Shown here: positions 1-64,000 of the stretch, piece by piece | Layout of the letters: every line of letters begins with the position of its first letter | Numbering within the stretch: the stretch's first letter is position 1 | NCBI GenBank assembly: GCA_965285935.1 | Contig: OZ260667.1 | Span: forward strand, 49,538,001-49,602,000 | Direction of reading: 5' to 3' | Length of the DNA: 64,000 nt | DNA from: Ophelia neglecta | Lineage: Eukaryota | Translations under genes and position numbers: made by a program | Notes under the pieces: generated by a model | What the model saw: only the letters and a program-made list of their open reading frames with translations | The model's database searches: none | What the model was told of the DNA's origin: nothing

Positions 1-221
1 CGTGAATATTTAAACATCAAAATTTGGAACAAATGGTATTAAAAGTGAAATATTTGAATACTTAAAGATCGAAGTAGGGGACAACCCTTCCTCAAACGAG
101 ACAGTGTAAGGGAACATTGTATAAGTTAGAAAAGCCAGAGACATTCCTGGTATCTTAAGGTCACCCTCGCGCGAAGGTCAAATATGGGCCAGAATGTAGT
201 ACCAAGGGAGCCTCCACGCTA

Positions 222-521
222 CAGTCCGCCTCGCAAGTGGGAGATCGGGGTTCGAATCTCGATCGCGTCAAACCTAAGATGTAAAAATAGGAACTGATAG
301 CTCCCCTGCCAGGCGCCCGGTATTTCGGGGCTAGTATCAGGACAAGTCAACCCGGTGTCAGTATAATGTGACTGGGTGGGGTTCCCTGTCTGGTGTCTGC
401 GGCAGGTATTCCAGTGAGGTAACACTCTGAAGAGGGCATTGAGCCGACTGTCACGAGTAGGCACTGTGGCAATATGACCGATAAGTGTTGAAAGCCACGT
501 AAAACCCCAAACAACAACAAC
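222..521 (+). mobile_element. tRNA-derived SINE (MetaSINE-like), 5'-truncated
   Basis: Pol III B-box GGTTCGAATC at ~249, central core CCCGGTGTCAGTATAATGTGACTGGGTGGGG and a (CAA)n tail. A second copy lies in reverse at 41046-41425. MetaSINE assignment is from recalled core sequence, not a search. Confidence 0.8.
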
Positions 522-1316
522 CTCAACGCTGCAATGCCGTAATCCGTATTAGAGGCCCAAGACACACTTTGCCCTTTGTGTCATTGAATTACTACAGCCA
601 TGCTTCCGCAATATTTCCTTTACTGATTAAAAGTTCATGTTAATAAAAAAAGATTTAAAATTTTTCGTCAAGTTTGATTCAGCTACCATCCATCGCCCTT
701 GGGGATTCAAATTAAAACATAATACTTGCTTCATAGATAAATTTTATCTAAAACGACTTTGAAAGTGTCGCAGTATGCTTATTTTCACCTCGAGAATTCG
801 ACCCCGATGTCGCGGTTTTTATCCTTGTATACGTTATTGAAAGCCGTATTCAATAATTCAAAGTGCCAAGGGCGCTAAATAAATTACTCGTAGAGCCAGG
901 CTATCGTATAATGTATGATAGTTGTAGTCATCTTTCTTGCCTGGGCGTTTCGGGGACTTGTGCTGGGCCGTTGCATTCACTTTTCCACTGTCGCTTTTAA
1001 ACAAACTAAACTTGTATTTAAGCAATAACGTAAACATAAGCAATATAATCGCAAATACTGCGGTGCACTTTCGCTGATTTTTTTTTTCTAATTGGCAAGG
1101 AATTCGAAAACTCGAATTGTTGATATATAGGTAAAAAATGTATTACAAGATTAACAGTGCTTTATTTGCAATTTTCTCAATGCTATCATTTAAACAAAAC
1201 AAACATATACGATTGTATAATGTAGAAAATCATGCAGTAATTCCTTTGATTAATTCATTAATATATATGCTATTAGATATCAACCGGTGATCAGTTATGT
1301 GTGATATATGGCACAG

Positions 1317-3113
1317 GTCTCCAGGGTTTGGTGTATAATGGCGACTGTAAGGAAGAAGGCAGCATCCAGATCCGCTCGGAGGAGGTGAACAGGCTGGGCG
1401 GCGGCATCTTCACCGACACCGGATCTGACGTCAGAAACCATGCCAATCTAAAAAACAAGATGGTAATTAATAAAACATATAAACTTAATCGTATTGTACT
1501 ACAGTGCATTTTCAGTGTAAAATTACCTGCGCAATCAGACAACCTCAATAATCGGACAGTATTTTTTCGGTTCCTTGGGAGGTCTTAATTCACAGATTTC
1601 ACTGTAAATACACTTTGCAAATTGTGAATGACCTTGGCCTATTATTGAGGCAAATGTGTGCACAAAACTGAAATTCTGGTCAAAATCGACATAGCACTAT
1701 TTTTTAAATATAAAATAAAAATTTATTGCCATTCATAAGTCTGAATGCATGTCTTTTACTCCTAATCATAAGCACCAATAGTTGGTTTTATCTTTAGATG
1801 TAAGGTCTAATTATCATATATTATATAGGCAAACTTGGGCAGCTGGCACCACGTGGTGATGTCATATGACGCAGAAGTAGTCAGGCTCTATGTCGACAAG
1901 GTCGAAGTAGGCAGCGCCAGTGCGTCGGGTAAGTTCAAGGTCACATTTTAATTGTAGCCGTAATGGTACACGTGAACGGCACTGTGGTGCCGACTCTTCG
2001 GTGCTGCGCGACTTGCTCAGGATAAACTCGGTTAGCCCTCCCCTAACCCTCGCTGAAAGCACAGCGCCATCTTAATGATTGATACTTCCTATGTTGGTGA
2101 TGCTACGAGCATGCCACCTGTTTTTCTAGGCAAATGTCCCTAGCCAAGGGTCAGTTTTCTAAATAATACCCCTAATCAAGGGTCGATTTTCTGACTAGTC
2201 GCTCTAAATGTTGTCTCAGAAAGTCATTTTCAAAATAAAAATGCCTGAAGAAGCAACATGTCTTTTCTTATGTACATAAATATTGCTATTTTAGGCAAGG
2301 CGGTCATGAAAATGGGTTGTTTTTTAAAGACCTTTCCTACAAAGTATGTTTTTTGTCAGAGTTCCCTAGCCAAATCTTTGGCCTAAGCAAGGGTATGGTC
2401 TCGGAACCTCACGCTGCACTCCCGTATGCAATATTGTTGAATGCTTAAATAGAATTAAAAACAAGTAGCCCAGACGAGGCTTCCTATCGCAACTATGAGT
2501 TCAATATTGTGGAATTTATTTTCACAATTCATTTATATGTGGCACTTGGTTCTCTTTATTCGAGTATCGTTTATAATTCATTTAGTTATTATTTTGTTTC
2601 AGGGCCCACCAAGCGCATTCACTGCCCTCTGGTGTTGGGTCTCCACTTCACAGACGGATTCTTTGAAGGACTGATGGACGAGGTAAATTTTAATTCCAAT
2701 GTTATTAAATATTTTTACTTAACCGTTGGCATGGGTATTTTCTTAAATTACGTATCAAAGAGAATGACAATGGGTAAATTTAATAAACTAGAAGCAGCAT
2801 GAACGAGATCTCTTCCTCTTGCCAATCTCCCTCCTGCAGATATTCAAATACTACTATCTATAACGTGTTATTTACTGGCATGTAACCTCGGACAATGAAG
2901 GTCTTTCTACCATCGTCATGGCGCCTGTATCATGAAAATTTACAATGCCAAAAGTGTATTTTTATGGAGTTATTTCTATTTAGTACACTATTTCTGTGGT
3001 ATTTATTTCTAACATACTCACAACAAAATGCTGTATTTCAGGTGTGTTTCTACAACGAGGCCTTGACCGTAGAAGAAGTGAAAGATCTCTTTGAACTCAA
3101 AGATGTAAACTAG
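1317..3113 (+). CDS. 3' part of a gene ending in a LamG/concanavalin A-like (pentraxin-like) domain; upstream exons not found and probably before the window
   Basis: Exons ~1317(or 1325)-1462, 1829-1928, 2603-2682 and 3042-3113 have GT/AG boundaries and compatible phases (0,1,0). Joined: ...QGLVYNGDCKEEGSIQIRSEEVNRLGGGIFTDTGSDVRNHANLKNKM|ANLGSWHHVVMSYDAEVVRLYVDKVEVGSASAS|GPTKRIHCPLVLGLHFTDGFFEGLMDE|VCFYNEALTVEEVKDLFELKDVN*. The WHHV..YD...LYVD and F.G.MDEV..YN.AL..EEV motifs are LamG_3 hallmarks. AATAAA at ~3206. Confidence 0.85.
1497..1604. mobile_element. Truncated copy of the CAGTGAAACCTG-TIR MITE family
   Basis: Right end GGTCTTAATTCACAGATTTCACTG-TA matches the full copy at 4525-4702. 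Confidence 0.65.
2110..2430. repeat. Degenerate repeat with recurring CCCTAGCCAAGGGT-like motifs, probably a non-autonomous element remnant
   Basis: Motif variants at ~2138, 2170, 2363 and 2382 in an intron of the LamG gene. Confidence 0.4.
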
Positions 3114-4524
3114 ATGGCTAATGGTGAGTTACGCATGCGCGAGATAGGCCTTCTCATTATCCATATGGCACTTTCTGGAATACACTTTATGTAAAAATCG
3201 TTTCAAATAAAGCTTGGACTATTTTTTAGCATCGTCTGTAACATTGTTTATGTAATCCGTTTAACGGACTCAGTGTGTTCCCATACACCCTAGGACGAGT
3301 ACAATGTTTATTTGGATAATATTTTAATTAAAACTAACTAACGCCCTTATCCTATTAAGTTCGTGTGTGCTGAACAATGTAAAATACAACAAAATTTTTT
3401 AGGAGCCAAACAACAGACCTACATAAAGGGCAATTTGCCAAGAAACCGCATTTCATAATGATTATAATTATTTTCCTGTGGATGGGCCTTATGTCACCGA
3501 TTTTTTTCTGTAGACAAAAATGAGGACAACTTGCTAGCAGACGATAAACATATACGGATAGGCGGAATATGGAAGCCACTCATTCACCTGTATACACTAC
3601 ATACAGGAAGACGAAGACTTGGCTACTCCCAGCGAATTTTGCTTCCACTTTGCTTACACTGTTTTTTTACTTTACGCTTTTAATAAAACAACGATCTTTT
3701 CAGCACGTTTTGTTATCTATCTTTGTTTTATTGCAGTTCCTCTTTTGATTATGAGCTTCATTGTGTACCGAATTATCAATTGTGTGAAATAACAGTTGTA
3801 AACATTATTTTAACATTTTGTAAACCACAAGTTGTTAGCTTGACCGCAAATTTTGTCGCAGATTTTGATGTTTTGCTGTTTCTGTGAAAGAATATTGGGT
3901 AATCAGAAATTTGAAATTATGATATTGCGGCATTGTTTTGAGACTATAATGTAAACTTCAAGTGTATACATTAAACATTCAAGTTGTATGATTAACCGTT
4001 TAGACAAGAAAACACACACTGTACGTTATAATTATAGAAAGCTTGATGTGATCTATCTAATTACATAATAATTATATAATATAATTATACTTGTATATGA
4101 TAATTATACTTGTTTGATAAGGTTTGGTTGGCAAATGATTTCTTTAATAGGTAATCTCTTCTTGAAATTTTGAATGATTTCATAGCGACATGTTGTTTTT
4201 CATAGATTATTGAATTGCCAACAAATATTCAATTTTTCGTTTGTGATGTAAATTGATTGTGTTGAAACCGTGTTAACACTGTACGTGTGTATGTTCTTAT
4301 CATAATAAAATATCATGTTTTACTATTTCTGTGGAATTTTCTTCTTCTATAAGTGTCTGCCTATATATTTTGTAAAATGCGCTAATTTTTCTGAAATAAA
4401 AGCTTCCGCAACTCATTCACTTTTCTTTGGCAGATTTCATTCCCTTTAGTTCGAAATCTACTGGACTCTATGTCTGTTTGATACGAATTGTTCTTCTATC
4501 TCTGAAGCACCAGCCTACAGAGTA

Positions 4525-4702
4525 CAGTGAAACCTGCCTTAAAGACTACCTCTTTATTGAGACCACCTGTCAATTCAGAGAACTAATATTTAGGCCATGC
4601 AGTACACTTTCAATGTAAAATGACCTGTGTAAACTGACCAACTCTATAATCCGACCAGTTTTTTCAAGTCCCTCGGGTGGTCTTAATTCACAGGTTTCAC
4701 TG
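4525..4702. mobile_element. MITE, Tc1/mariner-pogo type (TA target site)
   Basis: TA|CAGTGAAACCTG ... CAGGTTTCACTG|TA, perfect 12-bp terminal inverted repeats, ~178 bp, several related copies in the window. Confidence 0.85.
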
Positions 4703-5623
4703 TATATATGCCTGTTATAGGGAATTGTCGGGTGCCCCCCCCCCTGTTTTTCAATTCGGTGCAGTAAATGGCGAAGTTATTCCGCGCACGCGGGGTTTCT
4801 GGAATAATTATAAGTGCACCTGAATAAAGATCCGCAAAACACTGAGGCCTTGACGCTGTGGCACTTATTGGTGCTTTGAGTTAATCGTTGAGTGATAATA
4901 CCCAACTTAATCCTATCATCACAGGTAGGATTACCCCCCCCCCCGTTATTTAGGTCAAATGGTACGTCGTTTATAGAAGCAAGTAATAGAAAATGGAATT
5001 TAAGGCCAAAATGGTCGTACCGAATGCATATTTTAACTCCGCATCAAACTGATTTACAAATCAGTCTACTCTATAGAATAAGAACGTTGCACTATTTATA
5101 CTTTCCAGTCTCGGGTCATATAATAAACTTATTTAACCATAGCTCCCAGTACGTTATTACCCGGATGCATTGATCACAGTGCCTTAAAGTGCTGTAAAGA
5201 GTTCATTCCAACCAAAATATTATTATAAATAAACAGTACAGCAAACCTTTATTAATAATTACAACGAAACTATCAATTGTTTCTGACAAAACTGTAATAA
5301 ACCGCATTATAGTATCATTTGACATTAAATCCTTATAAAATGTTTCGCTGGTTTACCTGTTAAACAAGTAACATTAAACATGATTTGTGAGATAACTTAC
5401 TATTACTCCGCATAGCAATGGGTGAGGAGGCTCTATGCTGGATTCAAATATGGATTCCAAAAAGTTCTGAATATTGATAAAAGATCCGACCCCATTAAGA
5501 ATAGTGTCAAAAAGATCTGATTTCTTTAAATATGGTCAAAAAAAACTAATTGAATTAAAATATTGGACCTAAAGATTGCGGTAAAATGAGGATTGAATGA
5601 AGGATACTGAAAACAGAGGGGTA

Positions 5624-6196
5624 TAAAGGATCGGTAAGGTAGGAAAAAGGGAGTCTTTGCTATCGAGCCTAAACCTCGGAAAAGGGGTCTCCCCACCGAG
5701 CATTCCTGGGCAGATTTATATAGGTATCACCCACTCCCCCTCCCCTTCGAGGTGGGCAGGCGAGTTCCAGTGATCCGGCTCCCTTTGTTTATTGTCATTT
5801 ATATAGGTTTCTTCAACATCCCGGGGGATATGAGTGTTCCCTATCTTACTCTGCCCAGTGTCAAGGAAATCGGACCGCCATTATTCGGATTCGTACACCC
5901 GCTGGCTGTCATACGTCCATGTTATTTTTAAAGGATCGGTAAGGTAGGAAAAAGGGAGTATTGGGTTCTCCCCATGGAAGCAATCCTGGGCAGAATTATA
6001 TAGAGATCACCAACTCCCCTTCGGGGTTGGTTAGGGGGGTTCCAGCGTTCCGGATTCCATTGTTTTTGTCATTTTTATATAAATTGCTCCCGGATATGAT
6101 TGTTCCCTATCTTACTCTGCCCATTGTCAAGGAAATCGGACAGCCATTATTCGGATTCGTACACCCGCTGGCTGTCATACGTCCTTGTTATTTTTA
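5624..6196. repeat. Tandem duplication (~305 bp and ~268 bp units) just downstream of the SLC16 stop codon
   Basis: Both units start TAAAGGATCGGTAAGGTAGGAAAAAGGGAGT (5624, 5929) and end GGATTCGTACACCCGCTGGCTGTCATACGTCC.TGTTATTTT. Confidence 0.9.
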
Positions 6197-6202
6197 TCAC
6201 AT

Positions 6203-9200
6203 TCATCGAGTTGTGCACAGTTTTTTGATAATATTTAAATCGCCTTTCTTCCTTAGCAGGACCGCAGTAAGTAGAGCCGCACAGCCGCCCATGAATTGTA
6301 GAAGTCCGCTTACTAACAGACCCGCGCTGTAATTTCCGGTGACGTCAAACAGCCAGCCTAGAAATAGTTCCAAATTTGAATATAGTATTGGCCGCATGTA
6401 TTATACTGGGCCTACTTCTTGGTTCATATTTCAAAAGAAAGTTGTTACAAAACTAAGGAAGTTTGCAACCTTATGGGCTATAGACCCATCGCTGATATAT
6501 CTCGACAAGATATATCAGTGATAGGCCCACGGGCCTCAAGAGGGATTCGAAATTTGTAAATCGTAAGGCTTACTATAGTTTACCTGACAGTAAGTTGGCA
6601 CAGACCCTGCCTGTTCCCTGTACTAGTAGTACCCATGACATTCCAAGAGGTAGCCTCTCCACACCAATCAAGGATACTACTACAGTGGGCTGTATACCCT
6701 GGCAAATACCTGAAAAATGAAATTAGTAGAGTTAATTTTCTGGCACTTTAAAAGAGCCTGTTGTTAACAAAATAGGTTTAATTCCGCAGGCCTACATACC
6801 AAAAAATATTCCATACGCGACACAGAAAGCGCCGTGCGCCCAAAAAACATGAGGGACGACTATTGAGACTGCCACTACTACTCCGGACATTGTGCAGGCG
6901 ATCCCATTTAGAGGACATGGCTCGATCAACTTTGCTATCACACCGGAAATGCCTCGCCCCGTGATCCCTGCGAATCCGATCAGGGAAGGCAAAAACGAGG
7001 CTTCGGTGGGGCTGACACCCACTACAATAGCTCGGGGAGTAGAACGGAGGTAGAAAGCGTCCATTGAGTACATCAAAGTCACTGAGGTTATTAGAAACAG
7101 CACAAAAGATGGCGACATAATACTGCGGTCGAAACAGTCTAGCAACTCTGCACAGCGCGGCTTTTGTTCTCTCCTTCCCTTAAATGTTTGAGAACTTAGC
7201 ACCGACGAAGTTGTTTTCATTTTAAACCCAAAACCATTTTCCTGGTGCTTCCACTTGGGAAGAGCTAACTTATCTGTCTTGGTGTCAGTAGTAGTACATG
7301 TAGTTGGTGAGATATGCACGCGTGGTAGGACCTTGGGAGTCCGGAACTTTGGCGGTGGTCTCATTAGTGCGACTGGCACAAACATTTGAACATTCGCCGC
7401 GCTAAGGGCCAGCATTGCTCCTCGCCAGCCATACGCGTCAATCAGCAAACGCGTTAAGGGGGAAAACGCGATTGCGAAGGTGCTGACCCCGGCGGACGCG
7501 ATCCCCGCGGCGATGGCGCGGCGTTTGACGAAGTATTGTTGTACTATGACGACAGTTGGAATGAAAGCCACCCCGGCCCCGGCTCCTGGAAATATATTGG
7601 AATTAAGTAACTTTATAATATGGAAACAATCATGAACACTCCAATGATATTCAAATCAAGTATTAAAGAACCAGTCTTATATCCTCAGTGGGGTAGTAAG
7701 AGAGATAGCCCTTTTCTTTGACCAGGGGGGGGTGGAGGGGAGAGGGGGAAAGGGGGGGGGGTAGGAGGGGTGAGGGGAGAAGGAGGGGTCACCTGTTGTT
7801 GCTAGTATTTCAAAGTTACGTTTCCTCTGGAAAAACTCCATCTCCCTCCCCCCTCAGCAAAAATTTCTGGTCCATCAAAGCAATGGTGATAATGATCTAT
7901 TCTCACTTCGTTACTGTCTAAATTTCAACGCCTTGAATTAATTTGTTTAATTGCATTGTTTGTTAATTGTTCGTTTAATGGCATTCAAAATAATTAATAC
8001 TTCAAATGTCATTTTTGACACAAAGCATGGTCTGTAGAAAAAAAAAACATGTATAGTGTAAATCCCTTGTCGCGAAATTGGATAAAATGTTTTGTAGGCC
8101 CATGTCCTGTTGGCCTTTAACCTCTAGACATGGCTGTGTGCCTTTTATCTATATAGGGTGATGTCCTGTAGGCCCATGTCACGTGGCCTATGTCCCCTAG
8201 GCCTGTGGGCCTTTGTTATGTAGGCCTTTGGCATGTAGACCTATGTCCTGTAGGCTATGTCCTTTAGGCCTATTACTGTGTCCTGTATGTTTATGTCTTG
8301 TAGGCCTATGTCCCCCAGGCCTGTGTCCGCAAGGCCTTAGGGCCTATGTCCTTGAGGCATATCCTGTCGGCCTATGCCATTTCCCTGAGTCGCCGTGCTT
8401 TCTTTTCCAAACCACTCCGTGTCATTATTCAACAACGAAATTCTCTGTCGAAAATATATAGTGAAATGTGAGGGGTGTTACTGCTCGGGAAAAGATGGTG
8501 TTCACAGTTTAAAGATTACCGGCAAGAATCCCGAAGGTCACCAAAAGACCCCACACGTCAGTGCAGAACGCTGCCGCCAGGTGTCCCACTGCAGCCAAGG
8601 TGACTCCCACGAGACAAATCTGACGACACCCATATCGTTTAGTGAGTGGTCCCCCTAGTAGTCCTACAGGGAAAATAAGCCATATATTAAAACATTGAAT
8701 TCACATCTGACCGTCCAACTTCGCGCGTGCCTAACTTCGCGCGCCTTAATTGAATCTCCTGCAATTTATTCAATACAGCCACGAATTGCCCCAGAAAAAC
8801 ATGTTTGTAGCTCTGATGATTATCTTTTGGACGGTACCATAAATGGCTCAGTGTATGTTTGTGGGAACGCTAGGGCCATTTTTTTAACTTGAAAATGAAC
8901 ATTATTTTGATTTCATTTTAACAAAGATCACATAAGTGGAAACGAATATTAGAAGAAGGCCCGTGAGACAGAAGGTAACAGATACATGCATGGAGGGTAT
9001 TATAAAGATCTTCTCTATATGCAGACACCCTCTCAATACAGACCACTGATACAAGAAAAATATGGTGCAGTGTATATGTAAAAATAACCTGTCTAAACAG
9101 ACCACCTCCATAATCAGACCAGTATTTTCTGACCCCTTGGTAGTTTAATTATCAGGTTTCGCTAATAATCTCGGCTATTGGTTGTGGAGTCAATGCGGAG

Positions 9201-9678
9201 GCGGAGGTCATGTGGTTTTCAGATTGGCACGACACAAACATCATCAGCGAACCAAGGGTTTAGGCTGACGGATAATTCAAGGGTTGGGGAAAGGGTTAAG
9301 GCAGGATTAATAGCTCTAGTATTCTCTCTAAATTTAGGAATTTACCTCCGCAAGGCTTCGCCCCTCCGCTTTTAATCAAATGTCTATAATCTCACCTGCT
9401 ATTGTTGATAGACCCAGCTTGCAGGCACCAAGCGCTCCGATCATAGTCTGTGATATTTTGAAAGTTTCCTCTAATTCGGTGATGAAAACTCCATACGACA
9501 CCGAGTTGATAGCCATGAGGGAAAATGCAAGGAACGCGCAGCCCACAATCACCCAACCGAAACCGCCTTCCGTGGTACGGTCCTGGTGACCAGCATCCGG
9601 TGTCTCTTCATCCTTAGATAACTCGTCTACGCCGAGGGACGCCAAATTGGTGTGGCTTGGGAAAGATTCGGTTGCCAT
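6203..9678 (-). CDS. SLC16 / monocarboxylate transporter (MCT) family MFS transporter, five exons
   Basis: Exons 9678-9396, 8663-8520, 7585-6800, 6709-6584 and 6357-6203, all GT-AG with phase-1 introns. Motifs: EGGFGWVIV (TM1 signature), LTKRYGCRQI (loop 2-3), QQYFVKRRAIAAGIASAG (SLC16 signature), LIDAYGWRGAML and GWLFDVTGNY. Large central cytoplasmic loop. Confidence 0.93.
8090..8380. repeat. Degenerate ~15-bp tandem repeat (GGCCTATGTCCTGTA-like) in SLC16 intron 2
   Basis: Many variants of AGGCCTATGTCC. This explains the Cys/Leu/Pro-rich spurious ORF 8213-8461. Confidence 0.7.
9020..9162. mobile_element. Partial CAGTGAAACCTG-family MITE
   Basis: AATAACCTGTCTAAACAGACCACCTCC...ATCAGACCAGTATTTTCT closely matches the interior of the copy at 27916-28093. 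Confidence 0.65.
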
Positions 9679-10416
9679 TTTGATTTAATAATTTGGCTTC
9701 TAGAATCTCCTAAACACTCGTCTCGTCTCAAGCTGCATTGGTAATTTATTTCCTCTGAACTGACAGAATTTTCAGATCGATTGGAAATCAAGATGGCTGC
9801 AGCGGTGTATTGGTCAACATTGTTCTCGGCCGCGATAACTCTTGAACCATATAGCCACGCAGATTTATTGCGTAAAGGATTAGGCCACAGGCCATCGACC
9901 CCACATCGAGTCAAAAGGTGCACGTGATCACTATTCATGACAATAAGTATACCCACAGCCACCAGCGAACAGTGTAAGGAACTTAGGTAACTCTGGACAG
10001 AAATATACAAATAACTGACATAAATAAATACAGAAGAAGTACACAGGTCAACAACCTTACAGCAAAACAAGCTTGCGAGGCTGACCAACCAACTAGAATA
10101 CAAGCACCTCAAGTCTTTATTTAGACCACGCAGGCCTATCACGTGTTTACCTCGTGGAATTCTGGGGGGTTACGGGTGAACTGGCGGATCCACCAGTTCT
10201 CATGCAAATTCCACGTAGATTACACGTGATTCCAGGAACGAGGAAAAGATGTGAAATTCGCGCGTGGAAAAAGATGTGGACTAATGGTGGAGGTTAATTC
10301 ATAATATCGGTTAATTACACGTAGCTTCCACGTTATTTAAGGAACGTTGAAAAGATGTGAAATTCATAGCTGCAAACGATGTGGAATATTGGCAAAGTAT
10401 TGGCGAAGTACATGTA

Positions 10417-10593
10417 CAGTGAAACCTGACAAATAGGGACAGCCAAGGGACTGGGAAATCTATGATCTTTTCTCAGTTGTCCTTATTTCACAGGTTACTT
10501 TACATGTAAAGTATTACAACTGTCCTAAAAACAATGTCCTTAATAGTCAGGGTGTCCCTATTTGTCAGGTGTCCTTAAGGCCAGGTTTTACTG
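10417..10593. mobile_element. MITE, TA target site, CAGTGAAACCTG TIR (divergent subfamily)
   Basis: TA|CAGTGAAACCTG ... CAGGTTTTACTG|TA, ~177 bp. Confidence 0.8.
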
Positions 10594-12344
10594 TATATAT
10601 ATGAAATTATTGAATATAAATTCATAATTACTGTTAGTTTTAGCCATTCGTACTTAAAGGACTTAATCCTACGTTGAAAATTAATTGATAAGTTGACCGA
10701 CTTCATTTTAAAATTAATACACTCTTAGCAGCCTAACATTGAATTTTGTTTGAATTTTGACGATAAAATTAGGGCTAAAATTTTATTTTGTTTTAACGTC
10801 TCCCAGATTTGAAAAAAAATAATTGTTATTACAAACAAAATAAATCAAAATAATGTCAATTTAGAAAAGAACGCAGCTCAGTGTTACAATTCTATGTACC
10901 GTCATTTACCTGCGTGGCTCTTTCATACTAAACATGAATGTTACTAAAGTCTACTACAAAGCTTAGGTTCTAGGAGTAATTATGGTCCAATACAGCATGT
11001 GATTTCCACGTGTATTCTTCGTGTTGTGCCTGTTGGGGAGTAATCATACTGCTAAACTAATATTGGCTGACTGGTCGAGAATCAATAAATATAAACGCAT
11101 GAAATACCCAGGCCGCTAGCTTCCGCAATACACGTTAATTAGTCGTGGGCATCAGTTTAATGGAATTAAGCATAGTTGGACGGACCCGATAATACCGTGG
11201 TAAGATGAAGGTAGTAGCATACCAAATTTGGGTTCTCAAAGAGAAAATGAAATTCGTCTTCAAGACATCGCATAGCGAAAACTTTCCTTCAGTGCGCGGT
11301 ACCGGGCCAGTTTATGCCATCTGCCAGTCCACTGCTGATCTATGGTAAAACGTTCGAAACCTGGTTAAGGCAATTGCATGTATATACTACACCCCAACCA
11401 TTTCCTAATGTCCAGAATAGACCGATGAGTTGTGAAAGAGACAAACAAGCTGACACTCGAGCAGTGCCAGCTGTGAATGTAAACGTCGGAGAGCCTTTGT
11501 CGAAACAAGGCTAGAAAAGCCCGGGCTTTGCCTACCCCTGCGCGAACCAGACATCCCGAAACCTCGGATAAAATAGTAAATTGGCCAAAACATGGCCCAC
11601 CCAGTTCTCCCTGCCTCAAGTTGCGTTTTTAATAAGAATAGTAGATACCATACTTATACAACGAATTCACAACCGGGCCACTGAGCACGGTGACGGCAGG
11701 TGCCGTACCCTTGGTAGAGATTATAATTATAAACGAAATAGTTCCCTAATTATTTCGCTCCTGCTATATTACTCATGCGTTGGAATACGGGGAATCACAT
11801 CTTATCATAATTTTAAAAAAGCGTTGAAGGCGTTTTATGAGAGTGGCTCAGGCCTATAGTGTATTACATTCACGCTATTGCGTATAAGATTGATTGTTAT
11901 ATACAGTAAGATACTGGCCACTTAAAGGCAGGAGATTCATTTTCATAGTAATCCTGTATGCATATATTGTAACATTTTATTATTATGTTTTTTTTCAGTG
12001 TTACATCTGATTGATTTTCTCCCAATGATTTGCTCTTTATTAGCATATTATTGCATGTAATCAGTGGCGGACTCAGGGCTAAAAAGTGGGCCGGAACCAG
12101 GGCCTATTTCTGGACCCACGTGTGGTTTTAGAGGGTTGATAACGGGGTCAATCCAGGCATTTGCCTTGTTAGCCTTGGAAAATTTGCCCCCCCCCCCTTC
12201 CTGAAAAATAAAAATATAATTATCATGATCAGAGCCTTCAAACTCCCCCCCCGGGGGTGGGGGTGGGTATTACATGGTATCATCATAAAACAAGGCCATC
12301 AAAAACCTACCATTATCACTGATCTTGCCCAACGCATATATATA

Positions 12345-12637
12345 CCCCTAAACACTGACCACTGATGAAAAGGTACCCATAAACACTGACCATCGAAGAA
12401 AAGGTACCCCTTAACACTGACCATTAACGAGAAGGTATCCCTAAACACTGACCATTGACGAAAAGGTACCCCTAAACACTCACCATTGACGAAAAGGTAC
12501 CCCTAAACACTCACCATTAACGAGAAGGTACCCCTTAACACTGACCATTGACGAGAAGGTACCTCTAAACACTGACCATTGACGAGAAGGTACCCCTAAA
12601 CACTGACCATTGACGAAAAGGTACCCCTAAACACTGA
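12345..12637. repeat. 30-bp minisatellite (AAACACTGACCATTGACGAAAAGGTACCCCT-like), ~9-10 units, resuming at 16816-16870
   Basis: Head-to-tail units with no spacers. The same unit reappears right after the hAT element's right TIR. Confidence 0.9.
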
Positions 12638-12776
12638 CAGGGTTCCCCCTGCACATGAAGGACAGGTAGAACAGGGAAAATGCTGAAAATACAAGAAAAC
12701 ACAGGTAATTTGAAAATTTGATGAGATTCAAATCTTAAATTATTCTAAACTCTATTGGCAATTGAAAGTTATGGTC

Positions 12777-13222
12777 CTGGGTCGTTTCGAGCGGCCGCCA
12801 GTTCGAGCGGGGGACATTTCGAGCGGGGGACTTTTCAAACGGGGCGTTTTATAGGTGGTGAGCCGCTAAATCTTGATAATGTAGCTATATTACTGTACTA
12901 TTGTTCACCGACGATGTTTTGACGGTTGAATCTCGTTTATTTTTTATGTTTACTATACATACAGTGACTTGCTACTATTTTCTCAGTATTTCTCTTCGAA
13001 CTTGCACAAGTTTGGCGCATATTTACGCTGTTGTTTCATTTCCAAATCAGTCTGTTTCATATGGAGCTCCCAAAGACTCGAAAAGTCGTGTGTACAGTGT
13101 ATCACATAGAACTGGGACTGTTTACTATCATAAACAACTCGAACTGGCCCCGCTCGAAATGTCGATGTCGCCGCTCGAAACGACCAGTATAGCCACCGCT
13201 CGAACTGGCCCCCGCTCGAAAA
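12777..13222. mobile_element. Foldback/MITE-like element nested in the hAT transposon
   Basis: Left end GGTCGTTTCGAGCGGC with repeated TTCGAGCGGGG; right end has repeated CCCCGCTCGAA and GCCGCTCGAAACGACC (13170-13185) in inverted orientation. Confidence 0.7.
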
Positions 13223-14292
13223 GTTTAGACACCAAATTTATAAGAGATTATAATGTTTTTGCAATGTTTCCAAGGTACCTAAGATTCTCATTCTTAGTTA
13301 CCTATTTATCATTGCGAGACCAAATTTTTCCATAACCCAGTCAATAGAAATGTGACCATTTCCTTTGTCCATGTCTATGGCTGTCTAGTTGATTTAGTTA
13401 CATTTGCTGTTCATTGTTTTCATTATAACTGTATATATAACCTATTTCAATGAAGTCACGGGCAATCCCCCTTGGCAGGCAAGCCTTAGCATTTTGTATA
13501 TTTTGTATCTATCAACATGATTGGCTTGGCAAAAAACATTAAAATAGATAATTCATTCAATAAAACAAATATCCTGCCAAAATAGTTGTTAAGGAATTGT
13601 AATAATTAACTATGTGGAATGGTACAAAATAACGTTCATAGTTTATCTCACTTTCATGGTATCATCAAATGCAAGATTTTAGATAAGATTATATTCTTCT
13701 CCCCTATGATTTTTTGTATATTTCAGCTGCAAGCACATATTTTTATGCCTGGCCACCTAGAGCATTGCATGTACTGTTTGACTCCTTTGATTCAAAGTTG
13801 CATACATCATGGACTTGGCTAATCCTAGGGTCTCTCTTGGACCCACAAATTTAAACATGAAATAGTAGTATTTGTATGAGGGGCGGGGGGCAGGGTTTGA
13901 GGCGGTGGGTTGGGGGGGGGGGGGAGGGGCTTCTTTTTTATCTTCGATCCGCAAACCGTTGAGCGATGTTTTAAGATAAAATGTTAGGTAATTACCCACA
14001 CAATTACACACAAAGAGATGTCAGAACAGAACCTGCCATTTGGGCTGATAAAATGTGTTGTACTGTATTATGGTCGCAGGATCCCTCAGCCCGTCATGCC
14101 TTTTTCTTGTGTTGGTGGTGTTGCATGCCAAAGTTAATAAACGCATTGGCTAGTTCTGTGATAAATCAGTTGTAAATAGGAAAAGAATTATGCAGTGGCA
14201 AGTTAGGAATTTATTTTTACATATTGTTATGCTTCTTTCTGAATATTGCAGTGGCTGTAAATGAAAATCAAGAGTAGTGTGTAGTGTTCATC

Positions 14293-16325
14293 ATGTCTTC
14301 ATATACATCTCGATTCAATAAAGACTGGTTGACACATAGTGAGTTCAAGGATTGGATCCAGGTTATGTTATCAGTAAAGCCACCGCAAAAGCAGAGATTC
14401 TTTGGGAACTGAAAACAGTGATGGCTCTTTCTCCTATAATGAGAGCAAAGGCATAGCCTGGCTGTTTCATGTAATGTTTCCTGACAGTGATATAGCTAAA
14501 GGATTCAAATGTGCTCCTTCAAAGGTCTCTTATCTCGTAGACTTTGGAATTCCACAATACTTTGGCGATATCCTTATGGACAAAATATGACAATCTGAAT
14601 GCTTTGTTGTATCATTTGATGAATGCCTCAACAAGATCACTCAAACTGAACCGATGAATGTTATTGTACGCTATTTTGAAACCGGTAGAGTCACAACGAG
14701 ATACCTTGGCTCGCTTTATGGGGCATACTCGAGCAACAGATCTTTTGGCCACATGTAATGAAAGAATCTCATACTTGAAGTACAGTGAAATGACAAAAAT
14801 TTTCATTGATGGGATAAAGATCAATTGGAAGGTTTTTGAGGAGCTTTCCAAGGAGCAAAATGAAAAAAATGCTGATTCTCCAAATCTACTTAATTTGGGT
14901 CTTCAAGTGGTACATGAGGCATTCAGCAACGGGCCCATCAAACAGAATGGAACCTTGATGGCATACTACGTGTATTGTGCTTTGTCTTCCATGATTCTCC
15001 AGCAAGGCGTGACGATTTTACAGCCATCACTGGATCAAGCCGTTTCTCACTGAAATTTTGTGGAACACGTTGGATAGAGGATGAAGGACTAGCTGTGCGT
15101 GCTATCGAAATTGGGCCCCATGTAAGAAATATATTAAGGAAATATTGAAAGAGCCAAAGTGTCAAGTACCTAAATGTACGTTATTCATCAGGATACAGGA
15201 GGCTGTTTATCATGATCCCCTTGTAGTTACAAAATTACAGAGTTTTTATCCTTGGCCAGGTTACTCAAACCATTCCTTGTCAAGTATCAGTCCAGTAAAC
15301 CACTTTTGCCACTTATGGCTCCAGATATGTGTCAACTGCTCAAGAATAATTTAATGTAGCGGTTTCTGAAGAAGAAAGTTCTCTATGCTGTAGATCAGAT
15401 GTACAAAGTGGCTAAAATTGAAATTGAAAAGAAGGACAATCAGTTACCTGCAAAACAAATGGACATTGGATTTGCAGTTAAGGCAGAACTAAAACTTGCA
15501 GAAGACAAAAGCAGTGAGTGTCCTCCAAGCACTAGAACTCAAGTCCAGGTCCTAAGATTGTTGACTGCATTAACAGCCAAAATGCTAGACAGATGCACAC
15601 TGAACTATTCACTCTTTCGTTCAATCGTTTGCCTTCAACCTCCTGTGATGCTTAATGATCCAGAAAAGGCAACATTAAAATTTGAAACTGCGTGGAAGAA
15701 GTTCAAGAACTTCTTGTCAGAAGTCGGCTCCAAACACCAAGTGGTCTTTACCAACTGGACTAAAGACGAAAGCCTTGACACTTTCTTTTATTCGTTCCTA
15801 GCAGACAAAGTCAATTTGAAGAAACCATGTAGTGTGCTACAGATGTAACTCACGCTGTCTCATGGCCAGGCATCTATAGATCGTGGGTTTTCTGTCAAAA
15901 ATGACCTTCTCGCCCCAAACCTTCAGGAGAACAGTCTTGTTGCTCAGCGTTTGGTTTATGACACTGTGAGATCCATGGACCTCAGTGTGGAAGATTTTCC
16001 AATCACACCAAATCTCCTAAAATCATGTGCTGTATCACACACGAAATACACACTGTACCTCGAAGAGAAGAAGAAAAACGAGGAACAGTCGGCAGTTGAC
16101 AAGAAAAGAAAGCATGTTCAGGACAATCTTGGAGAGGCCAAGATAAAACAGCAAAAGTTAGACGGTGGAGTAGGTCTTCTAAAAAAAGAAGCAAATGAGC
16201 TAGCAATTCAAGCAGAACTCAAGAACAATATTGCCCTTTGACCAAGCCAAATGCATTCCGACATAAGGCTGCAGAGCTCGTTAAAAATGACATCAAGGTT
16301 GTTGTAGGTGAATTTGAAGCATAAG
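14293..16325 (+). pseudogene. hAT-like transposase pseudogene (multiple frameshifts and stops)
   Basis: Fragments across frames: MSSYTSRFNKDWL...KDWIQ; MFPDSDIAKGFKC; FVVSFDECLNK (catalytic D); IFIDG; FHDSPARRDDF; KFCGTRWIED; LSHGQASIDRGFS (hAT C-terminal motif, catalytic E read as D); coiled-coil C-terminus. Confidence 0.8.
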
Positions 16326-17139
16326 AAATTCAAATCAAGTCTTATATTTGAATCGTAAATGTGTTGAATTATTCAAAATCAGTTCAATTAGTCCCAATTA
16401 TACATGTGGGATATCAATATCAAAATCTGTTATTGTAAGGAGATAAGAGAATTCCTCTATTTGTTACATTCTAAGAAAATGTAGGTTCTGTAATAGCTTG
16501 TTTATTTGACAGTTGATTAATAAATGTAGCTTTGGTAGGCTGCTGTGCGTAAATGTAGTCGACTTGTTCAGAATAGTTAAGGTTTCCCGTATAGTTTTAG
16601 ATAATTATTAGGCTGGCAATGTACATATTTTTGGAGAACGAAATAAAAGTGGAGGTAAGGATGGCTACAAGGGGTGGTGGAGGCCATAAATTTTATTGTT
16701 AATTTTGTTATTTTATCTTGACAATGCACATGGAAATCTAAATATCACAGGTAAAACATAGGGAAAACACAGGGAATTGTACCATTGGGTGAGAGTGGGA
16801 ACCCGGACTAACTATCACCCTAAACACTGACCATTGATGAAAATGTATCTCTTGACACCGACCAATGTTGACAATGTAATGGCATGCATTGGCTCTACTC
16901 AGATGAAGTGATTTTTTTTCCGATTGGACGCTGTGTACAGCAAATATTGACAATTAATGTGTTCATTATCAACCTCCACGCGATGGCTGTTTCCAGGTAT
17001 GATAACTGGAAAAACATACGCCTTTTTGCACAAAATGTTGAAAAACGTACCCCCACACACGGGCCCTCGCGGGTTCGTGCCTAGGGCTCAAAAACATACC
17101 CTTTCCCGCGTTTTTTGTTCGATGATGATGACACTTTGG

Positions 17140-17850
17140 TACCCAGTATCAACGTTCTCCATGTGCAATATGTATCAAAATAATGTGAAACGCCTTGAAG
17201 ACACCAACGACTGAGTCTACAAAATAACTGTATCATCGGCGTATGACAATAGTAATAACCTCAGTGATCTGATAGAGATTCCATCAAGACCCCCTGACAT
17301 ATGACTAATCTCCAGTTCGTTAAGATAAATGGAGAAGAGGAAGAAGGGAGAAGGAAGGAAGAAACATTTCCCCTGCTAAACATCAATGAAACGCTCAAAT
17401 GTTTTAGACATAGAGCCATCAAAGCACAATACTTTAGTTTTAATGCAGCTATACATGCTCTGGATAACCCTGAGAAGTTTACCTGAAATGCCTGACTTGA
17501 TAAGCTTGTACCACATAACTTTGTGATTGACATAATCAAAAACCTTACGAAAGTCGACCAAAGCACAGTTAAGTTTGTATTTATCTGAAACATGTGAAAT
17601 CGGTCTATGCAGCAGAAAAATATTGTCGATAGCTTTTTCTGAAACGGGCCAGCGATTCTATGATGATGTCATACAGGTCGGCCCATTGCGTAAGGCGATT
17701 ATAACTTACCTTAGTGAACACTTTTCCCAGCATATTAAGATGCGAAATGCCCCGGTACTTATTCAAAGAAATTACGTCGCCGCCTGTGCTAAGAGGCCTA
17801 ATTATAATTACCAATCCTGTGCTGAGAAAATACCTGCTTAACTTCACCAT
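17140..17850 (-). mobile_element. Non-LTR retrotransposon (LINE) reverse-transcriptase fragment, degenerate
   Basis: YRGISHLNMLGKVF, FVDFRKVFDYVNHKVMWYKL...GISGK and LLSYADDTVIL (YADD at ~17232-17243), with frameshifts and stops. Confidence 0.85.
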
Positions 17851-20486
17851 TTAGGATTCCGGTGTCCAACTCTGAATATAAACCCTGGATATCCCTACTC
17901 GCAGAGTCACCAGAATGCAAAAAGGGCTCGAAGTAGGACCCATGCCTATATTCCAAAGATCCATTGGTCCGTTGGTCGGAAAGTCCATTGGTCCGAAAAT
18001 CCGTTGTTCCAACAAATATTCCTTATATGAGTGGCGATTTTAGTAGTAATGTGTGTGTGTGTGTCGGGGGGGGGGGGGGGGGGGGGCTTTTTCAGACACC
18101 TTTATGTTTCACCGTGATGTGAACGCGTCAGGGATAACCACCCTTATTCTTCTGTGTCTCAGGACATGGTATTTAATTTGTCCGTTCTTCGGGAACGAGA
18201 ACTCATTCTCTTTAATACACCAAAGTCCAGTTGGTTTGAAGGGGCAAAATTCACTGGCGTGTTTCTAATAAAATTGAATCCTTTCACTTCTAAACCTGTT
18301 TTTGTTCTCAACCATTGGAGGGAACCATGGAACAGACAAACGCGTTGAATTAAACCTACCTAGTCAAATATTCATTAGATTAACATAAAGCCCAAGTCAA
18401 CACTGGGCCAGACTAGGATTTAGGTAATCCCATAAACCAATATTTGGACAGTGATTCACTGTTGTTTTTGGTAAGGGATCGAGTTTCAAGCGCAAGTTTC
18501 TTCCAGTCTGTCATTATGTTCCAATAAAAGAAGAATTAATGTAACTCCCTCTATACGAAACTGGAGTTATTATGGAATAGTTACGGTAGACAGAAAAGGA
18601 ATACATTTATACTAGTAGACTCCGATTTTGGAGAGTGGTGCCTCGCCTGGTCTTGGAGACTACCAGTATCCGCGCAGACTAACGAAATATCTAATATGAA
18701 AAAGTCAAGAATAGGGTTATAGATACGATTTTATTGTCACTGGGCCATATAATATGGGGTCGGAGTGATGGACAAACTGTTTATACATTTACAAAAAACA
18801 TGGTCATTCACGGAATATAGGCCTACACCAAAAGCCGACTGAAAGGGCATACAGATAGATCGGGAGGCCGGTTAAAGATACATCATAATATTGATTGTAT
18901 AATTGTGAATTTGATATTTGTTATTATCAGACTACGCTTAAGGCAAGCAAAATCATTTATACAATAACAACAAATATATGACACAAAAAATCATAAAAAC
19001 CATCGTATATATGAACTGCAGTTATCATGGATATCTTTAAAATAATATTAATGCAATACCCCTTGTGGTTATCATTTACATGGTAAATTCACCGATAATA
19101 AACTCTCCTATGTACAAGGCTATTTGTCTTAAAGCGACTTCATGTATTAGATGTGTTGCGATTGTACCAGCCTGACGATAATAAACTCTCATATATGTAC
19201 AAGCGTCTACATGTATGGGGAGGTGCGGGAATTGTACCACCCTCACACAATTATGACTTCAAGCTGAAGCATACTTTCATAAAAAATGAATTTTATATGA
19301 AGATAAATTACTGTTATATATTACTGTGATTATTTGAATTTTCTTCTACACAAACGAAACATCAAACTTAAATTAAATTGAACATCACAATAACGTGCTT
19401 ACACCAAGCAGGCAAATGGTTCTTGATAAAACTCTCAAATGCGATCAATTTGCTTTCGTCCGATGATGTTTTCTGCATTGTATGTAGACTTGAAGACAAA
19501 AACCTGTCACAGACATTGAAGAATTTCAATAATACAGGCATCCTTGTTGGAGGGGTTTTAACCCCAGAGGGTGAAAGCAGCAGGTGGAGTATTCCATTTG
19601 GACTCCCTCTCCTGCCCTGACCCGCCCCAGTCTATATATATATGTATGTATGTATTTCATGTCATCCATTGAACGATATTTAGTTTAGTTAACTATAACA
19701 CAATGCCCACAATTTTCTCTATGAACTGTCCATATTTTGCCAAATCTAATAATTGTTGCACAACATTTTAACGGATTAAGCTTTGAGCTTACAAGTCGGC
19801 TAGTAAAGTGTAACGACCTCATCTTGTATTCCAAACGATGGCGTTGTTTTTTGTGTATCAAGCTCGTGGTCACTACCTCTGTCTGCGGAAATGCACTTTT
19901 TAATCTAGAAGCACCGTATTCCATGTGTCTTCATTTTACTGGGGATATAGGGGATGGGGAGGGACGACAAAGGGGTCCCAAGCCCATTTTCTTTCAGCGA
20001 GTTGACCCAGGGAGAAAATGGAGGGTGGAGGAAAGTGTCCCTCCCGGAGGGGGATGGGGGGTGTGTTCCCTACCAGGAGCGAGGGGGGGGGGGGCACATT
20101 TCATTTAAGATGGGAGCAAATCATAACAAAATCAATCGCTTATTAAAACTAGTGTATTGACTACAATGAATTCCTTCCTCCATGTCGCCATATCATTTAT
20201 ACAAGTGACTCCAATGATAAAGCATAGCCCAGCCACTTCTTTCAAATTTGGTTCATCCCTACAGTAGTTATTTAACGTTACTAACACCACTGCCTGGCAG
20301 ACACCAATGAGAGTCAACTCATTGTACGCAAGTGTTCAGCAGACAATGCTCATGTAAATAACGTTTTATCCAGCCCGTGAGTGCTATCCAGCCGCACAAT
20401 GTGATCACTATCCACTTTATTTATATTCAATTGTCCAGGGAGTAATACTTGATGAACGTTTCACTAGAACTACTGAGCAGTTAGTA

Positions 20487-21170
20487 TCACGAGCAAGAAA
20501 TCCACCTTGAGAGGAGATGTACGACACTGAACAGTAGTCCCAAATACACTACTACTGACGAACTCCTGTGGGAGTGGCTAGTACTGTATATTTTACTACT
20601 TCGTATCCCGTTACACTCACTTCTACCTATCCACCATTTGCGATAAAGACCATCCAAGTAACCGCTATCCTTGAGCATGCGCAGAGCCTTGTTAATTCTT
20701 TCCAAGTGGTCTGAATTTTTCTGGACAGCCAATGCGTAGCCGCGGTTTAGCAAAAAACGACCAACTGTCACAAGATCACATGGCTCGCGCATGGAAATGT
20801 ATTCCCCTATCGTGTTCGGTAAGACAAATCCGTACTTTTCTCGTCGCACCATCTCAATGCCTTCCTCATTTGTTGCAGTTAGAACCTTTGAACCTCGTTC
20901 GTCAAATCGTTGCATATGTCTCCACATCATTTTATATTCTGTTTCATTTGTCCTTTTGAAAGCGCGCAGGATCACTCCTCGGTCGAGCGTCCCATATTTG
21001 ATTTCTGATTGGTTGATAAGCTCATCGACGGAGCGTATTTTGACGGTGGCGCCGGCTGGCGCCTTTCGCAGTAGTACAGTGGCATGGACGGTCATGTAGG
21101 GTTCCGTGAAGTCTACCACGCTCGCTCGGTGTGACGTCACATACATCGGGGCGGCCGCCATTTCAGCTCT
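20487..21170 (-). CDS. Last exon of iGluR-LBD-only gene: end of S1, short linker, whole S2, hydrophobic C-terminal tail
   Basis: Acceptor TTTTCTCTAG|AGA at 21170; ORF track 20487-21161; AMPA/kainate-type motifs DFTEPYM, KYGTL, PCD, GYALA and KWW...EC. Confidence 0.92.
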   Translation of the reverse strand, partial: RAEMAAAPMYVTSHRASVVDFTEPYMTVHATVLLRKAPAGATVKIRSVDELINQSEIKYGTLDRGVILRAFKRTNETEYKMMWRHMQRFDERGSKVLTATNEEGIEMVRREKYGFVLPNTIGEYISMREPCDLVTVGRFLLNRGYALAVQKNSDHLERINKALRMLKDSGYLDGLYRKWWIGRSECNGIRSSKIYSTSHSHRSSSVVVYLGLLFSVVHLLSRWISCS

Positions 21171-24100
21171 CTAGAGAAAAGAAAGACAGTCACGTGATAA
21201 ATAAACACAGTACTGTTACGAGATGATGAACAACTCCACGAGTAGTTAGACATTTAAAATTTGAACTGTGAAATTGAATTTAACATCTGTGCTTTTTTCT
21301 TACCATCACATATTATCTGAACTTACATTAATGTCCTTAATTTTTAAAATCTATTTTAACCTAGAATAGCCGTAAAAATGCAATTTATTTGATTAATTGA
21401 TTCCTCATATTTAGAAGAGTTTCATAAATATGAATTTGAAAACGAAAACAAAGTGAACATAAATTCAGTTCTGTTATAATATATAATATAGTATACCAGG
21501 CATATAAATTGTTCAATTCAAGTTGGGTACATTTAAAAATATGAAGTTAAAACCCATTGGCCTAGGCGCATTTTTGGTTCCTCTGTGTAGGCATACAGTA
21601 CAGTAAAGCCGACCAATCAGCGATGCGCTTCTTCTGCACTGTGGTGTTGCTGCCTCCACAGGTAGCAGGTGGAGCACGGCCATCCAATATACAATATATA
21701 TCCAACAAAAATATGTGGCGCTTTTCTCATATACACGTCGACTATAGAGGTGAAGGCTTATATCTGTGAAAAGGCAATTTAACTGGATTTCAACCATGAT
21801 TTGATATTATACATCTCATAAAATTAGCTTCGTTTAGCAAATATATACCGTTGCGCTTAAATGTGTTTTCTGTTTACCAAACAACAGGTAAAAAAGGCGA
21901 ATATTTTAGGCCAATGAGATTTTCCAAATCTAGCGGCGGCTGCATAAACAAGAATATTTCTCATTAACCTATTGTGTTCATATGACGGAATTTAATGAAT
22001 TTGATTCCAATTCCAAGCAAAACTTTGTAAACCAACTTGACACCTCTTGGTAATATCACTCCAAAATATGACACGTTTGCTGTGATTTTGTTGCAGTTCT
22101 CTTGTAAATTGCATGTTTTGTGGAGATGTAACATTACCTTATAACGTATTGTTTTAAAATCTTCTTCTGCCAACTATATTTAACCTTTTTATTGTTCAAT
22201 AAATATATCCGTTGTCGGCGGCTCTTTACCGAACTTTTCCAAAGGACATTTTATTATTACATCTGCTGCGCCGTGGAGTAAAGTTGGTTGGCAAATTTGG
22301 GCGGACTGTTAAGACTGTTTACTAGTATTTCTGTGATTTACTAGTTCCAAGCCTATTAGTGCATTTTAGATACACACATATACGCGTTTCATCTCGACTT
22401 AAGTATAAATTACTCCACATCGGTTCCCAAAATTAACCATTATATATATTTTTTTTTTNNNNNNNNNNNNNNNNNNNNNNNNNNNNNNNNNNNNNNNNNN
22501 NNNNNNNNNNNNNNNNNNNNNNNNNNNNNNNNNNNNNNNNNNNNNNNNNNNNNNNNNNNNNNNNNNNNNNNNNNNNNNNNNNNNNNNNNNNNNNNNNNNN
22601 NNNNNNNNNNNNNNNNNNNNNNNNNNNNNNNNNNNNNNNNNNNNNNNTCAATAATTTCGTTTCTATATTAACAGGACATCACGCCCTGAAATAAAATATC
22701 GCCATTCTATCAAAGCAATCGATCCTATACAGGTGTAGTTTATCACAGGTAAAAAGGCGAATATTTCAGGCCAATGAGATTTTCCAAATCTAGCGGCGGC
22801 TGCATAAACAGGAATATTTCTCATTAACCTATTGTGTTCATATGACGGAATTTAATGAATTTTATTCCAATTTCAAGCAAAACTTTGTAAACCAACTTGA
22901 CACCTCTTGGTAATATCACAGACGTGTGTAGTTTATCACTGCACTGAGTTTCAGAGACATTAAGCAAAACAACTGCATGATCACCATGGGCGGTAAATCT
23001 ATGGTTCTTATTAACAGAAAGAAGATCACAGGGTAGATAGTGTTACGAATTATTAATCAACGATACCTCGATAAACATGCTTGGAATTCATATCATGTGC
23101 CTGATATTCCACTTATATTTCTCACACAATTTAAAAAGCAAGCTCGAAAACTAGGATACACGTTATTTGAATGCGTCTTAATCAAATGTAGGCACTGTCA
23201 TTTTTTCATGAACATAACACCTTGATCTGGCTGTAGTCAGAATCCGTGAAAAGACCATCTCTTTCAAAATGTGGTTCTCAAAACTAAACTACTCTTTATT
23301 TAATTAAATTCATGCATGAATGTATTTATGCAGTTGGCATTTTACATCTTGACATATACTTAATACTATCATGTTGTTAAATGGTTACCCGGCCTACATA
23401 GCTTTTTTTCGTCAGGACAAAATACCAATTAACAGATTAATACACGACTTGAGCAAACTTGGTCGAATTACTTTACATTACCCGTCTAAACTTTCACCAA
23501 TGGTCTTCTCTAAAAAGCCGGGTTATTGGAACGAAAAACGCTTATATTTCAAGGAATAAAATCTCCTTGGGCACACAAGCTTAATCATTTGAGGCGTTAA
23601 TGTCATAAATAAATCATCGCTTGTATCTACTCAACTAGCTGGCGCTTTATGACGCCTAGATGGCGCTCTATGACGCCTAGCTGGCGCGTTATGACGCCTA
23701 CCTGGCGCGCTATGACGCCTACCTGGCGCTCTAAGACGCCTAGCTGGTGCTCTATGGCGCCTAGCTTGTGCTCTATGACGCCTAGCTGGTGCTCTATGAC
23801 GCCTAGCTGGCACTCTTTGATGCCTAGTTGGCGCTGTATGACGCCTAGCTTGTGCTCTATGACGCCTAGCAGAGGCTCTTTCACGCCTAGCTGGCGCTAT
23901 ATGACGCCTAGATGACGCTCTATGACGCGGAGCTGGGGCTCTATGACGCCTAGCTGGTGCTCTATGACGCCTAGCTGGTGCTCTATGACGCCTAGCTGGC
24001 ACTCTAAGGCGCCTAGTTGGCGCTCTATGACGCCTAGCTTGCGCTCTATGACGCCTTGCTGGGGCTCTATGAAGCCTAGCTGGTGCTATATGACGCCTAG

Positions 24101-27100
24101 CTGGCGCTCTATGACGCCTCGCTGGCGCACTATTACGCCTAGCTGGTGTTCTATGACGCCTAGCTGGCACTCTTTGACGCCTAGTTTGCGCTCTATGACG
24201 CCTGGCTCGCGCTCTATGACGCCTAGCTGGGGCTCTATGACGCCTAGCTGCTGCTCTATGACGCCTAGCAGCTGCTCTATGATGCCTAGCTGGTGCTCTA
24301 TGACGCCTAACTGGTGCTCTATGACGCCTAGCTGGCACTCTTTGACGCCTAGTTGGCGCTCTATGACGCCTAGCTTGCGCTCTATGACGCCTAGCTGGTG
24401 TTCTATGACGCCTAGCTGGATCTCTATGACGCCTAGCTTGCGCTCCATGACGCCTAGCTGGGGCTCTATGACACCTAGCTGGTGCTCTATGACGCCTAGC
24501 TGGCGCTCTATGACGCCTAGCTGGCGCTCTATGACGCCTTGTTTGCGCTCTTTGACGCCTAGCTTCGGCTCACTGACTCCTAACAGACGCCCTATGACGC
24601 CTAGCTGGTGCTCTATGACGCCTAGCTGCGCTCTATGACGCCTAGCTGGTGCTCTATGACGCCTAGCTGGTGCTCTATGACGCCTAGCTGGGGCTCTTTG
24701 ACGTCTAGCTGGCACTCTTTGATACCTAGTTGGCGCTCCATGACGCCTAGCTGGGGCTCTTTTACGCCAAGCTGGCGCTCTATGACGCCGAGCTGGTGCT
24801 CTTTGACGCGTAGCTGCTGCTCTATGACGCCTAGCTTGCGCTCCATGACGCCGAGCTGGGGCTCTATGACACCTAGCTGGTGCTCTATGACGCCAAGCTG
24901 GTGCTCTATGACGCCTAGCTGGCGCTCTATGACGCCTAGCTGGTGCTTTATGACGCCTAGCTGGTGCTCTATGACGCCTAGCTGGCGCTCTATGACACCT
25001 AGCTGGTGCTCTATGACTCCTAGCTGGTGCTCTATGACGCCTAGCTGGTGCTCTATGACACCTAGCTGGCGCTCTATGACGCCTAGCTGGTGCTCTATGA
25101 CGCCTAGCTGGCGCTCTATGACGCCTAGCTGGTGCTCTATGACGCCTAGCTGGTGCTCTATGACGCCTAGCTGGCGCTCTATGACGCCTAGCTGGTGCTC
25201 TATGACGCCTAGCTGGTGCTCTATGACGCCTAGCTGGTGCTCTATGACGCCTAGCTGGTGCTCTATGACGCCTAGCAGGTGCTCTATGACGCCTAGCTGG
25301 TTCTCTATGATGCCTAGCTGGATCTCTATGACGCCTAGTTGGTGCTCTATGACGCCTAGCTGGCGCTCTATGACGCCTAGCTGGTGCTCTATGACGCCTA
25401 GCTGGTGCTCTATGACGCCTAGCTGGTGTTCTATGACGCCTAACTGATGCTCTATGACGCCTAGCTGGTGCTCTATGACGCCTAGCTGGTGCTCTATGAC
25501 GCCTTGCTAGTGCTTTATGACGCCTAGCTGGCGCCTTATTACTTTTAACAGAGTTGTATGACGCCTAGCTTGGGCCCTATGACGCTCTTTGAGGCCTCAA
25601 TGGCGCTCTATGACGCCTAACTGTCGCTCTATGGCGTCTAACTAGCGCTCTATGGCGCCTTCCTCTACATAAATAGAGTCAGTGAGCTTTCTGAGGTGGG
25701 ATTTCTACCATTGTGGCGTCCATGAGAACTTGCAGAGAAAATACTAATATTTACTTTACGAAAAAGAGCCTTCAGTTGCGGAGACCAAGCCACCTAACTT
25801 CCTTAACAATGCATTATTCCGGTCACGTGATCGAAGCTGGCGGCGATCGGTTGAGATATTTAGGCTGTCAGTTAAGTCTAAACGTTGCTTTTATGAAGGA
25901 AAAGCATGTCATCGCGTTTTTTACATTCAAACTTTGATTAATATGGTACACGTCTGACGTTTTCGTCTTAGCGAATTAATTATAGTTCCTTATCTTCCAC
26001 GATACTTATAAAAGCATTATCATATTTAATAGACCCAGTCTTTGGACTAAAACGAAGTCTGTGCCAACCAATTTTCGCATTAAACAACTAACAAAAGTCG
26101 CCTCCGTGAAAAGCCTTTGCCATTCAGACAAAAACCTTTCCTATCAATATATATATAGGGTTATTTACACCAACGTCGTAATAAATAGGTCTAGGATCTT
26201 CCTTTTCCGGTTTATACTATAATTAGATTAGTTATCCGCCATGCCACTAGGCCAATCCACTCTGATGAGCTTCCCAGTGCACATTTTAAGATGATATTGA
26301 TTTTGCTGAAGCACCTCGTTAATTTTTTATAGCCATGTCGATCTCGGTTAAGACTGATGTCTTATTTCTTATTACTCCCTGGTTCTCCTGATCCTGGAAA
26401 TAAATTGGTAATGAACACCCTCAAAATAGTGTAGAACTTGGATACGGACACCTGCCGGATGTAGGGAACGGTGGGGTGCCCGGGGTAAGTGGCTGGAGGT
26501 GTCGAGGGTCCAGACTACCGCTGTCTTTACACACGTTCCTGCTGGTAATTTCTATTGGTCGTCTGGGGTGGTACCTCTTCCGAGACTGAGGTCTTAGCTC
26601 CCACCCCTCTCTCTCCACCACCTTTCTGGGTGGAGTTATCACCCCCATCCTCATAGTGAAAACAGACACAATTTAATATTCGAAATTTAACTCTTTAGCT
26701 GGAGGCGTCGAGAGTGCTTACTTCCACAGTCCTCACATACATTCCTGCCGGCAAATTCTATTTGGCTTCTGGGCGGTTGCCTCAAATGGAAGTTCTAAAC
26801 CGCTCCCCATCCCTTTTCTGGGAAGCTTTATCATCCCCTTACCCTCAATGGTTCCATAATTGCAGACACAATTATGGAACTTTAACTGTCTTTTTTTTTA
26901 TTGCCAAATTAACTCCCGGCTGATAAAAATAATAAGCCGTGGGAAGACTACCAGTGTCAGCCGAGCACGGGTTTACCCAAATACACCCACGGTCTGTGGT
27001 CCTACAGCAGACATTTAAGTCTAATCTGTGATCGACCATTTTATTAAGTATTTTTGAAATTAACTTGGTATACCAAATGATAGGAATTGAAAACGTGGGT

Positions 27101-29648
27101 GGGGGGGTGGGGGGGTGGGGTGGCGTCTGGTGAGGAGGTCAGCTAGTCACAATTATGCCATTCATTTTTCTACTTCGAATCTACTTACTCTGGAGTACGG
27201 CACAATGCCAGTTTAAGATTGTACGATGATATCAAGGTACGACGCATGTACATCACACGGTGTATCAATCACTGGCATGCATTACACTAGGGAGAAAGCA
27301 CGTGGTAGAGGTCGCTCGAGGAGACCAAAACAGGTTAGGTTCATTTACCGTCCAAACAACCAACGAGCCATGCTTTCTCTATCTGAAGGCTCCCTGCCCG
27401 CGGTTCACTACTTCTAGAACTACATGATCTTGAAGGGGAGAGATAGCGGCGGGTGCAAAATATACTGTACTACACAATGTCCATGTAGAAATAGGTCACC
27501 GGCAGCCTTGTGCCATCACCACAGCAAATTAACTACGGTTAGGCTACAAATATTATGGTTATAATGATACTGAATGTGTTTTTACCATGACTTTCACTAG
27601 CGCAAATCAATATATATTAATGTTTCATCAATGTAGTGCATAGAACCTTGTCGACTTGCTCGATTTGATCATTTCAACGTATTGTTTGTTGGCACAAAGC
27701 AATCAGTTGGCTTTGATTTTTAAATATTCACTAGACTAAGATCGTGCAGATTTCCCACAGCCACATGGATCGATGGGGTGGCATTGTTTTCCGTATAAAA
27801 AGAACGAGTTTATAAAGTAGTATTTTTTTCCAATCATGACAAAGCAATTCGTTGCCATTGCGTCTCTTGACTGTAAAATAATTTATCATAAACCGTATCA
27901 ATATTTAGCCAAATACAGTGAAACCTGCCTTAAAGACCACCTCTATTATCAGACCAACTGCCAATTAAGACCACTGATATGACGACCATGTTACATACTT
28001 ACTATGTTAAATAACCTGTCTAAACATACCACCTCCGAAATCAGACCAGTATTTTCTAGTCCCTTTGGTGGTCTTAATGGACAGGTTTCATTGTAATCAA
28101 ATTATTTCCTATAGTTAACTTCCACGGATTTTCTGCCTACTCACCCCTGACAGCAGTTCGCCGACCATGCCATCCCAGGTGCCGTCTGCCTGTCGGTATC
28201 CATAGCTACCGTCTGCCACGTGCGTTAGCTGGTACCGAAATCCGGCTATCTGTGAAAGCTTGTCGACAAGGTCGGCTACAAAACCAACGTACGGACGCTC
28301 GGAGGACGTCGTCTTGTTGTTGTAATCCCAGTTTCGCATTAAATACGGCTCAACCTGGTAAATGGTTAGAAACGGGTTACGAAGGTACAATTTCAATTTG
28401 CGCTACTCCAAATTGATCCGCAACATTCATTCAAACAGTGAGAGTAAAAAATGATAATATGGAGCGTGATAAGTTCAGCAGAACAGGAAGGCAAAGGTGT
28501 GAGACAGGTTTGCAAATATTAATCCAATGAGATGGACAATTTTGTCTAAACTTACATTTCATGCAAGTCTTAATGGAGCGATAATTATGTCATGGGCATG
28601 CAGTTATTTACTGGAAGGCGGGTGGGGGTGGGGTTGATGGGCAATACACCATTGTGGGAAGGTTACTATATACATTATAAGAAATGTATATACCCAGATG
28701 CTGGAATCGAGGCCCTCGGTCGCAAGGAGTTAACCGCGGTAATCATATGCTAATGAGCTGCGAATCGGGCCGCACATGCGCAGAAGTGTCCGGACGAGCC
28801 AATTTGTAAACAAACAGCCCCATCAATGGGAGCCCCAGCAATGCGGAATAGCCAGAGAAAACTTTTGTATATTTTCTGCGCGGATAATGATTGAACATGG
28901 AAACAACTCATCAATAATACACCGGGAAGAAATGTTGACAGGAGTCTTGTTGATTATTGATGACAAGCTGCGATACAAAGAGGTTTTTTCGTTACAAATG
29001 TCCACTGTCAGCAATCTGGCCAGCACGTGGTGTTGTCAGACCGTTACCGATACGTAAAGGGGCATTATGGTCTATTTGTGACGTATACAACAATACTTGG
29101 TGTTCAAAGTAGTCATAAATCACACATATTCATTAAACAAAATTGATTTTTGACCGAATATTTAGCGGAAGCAAGTACAATGCGAAATGCACATATCATT
29201 TTCGAATATGGCCCCTAACGACTGGATCTCCGAGGCTATCGCTGAAGATATCTGTGGGAAAATAACATCACCAACGCATGTGGCATGCTACTTGAGCAAT
29301 AATCCTACCTTCCGATTCTCTGTACATACATATTTTAAATAATGTTACATGTACCCTCCGACTACGCAAATTTATTGCTGTTAGTGTTTTGGTGACTGCT
29401 GTTCGCTCGTCTTCCTCGTTGTGAACACAATGGCGGCTCTCGAAATTCGCGCATAAAATCCCGCGTACAGCGTGATCTCGTGTGTGGGTAACCTATAACC
29501 ATTTGCGCAATGTGTAAGGAGGGACTGATTCCAATCTCTGGGTACATACATCTCTCAAATTAGTGAAAAAAGATTAATGCACGCACCAACACACTGGTTA
29601 CCCGCAGCTTGGAGCCACTCTCCCCATAACGAGTCGCTGCATCAACAT
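20487..29648 (-). CDS. iGluR ligand-binding-domain-only protein (S1 fused directly to S2, no ion channel, putative GPI anchor); first (signal peptide) exon not identified
   Basis: Exons 29648-29587 (xVDAATRYGESGSKLRVTSVL), 28354-28145 (VEPYLM...GFVADLVDKLSQIAGFRY...VADGSYG...WDGMVGELLSG) and 21170-20487 (RAEMAAAPMYVTSHRASVVDFTEPYM...IRSVDELINQSEIKYGTL...REPCDL...GYALAVQKNS...LYRKWWIGRSEC...). GT-AG introns, phases 0 and 0, about 318 codons with no internal stops. Confidence 0.9.
21884..22919. repeat. ~175-bp direct duplication (21884-22059 and 22745-22919) on either side of the assembly gap
   Basis: ACAGGTAAAAA(A)GGCGAATATT...CACCTCTTGGTAATATCAC occurs twice with a handful of substitutions. 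Confidence 0.9.
22459..22647. other. Assembly gap (189 N)
   Basis: Run of N. Confidence 1.
23634..25660. repeat. 21-bp minisatellite (CTCTATGACGCCTAGCTGGTG), ~95 units, intronic
   Basis: Uninterrupted tandem units. It accounts for all the MTPSWCS, ARRHRAP and LGVIEHQ repeat ORFs. Confidence 0.97.
27916..28093. mobile_element. MITE, CAGTGAAACCTG family
   Basis: TA|CAGTGAAACCTGCCTTAAAGACCACC ... GGTGGTCTTAATGGACAGGTTTCATTG|TA. Confidence 0.85.
28145..28354 (-). CDS. S1 exon of iGluR-LBD-only gene
   Basis: Acceptor TTTACCAG|GTT, donor GGG|GTGAGT; motifs EPYLM, GFVADL, DGSYG and WDGMVGEL. Confidence 0.92.
29587..29648 (-). CDS. 62-bp exon carrying the first beta-strand of S1 (KLRVTSVL)
   Basis: Strong acceptor TTTCCCTTTCAG|AT and donor TTG|GTGCGT. 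Joins in frame to give KLRVTSVLVEPYLM, comparable to GluA2 KTVVVTTILESPYVM. Confidence 0.8.
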
Positions 29649-30278
29649 CTGAAAGGGAAATCAAAAAGTCAAAATTCTGGACAGATTGTAGAAAAGTGTT
29701 GAGCAGAATACCTTTATTTAATGATGACAATTCGTCTCCACAGCTTAGACTTACTCAACAGACAATAGTCCATACAGATTCTGAGTCTAAGTAAAAACTA
29801 AATCATAAAGAATGAATGGCTCATCGCTTTGACAGGATGTTTGGAACAAAGGCTTAACTTGTTTTGTACATCAATTCACCGCGTCATTGTGGTTGAGCAT
29901 ATTTCCTCGACGGTGAACTTATCCATAACTTCTTGGACTTTTAACATATATAGAGAAACATGCTTTTTAGACACCCACTACATTGGGACAACCTTTCATT
30001 TCATAACCTTAATATGAAGACCATACTTTATCATTACAATCTGATAAAAACATCTAAGCAGACGTAAGAAGATCAGTATTTCACATTCCCATCGATGGTC
30101 TTAATTCACATCTTTCCATGTGTAGCTTGTAGCTGCCACAATTCTCCTTCCCCATTTAAGATGCTTTTTAAAGTTGTGTTAAATAGATAATGTTTTGAGT
30201 TTTATGTGAATTCTATTTTAATATAATAGAGGTGACAGATGCCCTGTCAATATTTTAATGATTATACCAGAGTATATA

Positions 30279-30441
30279 CAGGGAAACCCTCCTTAAAGAC
30301 CACCTCTATATTGAGGCCAGCTTTCCCTTCATTATGAAAGCCATTGTGTGCACTTCCAATGTAAAATTACCCGTGTAAACAGACCACCCCTATAATCAGG
30401 CCAACATGAGCCAATCTCTTGGTGGTCTTAATTCATAGGTA
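30279..30441. mobile_element. Degenerate MITE, CAGTGAAACCTG family
   Basis: TA|CAGGGAAACCCTCCTTAAAGACCACCTCT ... GGTGGTCTTAATTCATAGGT. Confidence 0.7.
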
Positions 30442-32094
30442 CCTTGACTCACGGCTACCCAAAAGATGCAATTGGTACAATAACAGAACGTTTCATGTGG
30501 CTTTTATTTTCAGTTTATAGATAGGGGATATGTGTTAGATATTAATCGGCTTTGAGGTTTATAGAATAACGTAGCAAATCTCTGATATATTTTACAATAA
30601 AACATCTTCCTTTTTCCCCGCTTCATTAATGGTGTCAGTTAATTATAATACGCGGCTCTTCCGTCATAAATGGTCGTCCTAAATGGCAGCCGCTTGACCC
30701 TCCTTTGGTCTGCGGGACATTGACAAAGTGCTTCAGAATGGCATCGGTAACACCTGTCGTGGGCGTTTCAGTTAGCGATAACAAGATTTAGTCCCCTAGC
30801 GTGCTTTAATAACGGAAATCTCCCCCATTCAATGGCAACCATCCTCGCCAATGTTGACACATCAGCGTATATCCCCACAAAATCCTCATAACCGCCTTCT
30901 CGGCGCAGTTATTCGATTCTAAAGAAACACTGCCGCCTATTTACACCCAGTGTAATCTTCCGCCGGTTTCAATTAGGAACAACGATATTAAATAACCAAT
31001 CTGCTGCCCCGCGTCTCATAAATTCTCATCTGAGAGGGGAAAAGGTCACAGACAAGTCCCGCAGCAAGTGCTTCATGGAATAAATCCAGACGCGTCTCCA
31101 TAAGTTATAGGTAATGAGCGCCAGTAACCTGGTTGTCCCGTGGGATTCCGCCCTGTCCTGCGGGTTTCCGGGAGGACAGCAGCTGTGGAGCCGCCCATAC
31201 AGGAGTGCTAATGTCCGTCAGTTTGGATGCTAGACACCCAAGTAGTAAATCGCCTCCTGACATAGACCCGCCGGTTTACCTAATGTAATTACCCGAAGAC
31301 GGAGAGCCGGATATCGATATGTAACTGAGACGGCCCGCAGCAAGCTTCCGGTTAGGTGGGCAACGCATTTCATTGTCTTGTACTCCTTCTGTGTCCTCAT
31401 CATAACTAGTTTTGTTAACAGGCCAACAATATATTTATATTATATATTACGATTTAACGAAAAATCCAAGTTAAATATCCGTGAACTTGAAGGTAATGTT
31501 GACTGTCTTTCGTGTATCAAAAAACAACAAAAAAATTAAAGTCCTATTTATTTGAGTCTTAGTGAATTTTCATGCATTATTCCCGTAAACATGTCTAGTA
31601 TCGCGGGGTCTATCCACATCTTCGACTATAAACTGTGATACATTGCATTCTTAGAACAAATCTACAAAGCGCAACTTTTTCTACAGTTTTATAGTGATAT
31701 ATAGTTCTATTAAATGACAGTGATTATCGAAATTATGTCCTTTAAGATACATCTGTTTAAAGGTAGCTTTAGTCGGTACCAACTATTTAAAATGTGATGA
31801 ACGCTTTTCAAATCTCAATCTTTTATTTTTAGCTAGTTTCAATGAACTCGTACACGATTTTTTTTATCTTAAAAGGCCCTGAAACCTGCTTTCTTTTTTT
31901 ACATGAAGAGATCGCTATATAAATATAAATACTTGATTAGATTAAATTAATACCCGGATGCCAGTCACATACAATATACGGCTGCCTTGGAGACATATTG
32001 ACAGTCTCGAACTAAGAAGATCAAACACCAAAGGAAAATTTACTTATAAAATCATGTATGAGAGCATTTTTTTTTTTTGAGGCCTTGGAACAGC

Positions 32095-32420
32095 AGACAA
32101 CATGCTCTTCTTGGTCTGGCCCTGGGAGCGTGTATTGTTTTATGCAAACAGCATGTTCTCGTGGGTGTGGCTCTGGGAGCGTGTTTTATTATCTCGTTGT
32201 ACTGGTTTTGAAATCTTGTGTTTTTCTCTAGTATCTAAAATAGATTCGGATGTGGGAGCGTGTATTATTTAATGCAAACAGCATGCTCTCTTCGGTCTGG
32301 CTCTGGGAGCGTGTTTTATATAAAGCGGACAGCACACTGTCGTTGGTCGGACTGAGGGATCGTGTATTATTCGAAGCGGAAGCATGCTATCGTGGGTCTG
32401 GCTCTGGGAGCGCCTATTAT
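32095..32420. repeat. Degenerate tandem repeat (CAGCATGCT..GGTCTGGCTCTGGGAGCGTGTATT), ~5-6 units
   Basis: TGGGAGCG-type motif recurs at ~32123, 32174, 32253, 32304, 32354 and 32405. Confidence 0.7.
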
Positions 32421-35400
32421 TCCCCGATTGAACATCAGCCTCCAATAGCCTGAGGGTCATTCATTTTGATCAACCCCAACACCGTGTCTTCACTTTAGTA
32501 GATGAAGATGCAGGAGTAGTTTAATGAAAAGACACAATTCCTCTGGGCGAATTAGCAGACGGCTCTCTACTCGCTATGGATATAAATGTTTTCACCCGCC
32601 AGGTTTGCATTATCACCGAAAATGGTGGTGAATTTCACATCGGATGATTAAACGAGTTGTTCTATTCAGTTAAGTATGCTGTTGTAAGAAGGGTCGAAGG
32701 ATACCGCAAACATTGTTTATATCGTCCAGATTGCATACATTGTAATCAGAGACCTCAATGTAAATTACTATGAAATAAAGAACTTCCTCGTCTTGTTTAT
32801 AACACGATATCAATGGGGAACATTGATGCGGTAAGCGGCCCCAGGTGGCAGCACACTGTGAACAGGTCCCTCTGTACTTCCTGTTTGCTGCTAACTGTGT
32901 GAAGACATGTAAATGCACCGGCATATTGGAATTAAACCTCTCAAAACCTTGCTGTTAAATTCCACTGCCTGTCTTATTCAGTATGTGATCAAATGAGTTC
33001 GTTTGAAGTCCAGAGAAAATGGTAAAATGGCCAAAAAGCAATATTTCTAGGAGTTAATGGCAGGAACTGCTTTCAAAAACTTACTAATTGGCTATTTGGG
33101 TATTGTTCTTTTCTGCTTCTTGTTTATAATCAACATACAGAGAAAATGGCACTACAGATGGCCATGGATAAAACTTTAATTGCAACCAAGACAATGTAAT
33201 ATGTTAACGGGGGTCCCAGCAATGCATGGAATAGTCGTACCAAGTGGGTTTTCAATTAACCCTGAAGCGCCGTTATTTGCAATTTGTTAAAGTGGTTCGG
33301 CTCGTCTTTTATACATTAACAACAAAGCTACTAGCTATAAACCTTGTCAACATAGACACTGGCAATATTCTAGTGCTGCCATTAAGTTTGTATCGCATGC
33401 ATTTCAATGAAATAAAGTACCGACGTTATTTGAGCGCAAACCGAGCCGCAATGCCGGCAGACGCCATCGGAATAGTTCATCGTTTGGGTCTAAGTACAAC
33501 AAATGACCGAGACTGCTGCGCAGTCCTTGTTCGGCCAGACAAACAACCACGTGACGTGAGGGCTAACGAGCTGAAAAACGGCCTTAGTACCCATTGGCTT
33601 GTTTTTGTTTGTCATTTACATCCACTTACATCCGGGCACCCGCGGCAGGTGCCATATAACGACTAACGAACCCCTTCCTCCTTGGCCAGTCATCACTAAA
33701 AATGGTAGTAAACTCTGCCGGAAAGCTGCGGGCGTTGATGGTAACGGAAGGCGGGAACAACGTGCCCCCCCCCCCCCTTGAATACACATACTTTCCCCCG
33801 TCCCAACACTATCTACAAATTCAAAACAAACAGAAAACATACCATTGCAAATGACAGCTCTTCTAGATATTTAAGGGCTTCAATTATATATAAATATCAG
33901 CATGCTTTCATAATACAATGGCTACTAGTTGAGTATCAATTATACCATGATCAGGGCCCATAATACAGCAATATACCATGCCATGATGTACTCCTGTGTC
34001 ATGGAAGGTTTATGATTCGACCCTCCAAGCAGGGACTTAATATTCTTATATATGACTGAAACATGGATGTTATGGCTTACCAGATAAGTGTAATACTATG
34101 GCTATACAAGTGAAGACGGACACATCCATCTCCGGGGGCGGGGTCAGCCACATCACGGGAAATCAGGACAACCCTCTTCTTCTAGTACCCCATCTGATCA
34201 AATGAAATGTAAAACATTTTATTCTATAAGAAAATGGGTAATACGGAATTGAGGAATTATATTTTGATAACGTATGGTTGTGCGTGCTTTGTGAAATTGG
34301 GAAAATCCAACCGTACACCGAAAGCGATTCTTGTGTTAAAATCGTGACATTCAAATGTTGATTATAATCAATGCCTACACAATTGCAAAATGACTTTTCA
34401 ACCTTTTCTCAATTGGTAATATTTCATGTGATGCCAGGTCCATGCATGTGTGTACACTTGTAATTATTAAAATATAATCTCGTGACATTTGAACACCACA
34501 AGTCAATATTGTTTCCATAGATATATTTGTCACAAAAATTCAATGTCATTCTTGATATAACAAAAGTGTGTGTGTATGACATTGTTTCAAGGTATAAAAA
34601 CGCAGTACTTTGAAAACCACTGAAGTCTGAGAGCATAAAACGGGAAATAGTCCGTAGTAAGCCAAAATACATTGTGAGCAATTAACCGTAAGAGAATGAA
34701 AAATAACCCTTACACCTTATTGCACTTTAGTTCACAGGCAACTTTGTATAGTTGTCGGTTTCGCCATTTTTCTCTAATTATTCTGAGCGCGTTTATTGAC
34801 CATTAAAACATTAGCTCGGCGGCTTTTAGAGTATAACTAAACGGCCTTGCTTGAAACCATTAAATGGCCCAATATATGGTGGACACCCTTGTATAGCTGT
34901 CAGTGACATCAGCCATGTTGTCCAGCAAATCGTTGGAGCATAATATAAATCACATTTCTATAACCTCTATAGTTACCTAGTTTAAGGCGAAGTAACCATG
35001 AGCAGGTGCTAAAAGCAATAGTTACGAAATGATGTTTAACAATTTTCCACCCCATAAGTGTATATAATGAGCAATTCTTAGCATAGTCGTAATTCTAGTG
35101 CCTCGTATTGTTCACTCCCAAATATGAATAGTGATTGCCAAAAACCCTATTCATACTTTGTGCATATGATTTCTTTTGGAATAAGAGAACCTAAATTTTG
35201 TATTTTTGCAATTCTTAATGCTATAAAATAATCAATTGCCGTGTGATTCATTCAAAAAAATTTGTGCAAAAATGCATGATTATCTGCACGTTGTTTTGTA
35301 GTTGCTATTACACAGTACGATCTAGGTTATTATGCATTAATTATTATATTCTATGTATATTTACCAAAATTAACAATAAAAACTCTTGCGATTATGATGA

Positions 35401-38400
35401 ATGCAATAGCATTTATTTTCTGTTATCTGCTTTTTAAGTGATATAAAACAAGAATTATTTTTTCATATCCACAATGATGCGTCTAGAATCGGTGACCAGA
35501 ATATGATGTGGCCACTTTCAAACTCAGGTCTTTGTTATGTTCTAAAGGATCCCGTATGTACAAAGATAGATGTGTAAAACAATTTGTATTCAAGGAAAAG
35601 CTCAAAAGAAGTCGTCTATTTAGTAAAACCTGTTTTTTTTATGTCCACTTGATCCATCTGCAATCTTCAAATTAAAAAGCTTTCGCCTTTAAATGGAATT
35701 TTATTAAAATGGCAGATGTATTTTCTACCCTATAATCGACATTGTACATAATCATGCCATTTCACTTGACATTTCAACAGTATTGGCGTGGAAGGAGTTA
35801 AGTAAACTATAGGACTCGGCCAGACGATTTTTGTTAGTTGGAATGATACATTAAGAAATGTGGAACTGTAGATTAATTGTGATATAGCTTCTTCCGATCA
35901 GACGCGAGTACCAATAGCGTTCTGGCCCACGTGATATTACGTTGTTAACAGAAAGGAGTACCAGCAGGCAGCGCTACGTTACCAAACGAGTTCCATCAGG
36001 AGGCTAGTCCGTTTGGCATTGTGTTATTAACGGACCGGAAAAACATACGGCCTACGTATTGGTTTCAACACAAATAACAGTAGCTCACCTTTTGAGAAAA
36101 TACTCCCGATGTTCCTAAAATACGGCTGTCATCTGCAGTAGTAGAGGGGTAGTTCTTTAAAGAGGAAGGAAGGATATATGATCAAATCGCAAGCCCACCA
36201 CGTGGTTAACATATATCTCTTTTAAGGGGTTGATGTCCTTGAGTACGCTGATACGTGACTGATCAAGGCAGACGACAGTTTGTTGGTTGCGATGTCCGCA
36301 ATCATATATATCGCACTATGAATTGTGATGGGTTGACGTCTTGCGCATGCACCTGGTCCACTAATAGCCTCCTCCGGCAAATCTGTCAGCAGTAATTGGG
36401 CAAGGAGAGAAGTCTTTCATTGGATTTCTGTTTTACTGTCATATTTACGACATCCCACTGGGCAGTTCTTCCTGACACCCATCACAATTCTACAGGAAGC
36501 TGTCCGGTTTGCGGCAAGCGTCCTTTTGACGCCTTTTCAGCGCGGCATCTCACACAGTATTGCATAGTATAACAGCCTTTTGTCGACTACGCCGGTGAAA
36601 AGTGTGTAGCGCGGCACGAGAATTATCTTCAAGAGTGCCTGCTTTCACCAACTGCCAAATCGCACATGACATTCACGAAATTGGTGAAATCCTTAATTGG
36701 TGCCCATTTCTTCAAGCAAACTGAAATCCCTAACCCTAGCCGAATGTTTCATCATCACAAGTAGAAGTTCTTCGCTGAGCGCAGCCTTCGTATCTGTCTG
36801 ATGCTCCTTTGATTGAGTGCAAATATATTGATATCAAATAGATTCAATTTTCGGATATGGACTCTTGGATGCTAACAGGGCTCGTTTGCTATTCACGGCG
36901 TGGTGATTTATCCGCACCCAACGGGGAATCCAATCAGTTTGCGAACCAGTCGCCCTCAACAAGCCCGCTCAACTGTCATCGCTTCACCATCAGCATCTCT
37001 AACCTGATGGATTGCGCACTCTTCCCAAGATGCAATGTTCCAAATCTCGTCTGCTGACGAGAAGTCATCATGACTGATGCGTTCATTCGCTGCCTGACCA
37101 AGCTTCTCTGCAAGTCGGAGCGGACGAATACAATTACCGATGTTATCCAACTACTTCGAGATGAAAATGAGGTCAGAGGTCGATGAAATATGAGGGCTGC
37201 ACTGTGTGGGGGGAATGCGGGAGTGTGTAGAAGGGTAGATAGTATGGACAAGGCAGCACCCATAGCCGAATCCAGATCTGTTCTAAACGGGCTCAATTTA
37301 TCTTCTAAATGTGATGTGGGTACTTTTTTTCTGTAGTCTAGAGGCTTCCCTCTGGGAATGGAGTCACGGGACACGCATCTCACACCCTGTAAATTCTCGT
37401 CCAGCGGTTCACCAAACGCCACCCCTCCCCCTCCTGAATCTATCAGCACCACTTAACTGTGTTTACGAAACCGTTATCGGAGGGGCTGCCCATGTAATTG
37501 TTTCACATTTTAGAAGTTTCACATTTTATCATTTTGGAAGCAGTCGCGGGTTATAATACAACAGGGGCCCCTTGAAGTCGACCCCTCGCTCACTGGGTAA
37601 CCCTCTTTGGCCATGAATCAAAGCGGCAACCATGAATCAAAGAGGAAGGTCCACTTCAAAAGTACCTTAGTCGGATTAAGAGCCATATGTTCCTATTAGC
37701 TGATAAATCGATGAATGTGGGCAGCACCACCGAGAATGGTTCTAATAAGTAAGGGAATTCGTTGACTGCCAAGCTCTGGTTATGGCCTTGGCATGCAGGT
37801 TTCGAAACAAGCCTATTTTACTTGTTTCACCGGAGTCGGAACCCCGTTCGTTTCAAATAATGCCCGGGTAGTCCGAAGGGAATTCTGGGAGCTATATAAA
37901 TATATTGCAGCCCCTACTTATCGGACATCCTAGATTCACCAATGAAGTGTGTAATACATCGCGGTGTGGGGCCGAGAAAAGCGTTGAAAACGGCGGGTAC
38001 GGATGCACGATATTGGAACGGGTCACCTTGTTTGTGTCTTATAAAGCCGAGGGGATGGGTGGCGTTTCTTCAAAGCGGGGTCTGTCTGGCCCTTCATCTC
38101 ACCTTGTACTAATATCTCTTTCATTAATTTTGTTTGTTAAACTGCACTCGAACGGTTTTATTGTCTAAACACGGATCTAGGTACGTGATTAACTGATCTG
38201 AGCCGCTTTTTTTTTTTATACAAACTGCCTCTGGCAGCCAACAGGGGGTACTTCGCCCTCCCAAACATTGTCAAGTCCAAGCCCCGGGCTGCCGCACCCT
38301 TCATTAACCCTTACCACGATAAAGCACCCCCACGTTCGACATCCTTAGGCCCGATGGTGACGGATGAAGTCTTAAGACGTGTCTGCTTCGATAATACCGG

Positions 38401-41045
38401 AAACACCGTCCAATCTTACTTTTTATTGTAACTAACAATGGCTGCGGTACAGTTATGCCTATAAGAGTGGGTAAGTTCATAATAATGGATGCATTTCTCA
38501 TTGGAGTGTTTAATGGGGACACTTGTGAATAGAATTTTGTTATTCAATAATAATTTTTTCTACTTATCTATTCCACAGTAATGGATTATTATTCTCGAGG
38601 CCTTTTTTTATGCCATTTTTGAATTGTGTATAAACAACAGTGATCTACTTCATCTGAGAGTCTCACAACTGCTTTGAACAGATGGAAACTAGTCGATAAC
38701 GAGGACAGGTGGGACCCAAGCGATAATGAAGGAGTGGCCAATAGGCATTCTGGGAAATCAGATTTCGCCAGAAAACAGTCGTCTGCATAAATTCTCTCTG
38801 CTGCATTCGCAATTCGACCAGATCATAATATAACGGCAGCGCAAGCCTCATTTTCCTACCCTACGTAGCCAGCTCTCTGTTGGGTAATGTGCTGAAGCTG
38901 TGCGAAAAGCATTACCCTCTGCTACCGTACGAACAGTACCATTATCAATGTGATAATACTAAATTTGGCATGTTCTTGTAATGAATAATGTATCTGGTTA
39001 TTGAAGAGAGTTGAACCACATAGTCTCAAAGTAGTTCAGTATTACTGAATTCAACAAAGCTTAGTTTATTCTCACGGCCGTCACAAGTAAGCTAACAAGG
39101 GGAGGTGACATTGGCAAACCCTGCTCTAGATCTGGGGCACTCGCCACATTCACGATTGGCACGATGTCGATCACTGGAATTGACGGCGCTGAGACACTTC
39201 AGCGTCGTCTTTCACAGCAGTCAGCTCCCACGTGATTAATGGCCAAGGTCATGTATCGGCGTCGACTACAAATTAGCGCGTCCGACAAGAAATCCCGCCG
39301 ATTTGTCTGGTGATTAATTCACAGGAACTGTTCAGATTACTCCGCGAAGGAAGGTGTGCTGGCCGCATCTGGAGAATTACAGGGCAGTGATGTGATTGAT
39401 GAACATCCGGGGCCTCAGGGTGAAGGCGTCTGGTAGATCACGTGATACGATTCTTCCGCCGTTGCGCGACCTCTCGATGTAATTTCACCGTCTGCGAGCA
39501 TTTATTGAGTCCCGATGAATGAAGAAATCGATTAATCAATCAGGACATGATTAGCAACCCTAGATTTAGGACCTCCTGATAATGTCAGCTTTCCACACGA
39601 ATTGTATTCATTTGATTCATTCATTGAAGATTTAGTTGAACACTAACTCGGTGAACTTCCTCGCATATTTTTGTACCCAATCTGTGCCTGAGCTGATGGA
39701 CGGTTGTAATTTCAATAAAATCACTCCAAAAGAAGGCCTGTGATGATATATGGACAGGTTTTATTGCCGTACCAGGTCGCTGAGTAGATTGTCGAGGGCC
39801 ACTATTGTCTGCGAGGCTAATTACAGAAACTAAATATCCTTGAGCAGTGTCCGCCATGCTTAGTTGCCTTTAAAATAGTCGATTTAGAGCAGAGGAGAGT
39901 GAGACCTCTTAATCCAAAAAGGTCTATTTACTTTTTAATATAATGCATCATACCATGGAGATAAATTCTTCAAATACTTACGACAGCCTTTTCATACATG
40001 CATTTTTTAAGTCACCCCATGGTGATTGCGCGCTAAAAAAAAGAAAATTCTAAACACAAGGATAAAGTCTGGTAATTTCGCCTGTCTTTAATTACGCGCA
40101 GTAAGTATCCTTATTCCGCGCAAGTTATGCGCGGAATAAGACTATACTTACTGCGCGAAATTAAAGGATGCGGGGAACTACTTGGCGGAATAAGCTTTAT
40201 TCCTGCATGGAGGGAAGTAACCGTCTTATGCGTGGAAATAGCCGACTTTCTGCCCGGAAATGAGTATGCAGGAAAGCAGACGACTTTACCCTTTGGCAGG
40301 GCGCACGAGAAGGCTGTAGCCATTTATACAAATGGCGTCTGCTTTATACATTCAGATTGGACGAAGGTATTGCAAGCATCTCGCACAAATCAATAGAAAA
40401 CGGTTTCCCGATAGTGATTACTTAACCCAAGTTCGATTAAAAACCACTAGCTGAATATTTATGAAAGTGAACTATGAATGTAGTGTATGCCATCCTTCCC
40501 AGACAAACGGGATCCTGGCTCGCGCCTGATCTGATGTTTTTCCTCATCAATAGCTTTGCAAATCGTCTGGTAGAGATTATATTGAAACATTCCTAACTTT
40601 CTTTTTTTCTCATAAGCGCGATAGTTCGACATTCTTTGCATTCTGCACTGGCGTCCTCTAAGGGCACATTAAGATTTTTTTCTGATTGCAATTATTTTAA
40701 GGTCAAAATCGTTTGGGCATTTTCCCTTTTTTTCGACGAAGAGTTCTTCCGCCCCCATTTTTAAGGTGATCATTTAGCATGTACACCGCGTACACTATAA
40801 CGACACCGACATTTTCTCGGAGGCATTTCTGATTAAAAAACATGATTTATTGCGGAATTCCCATACCAATGTTACAGTTAGTAATATATCAAGGCTGGCC
40901 GCTTTGAACCAATAATCAGTCGAAACTGCTTTAAACGGTAAATAATAAAATGAGAGACTGAAGTCATACTACGAGAGAACACTATTAAATGTGTGTAATC
41001 CATGCATGTCTATAAGTTATAGTCCATTGATCAGTTTGAGGCTAG

Positions 41046-41425
41046 GTTGTTGTTGTTGTTGTTTGGGGTTTTACGAGGCTTTCAACTATTATCTGGTCAT
41101 ATCGCCACGGTGCCTACTTGTGACAGTGGGCCAAATGCCCTCTTTAGAGTGCTGCCTCACTGGAGTACCTTCCGTAGACACCAGACATGGAAACCCACCC
41201 AGTCACATTATACTGACACCAGGTCACTGGAGACACCAGACAGGGAACCCCACCCAATCACATTATACTGACACCGGGTTGACCATTCCTGATACTACCC
41301 CCGAAATGCTTAGCGCCTGGCAGGGGAGCTATCAGTACCTATTTTTACTTCTTGGGTTTGACGCGACCGGGATTCGAACCCCGATCTACCACTTAGACAA
41401 CCCTAACCACTCGGCCACGCTTTGG
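41046..41425 (-). mobile_element. tRNA-derived SINE (MetaSINE-like), near full length, with internal core duplication
   Basis: On the minus strand: A-box TGGCCGAGTGG, B-box GGTTCGAATCCC, core GGTGTCAGTATAATGTGA(C/T)TGGGTGGG twice, and a (CAA)n tail. Homologous to 222-521. Confidence 0.85.
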
Positions 41426-41734
41426 TGGTCTTTAAGCTAGGGGTCTGGGGGTGGTTTGTTAGGGAGCTAAGCGCATGGGATCAGTTGGGGGCTGGGAGGC
41501 TAAGGCACATCGCACCGGTCTGTTGTGGTGGGTGGCGACGCATACTGGATATATAGCCACCAGGAAAAAAACCTTGCGTGACCCGACTTCATGTAAATGC
41601 CCATAACTTTAGCTATTATTATTATATTATCAAAATCATTCATTACGTTATTTTCATTTGGGTTTTGACTGATCTGCCAGATGACTGAGATGTTAAAGAG
41701 AAAATAGGCCTTCTTTCCGGTATATAATTTTTGT

Positions 41735-42925
41735 AAGTTTATTCAATCAATGAAACTAGTACAAGCTTGTACATTGAATATACACCGATATTTACCTATA
41801 TGAGATCGGGAGAGTAATATAAAGTCTACCGTTAGTACATAAAATACTGTTAGTACATAAAATAACCATAAACATTATAATAAACTGACATAAACTGACA
41901 TCACTGATTGCTATGAATTTTTAAGGCTTTGTCTATAAATATGGCTAAGTTATTTAAGGTTTTTTTCTAGCCACAGTTAACAAGAGAAATAAATTTATAC
42001 ATGTTAGGCCTCACTCTGAAGTATGGCGGAATATATTTTAGTCTAAGTTGCTGGTATGAGGTACATTCAAAGAGTACATGAAATTCATCTTCAATTTTAC
42101 CACAATGCTGGCAAAGTCTCTGATTATAAGGAACTGGATTCCTACCCCAGGAGCCCGCCTCTACTTTGAGTCTATGATTTCTGGTACGAAACTTACATAT
42201 GGTAGTTACACGGTTACTGGAGAGTCCAGCTGTGACATACTTTGGCAGACTAGTCAAACTAGTATCCTCAATTAAACCCTTGTAAAATATACCCTTAGAA
42301 GATGATGTTAAGTTTCCATCCATATTTTGCTGGGCTGTATCCAATAACCTCTGTTTTAACATAGAAATAAATAACACATCATTCCCCGGCCCCTGTGCGT
42401 CCCACACTTCGCCAAAGCCATATGTAAATAGTAAAGTTTTCACACTTTTTGTCCAGTTGGTAACACCATGGTTTTCCATAAATTGATACAATTTCTTCGT
42501 TAATCTATTACCGTCCATATGGAGTATTTTCAACCAATACTTGACAATTTTTACATATCTACCAACATACAAAGGTGCTCTTCCCATCTCCCTGTAAACA
42601 AACTCGTTCTTTGTATTACTACGTACACACATTAACCTATTACAAAATGCCAAGTGCACTTTCTCAATGTCCGGTGCTAAATGAAAACCCCTGGCTTCTG
42701 AACCATAGGAAAGAACAGGCAGTATAAGTTTGTCAAAAAGTTGAATTCGTTCCGTAATTGAAAATTTAAAACTATAAATGCACTGATAATATTTGAAAAG
42801 AGCTTTGCGTGCTTGTCCAGCAATAGTTTTTTGTGCCACAGTCCAGCTACCGTTTCCAGAAAAAGTAACACCTAAGTAACAGAAATGCTTTACAATCTCC
42901 AATTCAACACCATTATACATAAAAC
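41735..42925 (-). mobile_element. 5'-truncated LINE: 3' end of ORF2 plus 3' UTR
   Basis: 317-aa ORF: EIVKHFCYLGVTF (post-RT), LFDKLILPVLSYGSE, and FRTRNHRLKVEAG...RLCQHCGKIEDEFHVLFEC (C-terminal cysteine/histidine domain). Clade (CR1-like or RTE-X-like) not determined. Confidence 0.9.
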
Positions 42926-43849
42926 TACATGGATATAGAGAGAGAGAAATTGTTGCTTACAAAATAATATCTTAGACTGAGATATGTTGCCGGCTGGAAG
43001 ATTTTTCGACATTTTATGATCAGTGTGGATTCAGAATCAAGTCCAATAAGAACAAACGTTATATAACAGATGTCCAAGAGACATTGGATTCCCGCCAACC
43101 ATAAACGAATATACTTAATCTCGTAAAGTAACGCCGGCGTGGAGACTTGGCGGCCATGTTGATTCACTGGCCCGCCTGGTGGATTTCTCCTCTCACAAGA
43201 CGTAACGTTACTAGTGGTGGCACACATGTACACAGAACCAAAGAAGTGCATATGGTCCTAGGATTGCGCCATCTAGTGTACGCTGTGCTCAGGCCGATGA
43301 AAGAACTAGACATAGGGGAGGGATTGCCCCAGTCTATAGCATCGTGAACTTTCTGTATCGACAAGAGCGTGCTATTGCACTTTAAAAAGAAGTGCTATGC
43401 TATTTGCCCTGTCACCATAATATTTTGAAAGTATATACCCGCTTATAGCTAACACTATTGTATACTTTGAGCACATTTTGGGGTTGAACGCATTTCTTTT
43501 GCTGGTAATCAATTTCCAGCCTGGATCTACCATGATATTTCACTATGATCCATCATTTTATAGTTTTGCTCGATGGGGTGAGGGCGATATTAAGGTAGGT
43601 GGAAGCGAACTGTTAACACTTGCCTCGATTCCTTATCCCTGGATGTCATATAAATTTTGAGCTCAATGATATATTCTACGATTACCATGTTATATGTAGG
43701 CGATCTTACTTTAAATAAATACATTAAATACTCGAAGCATTCGCAATTCATAGGACAGCACATCAAAACACAGACCCCACATATAAACCGGCACTCTCAT
43801 CAGCATATACACCTACTATATCCTACACTACAATATTATAGTTAATTTT

Positions 43850-44545
43850 TTTTATCTCAACAGTTTCTTTTATAAAGATTGACAAATTATTTAGTTTCTT
43901 TCGATTGTTACAATTAAGAAGGTTTACAAATATTAAGATACTAGGTCTAGGCCTATATGATAGCGTGGGATTTATTTTGACCTCAGTTCAGCATACAGAG
44001 AACATTTATGAATACCATGGAATTCATCTTCAATTGCATCACATGTCACACACTTTCTTAAACCATATTCAATCGGTGTCCTACCCCAGGCACCTGTTTT
44101 AACCCTCAGCCAATGGTTCCTAGTTCTGACTATATGCCAAGCCACAGTTCATGTAATTCGGCATTGAGCCAAGGGAGAGATTACTATAAATCCGAGAGAA
44201 GAAACGCCCTGTACTGGAGACAACAAGATTATCGTGCATATTTTCTGAATCTAACAATCTCTGTTTGAATATCAACAGAAACTTGTCACAATCACCCGGC
44301 CCTTGTGCTTCCCATACATTTCCTAAGCTATTGCTATACAACAGTGGTTTCATATTGCTCGCTCAGTTTACAGTAACCTGTTCTTTCATGATCAGATACA
44401 ACTGTTTACATAATCTTGTCCTTTTAACCAGAACTTCACAATTTGGACTGACCTTGAAATAATCAGTGGCACTCGGCCTAATTCTTTGTACACGAATTCG
44501 TTCTTTGTACAGTTTCTTACATATTAATACGCCTGGCAATTGAAG
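43850..44545 (-). mobile_element. Older degraded LINE 3' fragment related to 41735-42925
   Basis: LGNVWEAQGPGD...FKQRLLD, KNEFVYKELGR and IEDEFH-like remnants with stops and frameshifts. Confidence 0.8.
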
Positions 44546-45382
44546 ATGTTATTTACTCAGCAAACTTATTAGGCCGAGCAGATAATATTATGATAATGAG
44601 AGTAATGCGAGAATTTCAGACCGAACTTTTTTGGCCCCGGGATCTAAAATACTGTTTCCCGTGCCAATGCCGCATGCAGTTTGCAGCCAACCAGCCGTAT
44701 CAGTTACAAGGAAAGACTCAGGCTCTCCCAGAAAATATCTACGGTTGATAGGCAACGTTCTGAACGTTTTTCACATATAGAATGGATCTGGTGATTTTCA
44801 ATATGATACATGTACAGATAGGGTGCCACTCTGCTAAAGTTTTAACAGGTTCTTTCTCCCCACTCCCTTAATATTTAAAAACACCTAATTAAGAGAATCC
44901 GACCTTCGAAGAGTCCTTTCAAGTTTATGTACATTCTATTTTGCTGAGACAATGGCATTTTCAATAAGCCCCCTTCGAACCCGGTAAAATAATTTCTTTG
45001 GTCCGGATCCCACGGTACTGGTTGAGATAGTGAGGCTGTGGTGACTTTATTCATCCATCCCACCTATAGGTTATTTGTAGAAATCACTATTCGTAGGGGG
45101 GGGGGGGGGGGCTCGGATTCTATCGACCAGCGGGCAATCTTCCATCTTACTTTGTAATTGGAAGGCGTATAGACATGATGTGAGGCTACTCCGTGAAGGT
45201 CATAGGTACTAAACTCCAGGACATAAATATTGTACTGCGGAAATGTGAAGCATCCCCACAATACATGAGCGCGTTCTCGTACAAAGCCGCGGTCTTATCG
45301 CTTGTAACATTTATCCCATGCCCGAAAGAGAGTGGTGTGCCGACTTCCGACAAATGCTACACAATGATTGCTATGGAGAAAT

Positions 45383-45734
45383 TTCTCGTATTGTTAACTT
45401 CCGTGTAGTAAGAAGTATAATTCCACGCACACAGTGGGAATCCTGGAAAACCTGATACGAGACACGAGGGAAATACGAGATACACAGATACGGAGAAAAT
45501 AAGATAGAGTTAGGATATGGCAGGGTTAGGGGCAGGGTTAAGCTATAAACCTAACTAAATCATTCCCAACTTAACCCTTCACCCTAACCCTAACCTTGTC
45601 TATGTGGCTACGTTTTAAACACCTCGCATCTCGTATCTGTGTCTCGTATCTGGTATTTTGTACCAGGTTTTCCAGTATGCCCACACAGTGCGCTAATAAG
45701 ACTTCTTACTACGCAAAAATTAACAATACGAGAA
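45383..45734. mobile_element. Nested MITEs: inner element 45436-45682 inserted at the centre of an outer palindromic element
   Basis: Outer arms TTCTCGTATTGTTAA/TTAACAATACGAGAA and GTAGTAAGAAGT/ACTTCTTACTAC. Inner TIRs GGGAATCCTGGAAAACCTGATAC/GTACCAGGTTTTCCAGTATGCCC flanked by ACACAGT direct repeats. Confidence 0.8.
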
Positions 45735-48700
45735 CTCATTTTTCTGCGCGAAATAAGCGTAAGCTCTGCGAGTAGGCCTATTAACTCTTCACGGAATTTC
45801 CAGAGTTTCCCTATGTAAACATACGCCACTTGTTCCAACTAGCTAATTATAAGCTGCCATGTTGGTAACATTGTTTAGTGGCAATTGAAATCACCCCCTA
45901 CCCCCACCCCCCTTCATTAGGCGGGAACGTCAATCCGATGACTGCAAAAGGCTTCATTTAAAGAGTGGTGGCACGTGAAAGGAGGGGCGGGGGGTCTAGA
46001 GGGATGGGGTCCTGATCCGGGCGCCCCGTCTAAATCTGCCGCTGTTATATTCCCTTTTATGGATCATGTATTCTTGTGTCGTCTGTCTCTGTGATATAAA
46101 AGGAGCGATTTACCGTGAATCACATGTGACATAAATGCGCCCCTTTCACGATCACGTGGTTGTCCCTGGGGCTTTCTGGTTTCTGTCATCTTGTCAATAT
46201 TTGACACGGCAAAGCCCGGAAGCAAGCTGTGCTCCGAGACATACTGAGTCGAAATTTTACATTTAATCCGATCTGACAGGCGCATTTTATACACGCATCA
46301 TTATTCACATAGCAGACTTGTTCTTTTATTCGGAAGAAATATAGCTACCAAGTGGCGTTGTAGCTGGGGAAATGACACTTTGCACTTCTCGTAGAAGATT
46401 CGACGCACAATGGACAATAACAACTCAGTATCTATCAATTATTCAATAAAAACAGGATAAAGGCGCTTGGTTTGCTCGTAATAATTGTTAAAGGTATAAT
46501 TATAGACCTATATGAACCTATATATAAAATACTGTACACTACAATGTAGGGCATTATAATCGTTTGAATAAGCCACTAATAAAAGTATCGAATCCCCTAT
46601 AAAATAAAGTTACCTTAAAATCAATGGAGAGCATTCATTGTATTCCGTGATGTCGTATTGCTCCGTTATGGTTCAGGTAAACCTATAGAATGTCTGCTGG
46701 CTTCCTGAAAAAGGCAATTGTTATTGTGCTTGGTTAAATATGTGGTCGCCATTCAATTGTCAAACACATCGATGGATTCATTAGACACGATCAGCGTAGT
46801 TAGTTGGTAATAGCCAATCGATGACTCCGATACAACCGACAAGCTGGCTGTCGTCTGCCTTTGAAAAGGTACCATCATTCATCATAACAACAATGGGCAA
46901 ATCCGGGCAATCGATGGGGGAATAGTCAAGTGTGTTAGTTTAGAATATAATAGAATTATTCTAATGATATTGGTAATGGATTATGACTAACAGGTGTTTG
47001 AAACTGCAAATTTGAAAGTCAACTTGGGTTGCTACACATAGGTGGAATATACATTAACCTTCAATGTTCATCATATTAATATCAAGGGACTAAGGCGACT
47101 GTCTTTAAAAACATTTAAACAGCGACGTAAACTCCCGATGTTGGCGAGACCAGTACAATTCAACCTACAAGGCATGAAGAATCTCCGATTTCAGAGGATC
47201 CTTGTCAACATACTCTTATAAGCCAATGCAACTACATGTATCCCTTTTTTGTTTAAACATTGTGGATGGAGAAAGCCCAGTAATCAGTGATAGAAGAGGG
47301 CAAAAGGGAGCTGGGGGATCGGGGATGAGAAGTGGGAGAAGGAGAGGTGGTGGTAGGAGAAAGGGGGGGGGGGGGTGGAGCGGAGTGTGGAATGGGTTCG
47401 TTTTCACCTTCCGCCTTACACCGGACAAAACCGCAACATATATTTATGGGAGACCTCCACATCGAAATTTGCCTCGCTGCATAAGAATCCTTGTAGGGGT
47501 GACTCCGAAGGTCATATCAACTAGTTGACCCTTTGTAGCAAGCTCCAGTGGAGTATTTTCAACAAGAAAAAGCAAATTGGGAAAAAAAACGGGAGTCTAT
47601 ATCCAACAAACAAAGCAAAATCATCCATTCAGAATATTTCATTTAATCGGCCGGAAGTCATTAGGAACTGTGGCAAAGAAAATATAATATCAGTCCGACT
47701 GACATGAACCAGCCTTCAACGCATTAGCTATGTCTGCGAAAAACAAATATAATTGTAATACGACCAACAAGTACGAAATATGTATATAAGTAAATTAATA
47801 GGCATAAATAAGCTAGCAGCTGCTATCGGTTTGAGAAAAACAAAGCCACATGCTACAGCGATCCAATCTACTCGATGCAGCAGCTTTGAGACATGTATAC
47901 AACACTGCAGACAGGAAATGGAAGCGAACGCGACTCCATTTGAATAGCGATTCGCACAGCCCGCTGGCAATGCTATTGCAAGTCTTATCGAGAAAATAAC
48001 AAGATTGAAATCGTGCAGATGTTATAGGCTAGTGTAGAAAGTCTTGAATGACAATCGCGTAAAACTGGTAGCCATAATCAACAAATCATTTCTCGTATTC
48101 AGCAGATCACAATTTTATCTCCAGTATATTGAAAACCAATTTATGTTTCGGAGGCAACTCCAGTTGAACCAGGAAACCAACCGCTCATTGACATTGTACT
48201 ATAGTTTCAGAGAGAAAAGTTTAACTTAATAGCGGGGATCTAGTCACCGTGGGTGCAGCTTGAATCATTGAGTAAATATATACTCTATTACCCCTTTGTG
48301 CGTCGCAAAGAATCTCTTAGAAGAATGTCTTACCTTAGTGCTGGTCAAATGTATCAAACGTGAAAAAATACAGAAACTGAATCCTTAACAACCAGTCTGA
48401 ATGGCTTCGTTGAGCTTTCAAAACGTGAAGCTAAAAGCCATGGATGAGGAAAACAACAGGTAACAACTATATCAAGTAGCGTGGATTAACATAGTTTATC
48501 CAAATCATCTGGTAGAGTATATGAAGCCGAAAGAGTCCGGGAACACCAGCTGTTTTTATGTACCAGGTCATTTCCTGATGCCTAAAGCTCCTCTCGAGCG
48601 CTCTGAGCCCCCTAGAAGATTCGACAGTCCTTGAACAAATTGGGCAGTCTAGCGGTTCTGGGGACCAGCCGTGTGGCCACGGAATGGCCACTCTCAATAC

Positions 48701-50884
48701 TGCGGCGTCAATAGATGATGCACAGCGGCGAAAATGCGTAGGATTCAATTTCACAAGATGAAGTCTTGCGCCAGGTCTTGGTGGACACTGAACACTCCGC
48801 ACATCTGCTGGCTACGATGAGTGGCTTCTTACTCAATTTGAAATGTATACCTGAAACTATCATATGATTTACTTATGTAAAGTTCTAACGGAGGATGGAT
48901 TCTTTATAATGTTTAGAACTTTACTTTCCATGACTGATTTATTTCTAAGGCGGTCACTAATAGTTGCGTTGTTCCAAACAAGCGAGGGTGTCCTTATCAT
49001 CCATTTCGTCGTTTCCCTGATAGAGCCCTGAATGCGAAACAGCAGTGATCGTTGTAAAACAAATTGACTTCGAAGAAAGTTATTTTAGAATTGTTATTGG
49101 CCTTTCATAAAGATAGTTTCAATAGTGTTTAAGGCAAAATAATCTCGGATTTAGTTACTTCATCAACTTATCGAGTAGTGACATTGGTATGAAATAAACA
49201 CATGTTTTGATTCTTCAAATCAAAGCGTGTTTTCATGCTGGTAGTTATAGAGTGGAATGCAGTACTGGCGTTTGATGCCATATCAAATCATAATTCACTG
49301 ACATGAAGTTATAATGTTTTCGTCTAGCAGTCATGCCTAGAACAAAAACATAGCTTCCGAAGAAATATAAAATTATCATTGTTTTAACGAATCCGTGTTT
49401 GTGAGAGTTGGTTGGGGGTGGAGGTACATTTGGGACATTTTTTGATTTTAATATATCTCTGAAAACACAATGTCATTACTTCTCTCACCAGGTACTGGAA
49501 GACCAACAAATGACCAATAGAAATGTAGCACTTTCTCTAGATGGCTAGGCATGTCATGTTAGAGGTGCATTTTCGCCTATTGGTCCTTGCATTGACAATT
49601 ATTGGTCAATTGTCCTTCCGATCTATACTTTTATTGCGTACATTAAAGACGCTCTACTGTATTATCTAGTCACTCTATAACCTAACATTTTCGAAGGTTT
49701 CAACCGTTTGCTTGAAACGGAACTAGTTTTCTAATTACACTTCAACGAGTAGATTTGTGAATATCAGAAAATTATAAGGCACAATGGTTCAGGGTGCAAG
49801 CCAAGATTGGGAGAGATTTTGTTTTAGATACCTTCACATTTAAAAGGGTGATTTAACAAGCCTGTAATATCGATCCCAAGCAGCCATCGAGTAAATATCG
49901 ACTGAACATTGATGTACTGTGACCGATCACATGTATTTTAAGTAAACACGTATACCATGGACCCTGGACTGTCCTGGTATTCGACCTGTTATTCGCTTCA
50001 ACGACTATGATATATTGGACCGGACAGGATCCATGCAGCGGACTATGGCGATTGAGTAGCAAAACATGGCAGCTAAGTATTGAATTGCATACTCAATCGC
50101 CAGGTGGCATGGATGGGTGACGCAAACAGAATGGGGTTAGTTGGCAGATCGACGACAACCATAAACGCCATATATGAAGCAGACGGCCATGGAATCCCGA
50201 CTAGCAGCGCTAAAACGGATGAAGAATTGGTTCATAATCTAGAACAAATAGTACCCCAACACGCACTCTCCACAGCGTTGGGTGTTAAAAGCACTCTCCA
50301 CGCCTCCCGCTGAGGCACCTTGCCAACCGACACTTTGCCGAGCCAACACATATAGATTAAAGGTTTGCTTAGAAATGGCAAGGGTTTCAAGGGTTTTATT
50401 CCCTCGATGCGTGCTGTTTAATTAATTTTGAAAAACAAGATTGCTTGAATACAATGGCAGCTTTTAAAATTTAGTATTTCTCTGAGCCAATTAAACAGGT
50501 AATATGTGTGCAAAGAGCATGCTTCCCCTGGGAATTAAATGGAATTGCTTTTACTTCGGTCACATACGGGCCATTTAACAACAGCTGGCTCTGATGCCTG
50601 TTTAGCTATAGACATAACCCTGTTGTAAGAAAAACGTTTGCGTGTAATACTGTCAGACTACGGTGCTCCGCAATTGATGTTTCCGTATATAGGCTAGGCA
50701 GAAGCATATTAGGCACAGGCCGATGCCTGATGGCCCTGTCAAAGAAACAGCCATCATTTAAAATTAGTTTATTTCCGAATTATGTTTATAGGGCAGTGCT
50801 TCATGTTTCCTTATGATTGATTTTACTTTTCCTGTTGTTCATATAACAAAATGGCGGACTGCCGTCAGCGAGGGCTATATGGAC

Positions 50885-51050
50885 ATGTAAACCAGGCAGA
50901 AGCTGCACTTAAGACCACCTCCTTTTCAGGTCATCTGTAAATTCAAGCCATTAATATGAAGAACATAATATACACACCAAAAAGCCAGTGGAAACAGTTC
51001 AACTGCATACTCAGACCAGAATTTCCATCCCATAGGGCGGTCTTAATTCA
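50885..51050. mobile_element. Highly degenerate CAGTGAAACCTG-family MITE
   Basis: CTTAAGACCACCTC ... CAGACCAG ... GGCGGTCTTAATTCAC. Confidence 0.5.
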
Positions 51051-54000
51051 CTATCATTCATACACACAAACACACACACCCTTACAGACATACACACCCT
51101 CACATACACATAAGAAATCTTTAGTTAAAGAAACGCCGTTGATTCTCTTGTATACATTGGATGTAAAACAGCTATTACCAAGATAAACCATTGCCGGGTC
51201 CCGCCTCCGATCCACCATAACTCATGGCAAGTCCCTTAGTTAATATGAAACGAGCTTTATATTAGACCAATCGACTCCTTGGCCACATAGGCGGGTCGGC
51301 CATAAAATTGAAAAAGACTACAACATCCGGTACCTGTATTGCTATGCATTATTCAAACCAGGCTTCGGATCTTTCTTCCTTAGAGATATTTGGTCTTGAC
51401 TTTGCCATCAAAATTGCGTTATGTGATATTTATGTGCTGATATACGGAGTAGCCCTTCCTTAAGTTTCTTTAATGTATAGTTCGGCTGTTTTCCAGCAGT
51501 TACCCTTGTATGCATGTCCGGTGATTTGATTATATGGCTCTCAAAACTGAGCAATGTCTTTTGCTCAGAGCGCAATGTTAAATTTTGCGAAGCGAAGACA
51601 TTTTCAACTCTGAGTAATATTACCTCCTGTATCGCTAAAGAATCGTTTCCTCGATCTGAAAGTGCCTTGTTATGGTTTGTAAAATAGTCCATGGCGACTT
51701 TGGAATGTCACTTTAGAATATTGACCCGAGTACACTGAAAGAAGGCGATATAGATATTTTTCTTGATTATATAAGTGTCTGCCACCAATTTGCTAGCTGT
51801 CGGGATATTCCCTGAGGACTGCTGTAGTTGTTAAATCCTATCAGGAATGAGTAAACACAACCGAACTGGATTGGAACTTACAAATTAATGATGCATATGT
51901 TCTTTGCTCAGTAAGTAAGTATATTGTGGGTTTACATAAAGGCTTTTGTCCCCTTAAAAGCGCTTTCACAAATGGTTGGTTGTATTAAACCGGCTTTTCA
52001 TTTACCTAATTAATGCTTTTAAAACATTGTTTTCTATAAAACAGTGTTTCAGGTCGTCGCGGTGGTTTTTACTTCTTAAATCGGGACTAAATGTCAGTTG
52101 CAAATGTCAAACAGCTTTTAACTGGCAGTTCTTGTATCTATCTACTAGTTTTATGATAGTGTGAGCTTTTGCATGTTGTTAACGTTTAGGGCATGAACAG
52201 TATATTTTTTGTCTCAATTCAGGATACGTATTCTTCACTGAGTTTGAAAAAAATGACACCTTTACCTTTACCTTTGAGCTTATATTACAAGCTTATTTAA
52301 TATACAAAAACAAATAAAGACACAATAGTAGTAAACACAGCTATTGCTTGAGAGTGAAAAAACCGCAATAACACACAGGAACGATGTAGAATAGTCTAGG
52401 TATTCACCATTACGTGTTCGCTTCCATTTTGCTGTTTTTTTACAATCCGTTTTCACGCTAGACATACTGCTGACGATTATTGTTACAAGTACTAAATAAG
52501 ACTGAAATAAAGCGTTTGTTTGCCAAAATATTAGAAAGTCTACCTCTAGCTATGCTAGGGTCCCATCTTCATAGGAAATAAATAACGAAACAATCATCCT
52601 TTAAACATAAAGATAAGAAAACAAGCCCTGGTTCAAATATGAGCTTCTGTGGATATCTAGCTGAGGTCAGAGAAGCTCCACGGAAAGTTTTCGGCACACC
52701 CTCTAATAGGCTCCGTTACCGCTGAGCATCTTTACCAGGAACGGAAACTGCCTTTGAAATTCAAATGTAACGCCGGCTCATTTTGTTCCCCATCCAAAAG
52801 GTAGGAAGACCAGGTCCTCCAGGACTAAGATGATCAGTCCACTTCTGCCATTCTTCGGCCAAGGCTAGGCTAACGACAAGGCCCCTTCAGGCTTCGATGG
52901 CTAGTTGCCATTTTGAAGATAGTTACTTATAAAAAGTTTTGTTTATGAGAAAGGCAAATCGCCATGTAAACGAAACCCAACTGTTGTTGGCGGAGCCCCA
53001 TCTCTGGTTGTGTTTACTAGCCTTAGTCTAGTCGGTGTATGCGGAAGGCGTTCGGCTGGCATGGACAGGTCCAAGGCGAGAAGCCTCCTCTTGTTTACGA
53101 TGCTTATTATATCATGAGCTCCCATTAAAGGAGGTAAACTTGACAGATCGAAATCGCAGGGGGCAGTCTCAAGGCTGCTTCTTATCTCTAATGCTGTTAG
53201 GCGGTCTCGCCAGCTCGATACATACATTGCACGGGGGATGACCGCAGTGATTAGTATCTTGGGAGAAGTTAGAGGAGTGAGACACCCGGGGTGTGAGCCG
53301 CCTCCAATCAGGGCAGCCAATCCGCATTTTAATCTTTCACTAGACACTCTAGATCTCTCCGTAAACTCCCAGGCGCGTGCACTCAGCGTACAAACACACC
53401 GATGGGCTATTTAGAGGTTTTTGATTAAAAGAAGTGCGGAGCCTTGTGGAGGTAAATTCTTATATTAGAACAGAGCACTTTTTCTTTAGCCTGTTGATAA
53501 CCCTAAGCCATTTCCTTCCCACTGTCCTAAGCAAGGACAGAGGCAACCCATCACTTTGCCCTTAGCAGGCACGGAGGTAGGCCTTCACACTGCCGTTTAG
53601 CGCGATTTGCCTTCAACTTGACCAGAGAAGGTATGTACACTATTGGTGAATGTAGGTAAGATAAGGTAAGGTTCGAACAACTAGTACATTACGGTATACC
53701 TCATTGTCCTATCCTAAAATATATTCTGGGTCTTCTGTCATAGGAAACCAAATGAAATCAATCTGCAGTTAGAAAGAAAATAAATCATCTCTAAATACGT
53801 AACTGCCAATGATATTTAATTGTCAAGTTGAAAGGAAAACTTAGCCAGTGGTTTCTTTTATGACACTGCGATCTTAGGCAACTTTAACAAGATTTGTATC
53901 ATGTTAACCAAAAAGCAGTCAACAATCGTCACTAATATTAAACATAGTATTGTACAATCAGACCTTTGAAATCATATTCAAAGTAGCAAATCACATACTA

Positions 54001-57000
54001 AATTTATTCAGTAAACAATTGAGCAGACCTAACACGAGTTGGATATCTTCTTATGCATCAACTCGTTGCTAAAAGCCTACCTAACGTTGCCTAACACTTA
54101 TATTATGAAGTTCTGATTTGTCATTTTTTAAGTAGTAGAATATTTTCTTAGTTGTAAGATTCATACAACTAGGAAATAGAAATTTTGCAACATTTCTAAT
54201 ATTAGTGTTCGGATAATTATATTACAATCATTTGATTTATATGCTTTAATACAAGGCTTTATTTATTTAAATCGCACACCTCTTAAAGCAGGACCAGGAA
54301 TAACTCAGAGACATGGCTATGGATAAATACTGCCATTTAACAGTGTTTACCATTTATTTATATACACTGGACAAGTTAGCCACACATAAAATCTCCAGCA
54401 AGCAATCGCGCACTTTTCCATAATCCCATACGAAATCCCATGTGCATTTGAAGTGACATAGTGGCCCGTGGCAACACACAGACGACAGATGTACTCGTAA
54501 TCACTATACGCCTTGTTGAGAATATTGTTTTGCGTAACTATTGCAGTAATGACAGATTTGATATGGAAGGTTCCTGTTTTGGCTTGATAGCAAGACGTCT
54601 GCCTGTATATATGTGTATGTATATACTATATTCTTACACGCCAAGACGTTATCAACTGAACAACACAGTGAGAGCGATTTGCTATTTCTACAACTATTTT
54701 ATTGTCCCTAAATAACCCAATTTTCCAATTTGACTGCTTGCATTGTCAACAGCATAGAATAATTAGTCCATTTGTAGGCAGGAATGACAGCCGCCGAGCA
54801 CTAAAAGCTTCCGTTAAGGATAAAGAGCTGTGTGCCATTATTTGTTTTGTTGATAATATTATGTTACGCATTTCAGTGATTTCCTTTAGCTGACCTGTGT
54901 ACCTTTTTTTTCTATAGACATTAACTTGTTCAATATCGAATGCGGACGTCACATATTAGACACTGTCAAAATGCAACATACACGGCGCGGAGGTGACTTA
55001 GAGAGTACTCTACCAATTGACACTCGTTAGTAAAATGTACGGAGAGAAAACAAAGTCTGGTTAAGCTAAGAAGAAAAAAGCTAAGAAAAGTCTATTTCTA
55101 CTTATAATCAAACAGATACTTAGAAAGTTCATCTTATCAATTATCAGTACAAGTAATTCCTTTTGATAAGTATACATTGTTCAACATACGCAACGACTTT
55201 TCCGACGTTAACCCTGAGTAAAAATTTTTTTAAAGGTTTGAGAATCCCCCTTGTTGGAAGGTCCCGCCGGGCCACTTTCACTAACCCTAACGCCAACATT
55301 AAAACTCTAGTATTTTAGGTACACTTATCCAGAAACGCTACCATACTAGTGGAAAGCATGGGTTTTACGCCCGCCCGTCGCAAATCACTAGTTTATAGTG
55401 TCCCCGGGGGCATTTTCACGCTAGGAGAAGTTTAAGTTGGGGGGGGGGGGGGGTGGTTACCTTTCAACCAGACGACCGAGACATCTTATTTACCAGGTTC
55501 ATGAGCAATATCCTTTTACAGGTACCGCGAAAAATGACAGAATTACCAGTGATTTTCTTCCACTTTCACCGTACAGAGTTCCTACTTGATGATGTACAGT
55601 ATTTTAACCAATTTTTGACTCTTGTTGCAGAAAACAACACCATAATTGTAGCCTCGGCTAGTGCAGTAGGTCTTGCTGGAACTTGGCATGTTTTATGCAG
55701 ACGAGTGGTTTACGCGCGCCAGGCTGAAAGCCTTGGCACTAACAAGCAGCAACTTTGGAGTCAATAATTAGACATTCATGATGCAAAGTTGAAAGGCGCA
55801 AAGTTCAGCCCTTCCATCCATCTTTCTTTATTATTTTTGACCGGACTATTGTTTTGATTAAGATGTATTTGCATGCAAGAGCAAATGCCACCCTTTACCT
55901 TCACGCTTTCATGACAAAGGAAATTTTATGGATGTTCTATATACTTTCTGTTCCCTGATTATTGTTTCCCATTCCAAAAGCTTGTGGCTGTTTTACTACG
56001 AGAAAGGTGGCCGAATACGAGCTTTTGCTTTTCCGTTTGATTAAATAAGAGATACACAGCCCTGATATCCGAGTTGATAACCTAGAGTTATGGAGAGTAC
56101 AGTACAAACGGGAATGGGTACTTAGAATTAAGCAAATGAGGTTTTTTTTTATCTATTAAGACGTTTCATATCAACAAGGAACTGTTCACTCAATGTTTAT
56201 GGAACTGCTATGCCCAAGACGCATGTTATCAAAACAAATAAATATTCGACCCTTTTAACTAAAGATCAAACACAAAACAACCTAAAACTGTGGATCATAT
56301 GAAGGTAAGAAACAACAACTGATTCTGTTTTGACTTCGTATTCATTTAAAAGGTGGTATTCTATGAGCACCTCTGCAGTATGAGAATTCAGTGATGTTCA
56401 GTGGTCAGTTCCGCTCATCAGAGGGATCTAGAACCTATCATCTTATTAACCCAGATGTGATAAACAGTATAGATACACGTGATCAGTAGGTAATCAAGCA
56501 TATCACGATAACTTTGGAGCAGGGCTTTGATGAATGTGGGCCTGTTGCTGGACGGTGGTTTATGTTAATTTTGGAACGATTAATACACTTGGCCTACGAT
56601 TTTTCGTTGACTGGGGTATTCCTTTTCTTTTTATCGTTGACATTCACATTGATGCTTCAATCAAGCTGTTTGCTGCGCTTCGTCATCATTCCACACATTA
56701 TATAAAGAGCAACTCCTGATTCTAGTCGCCTGTCTGGTCTTTGTATAAATCGACACGATAGAATTCAGCCTATGATCCATTGTAAGTGCACGATCCAAAT
56801 GTCCTGGATTTTGTTCGGCCTAGCCTTTCAAAACTAGGGAATTATAGGAAGAAAATGTCTTATGGCAGTATCACGAAATAAACATTGCATCATTCAAAGA
56901 GAAGATAAGATTATCCACGCTTCTTGTGTGTTCACGCAGCTCAATATCAGAGCTCAGTGAGCAATATGACATAGTATTACGCGAAGTGCTTAACCACTAT

Positions 57001-60000
57001 GGCCCTTTACAACTCGAACCATTTCAATCATCATGAATCTCCATGCCATAATGAGGCTATGAATGAATCAAACAGAGCCGGCGCAAGCGGAGAGACCGTA
57101 TGACCTCAGTTTAGTAGTTGGTGACAAGCAAACGCATTGAAAGCAAGGCAGCATCGTGAGGTCCATAATAAAGAACGCTGAACCAAAATTCAGAGAACAA
57201 CTACATCTATACTGAGGAGACGCAGGTTTCACCTATTGTTTGACCGTTGTGAGTCAGTGGACGCTATCGGTACAGGGCACGAATTGAATCGTATGCTTCC
57301 TGACTAAGTCTCACCGATTTAATGAATTATTTTTATTAACGATTTTGCGTTTTCTAACGGGTTTCCGTTCCCGTCATGAGGGGCTATTAGGCAATAGTTA
57401 TAATATTTTTATATAAAGATGCTAGTTAAACCCTTTAACACTTTAATTTCTTTGCTATACAAAATGTGAACAGTAAACTGCTAATTACAAGCAAAATCAC
57501 CTATTTATATTTGTCGGATTCAAATTAAATGTTGTAATTATTTCCGCTTGTGGAATTACAGATTAATTATTTTGTGAGCGCGGTCTTGATATACCCTGCT
57601 AATTTCGAATGGATCAGATTTATACTCTAGCTATGAATTTGTCGACCGACCGGAAATCAATATATATTTAAACCTGTATATAATTAGAGTATCGTTTTAC
57701 TGACTTTGACTGGCAACCCGTAATGGATTTCTCTGGGAATTACTCATTGCACCAAGCGTGTTATGAGGAGCTAAATACAACAAATAGCACATCCCTGCCA
57801 ACACAATAAATTTGCGCAACATATTTCACCATATATGTTTGAAATGAAATTTCGTCGCTCCATTAAGATAGGGGGGGGGGGGATTTCCCAGGACAGGGAC
57901 ATTTTCACAAACTGGCAATTATAGTCAAAAAATTTCAGTTCACAAAAAAAAAATTATTTGCTGTATTTCATGTCTTTGGTAAAGTGCGCAGCAGACACTC
58001 CCCGGGTATTGTATCATCGGAACGCAGCAGTGTTACATGAATATGCTCCAATACATGAGTTATTCTAGCTAAATGGTGAGCGAAATTCATATTTAATGAC
58101 TCGACTGACATGCAGGCGATCTGACTTGTTTCAAGTCATGTTCTGCCGCCGGCCATGTAATCAGTGCCGTCGTCCTTAATCACAGTTCTTCCTCCTAACG
58201 CGCTCCCTTGGGCAGTATGAGCATCTGATATTAAACAGCTTAATCCCTGCCAAGCCGTACTATATTTGTGCTGACCCATTAAACAGAACCCAAGGGAAAT
58301 AGCTATGCACAGCCCAATACAAAATATATGTCACAGACAGAGATCAAGAAAATAGCGCTTAAATGAAGCGAATAATACTATTGAAACACGCTTATTATGA
58401 AAATAACAACTTACAAGATGACATGACCATAACATAAATCAAACAGTGCTTATCATCAGGGAAACTATATGTTGTATGCTCTTAGCTCTATGTTCCTGAG
58501 GCCGCAGGCCGTTTTGACATAGAAGTATCGGCATATACCCAAGCGGCGCATAACTCCTCTTTGTCTCCGAACTATATTATGCAGGAAGTATTTGTTTTAT
58601 TATCTACCTCAGTGAGCTGTTAATAGAAAAAGGCAGCCCTAGTTTCCATTTTTCACATCCGTCTCTTCTACCTCGTTCGTACCTCCACTCTCAGACGTTC
58701 CAGCGTACACCACTCCTAAACACCATCTTTCCATCCCAGACGCAACCGTCCTTGCTGCAATACCGCATACAGGACTTGATCAACTAACATCATCCAGCAT
58801 CCATTCTACCCCAACTCCCACCACATTGTCCCCCATTCATTATAAGCCCAGATACTTTCATTTTATCTTGCTCTTTACCCCTGTCATTCTTTATTCATTC
58901 CCCTCCAGTCAAGTAGAACCTAATATACGTTTGTACAGTGAATGCAAGAGCCTTTGCCAGTCAACTATTGGAGATCAAGTTGCCGGGTAACAAGTTGACC
59001 TGCAGTGTGCATCTCTTACCAAATGATGAAGGATTCGGGGCATATGGCAAACCAAATTCCTTGGAGTTATTCGTGAGGTTGGTACAATCCTCACGCCATT
59101 GAATAATAGATGCCATTAAACAAATGTTGAGACATAACTGTTATTCCATTGATTTTAAGCAAAGTATTCTGATGATTAGGATCGCATAACGGTAGGGACA
59201 CTACATGCCAATTAACATTCTATTACTGTCTGTGAATGGATTAGTAATTTTTGTTGAAGATAGTCTAGGCCCAAACTCGGACTATGACCCATTGATCTTG
59301 GCATGATTTGCTGTTATACCGTATTTAGGCTCATTCGCACCATGCTTGGCTTGTCTACATCACACGATTATCTGGATGAACAGTTGCCAACAGCTTTTCA
59401 GTAAGTACTGTTGCGTCGTGTGTTTTCAATGACTGGGGAAGTTATGGAAATACTAATTCGCAGATTGAATGTGAATAATACCCGGCAATTGCGCCTGACA
59501 CCATAAATATGGGCATGCGCAGCCACATAAATATTTTATACACTCCTAAAACTCTTCAATTTTTTAGTACAAACGAGTTAAAACCTGTGTAGATTCAAGT
59601 GAAGTGTGTGTCAGTAAAAGACGAAACATTTTCGGAAAAGAAGTAAAAAGCGTAACAATATGAAAATACTGTGTCTCCCTTATAAAGCGTTAATGTGACG
59701 CAGGGCATAAAATGGAACTGAAAGTGTTCATGAATGCTTAAATATTAGCACAATCATCATCTTCATCATTTACAGCTTGAAAGCCAGTGGCATTTATCCT
59801 TAATATTTTTATGTTAGACCATGTGTTCTAGCTGTATTGCATAAATTAATTTGCGCCTTGTAACTATTGTGAGCATTTGCTGTAATATCTGTCACATATG
59901 AGGCATTTTGAGTCGACGACATCACCCTCTAGGTCATACCTCTACTGGCCTCCATTCCAACGCCTATTCATAAGTTCCTGCTCCAAATAATGACCAGCAC

Positions 60001-61374
60001 GACAGTTTCCTACTTGGTCATATGTTAATAAGAAAGCAAGGCAGTTGATATCCAGGCTAGACAAAGCGAATACTATTTATCTGCAGTTATTTATTAACTC
60101 GATCCCAAAAACTCTATCACTCGCCCTATCTGATCAGTATGTAATCCACAAAATCCACAACTGTACAGGTAAGTTGTTTATGTAATTCGTTTTGTGAAAA
60201 TGTTCACCAAAACCTATAAACGGACGTACATTTCACGTCATGGATGCCATGGATCTTGATTACCAAAATCAAGATTCGATTGCCAACAACCACAAGGCCA
60301 CCTTTTGCCGTTCATAAACTGCCTCGTTCCCGTCTGCCGTGGTCGGATCGTCCACGACAGTTGATCATTACTAATATAAGGTGATATACACAGTGTGTAA
60401 CGTACACAAGGCTCTGCTTAAAAAAGATAGCCGCACAAGTCTGGCTAGCTTTATGATACAGCCGATGAAACATGGCGACCGCTGGGTTACATTTCGAGTT
60501 AGGTCTGGATGATACATTCCTTGCCCAAAACACATTTTTACCAGGCAAGAGTTACGACATGAAGAAGCGGAAACGCATTTCTTGATTTATTTGAGGATTG
60601 TGGAGAAAAAATATGGTCACCAATGACTCAATATGGGTCGCCCTTAGCTGCTGAAAGGTATGAGATCAGAACATGGCCTATAGAAAGCTGGCTACATCGA
60701 TTCATCACAAAGTTTGAGATAGTTTTAAGTCCAATGAAATTGAAACTTTGGAATAAGAGGCAAGTTTGTGCGGCCATTTTGATATGCATATCAATACATA
60801 ATCAATGAAGATTAGATCAAATAATAATACATGTCAGTGTCGTTTTGTTGATCACTTCCATTTAGCTGTAAGTACAAAGGAATAACTTTTTTGTGATTTG
60901 TGTAAAACAGTACGTTAAGTACTATGTTAAAGAATCCAATAATCAACTGTATTTGTTCTGATATTTAAATGTCTTATGTTAACAGCGATTGTGTTGTAAT
61001 CAACGGTCTTTGTTATGGGTGTGCAATGGTGGATTCAATGCACCGTCACAAAAATACAGTTTGCATCCAAAAGTGTTTAATGATAATTAACGTTCAAAAA
61101 CAACTTATTAATCACTGGTATGCAAAGCCTATTTGGATCCGTCTAACTAAAGCCTAATAAAAGGTTGACTTATCTATATAAATAATGCATTGAACATTGC
61201 ATTCACCTACTTTGTTTATCCCTGATAATACACTACAATATATTGTAATGTGACAATATTTAAATGTATCCTAGTGTCCTTTTTTGCCTTCTTCTTCTGG
61301 GTGGCTCCCATGCTAGGGTGAGAACAACACTTAAGTCTCCCTGGCCAAATGTCTTCATCATAATGTCTTACTAA

Positions 61375-61608
61375 TTTTATATATAAACGTGTATATGCGT
61401 TACATGTACATTACATGTCTCACACTTGATATCTTATTCGTGTATTTATACTATAATTCCATATTGTATATATCATAAACGTGTGTATATACGTTACTTA
61501 TACGTTACATGTCTGCTACTCGTTATCAAATTCATGTACTTATATTATGATTTCATATTTTATTCATTGTGGTCTAAATAAAATGTTCTTATTCTGATTC
61601 TGATTCTG
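61375..61608 (+). repeat. ~95-bp tandem duplication followed by a retroposon-like 3' tail (AATAAA + (TTCTGA)n)
   Basis: ATAAACGTGT...TTACATGTCT...CATATT occurs twice, followed by AATAAAATG..ATTCTGATTCTGATTCTG. Confidence 0.55.
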
Positions 61609-64000
61609 TTGCTTGCAATCAATGATATTGCTAATGCTGCTGGTGATTTCAGCCGACAACCTAAAATGTCCAACGTATGTGAGGATCTGGAAACCTGGGA
61701 GAACAAAATCATGTGTCTATTCTTTTAGTATGCTGCGTTCAATAATGCAAAGGCTTGTGTCTCGGAAAAACGGTGAGTTTGTCAGACTTATATTAGAATC
61801 AACTTCCGCTCCTTTATGTTGCTGTGGTGTTGCTGTGTTTGTGTACTCTTTTCTCCGTTACTATTATGTAGTGTTAAAAACAACCAGAGTATCATGACCT
61901 CCAGAACCTATCAAGTCACCTTATTGCTGTTAGATCTAACCCTCATTATCAATTTAGCAGCAGTGTTAAAGTCACGGCGCAAGTACTTTCGCGAGACCGT
62001 TGTTTTCTACCCCCAGCGATCGTTTATCACCCACACGTTGTGTCTTCCTGTCAACTAGTTCCGCCTCAAATACATTGTGTTTTCCTCTCATAAACGACAT
62101 CGGCTGACGTTTGTGATGTATCCCTGCTGTGGAGAGCACCATTATTTGATACTGCATTAGCCCGGTAAAGTTTCTTTCCATGACCCGAGTTACAACTACA
62201 TGAACAATCGGTCAACGTGGCGATATAAAAGAAAATATGCCCAACCCAATCCGCGGCAAATAGCATTTTGTTACTAACAGAAACATAAACTATTACACGT
62301 TGTATCTAATGCAGTTGGAACCCTCGAGCAAGGCCCTTCTCATATGATACGTATCCATCATAAATTGAAACAAGGGTTTTACTCAGCTGAAGATTGCGTT
62401 TCCTGCTAATATCGGACAGATTTAATAGACTTTTCTAGAGCTTGCTTTGGCTTCCGGTATTCCAATCCCGTTCTGTTTTATATTCAAGGACTTATATGGT
62501 AATTCCCACCTTCCTTAGTATCACCTCGAAATAGCATTGTTTTCGTTTATTGCGGAATCGTTTTATTGATACCATTCGCGGCTTGGAGGACGAGATTATG
62601 TGTCCAGACTTGTCCTTAATTCCCTCGTGTTTGAGAAAGATGGCTGCACAAGGACAAATTGACAGCAGTAAAGAATGTCAACTTAACATTAGTTAATATG
62701 CGACAAAAAATATTAGATACCCACCTGGTTCTTAAGCATTGGGCGGAGGATCCTTCAATAGGAAACATAAGATTATACATTTATTGTATCGGCTTTCGTT
62801 ACCAGTGTGTTTAGAGTGATAGAAATGGATTACATCTACCTCAATTTCCTTAACCTAATTGTGAATACTTAACGCAACGGACAACTAACTGGTAAGGGAT
62901 CATCTCAAATATTTGCCATGTCAGCATTGATGTAAAAGTGGATATTGTCAGATAACCAACACTCTTTAGGAAGGCAATGACATAAAAGTATGTCATCTGT
63001 CCTTGCCTTTATTTGATATTTTTATAGCCTTTATCCTCTTACCTTACTTATCAGTCGTCAGGTGTAATCCGAGTCAAATTATATGAAGTTCCACATTGTT
63101 CAAAGGAGGTATTCGTCCACAGGTATAAAGCTTTCGTGTCTTCAATATCAAGTACACATTTTAGGAAAAATAACGCTTGTTTGCACGTAACTACTCCTGA
63201 GGACAGGACCTATATTAATCTGTTCTAGAAAAACAATTTACCATAAATTAATGCATAGGTAATACATCACTGTAATAATCTTCCAGCCTTCAGCACGAGC
63301 ACTGTTCATACGTAGTAATTATTTATTTCCAGTATTCACTTCCACGATTTTATCTAAAATGCCCTGAAATTAGTTTACCGTAACAAGAATGACATTTTCT
63401 ATTTCTTCACCGCCCTAATAGGCCGAAACTATAAACAATGTAAAGAACAAATATATTACTGTGACAAATTCCAAAATAAGTTAACTAAATACACGTATAG
63501 TATTATTTTTAAAAAAAACCTTTGGTCAGTCTTTGAGGACAGTTATATTTCAGTGGAAGGTATTGAAAGTTATGTTGCCCTGACAAGCCTCAAATAATTA
63601 ATGAAAATCAAAAATAGGCAGCCGATCTTGGGCCACGCCATTATGACCACAATGACAGCAAAACTTTTAATTAATAACTTTATTTCAGGTTCGTCGCTTA
63701 TACTCAACAGATTGACTCTATAATCTAGGTTAACTTTTTTAAGTACTTCGGAAGGACTCATATTAAACAATTATGGTCAGTCACAAGAGAAGTCTACAAG
63801 CCCTTTACACAGAAGTGGTGTGATCATTAAAATACTAGGTCAGCGACATAGTTCTCTAAATAGTGAAGCATAATTCCACACATGCCCCTGTGAGCAGCGG
63901 AGCTTTATGCTGATCAAGTTTGATAAAAACGTAAATTTTATTGGGTAAGATAGTATTCAGCTACCTACCTCATCCTTTGCCAATAGAAGCATCAATAACT

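Follow-up and report, generated by a model that had tools for sequence, protein, structure and literature searches.

A gene on the minus strand of a 64,000-nucleotide window of the Ophelia neglecta genome (contig OZ260667.1, positions 49,538,001 to 49,602,000) is predicted to encode the ligand-binding clamshell of an ionotropic glutamate receptor (iGluR) in which the glutamate pocket has been remodelled. The arginine that binds the alpha-carboxylate (R485 of mature GluA2) is retained, and the contacts to the amino group and the gamma-carboxylate are lost. This pattern had been noticed in a preliminary description of the same DNA; it is confirmed, and it is stronger than was stated there. It is also the signature of an entire subfamily, a point absent from that description, and G653, N686, and I708 are nearly invariant within it.

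Gene structure and domain layout

The minus-strand frame from 21170 to 20487 is open for 227 amino acids and matches the S1S2 cores of AMPA receptors (phmmer against the PDB, E 8e-35). Joining it to three upstream exons gives an open frame of 334 amino acids (Table 1), the four-exon splicing being a prediction from genomic DNA. When the window was scanned upstream of exon 2 for a methionine, a hydrophobic core, and a phase-1 donor, exon 1 was the sole candidate; a further in-frame ATG lies upstream of its start, at 34153. The donor of exon 2 has the top motif-scan score (19 vs 11 for the next donor) and the exon has a counterpart in paralogue L016, while the acceptor of exon 3 is common to all six paralogues of the genome. 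Exon 4 is covered in one piece by Logan contigs from three runs of one sample, runs that are possibly the source of the assembly itself, and its coding part carries no listed letter differences, which argues that the substitutions described below are not an assembly error.

The predicted protein would comprise a signal peptide, an iGluR S1 half fused to S2, and a GPI-type tail, with no channel. The S1–S2 fusion can be read directly within exon 4, where S1 passes into S2 through a linker of about eight residues; the M1–M3 segment and M4 of iGluR channels are missing, and there is no PF00060 hit. Membership of the iGluR ligand-binding domain (LBD) superfamily follows from the PF10613 and PF00497 hits, from the PDB match, and from the fold of a modelled relative, P0103 (Z 34). 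Insect-type ionotropic receptors (IRs) are defined by the ion-channel domain PF00060 together with PF10613 (PMC2924276), and the missing channel segment places this protein outside that class.

By inspection, the predicted protein has a signal-peptide-like start, small residues suited to an omega site, a polar spacer, a hydrophobic end, and no cytoplasmic tail, as would suit a GPI-anchored protein, although the end may instead be a plain C-terminal membrane anchor. Full-length relatives with a matching layout are P0085 of Dimorphilus, P0104 of Capitella, and P0103. A motif after C773, G-I/V-K/R-S-S-K-I-Y-S (window 20612-20577, minus strand), recurs in many members of the subfamily before the presumed anchor site. 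Two other pore-less clamshells, P0217 and P0214, have Pro or Gln at 705 and continue into a stalk of 350-450 residues, rich in Ser, Thr, and Pro, that leads to a hydrophobic end; they look like mucin-stalked forms that would hold the domain off the membrane.

Table 1. Features of the clamshell gene (window positions; residue numbers of mature GluA2).
Feature	Position	Strand	Remarks
Predicted exon 1	34081..34129	-	ATG and signal-peptide-like stretch, phase-1 donor
Predicted exon 2	29587..29648	-	S1 start, first beta strand to position 401; AG/GT ends
Exon 3	28145..28354	-	S1 upper lobe; V402, Y405, Y450, Y452; PF10613 E 7.9e-17
Codon V402	28354-28352	-	upstream exon
Codon Y450	28204-28202	-	upstream exon
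Codon Y452	28198-28196	-	
Exon 4	20487..21170	-	S1 end, short linker, whole S2, tail, stop; PF00497 and PF10613
Upper-lobe pocket segment	21126..21149	-	P478, M479, Y480 (for T), R485 kept
Codon P478	21149-21147	-	
Codon Y480	21143-21141	-	
Codon R485	21128-21126	-	CGA
S1-S2 linker	21042..21065	-	replaces M1-M3 channel segment; read from sequence; aligns with engineered S1S2 linker
Helix F segment	20970..20987	-	L650, R652, kept G653; S and T replaced by V654 and I655
Codon R652	20981-20979	-	
Codon G653	20978-20976	-	
Codon V654	20975-20973	-	
Codon I655	20972-20970	-	
N-glycosylation sequon	20940..20948	-	lower lobe; conserved in subfamily
N686	20868..20870	-	sole conserved polar residue of lower-lobe pocket
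Beta10/alphaI segment	20808..20828	-	F702, L704, P705 (for E), I708
Codon P705	20819-20817	-	CCG
Codon Y732	20738-20736	-	kept
C-terminal tail after C773	20490..20612	-	polar spacer and hydrophobic end, no cytoplasmic part; GPI-signal-like by inspection

Substitutions in the binding pocket

The register proposed in the preliminary description was reproduced by a HMMER alignment and by a multiple sequence alignment with an AMPA-type row (P0145), in which the motifs align without gaps: APMYVTSHR in the window and APLTITLVR in the AMPA-type row, YGTLDRGVI and YGTLDSGST, FVLPNTIGEY and YLLESTMNEY, RGY and KGY. The numbering agrees with that of PMC13648236, where Y471, P499, T501, and R506 are the mature numbers plus 21. 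Y450, P478, R485, and Y732 are retained, all read at codon level, and the substitutions T480Y, S654V, T655I, and E705P are established by alignment and codons alike. E402V, which had also been claimed, is borne out but rests on the predicted splice, by which RVTSVL is joined to VEPY (vs TTILESPY); all six paralogues of the genome have V, I, or L at this position, directly after the AG acceptor of exon 3, and Tyr or Phe at 450. V402 and Y450 belong to an upstream exon, outside the interval to which the pocket had been assigned, and Y732 lies 2-4 bases outside it.

Among the channel-type iGluR rows collected, R485 and an acid at 705 (Glu or Asp) are present in 50 of 50, T480 in 47 of 50, and T655 in 43 of 50. 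Against these counts, the combination found in the window is far from ordinary drift. Between them, the arginine and the acid at 705 hold the amino-acid backbone of the ligand in place (PMC6307864), and the acid is kept in 92% of 204 iGluRs (bioRxiv 2023.08.03.551817); the window protein has Pro where an amino-acid-binding LBD has this acid. Conversion of the GST motif of GluA2 to SSV or SAV sharply lowers glutamate potency, T655 being the most important residue and its loss by itself having a strong effect (PMC13648236), and of the G-S-T motif of glutamate-selective receptors only G653 is kept here (G-V-I). Since T655 is lost and E705 is replaced throughout the subfamily, glutamate is an unlikely ligand, as the preliminary description had proposed. 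Selectivity for glycine or D-serine is associated with a residue other than Gly at 653 or a bulky residue at 704, together with an acid at 705 (PMC13648236), whereas the window protein has G653, L704, and P705. G653 is present in all glutamate-selective receptors aligned in the same study, disfavours glycine, and marks receptors for larger ligands; its retention, together with the missing acid, argues against glycine.

The preliminary description went further and held any other alpha-amino acid to be improbable as well. This is likely but unsafe, and prediction of ligands from such residues comes with a warning of unreliability in PMC13648236. Millimolar glycine, alanine, and D-serine still elicit responses from the Trichoplax receptor AKDF19383, in which position 705 is Tyr (bioRxiv 2023.08.03.551817), and nonpolar residues at 480 occur in amino-acid receptors (PMC13648236). 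The window protein might thus be a weak binder of free alpha-amino acids, most likely large hydrophobic ones (Leu, Met, Phe), which would be held by R485, the P478 carbonyl, and cation-pi contacts to Y480 and Y732. Y450, P478, R485, G653, and Y732 are all kept, as this would require, and an Owenia relative, P0211 (Y480, L655, E705), looks like a hydrophobic amino-acid binder. However, Pro has nothing polar to offer at 705, the three side chains close to the amine or the distal acid have all changed in concert, and millimolar affinity would probably be of little use to a pore-less capture protein. We consider weak amino-acid binding quite unlikely on balance.

Two further residues may flank the mouth of the cleft. 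Y452 and R652 occupy the positions cross-linked in a GluA2 A452C/S652C mutant (named in a PDB title); Y452 occurs in all six paralogues and Arg or Lys at 652 in five of them. Together they might act as a cation-pi latch bridging the two sides of the cleft, or else as a second basic site.

Conservation of the Pro705 subfamily

The residue at position 705 among 185 short rows is Pro in 145, Glu or Asp in 33, Gln in five, and Ser and Lys in one each. Four rows were dropped, two of them (P0152 and P0182) truncated and misaligned at 705 and two (P0145 and P0222) AMPA-type cores, leaving a Pro705 set of 150 rows (144 P, 5 Q, 1 S) and a sister pore-less set of 31 rows with E/D705. The Pro705 rows, being related to one another and in many cases fragments of a single exon, do not represent independent events; because position 705 defined the set, free tests are limited to the remaining positions. 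Alignment columns 402-450 are unreliable for single-exon rows, and positions 402 and 450 were taken from paralogue exons and codons.

Within these limits, conservation is highest in the cleft. R485 is present in 105 of 105 Pro705 rows and ranks first among 219 scored columns, with G653, N686, P705, I708, and P478 all in the top 18. Position 480 is Tyr in 59 rows, Phe in 29, Leu in eight, and another residue in three (n=99). G653 is found in 134 of 137 rows, and the two positions that follow it are aliphatic or Met (I/V/L/M at 654 in 130/137; I/L/V/M at 655 in 134/137). N686 occurs in 145 of 149 rows, I708 in 144 of 150, and Tyr (115) or Phe (26) at 732 among 149. The joint pocket signature is carried by 90 of the 99 Pro705 rows that cover all five of its positions. 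No Asp or Glu stands at any of 14 pocket positions of exon 4 in the 150 Pro705 rows, vs 31 of 31 sister rows, a count in which 705 defines the set and the other 13 positions are free. The arginine is thus left without a conserved acidic partner in the cleft. R485 itself is also found in 28 of the 31 sister rows, as it is in every channel-type row, and part of the constraint on it may therefore be structural.

Outside the cleft, the lower-lobe N-glycosylation sequon is present in 126 of 138 subfamily rows vs 6 of 31 sister rows, and a hydrophobic C-terminal end in 124 of 145 and 26 of 30, respectively. The AMPA-type dimer surface is variable. At its D1-D1 positions, which we take to be L483, E486, K493, L748, L751, K752, and E755, the commonest residue in the subfamily accounts for 18-34% of rows, and the window protein has S, A, E, K, R, M, and D. 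The suggestion that the protein is a structural partner is thereby weakened as far as AMPA-type packing is concerned. A query of the ESM Atlas with the relative P0015 returned generic iGluR clusters only.

Structure models

One AlphaFold model each was considered for a subfamily relative, P0103 (F480, R485, I654, I655, P705; pLDDT 87.3), and for a control with a canonical pocket, P0094 (pLDDT 92.4). The P0103 model superposes on the AMPA cores of GluA2, GluA3, and GluA4 (PDB 1ftj, 3r7x, 4u2r) with Z 33-34 and rmsd 1.4-2.0 A over about 255 residues. It lies 1.9-2.4 A from antagonist-bound and apo GluA2 and 3.4-3.7 A from glutamate-bound forms. The control is equally near to glutamate-bound (5ybf, 2.0 A; 6hcc, 1.9 A) and apo forms (1.9-2.0 A) and 2.7 A from the most open antagonist form, 3r7x. 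The comparison hints at a cleft held wide, suiting a bulky ligand or none, with the qualifications that AlphaFold's choice of conformation is not a measurement, that the alignments were 91 rows deep for P0103 and 26 for P0094, and that P0103 is 45% identical to the window protein.

An open cleft would also suit a vestigial pocket, in which R485 serves folding or trafficking, bulky side chains fill the cleft, and the protein works through its surface, be it in adhesion, as a scaffold, or as an ancillary subunit. There are precedents among the IRs: in IR8a both the arginine and the acid are kept in a locked pocket, and in IR76b and IR93a the cleft is filled; residues that formerly contacted the ligand have taken on structural roles (bioRxiv 2026.09.30.755715). 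Conservation of the arginine is consequently no proof of a ligand. Moreover, a hydrophobic residue at 705 can bypass the ligand in GluN1 and in a Trichoplax receptor. In the IR cases, however, the charged residues find new partners, whereas none of the 150 Pro705 rows has a pocket acid, and in this subfamily it is the AMPA-type dimer surface that varies and the cleft that is most conserved. A vestigial pocket is in our judgement unlikely.

Origin, paralogues, and selection

The Pro705 pocket marks a subfamily on the trees as well. In trees built without 18 pocket columns the Pro705 label needs two changes, both with FastTree (190 rows) and with IQ-TREE (83 of these), vs means of 61.5 and 26.0 for shuffled labels; with the pocket columns kept (107 rows) it needs one (SH-aLRT 93). 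Pro705 members with a species name, a minority of the rows, come from Paralvinella, Capitella, Helobdella, and Dimorphilus, all annelids. P0211 of Owenia, with V402, Y480, and L655 yet E705, is placed near the base of the subfamily with moderate support and may be an intermediate. As regards an origin from the AMPA class, the best matches are AMPA-type, yet in the trees the pore-less rows fall outside those of the channels; deep support is weak, and few named references and no named IR were included.

Six Pro705 copies on the chromosome of the window share the pocket, and at least six sisters with E/D705 occur in the same genome. The six copies are under purifying selection (dN 0.17-0.63, dS from 1.6 to saturated). 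The changes might alternatively represent decay in a relaxed or dead gene, the gene model being known from DNA sequence alone; given the intact four-exon frame, the same pocket in 90 of 99 relatives, and dN far below dS among six paralogues, decay is extremely improbable.

The sister loci L007-L012 (G000:C12) and further hits on C1, C2, C5, and C7 are pore-less with varied pockets, all with E/D705. The pocket of L007 is canonical, L010 has Arg480 and Asp654, and L011 has His485; the pore-less family may include several distinct ligand specificities. P0241 of the insect Bradysia, which is pore-less with a canonical pocket, and P0211, which has His-rich ends, have no hydrophobic tail and are likely secreted forms.

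Candidate ligands and roles

The reading we favour, which in our estimate has about an even chance of being correct, is that the protein is tethered to the cell surface and binds a bulky carboxylate that has no free alpha-amine, such as a lipophilic acid, an N-acyl amino acid, or a peptide C-terminus. The simplest explanation for an invariant arginine that has no acid close to it is an anionic ligand. In GluA2 structures the backbone NH groups of 480 and 654 help R485 to hold the alpha-carboxylate, and backbone groups are untouched by the substitutions, so the same grip would be available here. With side-chain geometry taken over from GluA2, Y450 would stack on the ligand and L650, V654, I655, L704, I708, and Y480 would hold its hydrophobic body. 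G653 would give room for a group larger than that of glycine, and E705P would take away the counter-charge for an amine. Two types of ligand would fit, a lipophilic or aromatic acid and an N-acylated amino acid or peptide C-terminus, for which the P478 carbonyl would be free to accept the amide NH. With no pore and no cytoplasmic tail the protein cannot signal alone; at the cell surface it would serve to capture, buffer, or present the ligand, perhaps in an open, antagonist-like cleft.

A hydrophobic monocarboxylate, as suggested in the preliminary description by analogy with acid-sensing insect IRs, remains a plausible ligand, and the analogy holds for the arginine, which is conserved in acid-sensing IRs and not in other IRs (PMC8575457). 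It does not extend to the rest of the pocket. Drosophilid IR75a keeps all three contacts (R, T, D/E) (PMC8575457, PMC7882480), and RproIR75b of Rhodnius keeps the acid (bioRxiv 2026.09.30.755715, PMC8575457); of the two features, retention of the arginine is therefore a known mark of acid sensing and loss of E705 is not.

The ligand might instead be a betaine. Bacterial type II binding proteins hold betaines by combining a Tyr/Phe cage with Arg or Lys (PMC9732360), and in a binder of glycine betaine, proline betaine, carnitine, or DMSP, R485 would hold the carboxylate while the rings of Y405, Y450, Y480, and Y732 enclose a quaternary ammonium, a group that does without hydrogen-bond acceptors. 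By alignment, four tyrosines would lie near the site, and 480 and 732 are aromatic (Tyr or Phe) in 88 of 99 and 141 of 149 rows. A betaine nevertheless appears highly unlikely: eight of the 99 rows have Leu at 480, the lower lobe is aliphatic rather than aromatic, and the open P0103 model is unlike the tight box expected. Betaine-binding proteins are also absent from the 50 best matches of a wide fold comparison, although this is a weak test.

A more specific form of the favoured carboxylate binding would make the GPI-tethered annelid family an extracellular reader of acylated carboxylates. The arginine would grip an N-acyl amino acid or the C-terminus of a peptide or protein. The lower lobe would accommodate the last hydrophobic side chain, and the chain would exit through the open cleft. 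We rate this proposal as rather improbable; if true, an extracellular PDZ-like domain would have been made from a neurotransmitter pocket.

Genomic neighbourhood

SLC16/monocarboxylate-transporter-like exons occupy window positions 6792-9684 on the minus strand (MFS_1 E 5.5e-16; best PDB match MCT1, E 2.8e-9). The gene lies about 11 kb downstream of the clamshell gene on the same strand, a suggestive position beside a predicted acid binder. A functional link was nevertheless set aside: among the matches listed, the five paralogues have no such neighbour of their own, and the closest first-exon match of the SLC16-like gene to any paralogue, at about 165 kb, is this same gene. Elsewhere, at G000:C9:68.74-68.82 Mb, at least 15 SLC16-like first exons are clustered in tandem. 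The intron between exons 3 and 4 contains a GC-rich tandem array with a 21-base unit and long repetitive frames (23613-25564), and a 189-base run of N lies at 22459-22647. The long frames 41967-42956 and 14658-16241 have no Pfam hits; by eye they resemble a LINE C-terminal part and a DNA-transposon-like piece, and they look like mobile-element remnants.

Comparison with known systems

No published description of a pore-less or GPI-anchored iGluR LBD in annelids, or of a Pro705 pocket, was found in the openly accessible main texts searched; the same holds for the sister clamshells, and nothing on the Pro705 family was found in work on annelid IR and iGluR repertoires. In the parts available, a spionid IR study (PMC11730519) deals with channel-bearing IRs only, and PMC2924276 with channel-bearing receptors only. 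A recent iGluR phylogeny discards sequences that lack M3 or are shorter than 350 amino acids (PMC13648236), a filter by which the family is easily missed. Members of the family may be present among the sequences listed in the supplements of PMC6307864, PMC2924276, or PMC11730519.

Characterised iGluR-type clamshells in the published work searched are amino-acid binders, channel-borne, or locked co-receptors. The Pro705 subfamily has lost its channel along with the chemistry for binding an amino group, and its new pocket persists among distant annelids, with several copies in a genome. This retention points to one ligand or partner that is important to these animals. Its members are natural S1S2 constructs, the form of iGluR most readily expressed, crystallised, and screened, which makes the question open to direct testing; the sister proteins with canonical pockets provide built-in controls and an evolutionary series.

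The nearest structural counterparts are the S1S2 cores of GluA2, GluA3, and GluA4, with which the window protein shares fold, register, Y450, P478, R485, G653, Y732, and the C718-C773 pair. Unlike these, it is the product of a natural gene without an ATD or channel, with a GPI-type tail, five substitutions in the pocket, and an unconserved dimer surface. The sister clamshells (Owenia P0093, Helobdella P0220, Ridgeia P0175, Bradysia P0241, and L007-L012) have the same S1–S2 fusion but keep the amino-binding acid in 31 of 31 rows and mostly T/S480 and T655. The acid-sensing insect receptors IR75a, IR75b, and IR84a share the arginine equivalent to R485, proposed to hold the carboxylate of the acid; they are channel subunits with divergent LBDs, whereas the window subfamily is channel-less and its pocket uniform. 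Loss of the central acid is shared with Trichoplax AKDF19383 and with GluN1 D732L/F, in which Tyr, Leu, or Phe rather than Pro takes its place in full, constitutively active channels. The acetylcholine-binding protein (AChBP) is likewise a ligand-binding domain that stands free of the kind of ligand-gated channel from which it derives (PMC3423370), but it has an unrelated fold, forms soluble oligomers, and keeps the ligand of its parent, while the pocket of the window protein has changed. In its mode of working, the window protein would resemble a solute-binding clamshell or a free binding domain of the AChBP type.

Follow-up and report, generated by a model that had tools for sequence, protein, structure and literature searches.

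Annelid genes encoding a glutamate receptor-type ligand-binding domain without the ion channel

The window, a 64,000-nucleotide stretch of the Ophelia neglecta genome, carries on its minus strand a gene in which the two halves of a glutamate receptor ligand-binding domain (LBD), S1 and S2, are joined by a short linker within one exon. We favour, with a probability of about 0.7, the explanation that this gene belongs to an annelid family of channel-less LBDs derived from AMPA/kainate-type ionotropic glutamate receptors (iGluRs), tethered to the membrane and serving a binding role other than that of a channel. To our knowledge, iGluR LBDs have been met so far as parts of channels or as constructs made for crystallography. 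The gene and its surroundings comprise the following features, in window coordinates.

29755-29806, minus strand: candidate first coding exon, tentative (ATG at 29806-29804, 17 codons plus one base, donor GTAAGT at 29754; alternative ATG at 29773-29771)
29587-29648, minus strand: exon A, start of S1 (..SKLRVTSVL), with phase-1 acceptor ..tttcag and donor gtgcgt; conserved in the orthologous locus L031 at 7913-7974
28145-28354, minus strand: exon B, central S1, 70 codons (VEPYLM..GELLSG), with acceptor ..taccag and donor gtgagt
23635-25531, unstranded: 21-nt minisatellite of 90 copies in the intron between exons B and C
22459-22647, unstranded: assembly gap within the same intron
20487-21170, minus strand: exon C, with the end of S1, the linker, the whole of S2, the stalk, the hydrophobic tail and the stop; acceptor ..ctctag
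21039-21062, minus strand: linker APAGATVK, the natural S1-S2 joint that replaces M1, the pore loop and M3
20562-20612, minus strand: Ser-rich stalk, 3' of the second LBD cysteine, probably disordered (pLDDT 47-76), with candidate GPI attachment residues
20493-20561, minus strand: C-terminal hydrophobic helix (residues 204-226) at the M4 position, GPI-signal-like or a tail-anchor, from hydropathy and the predicted helix
20416-20421, minus strand: AATAAA polyadenylation signal about 65 nt past the stop codon, read from the sequence

Exon C reads in a single frame: the last part of S1 (..VDFTEPYM..LLRK) is followed by APAGATVK, by S2 (IRSVDELINQSEIKYGTL..) and finally, at 20489-20487 of the minus strand, by a TGA. 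An earlier note on this DNA had described S1, an eight-residue linker and S2 inside one exon, and this arrangement was confirmed in the sequence, by Pfam and in phmmer alignments. Each exon was searched separately, and full-length database homologues stood in for the whole protein. Lig_chan-Glu_bd (PF10613) is divided between exon B (positions 6-77, E = 1.5e-17) and exon C (positions 78-113), and a match to SBP_bac_3 (PF00497) above threshold spans exon C. Direct reading upheld the acceptors and donors that had been judged good on all three exons. Exons A-C, about 300 codons, are free of stops and frameshifts; exon A starts in phase 1, so the gene must extend upstream of 29648. Both cysteines of the LBD disulfide, likewise noted before, are kept in exon C at 20780-20778 and 20615-20613, and they are near-invariant in the family (140/140 and 137/140 members).

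No Lig_chan (PF00060) match was obtained for the window gene with Pfam, whereas a canonical control does match PF00060, and the stretch joining S1 to S2 has no hydrophobic segment in Kyte-Doolittle scans. Domain search and membrane-segment scan, the two kinds of check proposed earlier for M1-M3, therefore agree on their absence. The bilobed S1S2 domain with its conserved disulfide, one part of an iGluR channel subunit, is present in the gene and its family, while the other part, M1, the pore loop and M3 with SYTANLAAF (PF00060), is missing. Without M1-pore-M3 the family cannot form a channel. When compared with the PDB by phmmer, residues 1-186 of exon C are colinear with engineered GluA4, GluA2 and GluA3 S1S2 constructs (E ~1e-34), the natural linker occupying the position of their GT linker, and full-length receptors align only from residue 44 onward. 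In the alignment the stalk falls on the pre-M4 linker of GluA2. L016, a canonical paralogue from this genome, encodes M1-M3 and YTANLAAF in its corresponding exon, the start of which is common to L016 and the junction family.

The earlier note had treated the gene as singular, but it is one of a large family. At least 13 loci in the Ophelia neglecta genome carry the same junction in a single open frame, with 27-57% identity; 12 of the 13 sit on contig C12, which holds none of the 48 PF00060 matches of the genome. A search for orthologues with this junction had been suggested, and homologues that have it were found beyond Ophelia in six named genera. The named homologues are few in number and all annelid: Capitella, Owenia, Paralvinella, Helobdella, Ridgeia and Lamellibrachia. 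Altogether, 147 of 215 retrieved homologues run across the junction in a single stretch. One of them, P0134, nested among canonical receptors, was discounted as a family member because it is an engineered AMPA S1S2 laboratory construct. A few single-stretch proteins longer than 400 aa also fell among canonical receptors in the tree, and the 140 single-stretch homologues of at most 380 aa were taken into further analysis. For wider taxonomic reach, word-indexed protein searches with P0160 and the family profile gave only a handful of matches, and a structural search of the ESM Atlas returned canonical receptors only.

Full-length members are about 310-370 aa long and consist of a signal peptide, clear from sequence and hydropathy, followed by S1, a linker of 7-9 aa, S2, a Ser-rich stalk and a C-terminal hydrophobic segment; in Pfam they match PF10613 and PF00497 only. 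The linker has 7-9 residues in 118 of 139 members. An N-x-S/T sequon is conserved in 99/140, which fits passage of these proteins through the secretory pathway. Uninterrupted full-length open reading frames lie on contigs of 1.1-2.0 kb from sequencing runs of other species, consistent with spliced mRNAs. Exon B is 80% identical to its L031 orthologue (pN 0.10, pS 0.61), exon C has a dN of 0.185 with saturated dS, and omega among paralogues is 0.08-0.19. The dN/dS comparison asked for in the earlier note thus gives about 0.1 overall, indicating that the family is under purifying selection. A tree of 121 rows was built as well, with an unresolved base, and a one-origin test on a subset of 45 rows did not reject a single origin. 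The subset was made without the long-branch rows own_L012, own_L017 and P0170, the 'LONG' rows, P0134, P0181 and many redundant rows.

Structure models agree with the alignments. The AlphaFold2 model of exon C has a mean pLDDT of 91.4 (86-98 for residues 1-185) and that of a Capitella member 88.5, both confident across the linker. The best Foldseek matches are the S1S2 cores of GluA2 and GluK1 (TM 0.90-0.92), so the superposition of the clamshell anticipated in the earlier note was obtained. The pocket is changed in the subfamily of the window gene: T480 is replaced by Y, S654/T655 by V/I and E705 by P, while R485, the arginine that binds the carboxylate, is kept. The residues that take the place of the alpha-amino contacts are conserved and more hydrophobic. 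Across the family alignment, Arg485 occurs in 120 of the 123 rows that are ungapped there and Pro at 705 in 98, and about 30 of the 140 members keep the full amino-acid-binding set R-T-T-E/D. Since the alpha-amino contacts are lost in the window gene's subfamily, glutamate is an unlikely ligand for it, which tells against a role as a glutamate buffer. Judging from five pocket positions, we infer that this subfamily binds a carboxylate small molecule that is not an alpha-amino acid.

The tail bears on whether these proteins are free or anchored. In 128 of 136 members the tail contains a hydrophobic 12-mer whose end lies, at the median, 5 aa short of the C-terminus; the tails have a median length of 41.5 aa counted from Cys773, and a stretch rich in S/G/A/N precedes the hydrophobic part. 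The helix at the M4 position stops 3-10 residues before the stop codon, leaving no cytoplasmic domain. By heuristic criteria, the small residues, spacer, terminal hydrophobic stretch and missing cytoplasmic tail follow the pattern of a GPI C-terminal signal. The tail thus points to tethering at the membrane, and not to a free protein resembling the acetylcholine-binding protein (AChBP), and hydropathy and residue patterns favour a GPI-attachment signal over a stub tail-anchor. In the AlphaFold2 model of exon C the tail is a 23-residue helix (pLDDT 94-97), which could equally span a membrane. If the tail had no anchoring role, the family would consist of proteins secreted in freely soluble form, each acting on a transmitter or toxin as a buffer or trap, in the manner of AChBP. 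A channel-less LBD with a signal peptide would suit such a role, as would the tailless members P0170 and P0181 and the roughly 30 of 140 that retain R-T-T-E/D. We consider it improbable, however, because the terminal hydrophobic segment persists in those 128 of 136 members despite very low sequence conservation there, which argues that the tail is functional, and because the subfamily of the window gene has lost the alpha-amino contacts. No more probable in our estimate are accessory subunits that dock on canonical iGluR or IR channels through the LBD dimer interface and the M4-like helix and thereby influence gating. M4 of a canonical subunit packs onto M1/M3 of its neighbour, and the position of the tail and its modelled 23-residue helix would lend themselves to similar contacts. 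Yet the tails are poorly conserved, often have just 12-15 hydrophobic residues and are broken by polar ones, and the large, divergent set of paralogues looks more like a family diversified for ligands.

Two further alternatives concern the locus itself. Given the gap at 22459-22647 and the 169-nt repeat that flanks it, the locus might be misassembled, or an ordinary receptor gene might recently have undergone a neutral deletion, but we hold either to be extremely improbable. A read contig of 1952 nt covers 20300-21937, junction included, without indel or joint, and 98-100% of the 31-mers of 20300-21200 are present in three sequencing runs of one sample; these reads contradict a misassembly or deletion at the junction, which the earlier note had named as a way to refute its claim. 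The gap is intronic, so the reading frame across it is unaffected, and no coding sequence was lost there, as the Pfam coordinates of exons B and C abut (77/78). The two exons are also adjacent and in the same order in the orthologous locus and in three paralogues. A recently deleted, neutrally evolving copy, another way named to refute the claim, is contradicted by purifying selection and by the sharing of the junction among 13 loci here and many other species, with identities of 27-79% and unbroken frames. The proposal of a naturally evolved non-channel iGluR LBD, as opposed to a fresh deletion, thus stands on these loci, six annelid genera and purifying selection.

It is possible, if rather unlikely in our view, that the window copy has become a pseudogene, or is a null allele, while the rest of the family is functional. 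The candidate first exon measures 52 nt from ATG to donor, as in L031 (7792-7843), and equals the orthologue's in phase and position; its phase 1 fits exon A. Its codon 3 is an in-frame TAG (29800-29798) where L031 has TGG, and such a change in the signal-peptide exon would halt translation. Re-initiation at the next ATG would then yield a protein without a signal peptide. No other phase-compatible signal-peptide exon came to light within 12 kb: a scan of this upstream region for an ATG, a hydrophobic stretch and a phase-2 donor (for an alternative acceptor at 29787/29786) gave nothing convincing, DNA alignment upstream of exon A with the L031 orthologue was uninformative for the first exon, and the search for a common first-exon structure in paralogous and other-species loci gave no clear answer. 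In the synteny comparison, the LRR gene that adjoins the L031 orthologue was absent from the window. Against a pseudogene, the first-exon model is tentative: its peptide is only weakly similar to that of L031, signal peptides are barely alignable and other donors are possible in L031. Exons A-C, moreover, are apparently constrained relative to the orthologue and keep an open frame throughout, and either polymorphism or an error might account for the TAG. The earlier claim of an intact frame therefore holds for the three exons then noted and fails for the best candidate first exon, and this possible stop puts the functional state of the window copy in question.

Taken as a family, these genes would have arisen in annelids from AMPA/kainate-type iGluRs by loss of M1, the pore loop and M3, the channel core, inside one exon, with the amino-terminal domain (ATD) also absent. 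The predicted product is a protein of the secretory pathway, about 320-350 aa long and composed of a signal peptide, a bilobed clamshell with a natural linker, the Ser-rich stalk and the tail, whose hydrophobic segment at the M4 position most probably anchors the domain at the outer surface of the membrane. There it may act as a non-channel binding receptor, a co-receptor or a ligand sink, in the way of GPI-anchored ligand-binding co-receptors, with a carboxylate as the probable ligand of the window gene's subfamily. We lean slightly towards a wider reading, in which this is an old, expanded annelid S1S2 family whose channel disappeared, probably in a single event in the annelid stem, while the tether was kept and the pockets diversified into two ligand classes. 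Its members would then be unrecognised non-channel surface chemoreceptors or sinks, the iGluR equivalent of AChBP. From the pocket residues, the R-T-T-E/D subfamily would still be of an amino-acid-binding type and the larger one would have been retuned to another carboxylate ligand.

The family is apparently undescribed, and annelid among named homologues. A full-text literature search, whose reach excluded most papers in subscription journals, found no description of it. The SYTANLAAF motif was required in the iGluR survey of Ramos-Vicente et al. (2018), and at least two predicted transmembrane helices in a 2025 phylogeny in Communications Biology; the definition of Croset et al. (2010) calls for PF10613 together with PF00060. 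Published surveys would have missed the family because sequences without a pore motif or transmembrane helices were discarded; since the inclusion criteria of three iGluR/IR surveys exclude it, counts of annelid 'iGluR-like' genes are incomplete. If our reading is right, an iGluR LBD can work alone at the cell surface, and the question becomes what the clamshell signals to without a pore. Structural and ligand-discovery work would also gain S1S2 proteins that are stable by nature and differ in their pockets, and the family would be a second independent case, beside AChBP, in which a binding protein evolved from a ligand-gated channel.

Several known systems resemble the family in part. The engineered S1S2 cores (GluA2 S1S2J, PDB 1ftj; GluA4, 3fas) have the same boundaries and a short linker at the same position, with ~37% identity, but they are laboratory-made, with a GT linker and no tail. 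The present genes are natural, have introns and a linker of 7-9 residues, and add a signal peptide (at the level of the family), a C-terminal hydrophobic segment and an altered pocket. AMPA/kainate-type iGluRs (AKDF class) share the homologous LBD, its disulfide and Arg485, whereas the family lacks their ATD, M1-pore-M3, SYTANLAAF and cytoplasmic tail. Variant IRs likewise have no ATD, divergent contacts with the arginine often retained and lineage-specific expansion of paralogues. IRs are defined by PF10613 together with PF00060 (Croset et al. 2010, PMC2924276), and variant IRs keep the ion-channel domain; in the family the pocket is divergent and the ATD absent, but so is PF00060. With AChBP of molluscs and annelids the likeness is one of concept, by analogy only: the binding part of a ligand-gated channel has become a channel-less protein. 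AChBP has an unrelated fold, a pentamer of Cys-loop beta-sandwiches, and is freely soluble, unlike a family with a terminal hydrophobic anchor signal. The comparison with AChBP made in the earlier note thus survives as regards a channel-less binding protein derived from a receptor, but is doubtful as regards free solubility. Bacterial solute-binding proteins of family 3 (PF00497) have the type II periplasmic-binding-protein fold in common with the family. Membership in that bacterial family was rejected, as the gene is spliced, its named relatives are all annelid and its nearest solved relatives are AMPA receptors; the family has secondarily reverted to a binding protein that stands alone, and the gene is not a bacterial one. 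The vertebrate kainate-binding proteins of frog and chick are also short iGluR relatives without an ATD, but they keep M1-M4, whereas the annelid family has no M1-M3.

The minus strand of the window carries three clear coding exons, all with standard splice sites, preceded by a candidate first exon:

29806-29755, minus strand: candidate first exon of 17 codons and one further base, ATG to a GTAAGT donor that lies 106 nt upstream of exon A
29648-29587, minus strand: exon A, first S1 strand (..SKLRVTSVL), phase 1 acceptor
28354-28145, minus strand: exon B, 70 codons, Lig_chan-Glu_bd positions 6-77 (Pfam)
21170-20487, minus strand: exon C, 227 codons including the stop, Lig_chan-Glu_bd positions 78-113 at its start (Pfam)
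21062-21039, minus strand: linker APAGATVK inside exon C, leading from the end of S1 directly into S2
20421-20416, minus strand: AATAAA, about 65 nt downstream of the end of exon C

The passage from S1 through a linker into S2 within a single exon, as described in the earlier note, was thus read as claimed. The three-exon gene proposed there (29648-20487) holds for its exons and splice sites but not for its start, since the phase 1 acceptor of exon A places the beginning of the gene farther upstream. The two Lig_chan-Glu_bd segments make S1 continuous across the intron between exons B and C. SBP_bac_3 spans exon C, and Pfam found no Lig_chan (PF00060) match in the exons of the gene. Hydropathy scans, which detected M1, M3 and M4 in canonical controls, found no membrane-type segment from S1 to S2. 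In a phmmer search of all PDB chains, the best matches of exon C are engineered AMPA-receptor S1S2 constructs (GluA4 3fas, 8e-35; GluA2 1ftj; others), with which its residues 1-186 are colinear. These constructs carry a GT linker at the site of the natural linker, whereas the match of full-length receptors in PDB starts only at residue 44. Pfam, hydropathy and the structural alignment together confirm that M1-M3 are absent. An AlphaFold2 model of exon C has a mean pLDDT of 91.4, with residues 1-185 at 86-98, a low-confidence stalk (187-203) and a confident helix (204-226).

The run of Ns at 22459-22647 lies within the 7-kb intron that separates exons B and C. Continuity of the frame across it is therefore not in question, and because the Pfam coordinates abut at 77/78 no coding sequence is missing there. 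A 169-nt direct repeat with 98% identity flanks the gap (21891-22059 and 22751-22919); read contigs end at its boundaries and depth is higher there, which suggests that a dispersed repeat probably caused the gap. The equivalents of exons B and C adjoin in the same order in the orthologous locus of another species (L031) and in three channel-less paralogues (L003, L004 and L006), with introns of 0.35-4.4 kb. At the S1-S2 junction, 98-100% of sampled 31-mers of 20300-21200 are found in three runs from one sample, and a 1952-nt read-derived contig spans 20300-21937 without an indel or joint. Assembler error at the junction is ruled out; since the runs may be the assembly's own source, this does not amount to independent confirmation in another individual. 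The same intron contains a 21-nt minisatellite of about 90 copies (23635-25531, 87% matches), which creates long artefactual ORFs in both orientations.

Searching the 762-Mb genome in six frames with exon C recovered 12 further loci (L002-L012, L017; 27-57% identity), each of which has the end of S1 joined to S2 by a short linker in a single open frame that leaves no space for M1-M3. The homologous exon of the canonical paralogue L016 has the same starting point and encodes M1, pore loop and M3 (with YTANLAAF); the ancestral event would therefore have been the in-frame loss of about 113 codons from inside one exon rather than exon skipping. Contig C12 carries 12 of the 13 channel-less loci (10.0-49.6 Mb), four of them, including that of the window, within 1.1 Mb (48.44-49.56 Mb). 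All 48 Lig_chan matches of the genome are elsewhere, on C1, C2, C5, C7, C8 and C9.

HMMER, run exhaustively against 1.84 billion representative proteins, produced 1940 matches. Among the best 150 of these, two classes were seen: proteins of about 200-373 aa with a single-stretch match running through the junction, and proteins of 800-1000 aa with a two-stretch match, the best stretch starting from residue 42-45. Of the homologues retrieved, 215 have a BLASTP match to exon C, and by our classification 147 of these cross the junction in a single stretch. That count takes in the laboratory construct P0134 and seven proteins above 380 aa in length, including some that fall among canonical receptors in the tree. 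Further analysis used the 140 single-stretch homologues of at most 380 aa. P0134 was rejected as a natural channel-less protein, being an engineered AMPA-receptor S1S2 construct with a GT linker; as a laboratory sequence inside an environmental or genomic protein collection, it can mislead searches of this kind. All named matches are from annelids (Capitella teleta, Owenia fusiformis, Paralvinella palmiformis, Helobdella robusta, Ridgeia piscesae and Lamellibrachia satsuma), and most of the matching ESM Atlas cluster (147 members, none with Lig_chan) is annelid as well. Owenia represents an early-branching annelid lineage, so the family probably dates from the annelid stem. The natural channel-less LBD protein proposed in the earlier note as an AChBP-like case is upheld in its core and extended, with the junction shared by at least 13 loci here and by annelid homologues; together they probably form an annelid-wide, conserved and expanded family.

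The architecture of the whole protein was taken from full-length database homologues rather than from the window's own copy. These are 310-373 aa long and consist, from the N-terminus, of a signal-peptide-like hydrophobic segment, S1, a linker (7-9 residues in 118 of 139 members), S2, an S/G/A/N-rich stalk and a C-terminal hydrophobic stretch. They match PF10613 and PF00497 only; Pfam found neither PF00060 nor the ATD family PF01094, both of which are matched by the canonical control. An AlphaFold2 model of a Capitella member, built with the family alignment (mean pLDDT 88.5), exceeds 95 over residues 40-300 including the linker, and its top Foldseek matches are isolated GluA2 and GluK1 S1S2 cores (target-normalised TM 0.90-0.92, rmsd 2.0-2.8 Å). 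Several members are on contigs of 1.1-2.0 kb from sequencing runs or metatranscriptomes. Their ORFs are uninterrupted at both genomic intron positions, UTRs are present, and one of them has terminal AATAAA motifs; this agrees with spliced mRNAs and hence with expression in other species.

Selection on the family is purifying. Exon C is 79% identical to its orthologue in L031 (dN 0.185, synonymous sites saturated), exon B gives pN 0.10 and pS 0.61 (omega ~0.09 after correction), and paralogue pairs within the genome have omega of 0.08-0.19. The LBD disulfide cysteines, which the earlier note had seen in the window, are kept in 140/140 and 137/140 members. For the family as a whole, these values exclude a relic undergoing neutral decay.

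For the window's own copy, disablement is possible but less likely than not, and it leaves the family-level conclusion unaffected. The exon ending at 29755 is the only phase-compatible upstream exon found, and it equals in length and phase a stretch of L031 (7792-7843, ATG to possible donor). Its third codon is TAG in the window (29800-29798) and TGG in L031; starting at the next in-frame ATG (29773) would give only six residues ahead of the splice and so no signal peptide. The TAG could mark a null allele or young pseudogene, could be a sequencing error, or could come from a wrong exon model. The first-exon peptides of the two species hardly align.

The tail after the second cysteine (median 41.5 residues) contains, in 128 of 136 members, a segment of 12 residues that averages at least 1.6 on the Kyte-Doolittle scale and whose end is a median of 5 residues (interquartile range 3-8) from the C-terminus. 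Its sequence is otherwise barely conserved, indicating that a property rather than a sequence is maintained. The stalk aligns with the pre-M4 linker of a longer GluA2 construct, which puts the hydrophobic segment at the position of M4, of which it is probably a remnant. A classical GPI-attachment signal combines small residues, a short spacer and a terminal hydrophobic stretch with no cytoplasmic tail; the tail would have this form, a stub tail-anchor being the alternative. An N-x-S/T sequon in S2, conserved in 99 of 140 members, fits a luminal or extracellular location. Members are likely membrane-tethered, and a free, AChBP-like protein is unlikely. Two tail-less proteins were also seen. The family member P0170 (312 aa, from Owenia fusiformis) has His-rich stretches at each terminus and could represent a soluble variant that associates with metal. 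P0181, a 306-aa S1-linker-S2 protein on a 1161-nt JGI metatranscriptome contig, stops 10 residues past the second LBD cysteine and groups with canonical receptors; it may be an independent, truly soluble case.

Pocket positions were transferred in GluA2 numbering via the phmmer alignment to PDB. Arg485 binds the ligand's alpha-carboxylate and Glu705 holds its alpha-amino group. The window retains Pro478 and Arg485 and replaces Thr480 with Tyr, Ser654 and Thr655 with Val and Ile, and Glu705 with Pro. Across the 140 members, 123 rows have a residue at the column of Arg485 and 120 of these keep the arginine; position 705 is Pro in 98 and Glu/Asp in 37. There are two coherent pocket types: that of the window, R-[Y/F/L]-[I/L]-P, and a minority type of about 30 sequences, R-[T/S]-T-[E/D], which keeps the canonical amino-acid-binding set. 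As the replacements are themselves conserved, the window-type pocket looks retuned rather than decayed; it would form a more hydrophobic cavity for a carboxylate ligand that lacks an alpha-amino group. Glutamate is unlikely to be bound by the window's subfamily.

In a tree built on S2 columns, the base of which is unresolved, canonical receptors form one clade (SH-aLRT 98), with P0134 as a short protein nested among them, and the window falls inside a 53-row channel-less clade (SH-aLRT 89). For a 45-row subset, the tree with all 24 channel-less rows together has a log-likelihood 17.9 units above that of the tree from the free search (p-AU 0.755); a single origin is compatible with this test, being neither rejected nor demonstrated.

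No description of the family was found in the full-text literature, including by accessions of the annotated Capitella and Helobdella members, although most subscription journals lie outside this coverage and a prior description is possible. Two annelid papers on IRs/iGluRs do not mention channel-less LBD proteins. Survey criteria would exclude such a family: iGluRs/IRs were defined by PF10613 plus PF00060 (Croset et al. 2010, PMC2924276), sequences with fewer than four conserved SYTANLAAF residues were dropped (Ramos-Vicente et al. 2018), and a 2025 Communications Biology phylogeny that included Capitella kept only sequences for which at least two TM helices were predicted. Public databases label members as hypothetical or 'Glu/Gly-binding domain-containing'. 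The channel-less LBD would be a new architecture among iGluR-derived proteins, relevant to the iGluR and chemosensory fields.

Elsewhere on the minus strand of the window, an open frame of 329 aa (41970-42956) without a Pfam match resembles, by eye, the tail of a retroelement ORF. Another, of 287 aa (6795-7655), matches Pfam MFS_1 (E 5.5e-16) and probably belongs, as an exon, to a major-facilitator transporter gene that lies downstream of the channel-less one.

What the first reader, a model, noticed from the sequence alone, without database searches (positions are those of the whole stretch)
20487..20620. C-terminus looks like a GPI-anchor signal replacing M4
Seen: after KWWIGRSEC the protein continues NGIRSSKIY-STS-HSHRSSS-VVVYLGLLFSVVHLL-SRWISCS*. 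That is a small-residue triplet, a polar spacer and a ~15-residue hydrophobic segment with essentially no cytoplasmic tail, and the conserved pre-M4/M4 motif (L.L.N..G.F) is absent. Three N-glycosylation sequons (NKT, NQS, NET) fit passage through the secretory pathway. Inference: the LBD is displayed on the cell surface by a GPI anchor (omega near the Ser of YSTS) and could be shed. Alternatively the tail is a degenerate M4 acting as a single anchor.
Basis: partly seen in the sequence, partly recalled or inferred. Interest (0 to 1): 0.75.

Follow-up and report, generated by a model that had tools for sequence, protein, structure and literature searches.

The report
Lipid-anchor tail on channel-less glutamate-receptor protein
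A worm gene encodes only the ligand-binding part of a glutamate receptor, and its tail looks like a signal that is cut off and replaced by a lipid (GPI) anchor; many related genes share this design, which appears undescribed and is untested.

Summary
On the minus strand, the exon at 21170-20487 encodes the end of S1 joined directly to S2 of an AMPA-like glutamate-receptor binding domain, with no M1-M3. After KWWIGRSEC it continues in frame with NGIRSSKIY, STS, HSHRSSS, VVVYLGLLFSVVHLL, SRWISCS and a stop.

This tail is coding sequence, not intron read-through. 69 of 73 homologous ORFs, nine paralogues in the same genome and full-length relatives that carry signal peptides have the same layout. 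That layout is a conserved linker, small residues, a polar spacer, a hydrophobic stretch (median 16 residues), then a stop a median of 3 residues later. Tail sequence identity is only 28%, against 58% for the domain.

The window tail fits the published omega/spacer/tail scheme exactly: omega is S196, the spacer runs from omega+3 to omega+9, and the hydrophobic tail starts at omega+10. No M4-like exon occurs in the window, and no pore exon occurs on the whole contig.

Best reading (0.7): a GPI-attachment signal, probably descended from M4, that tethers a channel-less binding domain to the cell surface. The main rival (0.2) is an uncleaved short membrane anchor.

No RNA data, dedicated GPI predictor or biochemistry was available. 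Seven full-text searches found no description of such proteins.

The parts
34081..34153 (-). Candidate exon 1, the signal peptide. ATG at 34153 or 34129; peptide ends ...MDVSVFTCIAIVLHLS; donor GTAAGC at 34080; phase 1.
   Evidence: this was the only ATG/hydrophobic/donor candidate in the 10.3 kb upstream of exon 2. Two paralogues have one candidate exon each (two alternative ATGs in L022), in the same phase (L021 MDTKHLILAAFFAFHTLSTVAS, L022 METKHLMLGVFVACLSLATVVP). Coordinates. Inferred; no RNA.
29587..29648 (-). Exon 2 (62 nt): ..VDAATRYGESGSKLRVTSVL, acceptor ttcag, donor GTGCGT. Encodes the first strand of S1.
   Evidence: the same short exon ([LIV][RK][VI]xx[IVL] followed by GT) is found upstream of exon 3 in 4 of 4 paralogues examined. 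Coordinates.
28145..28354 (-). Exon 3: VEPYLMRNWDYNNKT...WDGMVGELLSG, the first part of S1. Sequon NKT at 28318-28310; donor GTGAGT at 28144.
   Evidence: the homologous exon sits 0.35-5 kb from exon 4 in the five paralogues L002-L006.
20487..21170 (-). Exon 4, the last exon: end of S1, 8-residue linker APAGATVK (21062-21039) in place of M1-M3, S2, tail and stop. Acceptor AG at 21172-21171.
   Evidence: PF00497 at 42 bits; PF10613 weaker, 27.3 bits, under its 30-bit cut-off; one continuous alignment to engineered GluA2/3/4 S1S2 constructs, E=1.7e-33, running across their artificial linker; 0 of 14 haplotype differences in contig 19986-21937 fall inside this exon.
20613..20639 (-). KWWIGRSEC: the last helix and last disulfide Cys (C186 of the exon ORF) of the binding domain.
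   Evidence: alignment; this Cys is invariant in 15 of 15 aligned relatives; the confident fold ends here in the model of relative P0079.
20615..20620 (-). GTGAGT, a splice-donor look-alike inside the Ser-Glu-Cys codons. Not a conserved site.
   Evidence: paralogues L002-L006 have AGCTTT, AGCACC, AGCGAA, AGCACC and ACACAA at this place, so none has a GT donor.
20586..20612 (-). NGIRSSKIY: conserved linker between the domain and the omega region (omega-9 to omega-1).
   Evidence: C-N-G-I-[KR]-S-S-K-I-Y-S recurs in homologues of 50-74% identity and in paralogues L002-L004, so it is coding sequence under constraint.
20577..20585 (-). S196-T197-S198: candidate omega, omega+1 and omega+2 (small residues).
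   Evidence: The scheme is taken from passages of PMC2571997.
20556..20576 (-). HSHRSSS: polar spacer, exactly omega+3 to omega+9.
20511..20555 (-). VVVYLGLLFSVVHLL: 15-residue hydrophobic stretch starting at omega+10.
20487..20510 (-). SRWISCS plus the TGA stop (20489-20487): a 7-residue end with no cytoplasmic domain.
   Evidence: In the family a median of 3 residues follows the hydrophobic stretch.
20416..20421 (-). AATAAA 68 nt after the stop: a possible polyadenylation signal. Weak evidence.
   Evidence: By my estimate the expected chance count in 500 nt of this composition is about 0.4.

Best explanation
The last 31 residues of this annelid protein (T197 to S227 of the exon-4 ORF, window 20582-20490) are a C-terminal GPI-attachment signal.

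Proposed mechanism:
1. An N-terminal signal peptide takes the protein into the ER.
2. The glutamate-receptor-type binding domain (S1 joined directly to S2) folds in the lumen.
3. The hydrophobic end holds the C-terminus at the membrane.
4. GPI transamidase cuts at or near S196 and transfers the domain to a GPI lipid.
5. A channel-less amino-acid-binding domain is thereby displayed on the outer leaflet of the cell surface.

The signal most likely arose from the pre-M4 linker and M4 helix of an AMPA/kainate-like ancestor, through loss of the cytoplasmic tail and shortening of the helix.

Shown here: the sequence, its fit to the omega/spacer/tail scheme, conservation of the pattern across the family, absence of pore and M4 exons, and presence of transamidase genes.

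Inferred: cleavage, lipid attachment, surface display and descent from M4.
For: 1. Exact fit to the scheme quoted in PMC2571997 (passages):
- omega S196 (Ser is among the typical residues);
- omega+1 and omega+2 are T and S;
- the spacer omega+3..+9 is HSHRSSS;
- the hydrophobic stretch starts at omega+10.
That paper's two top discriminating features are both high: mean hydropathy of the last 20 residues is 1.40 (96.7th percentile of null), and Ser in the last 40 residues is 0.30 (99.9th percentile).

2. The pattern is conserved but the sequence is not.
- 69 of 73 homologues have the tail.
- In the 44 of 73 with a recognisable motif, identity is 58% for the domain and 28% for the tail. For the closest homologue it is 80% against 28%.
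- Family median hydropathy of the last 20 residues is 1.36. The null median is -0.04 and the median for 30 proteins over 600 residues (taken as canonical receptors) is -0.50.

3. The hydrophobic stretch is short and terminal (140 tails).
- Median length is 16 residues (IQR 13-19); it reaches 20 or more in only 28 of 140.
- A median of 3 residues follows it, and 8 or fewer in 129 of 140.
- No K/R follows it in 77 of 140, and two or more in only 11 of 140.
- By contrast, most of the 23 canonical M4 segments are followed by K/R-rich sequence.

4. More distant relatives have textbook signals directly after the last Cys. Examples are paralogue L007 (C-E-T-S-G-S-G-G then LSPVLLAMLANALLALCIT) and P0148 (C-G-G-S-S-A-G...).

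5. Entry into the secretory route is plausible.
- By eye, 11 of 15 aligned full-length relatives have hydrophobic leaders.
- A candidate signal-peptide exon exists in the window.
- The F[KR]xTNxT sequon is kept in 116 of 174 family proteins.

6. Genes for the transamidase subunits Gaa1 and Gpi16 are present.

7. There is no alternative ending.
- No M4-like exon in the window: best hit E=0.87 on the wrong strand, against a positive control of 2.4e-11.
- 0 of 54 Lig_chan matches lie on this contig.
- The donor look-alike is not conserved.
Against: - No dedicated GPI predictor could be run. My rule-based test is home-made and was not benchmarked on proven GPI proteins. It fails 61 of 163 family tails, including paralogues L002, L005 and L006.
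- Small residues show no sharp peak at a fixed distance before the hydrophobic stretch. They make up 45-55% of positions -14 to -7.
- By my hand calculation, the best 19-residue hydropathy window of the tail is about 1.8, above the classical 1.6 threshold. Hydropathy alone therefore cannot exclude a membrane-spanning helix.
- Seven residues, including one Arg, follow the hydrophobic stretch in the window copy.
- No RNA run exists for this species. The transcript end and the first exon are inferred.
- The family ORFs are mostly mechanical ORF calls on short contigs of unnamed organisms, and they are not independent samples.
Confidence: 0.7

Rival explanations
1. The hydrophobic end is not cleaved. 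It is a degenerate M4 that serves as a single membrane-spanning anchor of a type I protein with an ultrashort cytoplasmic end.
For: - A forced global profile alignment puts the tail opposite pre-M4/M4, and S-K sits 6-7 residues after the Cys in both groups.
- By hand calculation the tail's best 19-residue hydropathy window is about 1.8.
- The hydrophobic stretch is 20 or more residues in 28 of 140 family tails.
- C-terminal GPI signals and short TM anchors are known to be confused; PMC2571997 gives the alpha2-delta example (passage).
Against: - Median stretch length is 16 residues, and 15 in the window with a His inside, which is short for a bilayer span.
- 77 of 140 tails have no K/R after the stretch, and a median of 3 residues follows it.
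- A polar, Ser/Gly/Ala/Asn-rich segment always precedes it.
- Distant relatives have only about 10 residues between the domain's last Cys and a 12-15-residue hydrophobic end.
Confidence: 0.2
2. The window copy is a decaying or unexpressed duplicate. Its tail then has no present function, even if the family's tails do.
For: - No RNA run is on record.
- The gene has long introns (4.4 and 7 kb) containing a minisatellite and an assembly gap.
- There are 11 paralogues on the same contig.
- The window tail lacks the Asn that many relatives have after Y-S-x.
Against: - All four exons are open and have good splice sites.
- The second haplotype shows 0 differences in the 684-nt exon against 14 in the 1268 nt around it; if the differences were spread evenly the chance of this is about 0.002 (my estimate).
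- Identity to a homologue on another contig is 74% overall and 80% over the domain.
Confidence: 0.06
3. The tail is intron or 3' flank read through by ORF calling, and the real mRNA splices after ...SEC to an exon with a true M4 and a cytoplasmic tail.
For: - GTGAGT occurs at 20620-20615.
- From my recollection, some vertebrate receptor genes have an intron near this point; this was not tested here.
Against: - The donor look-alike is absent in 5 of 5 paralogues, and using it would remove the invariant Cys.
- N-G-I-[KR]-S-S-K-I-Y-S is conserved across species.
- The stop lies 8 or fewer residues after the hydrophobic stretch in 129 of 140 tails. Random read-through would give about 35% (my estimate).
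- No M4-like ORF occurs anywhere in the 64 kb.
- A canonical receptor of this genome has KWW..C and M4 in one exon.
- Full-length relatives on 1.2-2.2 kb contigs read uninterrupted from leader to this stop, across the intron positions.
Confidence: 0.03

Closest known systems
Engineered S1S2 ligand-binding cores of AMPA receptors (e.g. PDB 3fas, 1ftj, 8i0b)
   Same: S1 is joined to S2 by a short linker in place of M1-M3. Exon 4 aligns in one stretch across that linker at E=1.7e-33.
   Different: Those are laboratory constructs: soluble, with no leader or anchor. Here the fusion is natural, sits inside one exon and is followed by an anchor signal.
Canonical AMPA/kainate-type iGluR subunits, including those of this genome (L015, L016)
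   Same: They share the binding domain, the final KWW...C helix and disulfide, and possibly the S-K...L-S-N pre-M4 linker.
   Different: This gene has no M1-M3 pore (0 of 54 Lig_chan matches on this contig). It also has no recognisable M4 and no cytoplasmic tail.
EhVFT of Entamoeba histolytica (PMC12965686, abstract read)
   Same: A periplasmic-binding-protein-type ligand-binding module that lacks a transmembrane domain and is held on the cell membrane by a GPI anchor.
   Different: It has a class C GPCR/PBP-type Venus flytrap, not an iGluR S1S2 domain. It comes from a protist, and its anchor was tested experimentally, whereas here it is only predicted.
SmGBP, truncated metabotropic glutamate receptor of Schistosoma mansoni (PMC3206071, abstract read)
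   Same: A lophotrochozoan glutamate-receptor-derived binding protein that has lost its membrane-spanning signalling part yet stays tightly membrane-associated on the surface.
   Different: It derives from an mGluR, and the abstract does not resolve how it attaches to the membrane.
Acetylcholine-binding protein (AChBP) of molluscs and annelids (recalled; only met in the listing)
   Same: A natural stand-alone copy of the ligand-binding domain of a ligand-gated ion channel in the same animal clade. It is thought to buffer transmitter.
   Different: It belongs to the Cys-loop superfamily and is a secreted soluble pentamer without a lipid anchor (recalled).
Calcium-channel alpha2-delta subunit (passage of PMC2571997)
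   Same: Its C-terminal hydrophobic segment was annotated as a transmembrane helix but predicted to be a cleaved GPI signal.
   Different: An unrelated protein. It illustrates the TM-versus-GPI ambiguity only.

Membership tests
GPI-anchored proteins (C-terminal GPI-attachment signal) | N-terminal ER signal peptide | tested here: met
   In silico only. One candidate exon lies in the 10.3 kb upstream of exon 2 (34153/34129-34081) with a hydrophobic core, phase 1 and a good donor. Candidate exons in the same phase exist in paralogues L021 and L022. By eye, 11 of 15 aligned full-length relatives have a hydrophobic leader, and the model of P0079 has an N-terminal helix at 4-19. No RNA confirms the exon.
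GPI-anchored proteins (C-terminal GPI-attachment signal) | Small residues from omega-1 to omega+2, with omega typically C/D/G/N/S | tested here: met
   Y195-S196-T197-S198. The criterion comes from PMC2571997 passages. The omega-1 residue (Tyr) is not small. Across the family small residues are broadly enriched (45-55%) without a sharp peak.
GPI-anchored proteins (C-terminal GPI-attachment signal) | Polar spacer at omega+3..omega+9, then a hydrophobic tail from about omega+10 to the C-terminal end | tested here: met
   HSHRSSS occupies omega+3..+9 and VVVYLGLLFSVVHLL starts at omega+10, followed by 7 residues and the stop. In the family the stretch has a median of 16 residues, with a median of 3 residues after it.
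GPI-anchored proteins (C-terminal GPI-attachment signal) | Positive call by a trained predictor (NetGPI, PredGPI, big-PI) | not testable with these tools
   None of these programs is available here. Only a home-made rule was run (102 of 163 family tails against 57 of 1401 null).
GPI-anchored proteins (C-terminal GPI-attachment signal) | Host has the GPI transamidase machinery | tested here: met
   Multi-exon matches over the Pfam cut-offs for Gaa1 (PF04114, best E=7e-25) and Gpi16 (PF04113, best E=2e-38) on contig C5.
GPI-anchored proteins (C-terminal GPI-attachment signal) | Biochemical proof: PI-PLC release, loss of the C-terminal propeptide, lipid/ethanolamine label | not testable with these tools
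   Requires an experiment.
Ionotropic glutamate receptor channel subunits | S1S2 ligand-binding domain | tested here: met
   PF00497 over its cut-off; PF10613 matches weakly, 27.3 bits, under its 30-bit cut-off. E=1.7e-33 to GluA4/GluA2 binding cores. The model of relative P0079 has pLDDT above 90 over most of the domain.
Ionotropic glutamate receptor channel subunits | Pore module M1-M2-M3 with the SYTANLAAF gate | tested here: not met
   An 8-residue linker replaces it inside one exon. Of 54 PF00060 matches in the genome, 0 lie on contig C12. This gene is therefore not filed as a channel subunit.
Ionotropic glutamate receptor channel subunits | M4 helix followed by a cytoplasmic tail | tested here: not met
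   The M4 profile gives positive control E=2.4e-11, best hit in the window E=0.87 on the other strand, and the tail ORF is not among the listed hits. The stop comes 7 residues after the hydrophobic stretch.
Bacterial periplasmic solute-binding proteins, family 3 (possible contaminant or transfer) | Closest relatives are bacterial and the gene is intronless | tested here: not met
   The best solved relatives are animal AMPA receptors. The gene has four exons with GT-AG introns. Named homologues are from the annelids Capitella, Paralvinella and Helobdella. The JGI label 'ABC-type amino acid transport substrate-binding protein' on some relatives is an automatic name.
Single-pass type I membrane proteins (uncleaved anchor) | Hydrophobic helix long enough to span the bilayer, flanked by cytoplasmic basic residues | tested here: inconclusive
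   The window has 15 hydrophobic residues, then SRWISCS with one Arg. In the family 28 of 140 stretches are 20 or more residues, and 11 of 140 have two or more K/R after the stretch. However, the best 19-residue hydropathy window is about 1.8 by hand calculation, above the classical threshold.

The most novel reading that the evidence does not exclude
Annelids have a whole family of GPI-tethered, channel-less glutamate-receptor binding domains. The scan found at least 11 paralogues in this genome and well over 100 distinct ORFs elsewhere.

This family would be the glutamate-receptor counterpart of AChBP or of GFR-alpha-type co-receptors. Its lipid-anchor signal would have been made by trimming the receptor's own M4 helix.

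Such proteins could do three things:
- capture amino acids at the cell surface;
- buffer transmitter;
- hand ligand or signal to a transmembrane partner.

Receptor phylogenies that discard sequences lacking the pore motif would have missed them.
Probability: 0.6. Interest if true: 0.75.

Novelty: new variant of a known kind. Interest (0 to 1): 0.65.

Why it matters
If the tail is a GPI signal, this would be the first natural iGluR binding domain known to work without a channel as a lipid-tethered surface protein.

It would matter in four ways:
- It opens a new function for the fold in animals: chemosensing, transmitter buffering or co-receptor signalling.
- It gives a worked example of a transmembrane helix evolving into a GPI signal.
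- It supplies natural, presumably well-folding S1S2 proteins for structural work and biosensors.
- It shows that receptor surveys which require the pore motif overlook a sizeable gene family. PMC6307864 states that it discarded sequences keeping fewer than four residues of SYTANLAAF.

If the tail is instead an uncleaved anchor, the family is still new but the anchor itself is ordinary.

Tried and rejected
- RNA evidence. The look-up of sequencing runs found no RNA run. The three holders are genomic contigs from one sample. Laying them showed only that the exon is invariant between haplotypes.
I could not fetch the DNA of the closest homologue P0001 or of the putative transcript contigs, so calling them 'transcripts' is an inference from their uninterrupted ORFs.
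- Widening the family with names failed. A search with P0148 gave 2 hits and a search with alignment A1 gave 7. Two cluster look-ups named only Capitella teleta. I could not establish the taxonomic range beyond three named annelids.
- The ESM Atlas look-up gave only generic receptor clusters.
- A DNA comparison of two JGI relatives (L026 and L027) was 89% identical, flanks included, so it could not test selection on the tail.
- Descent from M4 is not established. A forced global profile-profile alignment puts the tail opposite pre-M4/M4, but with no confidence in that part. The M4 profile does not detect the tail. I therefore keep descent from M4 as an inference.
- A position-specific small-residue peak before the hydrophobic stretch was looked for and not found.
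- Bacterial origin or contamination was considered and rejected, because the gene has introns and its relatives are animal.
- Literature. Seven full-text searches, plus term look-ups in PMC6307864 and PMC12226733, found no description of lipid-anchored or pore-less iGluR binding-domain proteins.
- No structure-library search was run on the model, because sequence similarity already settles the fold.
Full report
**What is in the sequence.**

The window is a stretch of an animal genome, contig C12 of a 762-Mb assembly. Named homologues come from the annelids Paralvinella, Helobdella and Capitella.

On the minus strand, the ORF at 21170-20487 is an exon. It is preceded by a polypyrimidine tract and an AG at 21172-21171. 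It encodes:
- the end of lobe S1 of a glutamate-receptor ligand-binding domain;
- an eight-residue linker, APAGATVK;
- all of S2 up to KWWIGRSEC.

It matches PF00497 over its cut-off; the PF10613 match (27.3 bits) falls below that family's 30-bit cut-off. It aligns in one uninterrupted stretch, E=1.7e-33, to the engineered S1S2 cores of GluA2-4, running straight across their artificial linker. M1-M3 are therefore absent from within a single exon.

**The rest of the gene.**

- Exon 3 (28354-28145) encodes VEPYLM...GELLSG, including the NKT sequon.
- A 62-nt exon 2 (29648-29587) encodes ..GSKLRVTSVL. The same short exon is found in 4 of 4 paralogues examined.
- I scanned the 10.3 kb upstream of exon 2 for an ATG followed by a hydrophobic core and a splice donor. 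Exactly one locus was found, at 34153/34129-34081, with peptide ending ...MDVSVFTCIAIVLHLS, in phase 1, which is the phase exon 2 needs. Paralogues L021 and L022 each have one such exon in the same phase.

It is an inference, because no RNA is available. I did not send a joined model to any search.

**Is the tail coding or read-through?**

This was the main risk, because GTGAGT occurs at 20620-20615. Five results argue that the tail is coding.

1. The GTGAGT hexamer is only the Ser-Glu-Cys codons. Paralogues L002-L006 have other codons there and no GT. Using it as a donor would delete a Cys that is invariant in 15 of 15 aligned relatives.

2. Conservation. Of 73 homologous ORFs, 69 have the KWW..C motif followed by a tail; the other 4 lack the motif or are cut short. 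C-N-G-I-[KR]-S-S-K-I-Y-S recurs at 50-74% overall identity.

3. Position of the stop. The stop comes right after the hydrophobic stretch. A median of 3 residues follows it, and 8 or fewer in 129 of 140 tails. By my estimate, random read-through at 3 stops per 64 codons would give about 35%.

4. No alternative ending. I built a profile from 23 canonical pre-M4/M4 segments.
   - It finds the last exon of a canonical receptor of this genome at E=2.4e-11.
   - It finds nothing in the 64-kb window better than E=0.87, and that hit is on the plus strand at 51266-51460.
   - The best minus-strand hit downstream of the exon is E=4.4 at 16338-16397.

   In addition, none of the 54 Lig_chan matches in the genome lies on contig C12, where all 11 paralogues sit.

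5. Uninterrupted full-length relatives. Relatives of 300-346 residues on contigs of 1.2-2.2 kb read without interruption from a hydrophobic leader, through the positions where this genome has introns, to the same kind of tail and stop. These are P0080, P0084, P0130, P0148, P0160, P0161, P0184, P0203 and L028. They are most simply spliced mRNAs.

**Does the tail look like a GPI signal?**

The scheme quoted in PMC2571997 (passages read) has four parts:
- an unstructured linker of about 11 residues before omega-1;
- small residues from omega-1 to omega+2;
- a spacer at omega+3..+9;
- a hydrophobic tail from omega+10 to the end.

Typical omega residues are C, D, G, N and S.

With omega at S196, the window tail fits to the residue. 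T and S occupy omega+1 and omega+2, HSHRSSS is the spacer, and V206 at omega+10 starts the 15-residue hydrophobic stretch. One blemish is that omega-1 is Tyr, which is not small.

That paper's two most discriminating features are hydropathy of the last 20 residues and Ser content of the last 40. Both are high here: 1.40 and 0.30, the 96.7th and 99.9th percentiles of null ORF tails.

**Family-level evidence.**

| Measure | Family | Comparison |
|---|---|---|
| Median hydropathy of last 20 residues | 1.36 (156 tails) | null -0.04; 30 proteins over 600 residues (taken as canonical receptors) -0.50 |
| 12-residue hydropathy window of 2.0 or more | 75% of 69 tails | 9.9% of 1601 null tails |
| Home-made omega/spacer/tail/short-end rule | 102 of 163 | 57 of 1401 null |
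| Median identity to the window protein (44 of 73 with a recognisable motif) | domain 58% | tail 28% |

- For the home-made rule, 56 of 219 sequences were dropped beforehand. They were longer than 400 residues, lacked the WW motif, or ended within 12 residues of it.
- The rule is crude. It fails evident cases such as P0148 (C-G-G-S-S-A-G..), and it also fails paralogues L002, L005 and L006.
- The identity gap is the behaviour expected of a propeptide that is selected for its physical properties only. For the closest homologue it is 80% against 28%.
- More distant relatives have unrelated but even more typical signals directly after the Cys. Examples are paralogue L007 (E-T-S-G-S-G-G then LSPVLLAMLANALLALCIT) and P0130, P0160, P0168, P0183, P0184 and L025-L027.
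- A few relatives have no hydrophobic end and may be soluble (P0170, P0181, L029).
- Genes for the transamidase subunits Gaa1 and Gpi16 are present.
- An AlphaFold model of the Capitella relative P0079 has a confident domain: pLDDT is above 90 over most of residues 40-300, and the mean is 83.4. It has an N-terminal helix at 4-19, a low-confidence segment after the Cys, and a terminal helix at 323-338.

**GPI signal or uncleaved anchor?**

For a GPI signal:
- The hydrophobic stretch has a median of 16 residues (IQR 13-19). It reaches 20 or more in only 28 of 140 tails.
- No K/R follows it in 77 of 140 tails, and two or more in only 11 of 140.
- Canonical M4 segments are about 21 residues long, and most of the 23 are followed by K/R-rich sequence.

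Against:
- The window tail's best 19-residue hydropathy window is about 1.8 by my hand calculation, above the classical threshold.
- Small residues show no sharp position-specific peak.
- No trained predictor or experiment was available.

I put the GPI reading at 0.7 and the uncleaved anchor at 0.2.

**Origin of the tail.**

- In canonical receptors, S-K lies 6-7 residues after the Cys and is followed by ..L-S-L-S-N and then M4.
- The family has S-S-K at the same distance, followed by I-Y-S-[LV]-N.
- A forced global profile alignment puts I-Y-S opposite L-S-L-S-N and the hydrophobic end opposite M4, but with no confidence there. The M4 profile does not detect the tail.
- A canonical receptor of this genome has KWW..C and M4 in one exon, so truncation within an exon is a simple route.

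Descent from M4 is therefore plausible but not shown.

**Other support, and what is missing.**

- The second haplotype of the sequenced animal differs at 12 single bases and 2 indels in contig 19986-21937. None of these falls inside the 684-nt exon. If the differences were spread evenly, the chance of that is about 0.002 by my estimate. The tail alone is too short for this test to say anything.
- An AATAAA lies 68 nt after the stop, which is weak evidence.
- No RNA run exists for the species. Other follow-up notes of this scan say the same.

**Comparison with what is known.**

- The protein is not a channel subunit, because the pore and M4 tests fail. It is an iGluR-derived binding domain.
- It works like GPI-tethered binding modules such as EhVFT of Entamoeba (abstract).
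- It resembles the membrane-associated truncated mGluR SmGBP of Schistosoma (abstract).
- From recollection, it also resembles AChBP and GFR-alpha-type co-receptors.
- Seven full-text searches found no description of lipid-anchored or pore-less iGluR binding-domain proteins.
- PMC6307864 states that sequences keeping fewer than four residues of SYTANLAAF were discarded from its phylogeny (passage). This would explain how the family was overlooked.
- The Capitella member is annotated only as a hypothetical protein.

**Verdict.**

- Novelty: a new variant of known kinds, combining a GPI-anchored surface protein with an iGluR binding domain.
- Interest: 0.65.

Noticed in passing
window 23630-25564: A minisatellite of about 1.9 kb made of 21-nt units lies inside the 7-kb intron between exons 3 and 4. 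It is open in several frames (HRAPARR.. / QLGVIE..) and has locally high GC (0.54).
   Followed up: no
window 17220-17850 and 41970-42956, minus strand: Reverse-transcriptase-like ORF pieces from LINE-type retroelement remnants lie downstream of the gene and in the region upstream of its first exon.
   Followed up: no
window 6200-9684, minus strand: Exons of a major-facilitator / monocarboxylate-transporter-like gene (GFGWVIVGCAFLAFS...). This is the next gene downstream on the same strand.
   Followed up: no
L015 (G000:C7:35197391-35200768): A canonical receptor of this genome carries the S1 end, M1-M3 and the S2 start in one exon. A single in-frame deletion inside an exon could therefore have produced the S1-S2 fusion seen in exon 4.
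   Followed up: partly
G000 contig C12 (L002-L012): All 11 channel-less paralogues lie on the same contig as the window, three of them within about 1.1 Mb. All 54 pore-domain matches lie on other contigs.
   Followed up: partly
P0170, P0181, L029:2241-2777: Some family members end right after the last Cys, or in a His-rich stretch, with no hydrophobic end. They may be secreted soluble versions.
   Followed up: no
window 19936-20100: A G-rich low-complexity stretch lies just downstream of the gene. The two haplotypes differ there by several substitutions and two single-base indels.
   Followed up: no
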